Below are positions 1-57,325 of a stretch of DNA of 57,325 nt, in pieces (within the stretch, counting starts at the first letter, position 1; each line of letters opens with the position of its first letter). A program made the position numbers and the translations under genes. Source of the DNA: Chara braunii (taxonomy: Eukaryota; Plantae; Charophyceae); the NCBI GenBank assembly GCA_003427395.1, contig BFEA01000018.1, positions 3,499,743 through 3,557,067 on the forward strand. The letters are read 5' to 3'. The notes under the pieces were generated by a model. The model worked only from the letters and a program-made list of their open reading frames with translations. It was not told where the DNA came from and did no database searches.

Positions 1-3000
1 TAATCCCATATAAGGAGGTGTGGTCCAGTGCTTAATACTCGGGCATGCCTGGAGCCTCACTTACTCCTACTACAAGCATGCGGCCGCAACGTATTTGCGC
101 CACCCTACGTACTACCCCACACGCCAGACCTACCGCCGGTCAGGTACAGCAAACGAGGGTCAGCCTACTAACCCTTGACCTACTCAAGGATACAAAGTCA
201 AGCCGGATACCTATGCCAGCAGTACGATCAAAATGGTAAAATCACATGCGCGCCTTAAAGTTGCGAGCCCACACACTCCATTTATTTAGACAACTCTGGC
301 CCGTACGCAGGTAACCAACTAAACATTCACAAGGCCCGAACCACCGGCCCCTCTGTCACTTGCAAAAAACAGGGCGGATACCCTTGTAAGGGTATTCGCG
401 CCGACACCGAGACGTCGTCCGCGCCTAGGATCGTAGCTACTTGGTATCTTGGTCGTCGAGCGCCCGACATATTTTTCATCAAACTTTTGACTTTCCCCCC
501 CATACTAGATTTGCCAACACCGCGCCTTTCCATGCGTCGTCAAACACAATGATCTTCCTGCACGTGCACAAAGTAGGGCCTTTATCTCCTTTGCATCGCA
601 TCCCACTAGAGGTTGAGCCGGTTCGTGGAATAAAGCTAGTCTTTATAAAACAAAAGAAAAATATAATCAAACTGAGAACTATAGAAAACGTAACCGGACC
701 CTATGGCTTGACGCCTTCCGCCGGCCTGGTGTCGCCGTTGTCTAAACAACCATCTCACAATGCAATGCAATAATGCGTGCCCCACACACTCTCTAATTCA
801 ATCGTATTTGACTCGGAGACTTGCCAAGAGCGAGATTGTCGAGGCGAGCGTCTTGACGGGATTGGCCCTATCAGCGCATTACGTTGTTCAAGGATGCACC
901 CAGTGCGACCTTTTTTAAAAAAAAACGGCAAATACCCTTGTAAGGGTGTTTGCTACGACTGTCCTCCCAGACCCCATTAAGCGACGTCCCCGTCGCTTCG
1001 GGTATGGACTAGAAAGTATGACGAAATCACAGGTGAATGCATAGACTGAGCAGATGGATAACCACATCCGTATAATCGGAAGGACTCAGCTTGGGGTTTA
1101 TTCTAGTTCTGCGGCATCCCCATGGCGAGCAGGAGTTCAACCTGAGCCTCCTGTCTGACTCACAGGGATACTTTCGTTATACTACCGCCCTAGGTTAGCT
1201 TCAGTGTTCAAATACCAGCCCCTTCCGTTTGTCCTAGACGCCTTCCGACTTTCGTTGAGTGCCATCTGAATTGGGCTATCAAGTAACCGTCATCTTCGGC
1301 CGTGGGTTTTAGGCAGGACCACTGCCCTGAGTGGGACAAACTGCAGCACACAACAAGCGTAGGTAGCCCACCCCTTCCGAGTAGCTTAGCAAAACCAAAA
1401 CATACTTCTTTTTGGTGGCTCACTCTGTAATCGAAAAGGGTAGCATACTCCTCTGGGTGCCTTACCATGTAAAAGCACACCCCCTTGAGCAGCTCAACTT
1501 GTGACAGACATGGTGCTGCACGTAGCTCACTCCATGCAATTAAACCAAAAACTTAGCCCGACCCTGCGTCTAGTCATAGGTGGGTTATAGTCCTGACCTC
1601 AACCCACCATAGTTTGGATGATCGGGCCAAACTACGGTTCATTGCGCTATTAAGCCACGATGTTGCCTACATTGCTTGCTCAATGCTAAGGCGACTCTCT
1701 GACTTTTGGACCTAAGTACCCCCTAGCCGTCGCCTTAATTAGATTCTTTGGAGTGACCCGATACTTGGCTTAAATATTTAACCCTCCCATATGATGATTG
1801 TAATAATAATAATAAGGATAGTAATAATAAAAATAATATTAATAATAGTAAGTAATAATTAATAATAGTAACCATAATAGCCCGTTTATATAATTATATA
1901 TCATGGATGATGGTGCAGGTCACTCCGCCGTCTCTAAGTTCAGGCTAAGCTAGGGGTCCGTTGTCCTGGTTAGGCGGGACAGCAGCCCACGTTGGGGGTT
2001 GCCCCAACGATGTCGATTTTGCCCCCGGCTTAGGCCTCCTAAAATACTCTTGAGCCAGCTTTCAATGCTTGTAGTCGTTCTGCTTGATCATGGCAGATGC
2101 GACCACCGGCCCTAGAGCCTCACAAACAAGTTTCTCTTTCGAAGAAACCCCTCATTATATGAACATCTCTTCTCAAGCTTGGTTATCCAATGACAATTTT
2201 TTGCAAAAATCAAAGCTTTATTTATCCTTCACGGAACGAGTTATAATCCTAAAGTTTTGTTTTTATTTTCACATATATAAACAGGTGGCTCCTCAAAACG
2301 GGTCCCCTTCCCATCAAACAATTGAGCCGCTTTTCCGATTCAACTTTTTTCCATGCATTTTTGTCGAACAATTTTTCACTAACTCTCACACACTAATTCA
2401 AATGCAATCAAGGTCAAAAACCATTTGTTCAACAATCAAACAACGTACTCACAACCAATAAACAGGTACAAACATCACAGATGCAAGGGGAGGGAGCACA
2501 AGTCCACACTGTGAGAATATCTCATGGCTTCCTGTTTTCCACACGAGACTCATATGCCTGGATAAAAAAAACAACAATAGGGCATACTCAAAAAAAAAAA
2601 AAAAAAAAAAAAGGAGGACAACCCCGCACAGTATTGTGTCCCGTAGGATATATCTGCGCAATATACTCCGAATCTCAAAATCAATCATGAAGAATGAAAC
2701 GTTTCAAGTGGGTATCTTTATCCGACAATTGGAACAATGTCCCTGAACGAAACAATGTAACTCACAAAGATACTTACTAACTCAAGGTCCTACCTAAAAG
2801 TCGTACTCAAATCAGACACATACTCACACCAAACACACACCAATCTCACACAAAGCTCAAACAAAACTCACTCAAGCTCACACAAAACTCACTCAAGCTC
2901 ACACAAAACCAGACTCTCATGCCCAGTGCAATCTCTAAAACCCCTGCTCATCCAACCTACTAAAACTAGTAGCCTATCATGTATGTACAGTCTACTGAAG

Positions 3001-3275
3001 TACGAGCTAAATTTAGTCACCAACTACATATAATACATGGTTCGTATCCTGAAATCCGAAATCAAAAACTCTCAATATCCTGAAATCCGAAGTCAAAAAC
3101 TCTCAATATACAAGTCATAAGGTAATACAAGTTCATGTCTCGGAGCCCTCAAAGTAGAAGATAACAATATCGAATGAGTCCAACAATCTATCCCCCCATA
3201 ATAGCCCCCTCATCCTCGTCTATCTCTCTTTCTTCATAGCCTGGCTTCTCGTGCGTCTCATGGACATGTAACCTA

Positions 3276-6200
3276 TCACTCATCCTCTCTCAACTCTAGG
3301 CCTAGTCTGTCATACAAAGCTCTCCTAGCATCGTGACGTCTCCTCGGAAGAAGAGCGCCATGCATATCTCTGACTCGCCCCTGTCCGTCGAACTGCACGA
3401 CTCGCCTATTAAGGTCATCCTGGAAAGCAGGACAACCCACCCTGTCGTGCACCCCTCTGCCACACCATGAGCATAATTCACCAGCGCTGTTGTCCTCTAC
3501 CTTCGCCTTCTTCGGCTTGGGTAGGATCTGAGGCCGTGCCCTCTCGAGTCGGATCGTCACATCCTGTACGGCTCTATCCACCGTATAAGGGCTCAACATC
3601 CTCGAGACCCTCTCAGTCGTCGCCTCCTCGTCACACCTCTCAGACCCAGACGAAAGGAGGTGCACTATTTCGTCCATCGCCCCGAAAGCTGGAGCCGGTG
3701 TAAAAGGAAGAGTCATGGGCAGTAATGTCGCTGATTCGCTCGTGTCCTGCTGTGGCATGACATCTCGTGGCTCTGAAATCCTCTCTCGCTCGTCGTGCCT
3801 ACCACCCATCTCTCGCCATACATCCCCCTGAACAGCCAACTCTGAGGGAGGGACCCGGTCCAAACCACGTGCCTCTGCCTCTCTCCTCCTCTCGATCTCG
3901 TCTGGCTCAAGCATGAGCTTGTCGACGACTGCAGCCTCTTCACATGTCATCCCTATACCCCCGAGTGACTCCTTTGTCTGTGAGTCTCGATGAGGGATGT
4001 CCAATCTCACTCCCCTTGGCTCTACCTCATGAGAGACGTGTGCCTGTCCGATAGAAGTTTGCTGCCTCTCAGTCCTCCTCTCGTCGACCAGATCTGTCGT
4101 GGCCTGACGCCTCTGACCCTCCTCTAGGTCAGTAATCCTCTGCTCGAGCCTTGAGGTGGACTGTCTCGCCTGCTCGGCGCTGGTGACAAGATTACGTACC
4201 ATGTCCCTCAGTCCTCTGTTCTCCTGCTCCAGAGAACCTATCCTCTGTACCACATCCTGAAGCACCTCTCCTCGCGTAACCTCGGTCTGCGTGATTCTCT
4301 TGACATGCTCCATCATGCCTGACAACTCTCGCACTGAGGCGTTAGATAATAGCCTCGCCTAGGGCCCCTCCTCTGCCTGTGTACGCTCGCCCTCAAGCAT
4401 GGGCTCCTCTCCTGTCCGTCTCCTCATCCTAACCTCCTCCTGCCATCCGGCTGTAGCAGCATCCTCATAGAAGAGCCTCTGTGTCTGCTCCTCGGTCTCT
4501 TGCCGTAACCTGACAAGAGTCGATACCTGGCTCTCCAACTGAGATGATCGCACAGTCTCAAGGACAACCCTGCGCCGTAGCCTATCCCTGTCCGTCGCGT
4601 CAGCAGGTGGCTCATACTCCCTGAGCACCCTCTGAACCTGGGCTCGCCAATCACTCGCCTCTCTCTCCTGTATCTTGAGCACCGCCTCAGCCTCCTCTAG
4701 CGTCTGGACCTCTCTTCCCTCAACAAACGTACAGAGATCACTCACCACCTCTCAGTATGTATCGTGCTCCGTTTGTCTGTCACGACTCAACTCAAAGGAT
4801 CGAATGGCAACTCTCCTCATATAATCCCGAACCTGCTCTATCGTCTGTCGAGCTGCAGCGAGGCCACTACCAATATAGGTCCTCCGCAAGGTTAAGTCGT
4901 CATACAGTACCCTGAGCCCACCAGTGGTCTGATCAATCGACAAGTGCGGTCTCGCGGCCTGGCCCAGTCGCTCAAAAGCCAGCCTGAAAAATGTAATGAT
5001 GGCATCTGTCCCATCTCCTCGGCTAGCCATGCATCCCTCATGACAGGCTCGTGATCTATCGGTCCCCGAGACTCCGGCAGACTCCCCTCCTCATGAGTCG
5101 GAGATGCGTCCTGGGTATGCTCCGGGCCCGCCTCAACGTGGCCCCTCCTGCTGGCCTCACTCCTATCACCGTCTCGTCGAGGAGTATCCCCAAAGTCTAG
5201 TGGTGACGTCTCCACTCGCTGGGTCCGCATGTCCTCCGTGAGACCCTCTCTGTCTAGTCACAAAACCTCGGTCTCAGCTCGCTCTGTCTCCATGTCCATG
5301 GGCAAGGGTTGGGATACCTCCTGTCCCATCTGCATCCTAGGAGGCTCCATGTCATATAGCTGGGCAGTCAATGAACCCTCAGGCTCAGTTGGCTGCTCAG
5401 CCAATCGACTCTCTCTCAGTAACGGCGATCCGTCCAATGATGAGGGTCCCATCGCACCTCTCTCACCATCCTCCACTACCGGCTCTGACTAAGACTGGAC
5501 TCTCTGCCCCTCATGCCCTAGCTCATCATGCATCAGCGTCGTCTCTCGCGGCCACTCAGGCTGAGGCTCCTCGTGCTCCTGCATCGGTCCTATAGTGGTA
5601 GGCCCTATCATAAGCGATAGCTCCCTTTGTGGGAGGTCTAATGCCATGTCCCGTGTGTCTCTCCATCGATAAGGCCTCTCCGATGCAGTATCGGGAACCA
5701 CTCCCTCCATGGTATCTGTCTCTGTAGGCCGGGCCGAAACAATCATCAACACAAGCAGTAGGGAAGCCTCTTCCCCATCCCGTATGGGTGTAGGTGGAGT
5801 AGTCTGATCTGTCTCAGGCGCACCACGGTCTCTAACCCCTATCTCAGCCGGACATGTCTCTGGCACTGGCACTGTCCCAATCTCTGGAGTAGATAAGACA
5901 CTCTGTCTCTGAGACCCTACTGACAAGGTCTCCTCCCCCACATCATCTGTCGAGAGGTTCCTCCCAATATCAACCGTCAACACGTGATCCCTCTCCTCTA
6001 GGCCATCCCGTCTATCCTGACGTCCTCGACGCCTGCCTGTCCTAGGTCTGCGTGGGATGTCTGGCTGCCCACTCTCTCTCCGCCTCTCTCGCGATCGCCC
6101 CTCATCACCCTCATCCCTCTCTAGCTGTGCTCGTGGGCGTATCCTGAGCTCCGGGATGTAATACCCAACCTCTCTGCGCAGCCCGCGTCGTCTGTCAACG

Positions 6201-6673
6201 GTGAAATCCTCTCTAAGCGTCGCTATAAGCTCCGCCCAAGTCTGCGCTGTGTGTGACATGGTACTCACCTCATGTCTAAGATCCGGGACAACCAAGTGTC
6301 GTACCTGCCTAACCCTCTGCGCCTCGGTCCATCTCTGTCCATCCCCAAAAATGATGAAAGCTTCATGGAACTCATCCAGATTAGCCCCATCAAACCGCAT
6401 GGGCCTACCCTGTCGATCAATGGGCTGAGGCCGCAATCTCAGCATCCGCCTGGCGAACTGTCTCCAATCCAACGACTCTCTCACGATCTGAGCCACACGC
6501 TCCTCATAGCTGCCAGTACCCCAGACCCTCTTAGTCATCTGAGCAAAATCTAACTGAAGGATCCAAACCTGCCTAACTAACCCATCCAAAAATGGAAATA
6601 CATGTCCACCCCCGTAACGGAATGGGTCCAGTATCAAAGACGTGGCTAGTCGCTCATCCTCCTGTCCCGCCAT
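3276..6673 (-). pseudogene. Extra Gag-like ORF 3' of pol: capsid-like repeats, coiled coil, C-terminal CCHC knuckle
   Basis: ORF pieces 5489-6814, 5258-5476 and 4892-5230 share one frame; 4752-5030, 4359-4748 and 3276-4334 share a second (one frameshift, 4 stops). Motifs: MRFDGANLDEF...TWAELIATLREDF, heptad-rich region, CSWCGRGVHDRVGC. Confidence 0.7.
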
Positions 6674-6974
6674 CCTCCCGCCCCTCCAAATAATGACCAA
6701 CTTCGAAAAGCCAACCCTGCACAAATAAGAAGGATGGACAATAGAGGAAACAGAAGTAAGCACAGGAGAAGAATGAGGAATGCCTATACTTACTGACCCA
6801 AGCAGATCTCTCATACCCTCAGACGACTGACCTGACTGACGAACTTAAACTCATACTAAGACCTATCTAAATACTAACACATAATCCTATCCTATCACTA
6901 ATGCAAAGTACCACCAAATAAGACGAGGATTCAAATACTATTTCTACTCGCGATGTTTTTCCGTCGCTCTCACC

Positions 6975-9722
6975 TTAGTCTCGTGCTTTGAACTTTTTCA
7001 GTTTCGAACTTGAGACCTTATCTCTCCACGGCGTGCCGTTAAGCTCCTCAATTTCATAAGCTCCATGCTGCCCACACCGTCTAATGCGATACGGGCCTAG
7101 CCACCGCTTGTCCAACTTGCGCGACCACTACTTTTCTAGCGACGAGTCGTACAATAGCACCACATCTCCAACTTCCAGTGGCTCCTTCCTGACTCGTGGG
7201 AGGAGATCCCACCTCTTCTTGTCCCCTAGCCGACTGTCCATTACTGGATCTACAGCTTCCTAGATCCTCTCTTCTGCGATGCCAACTTGTCTGGCCCGCA
7301 AATCCAGCAATTCCTCGAAGGACAAGGTGCTTTTCATATCCTGCCTCCTCCACGTCTTCAGAAAGCTCTCTATCGGGAGTGTGACATGCCTTCCATACCA
7401 TAGTGTTGCTGACGCGTACTTCGTGGATCTCTTAATCGTAATATTTTCGACGAAGAATGGTGTGCGCAGATGCTTAGGCTACTGATTCTCCCTGTCGTTC
7501 GTCCATTTCGCCAGTAGATTCGTGATGGTGGTATGCCCTCTCTCAACTGGAGCATTCGCCTGCGGATGTGCCCTGGTCGTGTAGCTGGTTTGTACGCCAT
7601 ACTCTTGCAATAAGGTTCACACTCGCCCGTCTTACTGCGAATGGCTCGCCCATCAACAAACCCCGTAAGATTGTTCCGCGTGTCGAAGGTGTAATTGTAG
7701 CCGCCCACTCCTTGAGGCATTGCCAGTAGGTCCAGATGGACCACTGCTCCTGCATCTCGCACAATCCGCGAGTGCAACGATTCCTTATACATAGTCGACG
7801 CCCTTATTTGACATGAAATGCACGACTCGCAGTACTTGCGAATCATCTCACTCATTCCTTCCCAATAGTAAAGCTCACGCGCCTTCGCATATGTCAAGGC
7901 AAATGCTCTGTGACAACCTGCGAGCCCATCATGAAGTGCAGCTATAACGTCTATCTGACAATTTCGGTCGCAGATCACCCTCCTCGGGTTGCCAACCTCG
8001 TCCATCCCGGACTAAAAAGCGAGGTTGCATTTCGAGTACCTTCTTAGTTGCTTCTCTCTCTCTGATCTCACATGAGAGAAGCAAACCTAATTCACAGTAT
8101 ACGCCTTCGTACTCATATGCGTGAAAAACCTCCGGTATCTCTCCTTCCTCGAACTCGTCCTCTTTCATATCGCTCACAAGGTCTCGACTCCCTTCTCCAT
8201 CCTCGTGCACTTGGACAATTGAGTTGACGAGGAAACTGACATCCGCCACATACTTTCGTGCGTGTCGAGTGAGTAGGCTTCACTTTCAATGGCCAATGGA
8301 TCTTCTCCTAACTGGAAGGTCTCAGTCAATGCAAGCTTTGCCATCCACTCAACCTCCTTCCCTCCCCAAGGATCCTCCTCCACGAAGTCCTTGAGGACTA
8401 TATCTGTTCGCTTCACGTACCCTGCAGGAGCAAGAAAAGCAGACTGCCCTTGCACAATGACTTCGACCCCAATGGCATGCGCGTTGATGTGGAGCTTCAC
8501 ATCTTCCTCTTCATCGAGGAATGCATCTACCAGAGGTATATCCTCATTAGCTCCTTCGCCAGACTTATCCCAATTGATTCGACTAAGCCCGTCAGCCCGA
8601 TTTTAATTCCCAGGTATGCGTTCCAGCTCAAAGTCAAACATCCATACATACGCGAGCCACCTGGCAATGGTTGGGTCTGATGGTGCATAGTTCTTCAAAG
8701 AGTCGGTCAATGCGGTTGGATCCACTCTCAGCACAAACCTCCTTCCGAAAAGGTAGTTGCGGAACACCGTTAGACAGTGGAGAACTGCAAGTGTCTCCCG
8801 CTTGAACTGTGAGTAGTTTCTCTCAGTGCCATTCAAGGTTCGACTCTCGAATCTCAATGACCTCTCCTCGCCATTTACATCAGCGTGGATCAGAATGTCG
8901 CCCAAGGCTGTAGGCCCTGCATCGGTCTCCTCGATGAAATGATGTTTTGGCGTTGCTTCGAAGTCAGAAACTCCCAACACCAGACCGCCTTCTCTGAATT
9001 CTCTTTTTAAACCACTTACCACTCCTTCCTGCTTCTCATCCCATTCCCATTCTTGATCCTTCCTCACAAGCTTCCTCAACTGCTCTGTCTTCTCAGCGAA
9101 GTTCTTGATGAAAACTCGCCAAAAGCCACATGTCCCCAAGAAGCTACGAATTTCACTAACAGATTCGGTTATTCGAGTATGCTGTTAGTCTTCTTGATGT
9201 CAGGGTGACGACCGTTCTCGTTACATACGAAGCCTAATATGGTCGCCTCCCGTATACAGTGTCTTGACTTCAGTCCGCTTGCGGTAAGGTTGTAATCTTT
9301 CAGAATATCAAAAATCCAAGAAATATCTTGTATATGATCCCAGACGAATTTCCTTACCCCAGGCATAACCTCTGTCTCATCCTTCTTCTTCCGCCTTTTC
9401 ACGGCCAAATCGTCAATGTATGGTTGCGCAAGATGTGGACTAACTGTCTGCATAACGTGGACCATATGCCTCTGCACCATCACTACAACATTCGTCCAAC
9501 CTTGCGGTGCCACGTTCATATGGATTAGTCCTCTTGGTGTATGCATCGCAGTCATAGGCCTGTCAGGTGGATACACCGGGAATTGATCGTACCCTGAGTA
9601 CAAGCCTATCAAAGAAATGATAGGTCTGCCGACACAAGATTCAGACAGCGCATCTGCATTCGGCAAACCTCCCGCATCTCGTATCGTTACTGCATTCAAG
9701 CGCTGAAGGTCTTGTACCCACG
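6975..9722 (-). pseudogene. Gypsy pol remnant (RT, RNase H, integrase)
   Basis: WVQDLQRLN, PQGWTN, PYIDD (RT); ETDAGP, NYSQFKRETLAV (RNase H); H..GCH..CESCISC, VHLDL, VERGH, WLGPY (integrase). Frameshifts, stops and an internal integrase deletion near 7625. Confidence 0.93.
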
Positions 9723-10920
9723 ACAAACTCGCCATTGGATGCGATCGGCCACCAATAGTTGGGTCTGACCTCGTGCTCGGCGAAGATCGCGTCGCTCTTC
9801 TCTGCGCAGAGTGTCTGCACGTCTGTCGCAAGGAACTTCAGAAGGCAAGTGTAGACGTCGGCGGCCGGTGAGAGGATTGTCCCTGTCGTGTTGGTGATCC
9901 ATCTGAAGGACTCCTTGTGAGCCTTGTATACGACCATGAGGTGTGGTAGTGGTAAGTTCTCCTCCGCGTGCTTGATGAGTACAAAGGCACTGACTTCTTT
10001 AGCAAGCTTGCTCCCGATCGTTGCAGGTTGCTGTTGGAGCGGAATGAAATCCAGGCCGGACAATCGTTCCATAGCTAACCTCCTGATGAAGTTAACGCAG
10101 ACTGACGTGGGTGTGTGAGGTACCTTGTAAGTCGGGCATGCGAGAAACCTCTCGGTCATCCAATTGATCTCCTTCCTGACCGGAACGCTGTTGATAGGTT
10201 CCTTTGCGATGTGTCTGTGTTGAGCGTGGTACTGCTTGATGCAGGATTTGGCTTTGCTTATCACGAAGTTGCTCACCAACTTCTCTTCCTCCATTGAGAG
10301 TTGTTCATCGCATACCTTGGTGGTCAGAATGCAGCCGAGTGCCTCCTCAATCTCTTCTAAGGCAGAATCCTCATCCAGTGTTCTCATTGGTATATGATTG
10401 AGCCCTTCGTTCATCATTAGTTGCAGGTGACCATTGTTCGTAATCCCAGTGTTCGTCGTAATAACATGCATAAAATCGTCCGCAGGAAGTAGCCTTAAGG
10501 CGGGAGGATTCAAAAAAGTTGCGTGTCTTCCCGCCCCGCATGTGCAGCTTTCTGGATCGTAGCTGGCCTCCCAATCGGTGATTTTGAATTTCTGGAACAC
10601 CCTCCTAGGCTTGCAGATTTTTGCTCCAAGTGGCTCATCGTATTTTCACCCAATAACTACCTCGTCTGGCCAACTTCCCGACCCCTCCCCCATTACTTGC
10701 CTCAGCCCCTCCAATACAAACTGCCTTAGAGGCACGGCTTCCATGAGCCTGCTTGTATACCTGATATGTACGAACTCCCGCCTTTCTTGCTTCTTCTTTC
10801 TCCACGCGAGTCTTCCGGAGGGAAGCCGAATTAATGGTCTCCTTCTTCTTGCATAAAGGGGTCGTCCTGCGTACCGAACATAACTCCATCGAGGAAATCA
10901 ACAGGCTCGTGAATGAATCA
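9722..10920 (-). pseudogene. N-terminal RT region of a Penelope-like element (Naiad/Chlamys type), truncated
   Basis: KYDEPLGAKI..CTC..HVITT..L..EGLNHIP; PTYKVPH (degenerate DKA motif); PLPHLMVVYKAHKESFRWITN. Breaks off before the catalytic motifs. Confidence 0.75.
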
Positions 10921-11401
10921 TTATCCAATAAAAAGAAAAAGAAAAAAAAAAGGAAAAAACTAAAAGAGAGACGAAAGAAAACAGAAAAAAAAACAGAAAA
11001 AAAAAAAAAAGAAAAAAGAAAAAAGGAGAAACGAAGGGAAAGAAAAGCATATGCGCGCATGCATAACTTAATTCTCACGGGGATTGGATGTTCCCCCTTT
11101 TCCCTTTCTTGGAAGCATTTGCCTTCTTCTTTTCTCTGGCCCTGGCTGATTCGCTGGTAGATACCGCGGAACTGCCCTGTGAGGGAGGTTGTATTCTGCA
11201 TCCGCTGGCTTGCGTATTGGCGTCAATACGTGACCTGTTCGACCCCTTGATGGGAACCTCGGCATTGTAGCGTGTGGCTTCGTCCCTTATCCGGATGCCC
11301 TGCAGCTGTTGTGCCGGTGGGGGGTTCTGAATTGTATCCCATCAGGCTGCCACGTTCTACAGCGGGGGTTGTGGTGGCGGGTCTATGGTTCGAGGCGCTT
11401 G

Positions 11402-12795
11402 TTACCTTGGGCCAGGCGCGAAGGGGAGTACCCGCTGCCTGGGTGAGATGACAAGTGGAGAGTTGCCGCGTTGTCTCTTGTTAGCTTGATCGTTAGGTGA
11501 GATCCTCATTCTTACCCTGGGGTTGCCGGTCACTCGAGTGGGTAGAAGTACCCTTCCGATGGTTAGCGGAGTACTGTACTTCCACTTGGATCTGTCGACC
11601 ACAGTTTCGGCCGTGAGGGAGGGATCGCGCTCGAGTGTTGCGATAATATCGGTCATGGCTTCTCTAATAAACATGAAGGTAACACATGCTTGGACAACTT
11701 CCTTCCAAGAGACCCGGAGGAAGTGGATGAACATGGAAGTTTTTACCTTCACGGAGGCAACGTTCGGGAACAAAATGTCTGGGTGGGCAAAAAGGTACCA
11801 TATCGCGTGATCTACCCAGATGGGATCGTTCCCGCAATCCTTCTTTCTTTCTGAGACGCATTGACATCTGAGGTATGGCCGACCGACATTCCAGCACTTC
11901 CTCAACCCCTTGAGATCAAACTCTGGAGCGGATCTGATTTTCTTCTGCCACATGGCAGGGACGGTGAATTCGCATTTCGAAGGGTCAAGTAGAGAGAGGG
12001 TAGGGAATTTCAGGAGGGTAGGCTTGAACGATTTCTTGTCAGGTGGGCAGTAGGGCAGGTCGCCGGTCATCGCATTGGCTTTGCATCTGGCGACCTCCTC
12101 TTTCGTTAGATTGGCGAGAAACACGAGAGCATTCAAGGAAATCGGGGCGAGATAGTTAAATGTGTCAAGCTTCCATAGTGCATGATTGAATCCAGCACCG
12201 GTGTGCTTCGTCCAACGTGGAGAAGGTAGTGGTGCAAAGGCAGTATACTGCCCTCCTTGTGAGGAGGCAGTTGTAGGCTGACTGCTACTATTACTGGTGG
12301 TGATGGAGGCGATGGCAGCTTTCATTTTCGCCATCTCATCGTCGTCCATAGCCATGGCATCAGTAATAGTGCAATCCTCCCGGGGTTTCTCAGACGTCTG
12401 TCCTTGGAGGTGTGAGTGATCCAATCCCCAGGTTTTTCAAAAAAAGTTGCTCGACCCTCACAATCCTAGTAGGTAGTTCGACACATTCTTGTCCGTACTC
12501 TACCTTCCTTTTCTCTAACTCTCTGGCTAACCCCAGTAGCCTTGCATCGAAAGCATCTCTACCCTCGTCCCAAGCTGACGCAAGATTCGCGAGATCACTA
12601 AGCCCGATCATGCTAAAAAAGTTGGGAAAACGCTCTGTCTCGACCATCGTTTTCATTGTTTTTAGGATCTCAGTTTTCATAGTGGCGATCAGTGCCTGCG
12701 CCGGTTTGCTGGGCCATGCGTGGTCCTTGAGCCAGGCGTGCTTGCCAGTGATCTCATCCCACCAGCCTCCAGGAAAGAACTCCTTCGGAGGAACC
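11402..12795 (-). pseudogene. Unknown ORF (~460 aa, one frameshift, probably spliced) upstream of the PLE RT
   Basis: ORFs 12390-12821 and 11402-12424 overlap and look protein-like. Acceptor-like TTTTGTTTTGCAG near 12795, donor-like AAG|GTAACA near 11405, Cys/His cluster CQC..C..WVDH. Confidence 0.5.
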
Positions 12796-13499
12796 TGCAA
12801 AACAAAAGACAAAAAGCACAACTATAAAACATGCAAGAGGGGGCAAGGGGGAACTGGTAGAATAACGGATCTTCACTTCTTCTCAAAGCTTCTGCGCATA
12901 AGCTAGATCCACCGGTTTCCTTCCCTCTCTCCCTATCCTAAAAGAGCCCGGATACTTAAGGCAATCACCCATGCTTCCTACACCTGGATATACATACAGG
13001 GATACGGTTGATGGGACACACCATCAACGGCGCTGACGAGGGGATCCCCCCACGTGGTTGTGTGTAACGTTACGTCATGTGTTTGAAGCATCATGTTGTA
13101 GAGTGGTACGAGATTCATACCACAGTTTATCCCCGAAATAATATTTCGGCGTATCCCCGTAAAATTTGTCAGGTGTACACAGGATTTACCCACGCCTTTT
13201 CTTCTCCGCTTTTAAGGAAAATTCATGGGATTCTCATGGTGACTCAACCAGCAATGTGCAAGCATTTTTCCGACCAAGAGATAAATTCTTCTTGGAAAAC
13301 ATCAATAGACAGAAGGAGAGGGAACAACTTAAAAAAGTGGAGAAAACTTCAGACAATAGTCATATACGACGTGTGTAGAAAAGAAATTAAACAAGGATGT
13401 GTGAGGTATGTGAGATCCTTAGGAAAAAACTGCGGAGATCCGTTGTCTCTCCATCTGCGTTCTATGAGTTTTACGAGTCTATCTATTTGTCAGAGAATT

Positions 13500-14560
13500 G
13501 CTACCGTAACTTAGGTAGATGGATCGGGCAATAGTAGGTGTGCCTTGCTTTTACTGTAGAAATGCGGGGTTAAGCAGTCAAGAGCATATAAGTAGGGGGC
13601 GTTCGATAGATGTATGCACGTGTACAGGCAAGGTAACGAGGGATGGTAGATACATGCATATTGCCCTAGGATTGGATTAATGCACCTTGGTTGCGCTCTG
13701 TCGCAACCCCCGTATACAATTTTCCTAAAGCAGATGGGGTAGGAGGGTTCGCAAGGGATCCTGCGAGCATCGGTAGCTGGAGGCATCGTGAGAACCCGAA
13801 GCTACAAATGTTCGTAACTTGCTTCCCCGGAGAAAAGAAAAGAAAAGAAAAGAAACAAAAAACAAAAAAATAAAAAAAAACGAAGAAAACGAAAAACGAA
13901 AAAGCAGAAAGACGAAAAGGAGAACCAAAGCATTACGTTTGTCCGATCGTCCGAAAAGGCCATCCTTGGATAACGAGGAAACATTGACCACTATCCGACA
14001 ACTGAGAGCGTACGAAAGGAAGAGGGTGATAGAGTAGAGGTATTTTCGTTGGATGCATATATGTGAGAAGTAATGAGGGAGGATAGATCAATGCTTCTTG
14101 CCCTTAGGTAAGACTATTGCGGCACTGCTGTGGACTATCCACGTGTAAGCTTCTAAGGCGAGTGGGGTACACGGGGCTTCACGAGATGCTTCATAAATCG
14201 AAGCGCGGAGACGAGCATCGGTAGCTAGAGGTGTTGTGAGAACCTGAAGCTGCAGTTGCTCGTAAGTTGCTCCGTCAGAGAGGACAAAAAGGAAAATTGA
14301 GAAGAAAATAAAAAAGGAATACCGGAGTAATAAGCACGTATGAAAGAGTCATTATCAAAAAATATTTTTCTAAAAAAATTGTGCGTGTGTATCTATTGAT
14401 TTACAAAACAACAAGCATCTGACTACCGAGAGTAGAGGCCATTCGATAGATGCAAATTTGTGTTTACTGTAAGAGAGGTAGCGAGGGACAGTAGATAAGT
14501 GCATCCTGTCCTTAGATCGGACTAATGCAATTAGCTACGGTCTTTCGTTTTCTTCGTAAA
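13500..14560. repeat. Diverged direct repeats separated by A-rich tracts
   Basis: GAGCATCGGTAGCT.GAGG..TGAGAACC.GAAGCT recurs at ~13765 and ~14213; upstream blocks also similar (13550-13690, 14060-14130, 14460-14530). Confidence 0.6.
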
Positions 14561-16374
14561 AACGTAATCCGAAAGGAACGAAAAAAATTTGGAGCATCAC
14601 ACTTGCCCTGACGTATGAGAGAATCATCCACAAATTATGAAGCGAGAGAAAAAAAACACACAAAAAAAAAAAGGAAAAAAAAAACAAAAAAAAACAAAAA
14701 AACAAAAAAAACGAAGGGAGGATCGTAAGAGGGATAGGGGATTGGTGAGGGAAGAAATACACCATGTGATAAGGAGATGAAGAGGCAAGCCACACATGTA
14801 TAGAAAATCCAAATCCCGAGAAAGAACCTCTTAATTGGTCGTTGAGTTGAAGCAAATCCAAGTTTTACCAACGGGACAGCATACGAGAATTGGCGAAAGC
14901 AAGGACCCAGGCCGATCGTAGAACTATTTTAGGTTGGGGAACAACCGCCGTCTCCCATCTTCTTTTCACTGCGCATGCGCACTATTAGGCCAAGGACGGG
15001 CGTACAGCCTTTTCAGTGTTGCGTGGTTTCGGTTGCATCGCGCGGAGTTTTCGGTGACGGTTTCAGGGACTGCGGTGTTTGCGGACTACGGCAACAGGAG
15101 TCATGGACTACGAAGTGGACCCAGCTATGGTGGACCTGCTGATCGGCAATCCCGAGGATGCGGTATAACCCTCTGCTCCTCCGCTCTTCTACGCGCAAAC
15201 ACTCTCAGACTCTCTTTGCAACGCATCGATCCTTAGGGATAGTAGGCACCCGTAGTACATCACTACGGTCGCTTATCCATCTTCATGCACTCTTCTTTCC
15301 TCACGACGCTTGGCTTTCTCAGTTCTCTGCATGGCACTGGTTATACGCGCTTTGTTTGCCTTCCCTTGCGATCTCGCATGTTTCTTTCTTTCGACGCTGC
15401 TAGCGCTGCTTACTATGGCGCTGCAAAAGGAAGATATGGAAGGTAGAGTTGCGCTTGCTGTTGAAGTCTCAACCTTTGTAATGCTGGCCTTCATTGCTCT
15501 GATCGTTTTTCTCGCCCTCCTTGCCTTTCTACACCATCTGCAAACGCTACCGCCGCCATCTCCCCCGCTCCCGCTACCGAAACGTCTATAACGAAGCAAG
15601 GTAAAACCCTCTGATGAAGTCGTGCATTAGTGGCTAGCGGTAATGTCCAGAAAGAAGAACAAAAGAAAAAAAGAACGAAGAAAAAAGAAAAAAAGAAAGA
15701 AAAAAAAAACAAAGAAAAAAAAAAACAACGAAGGAAAGGAAGAAAGAAAGAGTCAAAAAAGGACTAGAAACAGGGACAAAGCAAAGAGAAGAAGGGAAAC
15801 AGAAAAAAGAAACAAAAAAGGAAGGCAATAAGGTCGAGCTCACGAAAAAACAAAAAAACGTCGATAAGACGCTAGTCCTAGTTGTCCGTTGGTATTCATC
15901 AGTTCTTCACAAGCTTCTTCTCGGAAAAAAGAAAAGAAAGAAAAAGAAGAAAAAAAAGGCAAAAGAAAAAGGAAAAAGAAAAAAGGAAAAAAAGAAAAAA
16001 AGAAAAAAGGAAAAAGAACAAAGAAAAAAAGAAAAGAAGAAAAAAATCTTCAGGTATATCCACGGTCCATGCTGCTAGCCCTAGTGTTTGTACTTTGGCT
16101 GTTGCGTGTGCTTCGGTCTTCTCGTAATCCGACAATGCTTCGGGCTGGATAGTTTCAAGCGAAACCCATAGCCGTCTCTGAGCAACGGGGGGTTGCCGTT
16201 TATGCGGTGCTCGCAAAATCACAAAGCTTGTGTGTGTGCCAAAACCAAACTGCGGATTGCAGGGCATCGGGAAATATACAGTTTCATACTTACTTTTTCC
16301 TTTGTTTCGTTTCGCTTTTTTCTATTCGCAGCTTGTCCCTTCCTGTTCGTCTCACCCCTCTGTTGATTCCTGTA

Positions 16375-16377
<3 letters not shown>

Positions 16378-16455
<78 letters not shown>
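16378..16455. repeat. (GT)n microsatellite next to an assembly gap (N 16456-16669)
   Basis: Direct observation. Confidence 0.98.
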
Positions 16456-17665
16456 NNNNNNNNNNNNNNNNNNNNNNNNNNNNNNNNNNNNNNNNNNNNN
16501 NNNNNNNNNNNNNNNNNNNNNNNNNNNNNNNNNNNNNNNNNNNNNNNNNNNNNNNNNNNNNNNNNNNNNNNNNNNNNNNNNNNNNNNNNNNNNNNNNNNN
16601 NNNNNNNNNNNNNNNNNNNNNNNNNNNNNNNNNNNNNNNNNNNNNNNNNNNNNNNNNNNNNNNNNNNNNCCCCCCCTTTTTTTTTTTATTTTTTTTAACA
16701 GGGCCATAGAGGCCAACATGCGACGGCCGCAGGCCCGCAGTCGGCCTCCTCGGCCGCACGATCCGCGGCCTGGGGTGTCACGTAGGCCGTAGGGGCTTGC
16801 GAGAGGTGTGGCTGGCGCACTCGGCTGGAGCGGCTTGCGGAAGCTCCATGTGTATTCGCGACGAGGATCCGACCAACTCCTGCGTGACGCGGCCGGGAGG
16901 GTCCCGCCCCGTTTGTGCGGTGCTGGACTGATGCGCTCCACAACGGAACCTCTCGTCATCGCCTGCCGCCGTACTCCCCATTGCCCACATCAACTCCTCG
17001 ATATTCCTTGCAGAGAGTCGTGCCAACAAGGCGCCACCAACACACGAACCGACCCATGTCGATAGCAGAGCGGTGCGGCGCTCCCGGTCGCGCAGCACCG
17101 CACCCTATGATCTTTTCTTCCTTTTATATTTGCATCTGTCAGTAAAAAAAAGAATCAAAGAAACATGCGCACCATGTTTATCCCACCAGCAATCAGAAAA
17201 AATGGGGAAAAAAGAAATATCATTTTCTTTTTTTTTTTAAATAACAAAAAACGGGGATGTAGGGATTTTCAAACCCCAGAACCCACTTTTTTTTTTTTCC
17301 CTATTTTCCTGGGAAATAAAAATACTGCAAGTTTCACGGCCGCACTCAACTGCATGCAGTCGGGCCGGTAGTCAAAATCCTGACCGCACGCGGTCAGCGC
17401 CCCTGTGATCATGACCGCGGGTGATACACAGCCTCTCGCTGTAATGCAAGGTCACAGAATTGACTGTACATATACTTACCTAACTTGGACTCTGCAACCA
17501 ACTGTCCGCGGATAGGCTCCGACAAAGCTCATGCATATATATACAATACCTGGTCATCATGGATATTCAATCCATGTATCTGCAACAGCCTGTCGACCTC
17601 ACGAGACAATGCATCCACGAAAGTTCAATGTCGCTGCCCTATCGAGGCAAGTTGATCAAATGCTC

Positions 17666-18615
17666 TGACACGCCCGACATCCCGTACTAGGGAACTACTA
17701 TGCCAGCCTCACCCCTGTGCTACGTACTGGGAGGATAGCTAACCCTTAGTCATCAGTTAATATGGACTGAATCTATATTTTGTGTAGTGGTAGCATGTGA
17801 ATCGTTGTTCTATTGTGTGATGGTAAAGAGTTGGGGATCCTGTGTGCCCTTGTATATCCCAGGAGCCCGTTCCGGCCCCGCTGTAAGGTGCAGTATCTTA
17901 TGACACCCCGACATCCCGTACTAAGGAACTAAGCTACGTACTAGGAGGATAGCCAACCCTGACAATCTATTGACCTTGTATTGTATGGTAATCTGAGAGC
18001 TGACAATCCTCTGTTCCCTCGTATATTCCTGGAACCCATTCCGGCCTCGCGGTAAGGTGCAGTATCTCCTGACACCCCCAACATCCCGTACTAAAGAAAT
18101 GCTATGTCAGCCTCAACCCTTGACTACGTACTAGGAGGAAGACCAGCCCTTAGTCTTGATCTGGTAGCGAACACAGGACCTCATGTGAATTGTACGTGAA
18201 TCGTTGTTCCATTGTATGATGGTAGAGAGGTGGGGATCCTCCGTTCCATCGTATATTCCTGGAGCCCGTTCCCGGCCCCGCGGTAAGGTGCAGTATCTTC
18301 TGACACCGCCGACATCCCGTACTAAGGAACTGTTATGCCAGCCTCAACCCTAAGCTACGTACTAGAAGGATAGCCAACCCTGAGAATCTATTGACCCTGT
18401 GTTGTATGGTAGTCTGAGAGCTAACAATCCTCTGTTCCCTCGTATGTCCNTGGAGCCCGTTCCGGCCCCGCGGTAAGGTGCAGTATCTCCTGACACCCCC
18501 GACATCCCGTACTAAGGAACTGCTATGCCAGCCTCAACCCTTGACTACGTACTAGTAGGAGGATGACCAGCCCTAAGTCATGATCTGTCATTGAACACAG
18601 GACCTCATGTGAACC
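17666..18615. repeat. Tandem array: conserved ~120-bp core with alternating spacers, 5 units
   Basis: TGACACCCC(C)GACATCCCGTACTA starts at 17666, 17901, 18070, 18301, 18491 (periods 235/169/231/190). Confidence 0.92.
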
Positions 18616-18899
18616 GTCCAAATGACCTAACCTATTGACCTATAATGTATTAATGTGAAACAGTCTGTGACTATCCTGGGCTCAAGTAAACCAGACCGTA
18701 CAAATCACCCAGCAGTCTCCTGACCACCCCATAGTCAAAGAACATCAGGACATCCCACTGTCACCGAGTCCCAGCATACAACAACCATGGGCTACCCCTT
18801 GTGTGGTGCGCAGACAGTGTCTGTAATAGCTTACCTGCATCATCCCAAGGGGGTGTATGTCCAGCCGTGTGTCACTCTAACGCCCTGCCGGTATCCATG

Positions 18900-18984
18900 C
18901 GCGAAGTTGCAAAGTTTTGAACCTGCAACCTTATACCACAATGCGCATTTCGAACCCGTGCTCTAACCACTGAGCTACATCAAC
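18900..18984 (-). mobile_element. tRNA-derived (SINE-like) head with A and B boxes
   Basis: Minus strand: TAGCTCAGTGGTTAGAGC (D-arm/A box) ... GCAGGTTCAAAACTTTGC (T-arm/B box); no proper anticodon arm. Confidence 0.65.
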
Positions 18985-19382
18985 TGGACTGCTACTACTG
19001 CTACGCTATATTCTTCTCTCAAATCTTTCATCATCTTTCAAATTCTTTTCAATTCACCATCGCTACCTACCTACCACTACTCGTAAGGCTTATACAGGGG
19101 ACTCCTGCGAACATTGCTTTGTTGTCTCCCTCCAGCCATCAGAGGGGATGCATGTTACCCCCCGCCCCAACCATGGTGGTCATGGATAGGGTGGGGCCGC
19201 CGATGGGGGTCTGGGTGGTCAAGGATAGGGTGGGGCCGCCGGTGGGGGTCCGGGTAACGCAAAGACTGGCGAAGAAGAAAGGCAAGCAATGGCCGATTGC
19301 TCTTTACACGCGAACCAATAATATTTCCATTAATGAAACAAGCGTGTACATCATGCTCGAAGTTACCGCGCATGCGTTCCCC

Positions 19383-19446
19383 TACGTTGCAACCGGGTGC
19401 ACTCCGGTCTCATCAGGAGGCTTGCCACTAGCCCAGCGCCTTACGG
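19383..19446 (-). ncRNA. Degenerate hammerhead ribozyme-like motif
   Basis: AGCCUC-CUGAUGA-GACCGG(AGUGCAC)CCGGUU-GCAAC-GUA; GAAA box mutated to GCAA. Confidence 0.5.
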
Positions 19447-20016
19447 CCCGCCAACACCTTGTCACCCTACGAGCGAACGAGGACCCGTGTGGCCTTTGCC
19501 CTCATTTATGCTTTGGCCTTCCCTTGCACGTGCTCTGCCTTCTATCTTCTGGGTTCTGATTGGCTAAACAATCCTATGTCCGATCCTGGTGTGGTCCTCC
19601 CTAGCCGCTCAATCCCTCATGTGCGGGCTCTGTGCACGTGCTAGACTGCCACAGAAACTCCCAGGTAATCCGATAGCGCCCGAAGTTCAAATTTAAAGCG
19701 CGGAAAGTTCAAATTTAAATTCTACCATATAATCCGTTACTTCACCCACCTTTCCCCACCACCTATCTCCACGCGTCTAAAATAAACTTAAAAAAAATAA
19801 TAATAAAAAAAATCTCCACGCTTCTTATTTCTTTTTTTTTTCTATCTCATTTTTCTTGATAGTACGCATCTATCTCATCCTCTCACTATTCTATATATAG
19901 TATGGGGGAACACCAACCAACCCGGATCCCTCCCCAGCCGACAGGGTAGGTTGGCACCACAGCTGTGGTGCGAGGGCAAGGCACACATGCAAGTGAAAGT
20001 CAATTGAACAAGGATT

Positions 20017-20054
<38 letters not shown>

Positions 20055-20486
20055 ATTTCCACACATGACCTCTCCTCGTCTTCGCACTTTCCCGCTCCTT
20101 ACCTCAAGGCGTGCTGAGCCAGCGCGTGTGCTGCCAATTCCCAGATCAAATCCTATCTGGTGAAGTCCCCTCCCAAAATAATATACACCCCTCTGAATTT
20201 CCACACCCGCCAAACTTGCCGCCTGTATTGCTAATTTCGAGAAATCTGTCAATTGCAAATTACGGAAACAAATCACGGAATGCTCTGCCATTGCCAGTCC
20301 CTTGCCCACAATGTTCGCAGCCTACTATGCCTCGTCGTTTGAACGTAGGAACGAATGGTCGTTGTGCAGGGACCGGTCGACCGCTGGGCAGGAGGCGGCA
20401 GGAGGGTAGCTGGGAGGGTGGAGGAAGTGGAAGAGGCCTCAAAAGCAGGTCGGGATGTGGTCGCCCTAAAAAAAACGAGGGTGTCG

Positions 20487-20962
20487 TCTGTTTTTGTTTT
20501 GTTCCAATGCCCCGTTCGGTCTGTCGAGTAATAGGGGTCTCGGGGGGTGGCGGTCAAATGGTGTTGTTTTTTGGTGTATGTGGTTGGCCCAATTTCTTTT
20601 CTTTTTTTCTTTCTTTGTGTAACTGTAACTGTAATTGTAACCGTGAATAAAACGGCGAACTACTCTCGACATTCACAAAAGACAAAAATCATGGCCGTGC
20701 ATCTTTCCATGTTTTACTGGAAGATCTGTTTTTGTTTTGTTCCAATGCCCCGACCGGTCTGTCGAGTAATAGGGGTCTCGGGGGGTGGCGGTCAAATGGT
20801 GTTGTTTTTTGGTGTATGTGGTTGGCCCAATTTCTTTTCTTTTTTTCTTTCTTTGTGTAACTGTAACTGTAATTGTAACCGTGAATAAAACGGCGAACTA
20901 CTCTCGACATTCACAAAAGACAAAAATCATGGCCATGCATCTTTCCATGTTTTAGCGGAAGA
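20487..20962. repeat. Near-identical 238-bp tandem duplication
   Basis: TCTGTTTTTGTTTTGTTCCAATGCCCCG at 20487 and 20725; duplicated ORFs offset by 238. Confidence 0.95.
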
Positions 20963-21784
20963 TTCACTCTCGTTTTGCACAGTTCGAGAGTAGTGCAGCT
21001 AGCCCCTATGTGTATAATGTGTATGGGCCGATTCTGCAATCTGTACAGATTTTGTAAAATCGTCTCGTGGCCCGAGCCTTGACGCCCGAAGAGGAATAGG
21101 GTTGCTAACCTCATTGTAGATTTATCTGTGGGCAGATGACATCCAGGTTCAAGCGCGTGGGATCTGATACATTGTAGGTGTATGTTGTAGGTGTACGTTG
21201 TAGGTGTACGTTGTAGGTGTATGCGGTGTGGCAGAAAACGGGTTGGGGGGGAGAAAACAGAAACGTTTTTTTTTGTTTTTGTTTCTTTTTTGTTTTTTTT
21301 CTTCTATATTCTTCTCTCAACTTCTGTTTTTGTTTACCTTCCACTACCTACTCCTAACACTATCTAGAGGGGAGCCCTGCAAGCATAGTTTCCTCTCTCT
21401 GTGAAGGGGAGATTTCATGTTGCCCCTTGCCCCTAATGGTTAGGGTATAGGGTTGGGGCCGCCAGTGGGGGTCTGGCTAACACAAAGACCGAGACCTGCC
21501 AGTAGCTGTGCCTCCCTTTCTCATCGTCCCCCACCCTTCATCCAGTAGCAGCAGAGGCTATGGCCAACACTCTCCCACACACCACACACACACCCGTGCT
21601 GGTCATAGACCCTGCTAATACCCATCAGGGGTATCCAGAGGACTAGTGCCCTTTCTTTTGTTTTTTTTTTTCTTCCTGTTTTAATTTTTGGCCTGATTGT
21701 GTCCATTTATCTATGAGCAGATGACATCCAGATTCAGGTGCGCAAAATCTGATATTTGTAGGTGTACGGTATTGACTATTGACC

Positions 21785-21901
21785 TGGCTGCACTACTCTT
21801 GAAATGCACAAAAGACAAAAGTCATGGCCGTGTATCTTTCCATATTCTAGAGGAAGATTCACTCTCGTTTTGCACATTTCGAGAGTAGTGCAGCGAGGCC
21901 C
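21785..21901. mobile_element. ~120-bp MITE, probably PIF/Harbinger (Tourist-like); other copies near 20895-21005, 26848-26955, 27218-27340, 31780-31878, 32010-32109, 32124-32253
   Basis: TIR consensus GGGCCTCGCTCCACTACTCTC, shared core CACAAAAGACAAAAA..ATCTTTCCATGTT..GGAAGATTCA, often TA-flanked. Confidence 0.75.
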
Positions 21902-22888
21902 TATGCCTTCACCATATTCACTACAGTCACCTGTAAGAACTTAGGTACGAGCCGTATGAATGATGTGTGCAAGAAAGACAATGGGCCTCGCCACACGGCG
22001 CATGAAACGAAAATGGAACGAGTGCATCTTCCCACCAAAGGTGGCAAATACACTCGTTAAACCTGGCCACTTTGTTGGGGGGATGCACTCGTGTCCTGTT
22101 TTTTTTTTTTAAAGCTATATTCTTCTCTCATCCATCTCATTTTCTTGCTAGTACTCATCTATCTCATCCTCTCACTAGTTCGCAGCCCGTAGGCTGCGCT
22201 ATACCTCGTCGTTTATGTGTAGTAGGGGGGAACACCAACCAACCCGGATCTCTCCCCAGCCCACGGGGTAGGTTGGCACCACAGCAGTGGTGTGAGAGCA
22301 AGGCTGTACCAGTCCCTCCTCACGGTGACAAGGGGTGGGGAGGCATTGTTGATGGGGGAAATCGGCGGTGGTAGCGCCGAGCGATGGCCAGTCACTGCAC
22401 CTCCCCCCTACCCCCCCCAAACCCCGCATGGCGGTGTCTAATGGCCGATATTGTGGCTGCATAGCAACCAAAAACATCAACCAAGGTCCTGGCAGATTCT
22501 TCTGCCCGTTACGGGCTGCGGGCCCGCGACCTCGCGGTATGTCAATAGGACCATGTTATCGAGGAGCACTTTCCACGGCTCCTCGTTAGCGATGGTACCC
22601 CTGGCAAATTTGGACCATTTCTTCTTCTTTTTTTTTTAATAAAAAAAAGGGCCCTCAGGGCTTCATATTATGCAGTTGAAATAGCACTGAGGCCGGGAAT
22701 CCTCAACAAACAACCCGGAAAAAAACTTGGACCATTTCTCGATTTATGCGTGTCATCCTTGCGCAGGGGCCATTTGCTAATCTTCTTTCTCTGTATCGTT
22801 CCAATTCTTACGGATGTCCCGAAGGGCCCCCTGGCAAATTTCGACCAGGGAAGATGCAAGGAACTGCCAGAAAAGACTGGTGTTAGCC

Positions 22889-22920
<32 letters not shown>

Positions 22921-23058
22921 CCCGGCCATGAATCGGCTCCATCGATATGAACCGCCGCATTCTTCCCTGTCCATCGCCCTGTGTCTGTCTTCCCTGCCAG
23001 CCATTGCTTGTTGCTCTGCTCGCTAGCTTGGCGCTCTGGAGATCCGCGGAGATTGGGC

Positions 23059-23817
23059 ATGGCGGTCGCCATAGCTCCGAGCTCATCACGCCTTTATGGC
23101 GTGCGTGGCCGAGCGCGTCATCTTCCGACCCGCGCCGGTCTCCCTCCCCTTGTCCGTTCGCTGGCGTGTCTTCTTCTCGTGACCGCTGCTCATCTTTGCT
23201 GCATGCCAACAGCTTCTGAACCAGTGCCACGTGGCGTGTTTCCCGTCTGTTCAGGAGAAACTCTGGTCGAAGACGGATATGGCGGATGCCAGACTTCGTC
23301 GTCGTCGTCGTCTTCATACGGGCATTCCTTCTTGTGCGAGCCAGACCCGGTGGCTATGGCCGCCATGAAGCCCGTCTGTCCTCCCTCTAGCCCCCCTACC
23401 TCCGCATTCACGTCGCTGACCGTCTCTGTTGTGCCAGGTGTGGGCTACGTGTTCGCAAATGCCACCAGTTGCCAGCCAATCAAGCAATCTGAGTCCGGAT
23501 TTCTGACCGGACTCTTCAACGCTACCTCAGGGATCGTCATAATCCCGGAGAAGGGAGTGGACCCCAGGGCGTATGCTCCTTATGCTCGCGCCATGACTGC
23601 AGCGGGAGCCTTCGCTGTCATCGTCACGGATATCAACGAAGCCAACGTCGTTCGAGCGTTGTCCATATCCCTCTCCCCTCCCCGAATCTGGGCCGTGATG
23701 GGACACGGGACCTACGGCGGGGCTCTGGCCACTCTTCTCGCCCGTTCTCTGTACCCGCGAATCACCACACTCATTCTCCATGCGGCTGCCATTCCTCCTG
23801 ACATCGACTTCTCGCAG
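23059..23817 (+). CDS. Exon 1 of tandem alpha/beta-hydrolase gene: hydrophobic N-terminal segment plus first part of non-canonical domain 1
   Basis: ATG at 23059; [18 protein letters not shown]; [22 protein letters not shown]; [11 protein letters not shown]; phase-0 donor CAG|GTCAGA at 23817/23818. Confidence 0.85.
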
Positions 23818-24609
23818 GTCAGATTCGGATCTCTAACCTGGGTTTGTTTATGGGTTTGTTTATGGGTTTGTTAAACTTTGTTTATGTTTATTGGTTTGTT
23901 TTTGTTTATTGGTTTGTTTGGTTCATTCGTTGATAGGTCAGAGAGAGAGTCGGAGTTATCCGAGTGTTTCAGACGACTTCCCCCGAATACAGCGTACTGT
24001 CAAATTATAGCGGAATTTGGGGTATCTTTCAGTCTAGACTCTAGATACAGTGATCATGACCGGGCGTTGTAATCGGGGGAAGAAGGTAGGCCCATTGCAC
24101 GGCGCTATAGCTCTCTCTGTATTCCGCTGCGGCACAGACAGAAGAGTGCCTGTACCTAACCCGAAAATAGGCAGTATACCTTGATTTTAATTTATTAGCC
24201 GCCTGACTTACATTCGCCGGGGGAAGAAGGAGGTAGTTGCCATTTTTGGTAGCTCATTCGTTGCCTTCTTCCCCCCTCGCACACCCCCTTTGAGCCGTTA
24301 ACGCACGCTAATTATGAATCTATACAGCCTCCTTTTCGTTTTTTTTCAAAACGTGAATGTAAACGTGAATGTATACATAGTACATACACCCCCCCGTGAC
24401 CCCCGTTTGTCAATGAGCAGTTGCATTCACGTTTACCATGATCATGCTGGCTCGCTGGCTCACCATCGACTTTTGCTCCCGCAGTGCCTTCACTGGCACT
24501 CGCCATATTGATGCTTGGCGTCCGTTCGCTGGGAGCTTTCATTAGAATAATATCCTCTTTGTTTTTTTTTTCCTCATTTAATTTAGAATATTTTCGTCAT
24601 CAGCTCCAA

Positions 24610-25063
24610 CGGCCCTGATGTATCACCATGGAGCTAACCGGCCCTAAGCAATTCAGAATTGCAGTATTTTCCTCATCTGATCAGCATTCGGTGGAGTTCG
24701 AACTCAGGTCTATATGTGAACAGCTCCTCAGGGGTGTGCCAACTGAGCTAGGCCAGTTGGTTGTGATATCCTTTCAGCATAAGTCAGCATCTGGGAAATT
24801 TTTCTTCACGAATCTCTTGGCAATGTGCCACCATCTTCTTCTTCGTCGTCGTCTTCTTCTTGTTCTTCTTCTTCTGCTGCTGCTGCTGCTGCTGGAACTG
24901 CTGTTCTTCTTCTTATGTTTTTCCTTGTAGAGGGCCACGGCCATGAGGTATCATCATTGAGCTTGTGTACCAACTGAGGTAGGCCAGTTGGTTATGATAT
25001 CCTTTTAGCATAAGTCAGCATCGGGGAATTTCTGTATGAATATCTGGTGCCTTCTTCTTCTTC

Positions 25064-25095
<32 letters not shown>

Positions 25096-25900
25096 TTCTG
25101 CTTATGTTTTAAATTCCGTTTCGAGGACTGCCATGAGGTATCATCATTGACCTTGTGTGCCAACTGAGCTAGCATAAGGCCAGTTGGTTATGATATCCTT
25201 TTAGCATAAGTCAGCATCTGGGAATTTCTGTATGAATATCTTGTGCCTTCTTCTTCTTCCTCTTCTGCTGCTGCGGCTGGTGATGGGGCTGCTGTTCTTC
25301 TTCTTATGTTTTAAATTCCGTTTCGAGGGCGATGGCCATGAGGTACCATCATTGAGCTTGTGTACCAACTGAACTAGGCCAGTTGGTTATGATACCCTTT
25401 TAGCATCGCGGAATATCTTTATGAATATTTTGTGCCTTCTTCTCCTGCTGCCGCTGCTGCTGCGATGGCCATGAGGTATCATCATTGAGCTTGTGTGGCA
25501 ACTGAGCTAGGCCAGTTGGTTGTGATATCCGTTTAGCATAAGTCAGCATCTGGGAATTTTCTTCATGAATCTCTTATGCCATCTTCTTCTTTCTTCGTCT
25601 TCCTCGTCTTCTGCTGCTGCTGCTGTTCTTCTTCTTATGTTTTTTTCGTTTTGAGGGCGAGGGCCATGAGGTATCATCATTGAGCTTACGGCCCCCAACT
25701 ACTGAATTCAGCGTTATTTTACTCTGTCCTGCTGGTTGCATCTGGATTCGAACTTGGGTCTGTATTTCACGTGTGTACCCAACTGAGCTAGGCCCGCGTT
25801 GGTCCTCCTGTTTTCTCCGTTTGCATCGATGTGGTGTTTTCTACCATTGCATTTTTTTTTTTTTAATTACGGTCTTGAGATATCATCATTGAACTGACCG
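24610..25900 (-). repeat. Tandem array derived from a tRNA-SINE head, with (TTC)n/(CTG)n tracts
   Basis: CAACTGAGCTAGGCCAGTTGG (reverse A box) at ~24740, 24971, 25161, 25366, 25499, 25780; B boxes at ~24697 and ~25747; same family as 49128-49240. Confidence 0.8.
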
Positions 25901-26240
25901 GCCTCAGGTAAGTCAGAATGATGTTGTTGTTGTTGTGTTCGGGTTGTTCGGCTTTTTAGGCTATGAAGCTACTGTTGTTTAAACTAGCTCAGAAAGGGGA
26001 CTGCAGGGCAAGGACCTAAGTGGCCGAGTACGCCCTAGTTAAGGACTCCCCATCTGAAGCATAAGCAAACCTGACTGAGGCTGTCAGAGGTTCTCAACCG
26101 GGTTGAATTGTGGGGTCCCCGGCCCCGAATCGATTTTTGGAAGAGACAATTTTGCTTTGGAAAAAAAAAGAAAAAAAAAGGAAAAAAAAAAAGAATGATG
26201 TTGTTCTGTTCATCTGACGTAATCTGGATTCAAACTGGGG

Positions 26241-26696
26241 TCTATGAAGATCATCTCTTTTTTTTCTAGCAAATCCTTGTTTTTTCGAAGCATCCTGTAT
26301 TTCAGCAGATAAAGATTGATCTAAACTTATGTTTTTTTTTGTCAAACGTCGTCTCCACAAGGCGCCTTCAAGAATCCACCGAAGAGCTAAGGTTTCTTGA
26401 CGACTCTTTGGTATAATGGACTTCTAAAATAGGTTTGACATTTTCAATCGCGTTAACAAAATGCGTGATTACATTCATAGACAAGTTCTCATTAGCTAGA
26501 CAATAGAAAGTTTTATAAACAATAGCACNAGATTTTGTTTTTTTCCCATGAATCATACAAATGTTGATAAATTTGTGTATCAATTGTTGTACCTTGCAAT
26601 TCTCTAAAATCAAAGGCTCGAAGAGCGAGACTTGTGAGATTTTTCGGTTCATATTTCAATTTGGGGTTTTTTGGTACCATATTTTGATCTGCCTCG
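26241..26696 (-). pseudogene. rps7: NUMT: 3' end of mitochondrial rps12 plus disrupted rps7
   Basis: RGRSKYGTKKP (rps12 C-terminus), ATGA overlap at 26649-26652, FINICMIHGKKTKS, AIENVKP, RQETLALRWIL, SLDQSLSAEIQDASKKQGFARKKRDDLH. AT-rich; internal deletion with frameshift near 26418. Confidence 0.9.
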
Positions 26697-27053
26697 CAAA
26701 ATACGGGGATGACTTGTGGCTAGGGGTAAATAAAGAAAGAGTAAGAATCAATCGTCCGAGTATTGATTCTTCAGCGTATTTTACGCTTCATGCCTTTTGC
26801 CCCATAGGCGCGTGAGCACTTATAGAAAAACTGGCTCATTTGCCATATGGGCCTCGCCGCACTACTCACGAAATGCAATGCACAAAAGACAAAAAATGAT
26901 GCTGGTGCATCTTCCCGTTATCTAGAGGAAGATTCATTCTCATTTTGTACATTTTGTTTGGTGAGCAATGCGGCGAGGCACTTCAATGTGGTTGGTTTAC
27001 CCACCAACGACACGTCGTGTGGGCAGAGACACGAATGCCACCCCGTGACCCCG

Positions 27054-27229
27054 GTGCCACATCACTGTTTGCACGGGACCTGGAAGGCCAGCCCATGGCT
27101 TTTCTGCATGGACACGTTCCACACACATGGGGCCTCGCTCAGTGCCACATCACTGTTTGCGCCGGACCTGGAAGGCCAGCCCATGGCTTTTCTGCATGGA
27201 CACGTTCCACACACATGGGGCCTCGCTCA
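27054..27229. repeat. 88-bp tandem duplication ending in a MITE TIR
   Basis: GTGCCACATCACTGTTTGC at 27054 and 27142. Confidence 0.9.
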
Positions 27230-27758
27230 CTACTCCCGAAATGTGCAAAACGAGAGTGAATCATCCGGTAGAACATGGAAAGATAACACCACCATGATTT
27301 TTGTCTTTTGCGCATGTCAAGCGTAGTGGAGCGAGGCCCATGCATTTTCTTCATTCCCTGATCCTCGATCATCCACTTCGATTGGCGGATGTTCCAGGAC
27401 GCCAAAATTGGGAACCTACACTGGCACTAAACAGACGCACACCAGGAAAGAAAAGAGAAGAAAAGAAAAGAAAAGAAGGGAAAGCCCGTGCAAACAGCAA
27501 CGTCTCCACGTGCGCCGCTGCACCCACAAGGCATGCATTGGCTGTAGCATGGCGATAGCTTGCACGCAATCGACCTTTCCCAAAAGATGAGAGGAAGGGT
27601 GGGTGTGGTCTTACAACGGGTTCATCTGTACAACAGAATGGACGATTACTGTGGGTCACTGTCATCTGTCAAGAATCCCGCCGTTTGGTTGAACGTGCAA
27701 CTCCCATGAGGGAGGTCGTGTGTTCGATCCTTGAGGTCGGATCATGTACGATAAAATT

Positions 27759-27759
<1 letters not shown>

Positions 27760-27825
<66 letters not shown>

Positions 27826-30800
27826 GAAAGTCGAGCTTTTTTTTCAATTGAACAATTAGATCAAGGCCGGGGACCTCACAATTCTACCCGGAGTTATCCT
27901 GGGGCCATTACCCAGTTTAGGCTTAGCTGAAAACCGGGTTCAGCGGCCCATCTTGCTCTTGCTAAAACCTTCCAAAAAAAAAACAGAATCAAGCTTGAAG
28001 CTCAACAACAAGGAAAGCTGATGACTACTTCTAGTTTATTTCCTGGATAAACCGTGACCTGCAAGGATTAAAGCCTTTCAAATAAACTACAAGAGAAAAA
28101 CAGAAAAACTTCTACCAGTGAGTACCTTGAAAAGTAAACTCAATCTTTAAACTTTTTAAAATTAGGTCTAATACGACCTCACCAGTTCTCTACAAGCTCC
28201 TCTATTGCACCCACCTCAGTCCTCTTGGCTCTGAAGCCAAGGAGATATAGAGAAAGATCCCTCTGGGCTAACTGTCACCCATTTACTGGCTGCACCCCAT
28301 GTTCGTTGGAACCACAGTAGGTTCCTAGCTCCAGGCAAACGGCGCTGAGTCCAGTCTGCAGTTATAGTAAGCCTTAATTTGTTCTTCAGCAGTGCCTTCT
28401 GATGAGGAAGGGAGAAAATTTCCCCCTTAAATACTTTTGCGTTCCGAGCTGTCCAGATAACCTCCAGTAATGCCCCTCGACAACACAGTGCCACATACCC
28501 TATACCTGCAGATAGACCGACTCCTGAGGGGGGAAGGCCTGTAAGCCACCAAGTATCTGTCCACGGCATTTCCTGATCATACAGGAGGTGCCAACGTCTC
28601 TTCCACCATTCCAATAAACCGTCTAGGAGCGGGCAGAAGAGCCAGAGGTGCGCTTGGTCTTCCCAACCCCAGTTACAGCGTTGACAGATAGGGAAGACCT
28701 CCATTCCCTTAGCAGATAACCAAGATGCAGTAGCAGTCACAAAAAGGGACTGCAACCAGATGATTGCTGCCTGCTTCTGTGAAGGCAGCTTCTTCAGGGC
28801 GATCCATAAGATCATCAGATTATGCTCTGACACCCCTGAAAGTTGCTGCTGTTCAGCTCTCTTAAGAGCCAGAGCTGTCGGTTTTAGCTTTGACTGGGTA
28901 CACTGGAACTCCACACCTGTTTTTGAGTTATACTGGCACAGAGGAGTAAAAGAATTATTGGACTTCAGCCCCTTCCAACCAAACAGGAGTGGTTCCACCC
29001 GATAGGTGGCTGCATTTCTCCCCAGCAAGGCCGTGGCTTTCCCCTTCCCATCTTCCTGGTACAGAACTCGGACCTCTTCGAGCTCAGACGTATATGGAAC
29101 CACTTGTTCTCCTGTCTCGCGTAATTGCCCCTTAGTCTGCAAGATCGAAGACAGAGACCAAGTCTGTACCTTGGTACCTTGATCTGGAGCAGGGCCCAAG
29201 ACTCTCCAGATCTCATTAGGATGATTGGGAGATCTAATCCATGTGTTCTGCGCATTCTCTGAATCGGATTGTAACAGGTAAGCCCATGCTTGTGGAATAG
29301 CTTCCAGTAACAGTTGAAAGTTTCTTGAAAGGTTATGTACCCTAGGAAGCTTCCTTCGCAGAGCCTCCTCGTTAATCCAGTCCGAGAGGACTGGATCCCA
29401 AATGTCTTTAACTTGCAGTACGCCTTTCTTGACCCACGTGTTTCCAAAGTTTAAGTCTCCTCCCTTAGCTGTAAAGGGAGACCCATTCTGCTGCATAATA
29501 TGGGGGTTATCAAATAGAATCTGATTCAGGCATTCCTTTTTTGTCTGAGGCGGTCTCCACTCTGTAGGCTTCAGTTTGTTCCAAGCATACACAATGTTAC
29601 GCCAGATTCTTGACTGAGGGCGACGCTGGGAAAAGGACGGCATCATAAGGCAGACCGACAGTTTAGTAGTATCCTCCAGTCCCCATTCGCTGCCTAAGAT
29701 ATATTCTGCGAGCCTCATCCAGATTGTCCACTCTTCCCCAACCATGGCTTGGACTGGCCACTTAGACAATAAAGCAAGGTTTTGCTTCAATGGGTCCAAA
29801 ACCCCCAAACCTCCTTGGCTGCGCGGCCTGGCTATTGCCTCCCATGCCACCTTGGAGATAAACCCTTGTTCTTCTGAAGCAGAAGGTTTCCATGGGTATC
29901 TTGCTGCAACCCTCTTAATCTTCTTGTATGCTTCCTCTCCTAGCAAACAAATCGCCATAGGGAACCAGAGAGTCGAAAAAGCAGCAGCGGAAAGGACCAG
30001 CGCCCTGCCAAACAAGGAAAGAGTATGCCTTCTTTCCCACTTCGCTATCCTCGTCGAAGCTTTCCCCACCAATATATTATCCTGAGTTGAAGAACAATCA
30101 GACAGAGACACCTGTATTCCCAGGAACCTGTCCGAGGAGTTAAAATGCGGCGCAGGCCCCACTCCACACACAGCTCGAATTGGGGGGGAAGAAAAAACAC
30201 AGATTTGTCCCAATTTATTGAGGCTTCCAATAGTTCACAATACGTATCTATAATCTTACGTAATTCTTACAGGCAATCCGAAGAGTTCACACAGGCCACG
30301 GTTAAGTCATCAGCAATGGCACCCACCTTCCAATGTAGGGAAGGGGGGGCTCTTAGGCCTTCAATAACACTATTAGCCCGGATATTATCCAATAATACAT
30401 CCAGTTGAAGAACGAAAATCAATGGGGCCAGGGGGCAACCTTGCCGCAATGAGCGGGTCAAAGTGAATTCTTTAGAAAGCTTACCATTTACAACCACAGA
30501 GGCTGTTGCACTCGCATACAAAGCTTTAATCCAAGTGCAAAACTTGGGGCCAAACCCCAGCCTTAGTAGAGTTGTGTTTACGAAAGCCCAGCCAACCTTG
30601 TCATAAGCTTTCTCCATATCGAGCATTAGGATGGCCAGGTTTCTTCTCTCTTTTCCAATAATTTCGAGGGCCTAAATTGTAGTTAGAATGTTTTCGAATA
30701 TCGACCTCCCCTTAACAAAAGCGCCCTGTTCCATCCCTACCAAAGAGGGGAGAATCTCAGCAAGTTTAATTGCAAGGATTTTCCCTAACAATTTATTGGT

Positions 30801-30985
30801 CACATTCAGGATTGAAATCGGTCGCCAATTGCAAACCTCCCTTTTGTCCCCTTTTTTGTAAAGAAGAGAAATCACTCCTCGAACCATCCCATTAGGTAAC
30901 GAACCTGTCGAGATGACTCTGTTATAGACTTCGCACAGAAAAGGGGCGAAGGCTTCCCATGCGGAGAGAAAGAGTTCAATGTTCT
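27760..30985 (-). mobile_element. 5'-truncated L1-clade LINE (ORF2 RT plus zf-RVT, 3' UTR, poly-A)
   Basis: NWRPISILN, QGAFVKGR, LDMEKAYDKV, LRQGCPLAP, AIADD, CQRC..EDQAHLWLFCP; poly-A tail seen as T-run 27760-27823; few disruptions. Confidence 0.95.
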
Positions 30986-31314
30986 GTGGAAAGATAGTAT
31001 CTAGTCCTACCAGTAGGAGCGGCACATGGGAACTCACCCATTTTTTCAATTATGAATAATTTTTGTAATGAACACAGGCATGTCATCCAATCATGTTGCA
31101 GATAACAATGTCGTGCAATGTCGTGAGATAATCAATCCAACAAGTCCATGTGTTCGAAGTCATCAAAGTACATGTTTCCTCATTACCACGTGTATGTCTC
31201 AAAGTCCACAGTATCCAGAAAAGGAGAGGAGGGGAAAATAGACAACAGGAAGAAGAAGTGTAATGCCCTCTTCTCCTTCAGGGTCCCCACCTCTGCCACG
31301 TCAGCAATATGCAC

Positions 31315-32670
31315 CATACTTGCGGCGCATCCCATGCGCGCCACTCGCGCACATGCGGCGCACTGCGCATTGCGCACGTGGCGCGCGCATGGGCAAAATT
31401 CGGGATCAGCCAAAAAAAAAAAAAGTCGGGGAGGGGGTGAATCAAAGTTCCGACGCCCAGCCAAAATTAGGACATTGCCCGCGCAATTTTTTTTCAAGGC
31501 CGCGCGGCCCCAAAATCTGTGTGTGTTGTCATGTTTGTTGTACACAACTTCATGCTATCCTCAGTGTATCTGAGCCCTTTCAGAGGTCCAATACGGTCAT
31601 GATGAGGACGCGTCTGTGGAACCGTTGCTTTCGGCTCATTACTTCCAGGTATAGAAAACGACAGAACTGACCGTTGTGTTTTATTGGTGCTTTCGCTTAA
31701 AAAAAAAAAAAAAAAGAGAAAGAGAACTTCCGTGACAAGTTGAAAACCAACAACGTGGAAACACGCAGTAGCTATACACATGCACAAACGACAAAAAATA
31801 TGGCGATGTATCTTTCCATGTTCTAGTGAAAGATTCATTCTAATTTTGCACAAATTGGAGAGTAGTCGAGTGAGGCCCTATTACAACTTACTTGCCGCCA
31901 GAATCCGTAGGGCCTCTCTCAACTACACGTCCGTTGTAGTGCCTCTGTCACATGAGGGCTGCAAGTAAGCTTCAAGTCCAGCTGTAGTCCGGTGCGATGC
32001 AAGGGCCTTGTTCCACAAAAGACAAAAAATATGGCGGTGTATCTTTCCATGTTGTAGCGGAAGATTCATTCTCATTTTGCACATTTGGAGAGTGGTGGAG
32101 CGAGGCCCCAGGCTACCGTTGTATGGCCCTCGCTCCACCCATCTCCAAATGTGCAAAATGAGAATGAAATTCAATGAATCTTCCGCTAGAACATGGAAAG
32201 ATACACCACCATATTTTGGTCTTTTGTGCATGTGGAGAGCAGTGGAGGGGGGCCTTGTCAGTGAACAGGCTGTAACTGTTTCCCAAATAAGACAAAAACA
32301 AATAAGATAAAAAAGAAGGAAAAGCAACGGGCCTATCGGGCTGAACGAAACGCCCTCTGTCGAGAATCCATAGTGTCCGATGATACAGGCGTTTTGTTCG
32401 GTCCGATTGTGTCAGGAGAATGGTGTCGTGGCACAGCAGACAAACGCTTGTATCAACAACACACACACACACACACACACATACACACACACAAAAAAAA
32501 AAAAGAAAAAAAAAAGAAAGGCACATCCGCAGATGCGCTGGCATGGGGGTCACTCGGCCGCACTCCAGCGCACTGCCCGTGCGCGCTCAGTGCACGCGGT
32601 GCGCATGTGCGCACCCATCACCCGGGAGCACATGGCGCACGGCGCACCGCTTAAGTGCGCCGCAAGTATG
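31315..32670. mobile_element. Non-autonomous hAT-type DNA transposon inserted in the 3' LTR
   Basis: Perfect 15-bp TIR CATACTTGCGGCGCA (31315-31329 / 32656-32670), 8-bp TSD ATATGCAC (31307-31314, 32671-32678), GCGC-rich subtermini; absent from the other LTR. Confidence 0.92.
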
Positions 32671-35600
32671 ATATGCACTCAATGTGCCACGTTAGCACTC
32701 CGTAATCAATATGCCACGTCAACGTCAGCGATATGCACACAATGTGCCACGTCAGCAATATGCACTCAGTGTGCCACGTCACCACTCCATGCAACACATG
32801 GACGATGTGGAAGCAGCCCCTCGCAGATAAACGATCCTCCAACAGTGAGCAGAACCGTCAGCAGCTTCACATTTGAAGAAACCAGGTACATATGCACGAC
32901 AACTCACATCACCCACACTCTCCCTCTCCCTCTCCTCATTCTCTTGCCATCATCTATGGCCGTGACCGTAGCCGTCCTCTCCCTCTCTCTATACTATAGT
33001 GTCTGGTTGGCGCCCATCCGGCAGCCTGGTGCCAGCACCTCCTCTCAAGTCTCGAGTGCAGCGTCATAGCCGCAAGCAACTCGCAAGAGTGAAATCCCCA
33101 GCAGTGGCAAGGTCAACTTCATATAGTGAGGGGCCGCCTGTCCAACGTCAGCATTGGCCCAAGTGAGGGCCCGGATCCTCCAATTTGTCGCAGTTTCAGT
33201 TTGGACTCCTTGAGGCCTGAATCTTCCGGAACCTGCAGACCACTGTTGGATCATTCCAGATCAATGGCCAGGAAATCTTAGTGTGTTGACTTGACTTCTC
33301 AGATTTGGGTCTGGGTCCACGAGCTGACTGTTGACTTTTTGGTCAATGTCGGCCTGGGCCTTTTCCAAGGCCTGTTTGACCCCTTTTTTTTCCAGGCCTG
33401 CCCGTTCGTGCCTGTCTATGGGCTTGACGAGAGCCCAGCGGCTCAATTTGGCACACGAGATACCGCATTCCATCCGGCCCGATTTCTAGTTTCATCGCAG
33501 AAATTTCTTTTCAGGCCTGGATTTTTAAACTTCACTCGTATGTGGAGAGAATATTAGGAGCAGTAGGTAAGAGTTCTCTTTTACTAAACCAGCAAGCTTC
33601 AGACAATGGTTGATTGGAAAACTTTACCTTCTATTGCTTCTGAGGTCTTCCTCTAGCTCCACTGGAGAAAAACCCATGTTCAATGATTTTCTCCACTTGG
33701 TACCCGACATCCATTGAAGGAGGAATCGAAGATGGTCTATTGGGGAATTCCTGTCCTTCAGCATAGGTGGAAGACTGGGTAGGTCTTTAGAGGAGGGGGA
33801 ATATCAATTTGGTGGGATGGTCCACCGGCGTCCCCTATTACTTTAAGTACTTCGAGGGTCCATCGTAGACGGGTAGCAATTTCTGCGAGGCATTTTTCTC
33901 AAGTGAGAATTCGTTAGATTATACCCAAACCATATCTCCTTCTTGGAATTGCGCAGGCCTTCGATGTTTGTTTGCCTGTTCAATCATTTTCTGTTGGACT
34001 TCCTTTATATTCTCTTTTGCTTTTTGAACGTCTTGCTCATAGAAAACTGCAAACTCTCGCGTTTCTAGGGGCAGCTTCTGGATTTGATATCTTGTTAGGA
34101 GTCAATCGGTCTCAGAGATTGCCAACCTTTTTGCAATGCATTCAGTGTGTGTCCTGTAGAAGTGTGTACGCTATTAATGTATGCACTTGCAATTTTGGGA
34201 AGATTTTCATCCCAGTCAATCTGATCAGGTCGCACATACATATGTAGGAGTTGTTGGAACAACTTGTTTATGTGTTCAATTTGACTGTTAGTTTGAGGAT
34301 GTCGTCCTGAAGACGTAGTCATTCTGGTGCTGTAAGCTTCCATCATTTTTTATCATTGCTCGCTTGTAAATCGCATATCTTTGTTAGATACAATAGTCTT
34401 GGGAAATCCATATTCAAAAACCCATCACATCTGAAATTTTTGAATTACAAGCAGTTCTTGCTTCAACAGGCAAAAAAACAAACATAGCGTACTTAAAGGA
34501 TTGACCCACGATTATCATTACCTGATTGTTTCCATTTTTACTCTTCGTTAGGCTTATGAAGTCGATGGAAATAGACTCACACCTGGTCTTTCGGGAATTG
34601 GTAGTGGTCTTAGTTATCCCAAGGGACTCTCGTAGGATGGTTTGTTGCGCTGACACACAAGGCAAGTGTGTCATTTTTCATTCCTTGCCAAACAAAATGT
34701 TCTCGGACATTGGCAAAGGTCTTTTTAAACCCAAAGTGTACTTCAGTATCATGGCACTGACTAAGAATTAGACTCTTTATAGGTTCATTATGTGGAACAT
34801 AAATTCTTATTCATTACCATCAATAAAGAAAAGTGTTTGATTAGTCATTCAATAATCAGAGAAACTTCCCGGATTAGATTTTAGATTGTCTATAATAGGT
34901 TGCCAGATTTGGTCAGTGACGTATCCTTTTCTAATTTTATCCTTTAGTTCGTTTTCAATGTCTAAGTTAGTAACAATAATTCCAAAGAAGTCACTTCTTC
35001 TTCAGAGAGCATCGTCCAACACATTCTACTTTCCTTTTATGCTTTTCGGTTCAAAGTCATATGTGTCAATGATAGTTGATTATCTAGCAAGTTTATCAGT
35101 GAGATGGGGTTGTGTTTTGAGCCTCTTTTGAGTTTCATGATCTGAGTAAACTTTGAAGTGCCTACCTAAGAGGCAGTGCTTCCACGCCAGAAGAGTCTGC
35201 AACAATGCATGCAGTTATCTCTCGTAGGTTGAGTTAGCAACTTTTTTCTGAAGGAAGTCTGCAATACATAAACTCAGTTGGTCGATAACCTTTCCCATCA
35301 TTTTGCTGCAATACAGCCCTAATCGCATACTGACTTGCGTCAGTGGTCACGACAAAAGGTAAGGATGGGTCTGCAATTTTCAAAATAGGATAGTGAGTAA
35401 GTGCATTCTTCAACTTTTTAAACGCGGACTCACAATCTTTATCCTAAAGGCAGATTGTCTCTTTCTTCAAGAGTTTCCTCATTGGGGTAGCCATAGTGGA
35501 GAAGTTTCTGACGAACTTCCGGTAATAACTAGCCAATCCAAGGAAGGAACGAAATCCAGTTAGGGTCATATGTCTGAGGTACAAAACTTCAGACTTTGCG

Positions 35601-38600
35601 AATTCAGACCTCTTAAAGTTCAGTTTAAAGTTACCTTCTCTGAGTTTTTGTAGGATCAAACGCAGATGTTTATCGTGGTCTTCCAACGTTTTGTTGAATA
35701 CAAGTACGTCGTCAAGGTATACAACCACGAATTGATCCAACCAATCTCTAAATTATTCATTTATTAATCTCTGAAAGGTCGCGGGTGCTTGACTTAGGAG
35801 GTCATCAATTTGAGCGAGGGGTTCAACATTCTTGACAGTGACCACCTTCAACCCTCGATAGTCGATGCAGATTCGCAACTCCCCTTCCTTTTCGGGAACA
35901 AACAAAACAGGAGCCCCATAAGGAGACGAGACAGTTAGTTCATGTAGTTGCTTCCTTAGTTCGTCAAGTTCCTTCGGCAACATACGGTAGATTGGTCCTT
36001 GGGGAATCTTACTATCGGGAATAATTTCAATAGTATGTTTGACCTTTCTTTCAATTAACCCCGTTGGTTCCTTCTGCAGGCCCTTATATTCGTCGAGTAA
36101 TTTTTCAATAGCAGGAGGGTAGGAGGCGGAACATTTAGCGACAATCCTTACTAATAACATCATCACCCCCTGCGCCAACTTATTTTTCACGACCATCGAT
36201 CAAAATGCACGAAGACTTATACAAACATCATCACCCCCTGCGCCAACTTCTTTTTCACGACCATCGATCGAAATGCAGGAAGACTTATACAATAGAAATT
36301 CAAAACTGATTTGTGATACAGTTTGGTGGCTTTCAGTTCGTTATTCTCATTCTTGATTTTCACAAATTTTTCCTTATATCTTATCTTGGGGTTTGCTTCC
36401 TCATGCCAATCCATTCTCAAAATCATATCAATGGCAAATTCTTCTCAATTAGAAAGGTTACTTCATGCAAGATACGCTTACCTTCTTGTGTCTTGAAGTA
36501 ACACTTCACATTTTCCATACAAGGGGAAACTGTAATGGTACTCTGATCTGCCAAACATAGAGACAGTAGGCTTCGCTAGATTCTTTACTCACATACTCAA
36601 GTGCATTTTCTTTACAGCACCCTCGGATACGTAAGATCTAGTCGAGCCCGGGTCTAACAGAGCACTGGCATGTGTCCTAGTGATTTCTACGTCTGCAAGC
36701 ATTAACTCACCCTTAGACTTCACCTTCTTAGCCCATGAGCTTCGTAGGTTAATCAATTCAGTATGAAGCTCATCAAGGATCTCACTTAGAGGAACTATAC
36801 ACATCACAGGTTTAGGGCGATCTGAGTGAGGGGCCAGGGAAGAGACATCCTTTGCCCTAGGAGCTGAAGGGTGGAAAGTGGTTTCCGGCGCCGACTCTAC
36901 GTCTGCACCCTTCGACCAGTAGGAGCAGATGCTACTCCTACTGGTTGTTCCCTTTTGGGCTCCTAATCAAAGGACACCATGCTATTATGTGCCCCACCAT
37001 GCTGCACTTCAGGCACTGATGATTGTCTGTTCTCTCCCGCCATGTGTCTTGAGAAATGCCCATCTTCTCCCAAGGCCTCCCTGCACCTATTCCAGGATGA
37101 GTTGGAAAGGAACGTGGCCTCCTCCTATATTCATTTTCATTCCTATTATTGTTGTCACCCTTGCTGACAACTGTGGTGGTGACATCACCCTTTCCCGATT
37201 CGCCGCTTGCACTTCCTTGTCCCTCGCTTCCTTCGAGGGGCAACTTCTCCATTGTGTCGTCATCGAATACAACGAGAGTGTGGTCTTGCCTTTTTTGTCT
37301 CCACAAGACTTTTTTTTCCTGCCCACCGCCCATCTTTGTAACCCCAGCGTAAGGATTCTTGACCTGGGCGGTCATCTGTTGCAAAGCGAGATCTCGGAAC
37401 TGTCGGTAGTTGTAACCTGATTTAGCTTTCGCTACTAGTTGGCCATGGATTGGTTCTGGCAATGCACGTGAGTAGATGTACAGGACCTGGTCGTTGTGTA
37501 TATTCAGGCCGGGTACCTGCAACAAACGATCTACCTCACGAGAAAGCGCGCCAACAGACGTCCGGTGGCGCTAAGACAATGAAGTCAGTTGGTCGAACGC
37601 TTTGTCTGTTGTGGTCTTATCTAGGAATCGTTCTTATTTTCTTCATGAATTCCCTCAATGTCAATGTCTGTGCCCAATCCCCGATAAACTCAAACCCAGC
37701 AGCATTCGCTTCAGACAGTACTCATGCCTTGGTGTCTTCGCCAAGACATGAGGTGGTGAATGCCACCTGGCTTTCTTCTTCAACGGGGGTCGTCAAGCAA
37801 TAATTGAACTTCAACAATCCACAACAACAGGTGTTCTCCTTTCTTTCCGATAAATGTGAAAGGAAGCTTCATCTTCACTTTGTCCCTTCTTACTTCTTTC
37901 TTTGGAGTTTCTTCTTTGGGGGGTCTCTTCATTGCATCTCCCATTAGTTTCTTTTCTGGTTCAAGCTTTGGTTCTTCCTCAATTTTCTCTTGTTCTTCCC
38001 TAGCCATCGATTGCTTTTGCTTAACCGCATTGATCAACGTTGCTAACTGGGTAGAAAGCAGATTCTTATCGGCGATGACCTGATCTAGCTTTGTCTCCAA
38101 GTGAACCAGGTAGGACATCATATTTTGCATGAGAGTTGCAATGTCACTTCCTTCTTCTACTTGCACTTTGCTTCAGATTTCATTCATTTTCCTCTCTTTC
38201 TCTTCTTTCTTCTTTCTTTGCTGTTCAATAGATTCCTTCTTCTTCTTCTCTACTCGCAATGCTTCTTCCAACTGCTTGATGTTTTGGTCAATCTTTATTT
38301 AATTCCTGTATGTTTTCCCCGCTTGTTTCTCCTTCTTTCCTTTTTTCTTATTCTTCAATGTGTTGAACATTTCTGGTCAGCATTTCAGCGACAAATTGGT
38401 CCAGACTGTGACAGACCCTGGCTAAGACCAGGTTCATTTCTCCTGCCACACGGAGGAGATCAACTCCTGTCATAGCCTGGTCCAACTATTCCTCGAAACT
38501 GCGCAGATCAAACTGGCTCCAGACATGGGCTTCTGCATCCGGGCCAGCCGCATGGATTTCAATCAGGGCCTACTACAATTCCAACTTTTCTCGGTCCCTG

Positions 38601-38842
38601 CGGACGTTTACTTGCCCGTGTGTACGTTCTTCATCTGCATACAACGTCAGTGAGACCAGGTGGAGAAACAAGGGAATGCACTTTGTCAATCCAGACACCT
38701 GCGCGCTGCGCCATAAGGAAGCCATCCTTAGAGATACCGCATAATCAGACTATACAATTATCTGTTCCGCAATCTCATCAGGAATTCAGAACAACAAAAA
38801 GAAAATAAATAAAATCCAATAATAATTATCAATGTCTTGATC

Positions 38843-38940
38843 TTTTTTTTTTTTTTTTTAAACGGGCCCAGTGCCCAAGGCTGATATTATCAACAAGAAG
38901 CTTGAGGCCGGGGTCCTCACAGTCTACCCGGAGTGACCAA
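38843..38940 (-). mobile_element. ~100-bp 5'-truncated LINE tail with poly-A and TSD
   Basis: TSD ATCAATGTCTTGATC (38828-38842) / ATCAATGCCTTAATC (38941-38955); shares the CCGGG..CCCGG tail motif of the L1 at ~27865. Confidence 0.8.
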
Positions 38941-40689
38941 ATCAATGCCTTAATCTACTTTTCTTTTTAATGTACTTTGCTGCTTGTGATGTTGTTGACA
39001 ATGTGTGTGGATTCCTTATGGCCCTGTGATCAGAAATCAGCAGCAGGCAGTCCACAGGTGAGACAACATCAGAAACCGCACAGGTAAGTCCACATCAGCA
39101 TCAATCAACACATCAACGAGGTAAGTCCATATCAGGGCCAATCAAAGGCCTGACTCATATCAGCACTCAACGGGACACATCATCCTGCCTATCTTCAACA
39201 ACTGCAGCATTTCTCTCTTCAGTATGCCATGTAGGCAACGCTATCACCGGTATGCCACGCGGACAATGCTCTTTGCCAGTATGCCACGTAGGCAATGCTA
39301 TCGCCAGTATGCCAAGTGGACAATGCTCTCGGCAGTATGCCAGGTAGGCAATGCTATCGCCAGTATGCCACGTCATTGCTTAGTTGTCTTCTTCAACGCT
39401 CTTCAATCAGTACAGCTTCTACTGGCGATTTATTCCCTCGCGGGAACCAGCCAGTGAGCGCCACGTCAGCGCAGGCCTATGGTAAGAACCACTCTGCCAA
39501 TCATGTTGCAGATAACAATGTCGTGCAAATGTCGTGAGATAATCAATCCAATAAGCCCATTTGTTCGAAGTCATTGAAGTACATGTTTCCTCACTACCAC
39601 GTGTACATCTCAAAGTCCACATTATCCCGAAAAGGAGAAGAGGGGAGATTAGACAGCTGGAAGAACCTCTTCTCCTTCAAGGTCCCCACCTCTGCCATGT
39701 CAGCAATCTGTGTGCCATGTCAGCAATATGCACTCCATGTGCCACGTTAGCACTCCGTACTCAATATGCCATGTCAGCGTCAGCGATATGCACACAATGT
39801 GCCACGTCAGCAATATGCACTCAATGTGCCGCGTCAGCAATATGCACTCAATGTGCCACGTCAGCACTCCATGTAACACATGCATGATGTGCAAGCAGCC
39901 CCTCGCACATAAACGATCCTCCAACAGTGAGCAGAACCGTCAGCAGCTTCACATTTGAAGAAACCAGGTACGTATGCATAACGACTCACATCACACACAT
40001 TCTCCCTCTCCCTCTCCTCATTCCCTTGCCGTCATCTTTAGTCGTGACTGTAGCCGCCCTCTCCCTCTCTCTACACTATAGTGTCTGGTTGGCGCCCATC
40101 CAGCAGCCTGGCGCGAGCACCTCCTCTCAAGTCTCACGTGCAGCGTCGTAGCCGCAAGCAACTCGCAAGACTGAAATCCGCAGCAGTGGCAAGGTCAACT
40201 TCATATATCGTTGACTCGCCTGTCCAAGGTCAGCGTTGGCCCAAGTGAGGGCCTGGATCATCCGATTTGTCCCAGTTTCGGTCTGGACTCCTCGAGGCCT
40301 GAATCTTCCGGAACCTGTAGACCACTGTTAGATCATTCCAGATCGATGGCCAGGAAATCTTTGTGTGTTGACTTTGACTTCTCGGATTTGGGCCTGGGTC
40401 CACGAGCTGACTATTGACTTTTTGGTCAACTGTCAGCCTGGGCCTTTTCCAAGGCCTGTTTGACCCCTCTTTTTCCATGCCAGCCCGTTCGTGCTTGTCT
40501 GTGGGCCCGACGAGAGCCCAGCGGCTCAATTTGGCACACGAGTTACAGCAATTCACTACTTTTTAAAGTCTTTTTTTAAGTTTCTTTATAGTCTTTGAAT
40601 TAAGATTGGTTAGGAATGTTGACATAACAATGAGGCAAAAGTGGTTTGCATTGTTATTTTGCATAACATACTTTTTTTTCAGATTTTTC

Positions 40690-40840
40690 TTTTTTTTAAT
40701 GGTACGGACATTTCCGGACCTGCTTACCAGTCCGGACCGTCTGGAACCATGCATGTCCGGAGGTCCGGATGTGTCCGGACGTCCGGACATCTGGACCCGA
40801 CCGGACATGAGCTCTCCGGGTCCGGGTCCAGCGTAGCTAT
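40690..40840. mobile_element. TCCGGA-rich DNA-transposon subterminal fragment
   Basis: Many (T)CCGGA(C) motifs ending in GCTATG; partner TIR not found. Confidence 0.4.
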
Positions 40841-41466
40841 GGTCGGTAACCTGTTCTGTGCAAGGCACTTGGTTTAAGGATAGAGCAGGGCACGGTCGTA
40901 TAGGTGTGCTCAGGTCCATCATTCTTACCTCTTTAAGAGGGTTTTATTAAACCAAGAGAACTGCATCCCTTCCAGTCCCTCCATCCCAGCAATCTTCCTT
41001 TTTTCCAAAACCTGTGTATGCGCGCGTGTGTGTGGTAAGAATACAAGACCCCAGCATAAAAGCTTCACACCAGATGACCTTCTCCAAAACAGCACATCGC
41101 AAGGCTATGTGCAGCCAAACATTAGTCCACGACTGAGACTGGCATGCCAACGTACAAAAGGACTTCAGACTTCAACACCACATCAAGGCAGCCACTCAGA
41201 TTGACGGTTGAGAGAGGAAGGGTGAAGCGAGAGGACAGACAAGCAACAGTAGCAGCAAAGAACAAAGGCTGGAGGGTACAGGGGAGGCGGGTGGGCAGAC
41301 AACCAGCAATAGGCAACCACTGGGTGAACAGGGCAGAGAAACCAGAAGAACACCGACGAACCATGAAGCAACAGGGCACGACAACACACAAACACACAAA
41401 CCACCAAGAAAAAACACAAGTCCAAAAAATGCAAAGACTGAAAAAAAATAAAACTGATGACGAAAT

Positions 41467-41518
41467 ATTGTTTCGTCGGAGTTGCACCGACTCCTCAGGA
41501 GGCTGAACCCTCGACAAT
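41467..41518 (-). ncRNA. Type III hammerhead ribozyme with intact core
   Basis: AUUG-UC|GAGG(GUUCAG)CCUC-CUGAGGA-GUCGG(UGCAACU)CCGAC-GAAA-CAAU. All three stems Watson-Crick; GUC cleavage predicted between 41513 and 41512. Confidence 0.9.
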
Positions 41519-42411
41519 CTGCGGAATCCCCGTATTTGATGGTTTCGGTCATGAACCCTTTGACCCTTGTTGAAGGCAGACTGTCCCCAAGCGGAGCATA
41601 GCAGCAGGCAGCACCCTGTGGAGCACCAGGCAACACAGTAGAGGCAACACGGCTGCACAACACCAAAAACGACTGCAAGGAACAACATGGCACGCAGGGC
41701 ATGCAGCGCAGCAACTGTGTAGCGAAGCACAAGACATCACAAGCAAGGCAAAAGCACTGCAGGGGACAACAGGCCAAGCGGACCAGCAGCTTGGCAACCG
41801 TGGAGCGGAGCACAAGGCACCAGCAACAAGGCAACCAACCTACAGGGCACACAAGCGGCAAACACGGACGGCACAGCCAGCAGATGAGCAGCATGGCAGT
41901 GGAGCAGCGAAGCGCAAAGCAACACCACAACCGAGCCACACCACACAGCGAAGACAGCAGCTTGCCAAGAACGACCCGCGAGGCAAGCGGAACGGGCAGC
42001 AAGGCAGTGGTGGAGTGCAGACGAGGTCATCCACACATCCAACACGGAGCAAAGCAGCACATCACCTACTCACATCACGGGTGAACCCCGCAGACTGTTG
42101 GTTCCCACCACCCACTGAGCCAGGGAGACACTCTGACGAGCATCCGTCATCACCTACAGGCAACACAAACATCCCAAACCGAGCGCCCCCCCTAAGAGTG
42201 CAGTTGGCACTCCAAACGAGGAACCAGCGACTGATTGGCACTACCTAAGGGTGCTCAGTTGGGCATACAGAAAAATGCTTAGAAAAAATCAGAGGGAGGA
42301 CGGACAGTAGGAGAAGGACTGACAGACATAAAACTGATTTTTTTTTTTTTTTTTNNNNNNNNNNNNNNNNNNNNNNNNNNNNNNNNNNNNNNNNNNNNNN
42401 NNNNNNNNNNN

Positions 42412-42445
<34 letters not shown>

Positions 42446-42786
42446 GAGTTTACCACAACAGCCCCTATCCCACCCAGATGAGTAGATCCAAAATCGAAGC
42501 AGCTTTAATCCTATTGCAGACAATGAAGGCCCTTGAGTTGAGACAATACAACAATGAAACAGTTTCACCTCTTAGCAAGAAGCATGGAGTACAATAGAAG
42601 TGTTTACATCCCTTTTCTTAATTGTGTTCACTTTTGCTTTCTTTGGGCTACCCCTTTCATTTGTTCTTGCCGCGCCCCTTTTACTGTGCCTCTCATGTAC
42701 ATTGTACAAGGCTCGCCATGTTGATCGTGGTTGTGTGTGTGTGTGTGTGTGTGTGTTCCTGTGTGTGTGTGTGAATGTGTGACCAG

Positions 42787-43905
42787 GGGCCATTGGGAAA
42801 CCTTGATGTTGTGCTCAATTACGGCCTTCTGGACAGCATTGTTCCTCCTTCGAAAATTCACAACAGTTTTCAACGCGTTCCAGGAGATGTCTCAGCAAAC
42901 CCCTTTCCGCTGAAGGGCCACTATGATTTCGCTTACTCAACCTGCCATGAGAATCATGTGGGACATGGTGAGGGCAGAGGGCCTCGCCAGGAGTCAGCAA
43001 TGTCCGCCAAAGATGAAATGATACTTCTCCGTCAGTTCACTCTTGTTAGACCGGATCCATTTGCTCAGACAACCGCAAGGGGGCTGTCATATGGTGACAA
43101 CACGCTTCTCCGTCCAGGGCGCAATGATTCCAAAATCTATCCCAAGGGAGGGATGCTAGTTGAACAGATCAGGCTGACGCTCCCACAGAGACATTCTGCA
43201 GCAGGCACAAAGGAACCTGTTCGCTCGTTGTGGATTTTGAAGCCCAATCATGCTCCGCGAGGGGGTTACGTATATGTGGCTGGCGCATATGTTGATCCGA
43301 CAGCCTACTTTCCGTTCCTCTTCCAGGTAGCGGCACAAGGGTACCTGGTGGCCCTTCCACAGATGGAACGCCGTCTTTCTCTGGACCCTATGCTCGCCGA
43401 TCAGGTTCTTGCCTTTGACCATCCGATTCTTCGCACCGTACCCCACAACAAGTGGGCCATTGGTGGTCATTCTTTGGGTGGGTATTGCGCATTCAGTTAT
43501 GCAAGCCTTCCCCAACGCCACAACATCGTAGCTGTGGTTACACATTCAGGTCTGTTCACCCTTCCATTCGGTCTCCTTCCATCGACTGTGAATCTAAGTC
43601 AGTCATCTCTGCCAGTTTGCCAAATTTACGGCTCTCTTGATGGTGTGGTTCTAGGTGATCCAGAATATTTCCGATACAGTGCCAACGACCCTCCTCCAAG
43701 AGGCCGTGGGCTAATTGCGAATTTAACTGCAACGAGGTTCATTCGCATGGAAGGGGCAAATCATCAACAAGTGGGAGAGTACGGGTCCCAGACCAACGAT
43801 ATCATTGCAACAATTGGGCACGTTGAGCAAGAGACTACTTATGCACAGCTGACAGTCGACTGCCTGAACGAGGCAATGGGTTACACGGCCAGTAAGCATG
43901 CATGA
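42787..43905 (+). CDS. Exon 2 of tandem alpha/beta-hydrolase gene: end of domain 1 plus complete catalytic domain 2
   Basis: Phase-0 acceptor CAG|GGG at 42786/42787; VVLNYGLLD..KGHYDF completes domain 1; domain 2 GAYVDPTAY, GGHSLGG (Ser 43471), IYGSLDG (Asp 43639), EGANHQQVGEYG (His 43762). A GTAAGC near 43892 could be a further donor. Confidence 0.9.
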   Translation, partial: GPLGNLDVVLNYGLLDSIVPPSKIHNSFQRVPGDVSANPFPLKGHYDFAYSTCHENHVGHGEGRGPRQESAMSAKDEMILLRQFTLVRPDPFAQTTARGLSYGDNTLLRPGRNDSKIYPKGGMLVEQIRLTLPQRHSAAGTKEPVRSLWILKPNHAPRGGYVYVAGAYVDPTAYFPFLFQVAAQGYLVALPQMERRLSLDPMLADQVLAFDHPILRTVPHNKWAIGGHSLGGYCAFSYASLPQRHNIVAVVTHSGLFTLPFGLLPSTVNLSQSSLPVCQIYGSLDGVVLGDPEYFRYSANDPPPRGRGLIANLTATRFIRMEGANHQQVGEYGSQTNDIIATIGHVEQETTYAQLTVDCLNEAMGYTASKHA

Positions 43906-44249
43906 ATTTCCACATGGCTAGGCTATCAGGCACGCCCCAGTAGGCTGCATGGCCAGGTGAGCATGGGCCACGCATGAGGGAGGACTGATGCATGGCCAGT
44001 ACAAGTCCGAGGCAATGCAAAGTCCGAAGATCACCATCAGGAGGGAGAGATACAATGTGACACGGTGGAAGACTCAAATCAGATACGACTTAGCTGACCC
44101 TGACAAGCCTCAAACAATATGTCTCAGATCTTGAGTCAGGGATCCTGGCTCCCGATGACATTGTTTTTTTTTTTTTTGTTCTATCTTTTGAGGGTTAGGA
44201 CGCCTGGGTACAACGCCTAGGTATTTAAAGGAACTACCAAATAGCAAGN

Positions 44250-44809
44250 TGGTGGCGAGACACAAGGTGGGACTTCGTGATGCAATTTGAGAGAGGCGAC
44301 AGTGAAGGGCACCTACAACTTGAATCTGGACTTCAGGGAAGACAAGGGGTGACCTTAGGGCTCCCCTCAAGTAGGCGAGCTTGAGGGTGGCAGCCATATC
44401 CGCACCTACGGACTGCAAGTTGTTGCTTTGATCTTCAATATTGACGGGGGATCCGGCTTTGTAGTTTGGGGTAGATGTTGACCCTCCTAGATGATAGGAC
44501 ACTAGTGTAGAGGATGCTAATTGGGTCAGGAGGACTGTGTGAGAGGGGGGTGAGTTCTTTTCATCTCAAGAGCCCGGTCACTCAGGTAAGTGTCGTGCCA
44601 CCAGGGTGCCCATGTGTGTGAGCATGGAATTGACTGCCTGTTGGGGTTCTCTGGGTTCTTCTTCCATCCTCCATAGTCTTGGTTGTGTGTGAGGTGTGTG
44701 AACTGCCTACTCACCTGATGAGTGAATGAATGGAGTATCTTGTTTGCTATGTGATATCTCTCTACAGTGCTTTGTTTATTTCATTCTGAACGGCGGTAGT
44801 CTACAGGTT
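44250..44809 (+). other. Probably misassembled copy of 54108-54667 (Gypsy LTR sequence)
   Basis: Matches the downstream copy at offset 9858 apart from Ns; bounded by an N (44249) and the adapter. Confidence 0.8.
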
Positions 44810-44847
44810 CTGTCTCTTATACACATCTAGATGTGTATAAGAGACAG
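44810..44847. other. Nextera mate-pair junction adapter (two inverted Tn5 mosaic ends); sequencing artefact
   Basis: Exact CTGTCTCTTATACACATCT followed by AGATGTGTATAAGAGACAG. Confidence 0.99.
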
Positions 44848-44890
44848 CTCTTTGTGTGTGTTTTTTTTACAGTTTATTTGCGTCTTTAAT

Positions 44891-47065
44891 TTTTTTTTTT
44901 TTTTTTTTTTTTTTGAGCCCTTGTGTAAGCCCTCTATCCTGGCGGTGGTAAGAGAACTGTCAGAATTGAGGGCTTATCTGCCGGGCTGCTCCATCTATTG
45001 GTGGGGAGCGGCGCCTGCTGGAAACCGGGTCCAGCGGCGGACCAGCGTCCCATTGATACATCTTTTTTTAATGAGAATCAGGCTCAGCGTCCCTTGGAAA
45101 TACATGGATGAAAAATGAGAAGACCATGGTCATGCCGCAATCCGAGAAAGACCACATTGCTTGAAACCAGGTCCAGCGTCCTGCCCCAGGCTAAACTTTT
45201 ATTACCTCTCCTGACATGTGGCCTGGCTCAGGAAGTTGGCAGGAGCCACTGGGGGGCACCAATGGGGTCCTTCTTCCATCTCCTCGCCTGGCCCCAAATT
45301 CTCACTGTGCTCTCCTCGTATATGAGCTGGGAACTGGGCCCAGCGTTCTTTTTGAGGCTTCATTGTCGTTTCTCTTTTTGAGAAATCCTTCAGAATTCCA
45401 GGGAGATGCTCGGCTTCACTGTAGATGGAGCAGATCAGGTAAATGGGCCAGATGACCCAGATGAACCAGGTAGCGGCTGGGTACTTAGGTAACGTCCCAC
45501 AGACTTTCCTCCAGGGACAGCGGATGGGGGGGGGAAGGGGTCAGCGAATTCCTGGGCTGGTCATAACGGTTCCCTAGGATCGACCTTTGTCCACTCATGA
45601 AAATGCAGCTGGTAATCCCTTTCAATCTCTGCCCGTCGCCCCCCTTGCGGTCCCATCTCCTCCTCCTGTTGATGTTCCCGTTGGTGTTCCTGTTGCTGGA
45701 CCTGTTGCTGTTCTTGCCCATCTCCTGCCCAGCTCACCTTTGCCACCCAGCCCTCCCTCTTCCCTCCCAACCAGTCCTCGCAGACCTGAAAGATGATTCT
45801 ATTGATATCGCCCCTGGTGTGTACTTGGTTCAACTTTTCCTTAGCGGCCCGCCACAGGGCTGTAATCTCATACTGTACAAGTAGCCGTAGTTGCTCCGTG
45901 ACCTCCCCATCTTCCACCCTCGCTCCCTCTATTTTCAGAATGCACCTTCTCCACCATATTACCCTCAGGGCGGTGCGTCTACCCAGGCAAAACATGTTCT
46001 CCTCGAATGTGTTTCCTCGAATCTGGGGGTAATGTCCCAGGAGTATGACCCTCCAGTCCCATGGCCATAATGAGCCCGACATCACCTCCATAATAAAACA
46101 GCCATGGGGCACTGAAGGAAAATGTGCTCTATCGTCTCGGGGCGTTTTTTTCCGGGGTAGCACTGGAGGCATCTATGGCACCACGACAGTGTCCGACCCG
46201 CTGCTCCAAATGTGTGTGCTCTATCAACCAATCGTTGGTCGGCACACCGGTACGCATTTTGCCACTGCAGGGCATAATTTTTTGTCGGTCTCTTTCCACA
46301 CTCTCCGAACCACCTTATGGGCTTGAGCAGGCTACGGTCTACGTTGAGATGACGATGTCATCTGTCTACTACGTCTCGGAGCCTGTGTTTAGATCTGAGC
46401 ATTCGGTATACCGACTTAGTTTTTAAATTGGCAAGCGCTATCGTCTTCGCTTTCCCCCTCTTCTCGAGTTTGTTGGGTCTTTCCGTAACCAGCGCCACTC
46501 GTTGGGATCGAAGGGGAGGTCTTCAATCGGGGTCATTGGCCGGTAAGCCCTCCAACCCCTCCCCTCGTCAATCACTTTGACATGATAGACTTCCTTTTTC
46601 TCCTTCCAAATGAAAGGTTGTCGGGTCCCTCGTAGACGACCGTTTTCTTGGACGGAAAAACCTTCGATCAGCACTTGGGTTTGGTCTACCAGGTGCACAT
46701 GCCCTATTTGTTTTCCATGGCCAGGCAGTCCTACCCAATCCCCTTCTTCCTGGACATAAAAACCTTCGATCAGCACTTGCGTTTGGTCTACCAGGTGCAC
46801 ATGCCCTACTTGTTTTCCCTAGTCAGGCAGTCCTACCCAATCCCCTTCTTCCAAGAGAGGACCCTTCCGAAGGATGATATACCAATGGAGGGGGAAATTA
46901 TCAATGAGCTCGTCCAGTGCAGACTCTGTAAAGTGGCAATAATGCAACCATCTACACATTCTTTCTACACTTTTCCATTCGCTCGCGGCTGTGTCCCAAA
47001 GGTCTCCCACCCTCAGGGCCCCGCGTTTCACCCAACCCTTCCATGGAGGGTCCGTTCCACACCTC
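44891..47065 (-). mobile_element. Degenerate L1 3' fragment with poly-A and an internal 102-bp duplication (46661/46763)
   Basis: GWVKRGALRVGDLWD resembles TWVKKGVLQVKDIWD of the L1 near 29400; T-run at ~44890-44914. Confidence 0.75.
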
Positions 47066-47170
47066 TCTTCTTCTTCTTCTTCTTCTTCTTCTTCTTCTTC
47101 TTCTTCTCTCTCTCTCTGGTCAGTCATCCCTCCCTCCCTCCCTCCCTCTCGCCCTCCCTCCCTCCATCCA

Positions 47171-47238
<68 letters not shown>

Positions 47239-47240
47239 CT
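47066..47240. repeat. Compound microsatellite (TTC)n, (CCCT)n, (CT)n
   Basis: Direct observation. Confidence 0.95.
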
Positions 47241-47344
47241 CTGTTTGATGATATATATATTTATAATATTGATATATAAATATAAATTATGCATATAATA
47301 TTATGATTTAATTCATTATTTTAATTCATCTTTTTTATTTCATT

Positions 47345-47960
47345 TCTTTTCTTTTTTTAAGCAAGGCAGCGTCATTAGGGGGGGTGATAAGAGCATCCTC
47401 CCCTAGTGCGTGGTCCGTTTGCTCCAGTCTATTAGTGGGGAGCTTCACCTGCTGGAAAACGGGTCCAGCGTCCCAAATGTACAATTGAGAAGAAGTAAGG
47501 TAAGAGTAAATAAGGTCTTGGCTCATAAATAACAGTTTAATAATAGTATTCATACTACGCTCTTTATATGATAGCCTCCTCTCTCTCTCTCTCAAGAGGA
47601 TAATACTGACTGGTGAAGGCAGAGCCTTGAGCCGCTGATGCACTCCAGATGTCCAGAAGAAGAAAGTCGGCAATGGCCAGTGGCACACCTCCAAGATATG
47701 GCACCAGGTGAGTGGACTCCATGCCACCTCCAACCTCTATAGCTCTACCCAACTCTCCACTCGTCTATTGCTAGGCTCCTCCTCTACTGTCCCTCGCAGT
47801 GTGGTGGCCCACAAATGAATGGAAGACTAGCTGCCTACTTACTACTGGGCCAGCCCAGTGACCAACCGACCAGACCTCCATCCTAGGCCGTTGGAACAGA
47901 CGAGGATCCGATCGCCTGGAAGGAAAGTTGTGTCCTGCTGCATCCCCCACGCCCAAAAAT
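47345..47960 (-). mobile_element. Degenerate L1 3' remnant
   Basis: Same two-hairpin tail motif (47421-47475) as the L1 fragment near 45000, A-rich end, Trp-rich ORF remnants. Confidence 0.55.
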
Positions 47961-48219
47961 GAGTGCCCTGGGTCCTTATTCACATCCAGACCCTACGTCA
48001 CTGTCTCAGCAGCTGGGCCAAAATGTGAAAGAGTATACGCCAGAGGTCTGCACAGGGCAAACCTATGCCTGCTCGCAGAAATGCCTGAAAAACACAATCT
48101 AGACCAGGACAAAACGAACTGGCAAAGCAAACCCATACTGACACACACGTAATATGCAGCAATGGAAAACAAAGCAAACTGAGTAAAATTGAGCTGAGGA
48201 CAGATGCAACACTCACTCT

Positions 48220-48330
48220 CCCTGAACTCAGAAATCGACAAAATTCGCCCTGAACTCAGAAATCGACAAAATTCGCCCTGAACTCAGAAATCGACAAAAT
48301 TCGCCGTGAACTCAGAAATCGACAAAATTC
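48220..48330. repeat. 28-bp minisatellite, 4 copies
   Basis: CCCTGAACTCAGAAATCGACAAAATTCG repeated. Confidence 0.95.
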
Positions 48331-49127
48331 TCACATGCCTGTTTGGGACTCAACTCTTCTAGGGATCTCATGATGGCTAAGGCGCTCTCGCCCAGTACAA
48401 GGCCACGAAAAAGGCCTGAGCAGTGAAATAGGAGCTAGCCTAGTAGGTTGACATGCCAGATTCTCACCCAGCAGATACCGGGATCGAACCTGACAGTTGC
48501 ACTACTTCAAAAAACAAGAAAGGCCTGAGCAGATGAGGGGCCTCCCCAGGCGATGTCAGGGTCCCCTGGCCCAATGTGGGAGTCCGGAGCACGCCACTAA
48601 CCCCGCTCCTCAAGAAGTTGAGCTGCTGCAAGGGTGAAGCTGACAATCTGAAGGGGCCACCCTCATCTTGGGTGGGTGCGAGGGTTGGGTCTTTCAGGCT
48701 GCACAACGTCGATGCTTGTAGTCTGCTAAGATATTTGGTATCGTGGCCTCACGGTCCTTCCAGGTAAGCCAATGATCAGCACGAGGTTGGCAATATGCAA
48801 AACGACCCTTCTAGTGCATGGGCTTGTTGTCATTGTGCTCATGTGGGCGGGGGGGGGGAGGGGAGGGGGGACACCCCCTCTCCCCCCACACACAGGGGAG
48901 GTTTCGATCTGGAGGGAGCACCCTCATCTTGGGTGGAGGTTTGAAATCTCCAGAACCTCCGAAAAACCATCCATAGCAGTAGCCTCCTATGAACAGTGGC
49001 CCCGATAGCCAGATCGCTTAGAGGAGGGCAACACCGAATGAGCACAGATTTAGGGGGAGGTAGATCGCAACTGAAGGATTGTCAGGCTGATCCCTGGGAG
49101 CAGCCGAAATACAAAAAGATCCCTACA

Positions 49128-49240
49128 CCAACTGGCCTTAGCTCAGTTGGTTCACCACTGAACTGTTGAAATACAGACCTGTGTTCGCACTCCACTGGGA
49201 ACAGATGAGTGAAGTACTGCAATTGTCTAGGGCCGGTCAA
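49128..49240 (+). mobile_element. tRNA-derived SINE
   Basis: TAGCTCAGTTGGT (A box), GTTCGCACTCC (B box); colinear with the reverse complement of 24635-24762. Confidence 0.75.
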
Positions 49241-50799
49241 TTAAAATGAAGGCCGTAGCCCTCATAGAGGAGTTTCCAAGGCATATTCTGCTCCAAACTG
49301 GACACCTCTCCCATAACCCAAACACAGATCACCTGTAAAAAAAAAAAACAAAAAAAAACGATAAGGGCAAGGTAATCAATGGCGGTTTGTCTGCTGCTGC
49401 ATGGGAAGTTGCACACTTTTTTTCTGGGGAGGGGCAAAATGCTCCAATCTATTCATGGGGAGCAGCATGTGCTGGGAACCGGGCCCAACGTCCCATATGA
49501 GAATTTTACAGAGCAATTTGAAGTACCGGGGCCATTAGCTGGCTTCAGCTGAGGAAAACAGATCTTAGGAATTACACTGCAAGGACCATAACCTGGCGTC
49601 ATCTGAGACAAACAGATCAAACAACTGAACTATGCTGAGAATCATGGGAGCACAACTGCACCAAGCATAATGGCTGCCTACACCCCTAACCAACTCCAAC
49701 TCCCTCCAGAGCCAAAAGGAACGGGAGAGGAAAACAACCACAACCACTTCTGCCCGAATCCGCCGTGAAGGAAGACTAGCCCCTTGCCACTATCTGCCTC
49801 CACCTAAGGACGACATAGCCCATCAACCCCGGCCTCAGAATAGTACAACCCTCAGTTACTGCTCTTACCCCCCCCCCCCCCCAAGATGCAGCAGTTCCCT
49901 CCAAGATGTTACACCCGCAGATAGGATTCCTCGCCAATCCGACAGCCAAACGAACAATACTAGATATGGAGATTGCAGTGCACAACCACTGTGGTCAACC
50001 CCTTCCCACCAGAGGAAAACCATTCCCCTGCCCTTAAACTGGCCCTGCCGAGAGAAGCCCCCCTTCTCCTCATTGGCCCCAGTTCCTGGCAGGCCCCCTA
50101 AGCGGTCACCCCTGCTCCCTCAAGAGCCTGTAGCTCCCTCCAAAAGTACGCCACCGCAAAGCAGTGGTCTCGTCTTCCCTCCATCCCACCCTCTCCAAAT
50201 GCAATAGCCCACTTAACACCTCTCCCCACTGAAAAACAGCGCCCCTTGTCTCTTCTGCCCATGCCAGGGCAATCCTACCCCATAGACCAACCCCAGCCCC
50301 ATAGAGAAAACCCTCGTATCCGACCCTACCCCCTCAAGGTTTTACCCACACCTCCCAACTTGTGTGGTCCTCGTAGAATGGGACTCCCATCCTCCGGGCT
50401 TAAGAGCCCCACCCTCAAGAAAGCATTCCCGCAAAGTCATACATCCACAAAAAACCCTCGTCCAGCAAATTGAAAAGATCCAAAAACTCATGTACAGCCA
50501 AGACCCAAACTATTGATGACGTAATTGAAGCAGGAACAGTCCGAACAACAACATAATTGACAAAATTGCATGCCAAAAATTCCGCTCAGATCAAACTGAT
50601 GACCACTCCCCCCACCAACTGTAGGGACCCAGGAGTTACTAGTTGGGAATTAGGAATTAAGAAATCCCTTTAGGGACTCAGTTATTAGTAGTTTGGAATT
50701 AAGAATTAGGGATTTCCGTTCTCGAATATCCAAATTCAGAAACTGTTGGATCAGGCCCTAATGCGAGTGACTCGCTACCTGAGTTAGGGGAGGCCTCTG

Positions 50800-51195
50800 C
50801 CGAACGCCCCCTACTGCCAGCGACACGACAGGTTTGAGCCGTTGTGGAGCGGAGCGCCGCAATCTGGTCGAATCAGCCAGTGCGCGCGTTGGTGACGACG
50901 CGAGGAACGCGGGTTGGGAAGAGGGCATGACCTAAGCAGACAGAACCAGCGGCTGGGTTGACGTCAACCATAGCTGGGGGGGGTGTTCAATCGGATTGGT
51001 GGGGAGAACGCCGCCTAGCGCCGGCGACGCGACAGGTTTGCGCCATTGTGGCGCGGAGCGCCACCATCTGGTCGAATCAGCCAGTGCGCGCGTCGATGAC
51101 GACACGAGGAATGCAGGTTGGGAAGAGGGCATGACCTAAGCAGACAGAACTGGCGGCTGGGTTGACATCAACCATAGCTGGGGGGTGTGTTTGAC
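50800..51195. repeat. ~204-bp GC-rich tandem duplication
   Basis: CGACAGGTTTG..TCTGGTCGAATCAGCCAGTGCGCGCGT..GGGAAGAGGGCATGACCTAAGCAGACAGAAC at 50826 and 51030. Confidence 0.9.
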
Positions 51196-52250
51196 CGGTG
51201 GTGCAGGTGCTGGGCATGGTGAGAAGAGGGTGCGACTAGATGGAAACCGTGGTGCCGTATTCTTGTGAGGCTCGCGATTGGAAGGTGGGAGGCCGTGACA
51301 GCGGATTGTTACTACAAATCTGCGGAGGATGGCGTTCGAAGCTTCGGACAGCGGCAGTGAGCAGGGGAAGGGAAGGCGAGTGGTGGTCCCCATCTTCTCA
51401 CAGGGCCACGAGACTAAAGACTGGTCTCGGTCGAGAAGACTGGCCCGCACAGCCATAACTCTTCTGAGTGACGACAACGATTGATTTGCAGGTAAGCGTA
51501 CATGAAGCAGGGGGAGTGTAAAGTAAATATTGGCATGGGAAAGGGGGAGAGAAAGTGAGGATAAGCAATCGACCATCAATCGACCAAGGTAAAGAAAGAC
51601 GACAAGCAGAGAGTACGGGTGAGGTCGACCAAGGAGGCGATGAATGGATGAGAAGAGTTGGGGGAACGTAAAGGAAACACCGACATGGGAAGACGGGAGA
51701 GAAGGTCAGGGTAAGGAAAGGGACATGTAGGAGGTAAGAGAGAGGTCAACGAACCGCAAAGAAGGGGAGGATGGGCAGGAAGATTTGAGGACTGGAATTT
51801 TGGAAAATTGACAAACCAAAGCGCTGAACAGTTGGGGGGGGGCGACCTCAAAGGGAAGTGAGAGAGGGGGGGCCAGTAAGGAGGAAGCGACACATGCATG
51901 CAGAACAGAGGGAGGTGATAGGAGTGGCAAAAAGAGAGGGAGACAACCCTGAGGAGGGGGAAGATAGAAGGGGTAGTAAGGGAAGAAGGAAACAAAAAGA
52001 GCACGTAGGGCCACCTCAAGGACAAGGAGCAAATTGAAGGGCTGCACGAATTGTGCTGAGGGGGAGTGAGAGTAGTTCGGAGGGGAAGAGGGAGGTGGAA
52101 AAGGGAGAAGGGAAGAGTAAGCCTGAGAGAAAGGCAACGATGAGGAACTAATACATGATTGTAGAGCCAACTTGAGGGCCCGAAAGAACTGAAGAATTGG
52201 AAAAGAAGTGAAAGAAGGGATTGGAATGTGCGGAGTAGGAAAACCAGAAA

Positions 52251-55200
52251 TGTAATGACCCGTCATAACACAGACTGAGAACACTGCTGATTTCTGAAGT
52301 TCTGCCGATGGAATGGATGCCTTGATGAGATTCCCGCGTTCTGCTGTGTTTTCTAAGTCTGTGTGTGTGTGTGTGTGTGCTTGTAACCTGCATGCCTGTC
52401 TGAATGCTTGTTGGTACGAGTGTGTGTGGGACCCGCAAGGGCACTTGCTTGTTTGGTAGGCCCGTAGGGCCGGTACTTACCTGTGGCCGTGGCATTGAGG
52501 GTTGTAGCAGGGAAAACACTCAAGTGGCGAAGCTAGCGGCCCTGAGGCCCTTGGGGTAGCGGAAAAACACTAAAGTAGGCCGGTAGGCCGATACTGCACC
52601 CCACTGCAGTTGACGTGAGGGGTACTGGAGGCCGAGCAGAAAAAGACGAAGTTGGCATTTTTAGAGTCCAGTAGCGGTAGGGTAGGTCTAGGCCGGTACC
52701 AGTCCAACCAGTCTGAGTCTAGAGCCTGTACGGGTAATATCAGGGTCTGCAATGATGTTTCCCTCCGAAACGGAGGAGGTACCGGTTGCTTGNAGAGGCC
52801 GAGCGGCCTGGAAGTCACCGCCCAAGAGGCAAGNAGGCCGCTATATCTAGAGGCGGAGGCAAGNGCTCTGCCTCATTCTTCAGTGTNCGAGTCGGGCNTC
52901 ACGCTGCTGGAGCGCTAGGTGGTGAAGCGCTGGGCACTACAGCGCTGCTGGGAGGAAGAAGCCGGGAGCTTCCACCTTGGCTATGGTGGAGCTCAGCCGG
53001 TAGGAGGAGGAGGGAGAAGGGGACCAAGGAGGAGAGTGGTAGGGTACTTACCTGGCTATGGTAGACACCATCTTCATCTCCTTGCTAGGCGCTGCATCAG
53101 GAAGGCCCCAGTGGGGGTAGTGCCGCATCAAGGAAGCTCGGACAGAGTCAGGCATGGCGGTTGAGTGGGCAGCGGCATAGCTGCGGGGNGATGACCTTGA
53201 AGTGGGGCAGCGGTATAGCTGCTTGGGGTTGTCTTTGGTACCGGAGGCTGAAGCCTCGGTTGTCCGCCATAGCCTCGGCCTGTATGTGGAGGAAGAAGAA
53301 GGGCTGNCATGGCNATGGTGGANCTCATCTTATGCCTGCAGTAGAAGTGGGATTCGGACNTTGATTCTGGTTCAGCTGTTCAACATTATTATTGNTTACT
53401 TATTGTTTGAATAAGAGAGGAGGAGATAAAGAGGAGGAGGTTGTTGAGCGAAGAAGAAGAGCTTTGTCTTTGGTCTATGCTGGAGTACATCATCTCTTTC
53501 TTCTTTCTTACTTCTTCTTCTTCTTCTTTCCCTCTCTCTCCTCTCAAGTTCTTTCATTTCTTTTGCAATTGGACGGCATTGGGCTCAAGTTCATTCATTT
53601 CTTTTCGCAATTGGACAACATTGTACTTTCTGATGATTGTGGACTTCAAAATTGGCCAGGATCGTAACAGAAACAAAAAAGAACGAATGATAAGAAAAGC
53701 TAATCTGGTCATCGACCGACTTTTAGTGTACGTGGAATAGGTTTCATCTACTGAACGGGCTGTGTGGAGGCAGACACTGCTCTGGTAACTGGTCGATTAA
53801 GCCTGGATGGCTACGGGGCGAGGTCCTTGTGAATGTTAACTTTGGGCNNNNNNNNNNNNNNNNNNNNNNNNNNNNNNNNNNNNNNNNNNNNNNNNNNNNN
53901 NNNNNNNNNNNNNNNNNNNNNNNNNNNNNNNNNNNNNNNNNNNNNNNNNNNNNNNNNCCCTAACCCTAGTGGTAAGGGCTACCACTTAGGGTTAGGGCTG
54001 GAAGTTAGGGTTAAGTGGGGCAGCGTGGTAAAGGGAAGCTGCTCCCACCTGGCAGGGCCGTGTAGGGTCGACACTAGACCCGGCCAGGTTGTTTGAGTGC
54101 ATGTTTATGGTGGCGAGACACAAGGTGGGACTTCGTGATGCAATTTGAGAGAGGCGACAGTGAAGGGCACCTACAACTTGAATCTGGACTTCAGGGAAGA
54201 CAAGGNGTGACNTTAGGGCTCCCCTCAAGTAGGCGAGCTTGAGGGTGGCAGCCATATCNNNACCTACGGACTGCAAGTTGNTGCTTTGATCTTCAANATT
54301 GACGGGGGATCCGGCTTTGTANTTTGGGGTAGATGTTGACCCTCCTAGATGATAGGACACTAGTGTAGAGGATGCTAATTGGGTCAGGAGGACTNTGTGA
54401 GAGGGGGGTGAGTTCTTTTCATCTCAAGAGCCCGGNCACTCAGGTAAGTGTCGTGCCACCAGGGTGCCCATGTGTGTGAGCATGGAATTGACTGCCTGTT
54501 GGGGTTCTCTGGGTTCTTCTTCCATCCTCCATAGTCTTGGTTGTGTGTGAGGTGTGTGAACTGCCTACTCACCTGATGAGTGAATGAATGGAGTATCTTG
54601 TTTGCTATGTGATATCTCTCTACAGTGCTTTGTTTATTTCATTCTGAACGGCGGTAGTCTACAGGTTCTTTCTGGGGCAAAATTTCGTTTTTCAATTCAA
54701 GTAGGGACAGAGTAGGTCTCTGTGGAACTCTTGTTGGTTGGGACCTGGTTCTGACTCCATTGGGACCATTTGGGACTCAGTGGGACCGGGCCCAAACAAG
54801 AAGGGCCCCTCAGGCCAAATCTGTTGACGTCAGTTACCTTGCTCTATCTGATTGGGACACGGACTTTATGCTTTNGGACNAGGACACTCGCTGCGGAGGG
54901 GATCTCCNCTGGGACNTTTTATCAGACTTTACCGCACAATCCGCCGCCTGACTCGCACCTTATACACCACTCAATTCTCTCTTGCATTTCGCTGTACATC
55001 TTGAATCTGATTTGCTGTGTTTTCACGGCGCTGAGGCTGGCTAGGCTTGGGAGGACCCCATACGTAGTCAGTCCAGACTGTGTGGTTGGATCAGATATCT
55101 CTGATCTTTTCTTTTTTTTGTTGTTTTGACTGCTCTCCAGTCCAAATGAATTGCCGCTCCGGCTAGGAGTTCTACCTTCTCTTCTGAGTGATTTCAAGTT

Positions 55201-57325
55201 GTTTCTTTCATTGGGTTCATTAATGCCTGCGTCTACACGGTCGCAAACGAGAGAGAGAGAGAGAAGAGAGAAGTTATTGAGTGTTGCTCTTGAGGGAGTG
55301 AGGAGAGGGAAGAGGAGTGTTCGTCACAACGCTGAGAGGAAGTACGGACCCCTCTTGAGAGTCTTACTGACACCCTCATCCTCCATCATGGCATCTGCAG
55401 CAGATTGGAAACTGCAGATGGACGCTGCCCCTGAGGCAGAAAAACCGCAGTATCAGTTCTTCTACGAGAAAGCCTTGAAGAGGGAGGAGGAAGAGAAAGA
55501 GAGAGAGAGAAGGGATAAGGTGCAGGCTCACGAGGCCGTCCTTAGCACCGTGTCCGCTCTGACTGATGAGGAGGTAGAAGAGAAAATGGTTCCCCTCCTC
55601 AAAGCCTTAGCAGGGGTCCAGGTTGCTGAGGACCATACTGGCCAACTCGCATAGGTGTTTAAGCAGCTCAAGGAGTTGCGCGAAGACATGGCCAAGATGG
55701 CGCAGCAGCACCGCGATCAGCTGCAACAGTTTGCTAGTTCGCAGCAGGCTCAAATCGTCTCTTCACTCACCTACCCTGCCTCCAATGTTGCGTGTCAGTC
55801 CAGTTTTGCCCCTCTGACTACGTCTACTTCTTCTCCTTCTACTTCTTCTTTTTCTTTGAGTGTGGTTAACAGCCAAAGCGGATCTGCAGCAAGTCCAGAC
55901 CCCGCTGCTGCTGCTGCTGCAGCGGCAAGTGGTGGTGAAGGGACTTCTGGAACTGTTGCAGCCCCGGGCCCGGACCCAGCAATGGCTGGGCCAGGCGGCA
56001 ACTTTGCTTTCATCGACAGGAAGGCGGCGCAGATTCCGTCCAAGTACGACGGAAAGGACGACATCGAGTCTTGGATCAGCTCTATGCGGTCCTACTTTTA
56101 TGTATTCGGGACACCCCCGTCCACTCAGTCGTCTATTCTGGGGACCAATGTGGAGCCCGTCGTGTGGGGTTTCCTAGAAACCCAAGCTGTCCAATCAGGC
56201 TATAAGAGAATAGACCTGAACAACTGGCTGAAGGCTACGCCTACTACCGCACTTGAGGATCTCTTGATCAAGCAATATGCTGATCCACATGCTGCAGCTA
56301 AAGCAAGACTCAAGCTTGACAAGCTGAAGCACAGCAAGTGGACCGGCACCATGCACAGTCTGCAGCAGTACGTCAGTAAACTCTTTGCTACTCCGGATCT
56401 GGAGATGACTGCGCAGTCTTGTTTGGATGTGATAAAAGGTACGGTCCCCTCTACTCTAAAAGATCGCCTAGGGCTCGGGCTCAGCGGATACACAGATTGG
56501 CTTACCCTCATGCGGGACTTAGTCAAACTGGAGGCACAAGACCTCCCGGGTGGATCTAGTGGCAAAAAGGCCACCAGCCACAAACGGTTTCCAGGCAGCA
56601 ACCGTTTTGCAGCACATGATCTGCTTGAGGCTAACGAGGAGACCCTCATGGATGAATCTTCTCTTGATGACGATCAAGAGCAAGACTGCAGGGCATCTTG
56701 CTCTTTGTCAGCCCATGAGTCTGAGTGTATAAATGACGATGAATCTATGAATGCCTTTAAAAAGACTGCCTTCAAGAGTAAGGGACCGAGGACCACGATG
56801 AAGAACAACACTAACACTATCCTTCTTCCCAAGGGAGCAAAGATTCCACCAAAACCGGAAGATCTTGCCACAAAACCATAGGTAGATCTTCGGATGAGTG
56901 AAAGTGAGTGGAAGAACAGGGCGAAGAGAGGAGTTTGCCTGCATTGCACCAAACCGGGACACTCAGTCCAACACTGTTTCAGATTGCAGCAGGGAAACCA
57001 GCAACGGGGGTAGAGGCATCATCAGCACACTCTACTGATGGAGAGGCTTAACATGTAAGTACAGATTCTTCTTTGGATTCTGATCCCACTCAGCAAACCT
57101 CTCCTGAAACCCCATCTGATGCTGATTCCAAGGTTGAGAAGATCCATATCCTTTACAAGGAGCCTTGGGCAGAGTCGGAAGAAATTGACTTTCATTCTTT
57201 GTTGATGCGCTGGGCTCACATGAAGCAAGAACGCGCGCAAGGGAGAACGAAGTTGATCTTCTTCAAACTCTACATTAATGGCCGTTACATCCGTGCGTTG
57301 GCTGATTGTGGTGCAACCGCCAACT
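52251..57325 (+). mobile_element. Ty3/Gypsy element: probable long 5' LTR, gag, start of protease; continues past the window
   Basis: TGTAATGACC start at 52251 (tentative), then gag and protease motifs. Confidence 0.8.
55388..57325 (+). pseudogene. gag (stops at 55652 and 56879) and start of aspartic protease
   Basis: IPSKYDGKDDIESWISSMRSYF (capsid-like), CLHCTKPGHSVQHC knuckle near 56937-56976, IRALADCGAT at the window end. Confidence 0.88.

Follow-up and report, generated by a model that had tools for sequence, protein, structure and literature searches.

A type III hammerhead ribozyme in a Chara braunii retroelement and its predicted block by a distant upstream arm

Introduction

The locus described here raises the question of whether a genomic ribozyme has acquired a switch against itself. 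On contig BFEA01000018.1 of Chara braunii, within the stretch of 57,325 nucleotides that we analyzed (the window), the minus strand contains a hammerhead ribozyme. As the original prediction stated, this hammerhead is followed, one nucleotide past stem III, by a 12-mer (41465-41454) that is the exact reverse complement of CUGAUGA joined to CGAAA, i.e., of both strands of a hammerhead core. The naive chance of such a 12-mer within 20 nt is about 1e-6 given the base composition, for a target that was picked after the fact. This exact match is the first argument for regarding the 12-mer, which we call the anti-core, as a conserved cis-inhibitor that clamps both core strands and permits only co-transcriptional cutting. 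The features needed to evaluate this idea are as follows.

41467..41518, minus strand: type III hammerhead ribozyme; its core, CUGAGGA/GAAA/GUC, is canonical, and the cut is expected between 41513 and 41512.
41454..41465, minus strand: 12-nt anti-core, a version of the 3′ tail of the element that is rare in this exact sequence; UCAUCAG (41460-41454) is apparently common to subfamily B (see below).
41409..42339 (approximate), minus strand: non-coding element, a long subfamily B variant, G/U-rich on this strand.

We use "focal copy" for this element together with the hammerhead that it carries.

A complete type III hammerhead

The ribozyme has all of its expected parts, which bears out the earlier reading of the minus strand. 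Stem III consists of 41518-41514 and 41471-41467, stem I of GAGG/CCUC (41512-41509/41502-41499) with loop GUUCAG, and stem II of GUCGG/CCGAC (41491-41487/41479-41475) with loop UGCAACU. The core strands are CUGAGGA (41498-41492) and GAAA (41474-41471). A 3′ product beginning at 41512, as had been proposed, agrees with the cleavage triplet GUC, whose C17 is at 41513. The core fits the pattern CUGANGA/GAAA/UH, stems I and II are closed and stem III is open, as in type III. The Rfam model Hammerhead_3 (RF00008) aligns in its entirety to 41465-41520 (minus strand) with 37.6 bits (E 3.5e-6); this is below the gathering score of 48.5 bits, and no Rfam match is obtained at gathering. The majority of the family differs from the focal copy in the core strand, CUGAUGA (position 41494), and in loop 2, UGAAACU (position 41484).

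Two further readings of the region were rejected. A type I hammerhead-like reading of 41575-41535 would need G41546 for its GAAAC, and this nucleotide is absent in more than 99% of family depth. A hammerhead of opposite polarity (plus strand), at 41454 or after 41576, lacks a stem II and a valid core.

An abundant, transcribed and probably Penelope-mobilized family

The focal copy is located within a long intron.

23863..42780, plus strand: host intron of about 19 kb (approximate ends) in the C. braunii gene CBR_g19779 (alpha/beta hydrolase).

The exons of CBR_g19779 on either side are at 23203-23862 and 42781-43902 (plus strand), with an ORF at 42775-43905. The ribozyme has the antisense orientation relative to this gene and would therefore leave the host pre-mRNA intact. 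On its 5′ side the element abuts poly(A), an assembly gap of 57 N (42355-42411) and (CA)n; its homology to other copies fades at about 41409-41424. A weak direct repeat of 25 nt is present at 42338-42314 and 41458-41433. The window contains no second copy of the element, and a spurious 268-aa ORF over it yielded 0 matches when used as a query for other copies.

To survey the family, public runs were aligned to 41330-41720 at 80% likeness, which gives a depth that is not a copy number. The summed DNA contig depth is about 8e5 at the ribozyme core, versus 100-200 in the flank. The focal region is matched by 1,918 RNA reads in 900 Mb, and there are also matches in RNA-type runs of two other organisms. 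The hammerhead family is clearly very abundant and transcribed. Our literature search found no published description of it.

Most members form a main subfamily, A, which diverges from the focal sequence right after stem III and has the tail seen at loci L002, L010 and L011. The tail type of the focal copy, subfamily B, accounts at the core for about 1.4% of the DNA depth and 4% of the RNA reads. One subfamily B copy is available in full, and the remaining data on this subfamily are contigs and reads; twelve Chara loci (237 kb without N) contain six hammerhead pieces, none of them of subfamily B. Over 41540-41700, DNA depth rises to 150,000-300,000, versus 11,000-17,000 at the focal tail, and this region is therefore common to a larger subfamily with other tails. 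In subfamily B-specific parts, about 7-10 reads to 1 run in the direction that usually represents RNA antisense to the ribozyme, while in the shared core reads run 2:1 the opposite way (library strandedness is unconfirmed in both cases). Subfamily B may thus be mostly a passenger in host transcripts.

Several observations suggest that cut RNA is retrotransposed: the copy at L011:3851 follows (TA)n immediately and has the cleavage site as its start, DNA depth falls by half across 41512, and the loose ends of RNA reads vary in position within 41504-41512. For the reads over 41330-41720 no accumulation of RNA 5′ ends is reported, and reads over these 391 nt, which is shorter than one unit, contain no back-joint. 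The subfamily A copies at L002, L010 and L011 have the attributes of Penelope-mobilized elements, namely dispersal at high copy, variable 5′ ends, inverted copies and microsatellite flanks, and the focal copy lies beside (CA)n, across the assembly gap. In C. braunii, hammerheads are known from two families of Penelope-like elements (PLEs), and microsatellites are the targets of Chlamys elements (PMC8557442). The 3′ product probably serves as template for a Penelope-like reverse transcriptase (RT) that inserts the copies at microsatellites. The earlier placement of the ribozyme in a non-coding mobile element is supported. One copy, L002:10935-11243, adjoins (AT)n and is an insertion of the 5′-inversion type, in which a 5′ half (plus) and a 3′ half (minus) of subfamily A meet head to head at the ribozyme core.

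The window also contains an element that resembles a Chlamys-type PLE (9641-12424, minus strand; an ORF1 and an ORF with a CxC motif), inserted beside Gypsy pol fragments (6800-9200). No canonical hammerhead was found 5′ of it, and the focal element has no sequence match to this PLE (9-12.5 kb) or to ten loci of one PLE ORF1 family; among these, no autonomous partner could be linked to it. Zinc-knuckle/SAP ORF1 genes upstream of GIY-YIG-like sequence occur at L001:2103-3968 and around position 10001 of L003-L012, where the annotation treats them as host genes of Chara (CBR_g...). At the ends of these loci, no canonical hammerhead was found by motif search, BLAST or Rfam.

The exact anti-core is rare within its own subfamily

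The expectation that the anti-core is kept, or co-varies, across copies was not borne out. The exact sequence occurs in 0 of the 5 other copies with a tail that were retrieved in 237 kb of Chara DNA, and, among the records listed, positions 41461 and 41466 differ in 95-98% of the contigs and reads that share the focal tail type. Among the subfamily B records listed, 10,472 of 10,992 units of depth (91 contigs) and 55 of 56 reads depart from the focal base at 41461. The corresponding share at 41466 is 98% of DNA depth; at 41464 it is 16% of DNA depth, together with 34 of the 56 reads. The core is CUGAUGA in 96%; all of these figures refer to listed contigs and reads, and slippage of a 3-nt repeat in the tail can misregister their columns. 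The anti-core thus seems largely absent from other copies, an outcome that had been named beforehand as refuting the switch.

The exact form arises because the focal tail changed at 41466, at 41464 and, relative to the majority, at 41461. Two differences between the focal tail and the majority appear to perfect a local quasi-palindrome in the manner of template switching, which is known to perfect such sequences (PMC3820800). The majority subfamily B tail has C at 41466, which restores an extension of stem III and so makes this stem longer and activating; of the side complementary to CUGAUGA, only UCAUCAG is kept for certain. A contig from run X9, of another organism, keeps G at 41461 and has 10 of the 12 anti-core bases, which may therefore be ancestral; this counts in favor of the proposed switch. 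Pattern scans of viral, metagenome and prokaryote collections for a hammerhead followed by an anti-core gave 0 matches, as did a pattern scan of metagenomes for the family core. We conclude that the exact self-inhibiting anti-core is probably specific to the focal copy or to a few copies, and that the exact 12-mer is probably not a selected switch.

A second exact occurrence of the 12-mer is at 24592-24603, with a similar AATAT lead-in. It lies there within a small CATCAG...CTGATG hairpin at the edge of a repeat array of about 196-nt units (24859-25406), and there is no hammerhead nearby.

Predicted effect of the tail on folding

We expressed inhibition as the free-energy cost of the cleavage-competent fold relative to the ensemble. 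The analysis draws attention to a structure that forms next to the core.

41459..41477, minus strand: local 7-bp hairpin, 41477-41471 with 41465-41459, which occupies G12-A15.1; predicted P 0.8-0.9 in the focal copy.

In the minimum free-energy structure (MFE) of the isolated 65 nt (41454-41518), this GACGAAA/UUUCGUC hairpin is accompanied by 4 bp of CUGA/UCAG, in agreement with the alternative fold that had been proposed. When the natural flanks are added, only the hairpin remains (P 0.8-0.9), and pairing of the tail with CUGAGGA falls to a predicted probability of about 0-0.2. Of the alternative fold first suggested, the hairpin on GAAA therefore persists, whereas the clamp on CUGAGGA does not. 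Even the hairpin is not predicted to form in family-type tails that have A or G at 41464.

The computed cost of the active fold in the focal copy is 4.6-5.5 kcal/mol without the tail, 6-9 kcal/mol with the tail and 11-15 kcal/mol with the upstream arm described below. The anti-core tail accounts for an increase of 1.5-3 kcal/mol, which agrees with an inhibitory role, as does the view that natural hammerheads were selected for co-transcriptional action (PMC3185496). With family-type tails, however, the computed cost is about 1 kcal/mol once stem III is extended, the tail end adding 0-1.3 kcal/mol, and these tails mostly stabilize the active fold through the stem III extension. An X9-like tail carries a computed penalty of no more than about 0.4 kcal/mol, since the fold with the longer stem III prevails. 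According to these models, the focal copy probably cuts less well than most of the family.

An upstream arm is the stronger predicted block

More extensive pairing is predicted with two segments located upstream, with a repeated spacer between arm and ribozyme.

42090..42152, minus strand: anti-ribozyme arm, 570 nt upstream, which repeats the entire hammerhead and tail in inverted, degenerate form.
41666..41834, no strand assigned: a pair of direct repeats of 85 nt each (74% identity) within the G/U-rich spacer between arm and ribozyme of the long variant.
41576..41585, minus strand: another upstream segment, a 10-mer closer to the ribozyme than the arm; it is complementary to 41522-41513, where the 5′ strand of stem III and the cleavage triplet lie.

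In the predicted fold of 42340-41454, the RNA is a rod in which the whole ribozyme and its tail are paired with 42090-42152. Arm nucleotides 42152-42143 pair at 10 of 10 positions with tail nucleotides 41455-41464, and 42099-42090 pair with the 5′ strand of stem III. Of 11,086 sequence windows on both strands, none forms a better duplex with the ribozyme plus tail than the arm (42085-42160), at -69.7 kcal/mol; the next unrelated one scores -57.8, and the score of the arm was reached by 0 of 1000 dinucleotide shuffles (mean -40.7). This duplex is also asymmetric between strands (-69.7 versus -60.1). With flanks to 41440, the tail of the focal copy is predicted to be in the local hairpin with P 0.81, versus P 0.15 with the arm, and the core pairs with the arm with P 0.65. 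With the nearer 10-mer present, the active fold is computed to cost about 2.5-5 kcal/mol more.

This arrangement is not limited to the focal copy. When the two inverted halves of L002 are joined at their overlap, the resulting subfamily A sequence is likewise predicted to form this rod, capped by a short apical loop, and the arm of the focal copy is homologous to, and aligns with, the main-subfamily arm at L002:10996-11085. The subfamily A rod scores -88 in the ribozyme sense versus -55 in the antisense, includes 16 G-U pairs, and brings the computed cost of the active fold with the arm to about 25 kcal/mol. In the helix that closes the rod at the tail, the double-sided differences between A and B, in a comparison of two sequences, are one pair that is A-U versus G-C and one extra A-U pair present only in subfamily B. 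The extra U of this B helix is what makes the tail read as anti-CUGAUGA.

These results affect the timing that had been proposed for cleavage. The arm and 41576-41585 are transcribed before the ribozyme, so it does not follow that cleavage occurs before a downstream blocker emerges; the strongest predicted blockers are already present before the ribozyme is finished. The broader idea that alternative folds probably keep the ribozyme off gains support from the predicted rod and the upstream blockers. Models of folding point to the long upstream complementary arm, rather than the 12-nt anti-core, as the main block. With non-conservation, a hairpin that reaches only GAAA in context and stronger blockers upstream, we think it very improbable that the anti-core is the conserved, evolved inhibitor originally envisaged.

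The explanation that we favor, with moderate confidence, is that the locus is an aged copy of a long, rod-blocked variant of a Chara type III hammerhead retroelement, in which the anti-core is an incidental variant of the tail. Under this explanation, full-length RNA in the ribozyme sense would form a long rod in which the upstream arm pairs with the whole ribozyme and tail and turns the ribozyme off, with the tail as the closing helix. For C17 to be cleaved, the local hammerhead would have to form ahead of pairing with the arm, in a suitable transcript or along a suitable folding path. A family-type tail would then extend stem III and favor the active fold, and the 3′ product would be the substrate of the Penelope-like RT.

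The complementarity of arm and tail could result from descent from an inverted duplication and not from selection; the evidence for selection on this pairing consists of two sequences and the strand asymmetry. An extreme form of this idea is that arm, tail and anti-core are all leftovers of Penelope-type inverted duplication and template switching, and that no fold was selected. An inverted copy is often present next to a PLE (PMC8557442), the arm in reverse complement can be aligned as a decayed copy of the hammerhead, and template switching could have perfected the quasi-palindromes (PMC3820800). Loss of C17 in about 65% of family DNA depth and the antisense, intronic position of the focal copy are likewise in keeping with neutrality. 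However, a neutral inverted repeat is not predicted to be far more stable in the ribozyme sense, as the subfamily A rod is, and the rod persists across two diverged subfamilies. We therefore consider wholly neutral origins distinctly unlikely.

A possible role of the tail after cleavage

A further proposal, compatible with the rod-blocked retroelement that we favor, is that UCAUCAG pairs with the arm in the full RNA and with the CUGAUGA core in the product. The heptamer would become free for the core because cleavage removes both the arm and the 5′ strand of stem III. The consequence would be a trapped 3′ product that undergoes no re-ligation or trans-cleavage before reverse transcription. In 3′ products that start at 41512 and have family-type tails, the tail is predicted to pair with the core with P 0.95-0.99 (0.50 for one longer X9-like construct), and TGATG(A) is kept at the place of the heptamer in loose-end consensuses from DNA and from two other organisms. 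On the other hand, the dominant main subfamily lacks the clamp (P 0.02, L011), which implies that it is not needed for mobility, and the heptamer is already accounted for as the partner of the arm. In the focal copy, G at 41494 breaks the clamp (P 0.25-0.48). On balance, we regard such a lock as rather unlikely.

The proposal can be generalized to one tail with three registers, which would extend stem III, close the rod with the arm and clamp CUGAUGA in the product for reverse transcription. We judge this combination to be unlikely, slightly more so than the lock by itself; if true, a genomic ribozyme would possess a natural switch that traps its product.

Relationship to known ribozyme-bearing elements

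The element falls among known non-autonomous retroelements that bear ribozymes, and is not a viroid. The closest parallels in folding are plant LTR retrozymes, whose RNAs hold the hammerhead "in a blocked conformation" in a long arm (PMC4918200). A retrozyme-like blocked fold, as predicted here, is thus already known from plants. Like the Chara element, plant LTR retrozymes (Cervera et al. 2016, PMC4918200) are non-coding, transcribed, on the scale of 0.6-1 kb and of type III. They differ in having two LTRs of 300-400 bp with a hammerhead in each, whereas the Chara window has one hammerhead, no long direct repeat and a gap of 57 N on the 5′ side. They also have a Gypsy-type PBS and PPT and a 4-bp TSD; none of these was seen by eye in the Chara element, whose 5′ end abuts the gap. 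Moreover, the Chara copies reside at microsatellites, with 5′ ends near the cut site, and their host is a charophyte alga.

Non-LTR retrozymes and the hammerheads of PLE pseudo-LTRs (PMC7229834; bioRxiv 10.64898/2026.07.22.740005) resemble the Chara element in being non-autonomous, in having inverted and 5′-truncated copies and in probable mobilization by a Penelope-like RT. However, they have type I hammerheads in tandem units, while the Chara element has a single type III hammerhead and no clear tandem array. The hammerhead-bearing PLEs of C. braunii (PMC8557442) share the genome, the presence of a hammerhead and, in their clade, a bias toward insertion at microsatellites; the focal copy differs in having no RT or GIY-YIG ORF, in a comparison made by description and not by consensus sequence. 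Avsunviroidae viroids and satellite RNAs (PMC3185496) likewise hide a type III hammerhead in a rod, and co-transcriptional folding matters in them. In contrast to these RNAs, the Chara element is chromosomal DNA, with no hammerhead found on the opposite strand and no sign of circles or RNA-RNA replication.

The family appears to combine a ribozyme of the plant-retrozyme type (type III, rod-blocked) with insertion of the Penelope type in a charophyte alga. To this the focal locus adds a longer variant, in which the predicted blocking arm is 570 nt from the ribozyme and the closing helix differs on both sides between subfamilies. This variant offers simple constructs for studying how a genomic hammerhead gets switched off.

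Other contents of the window

A 665-aa ORF at 28216-30213 (minus strand) has a weak zf-RVT match and is probably a LINE fragment; it has no homologues at E 1e-20, and a LINE ORF search for further Chara loci gave no matches. At 22721-22827 (minus strand) there is a U6 snRNA match (75.7 bits) with insertions of 4 nt and 2 nt in conserved regions. It adjoins poly(A) at 22893-22918 and is possibly a retro-pseudogene. Dispersed repeats of about 230-240 nt occur in both orientations in the same intron (20487-20963, 21792-21905, 26892-26954, 27228-27285 and 31768-32112).
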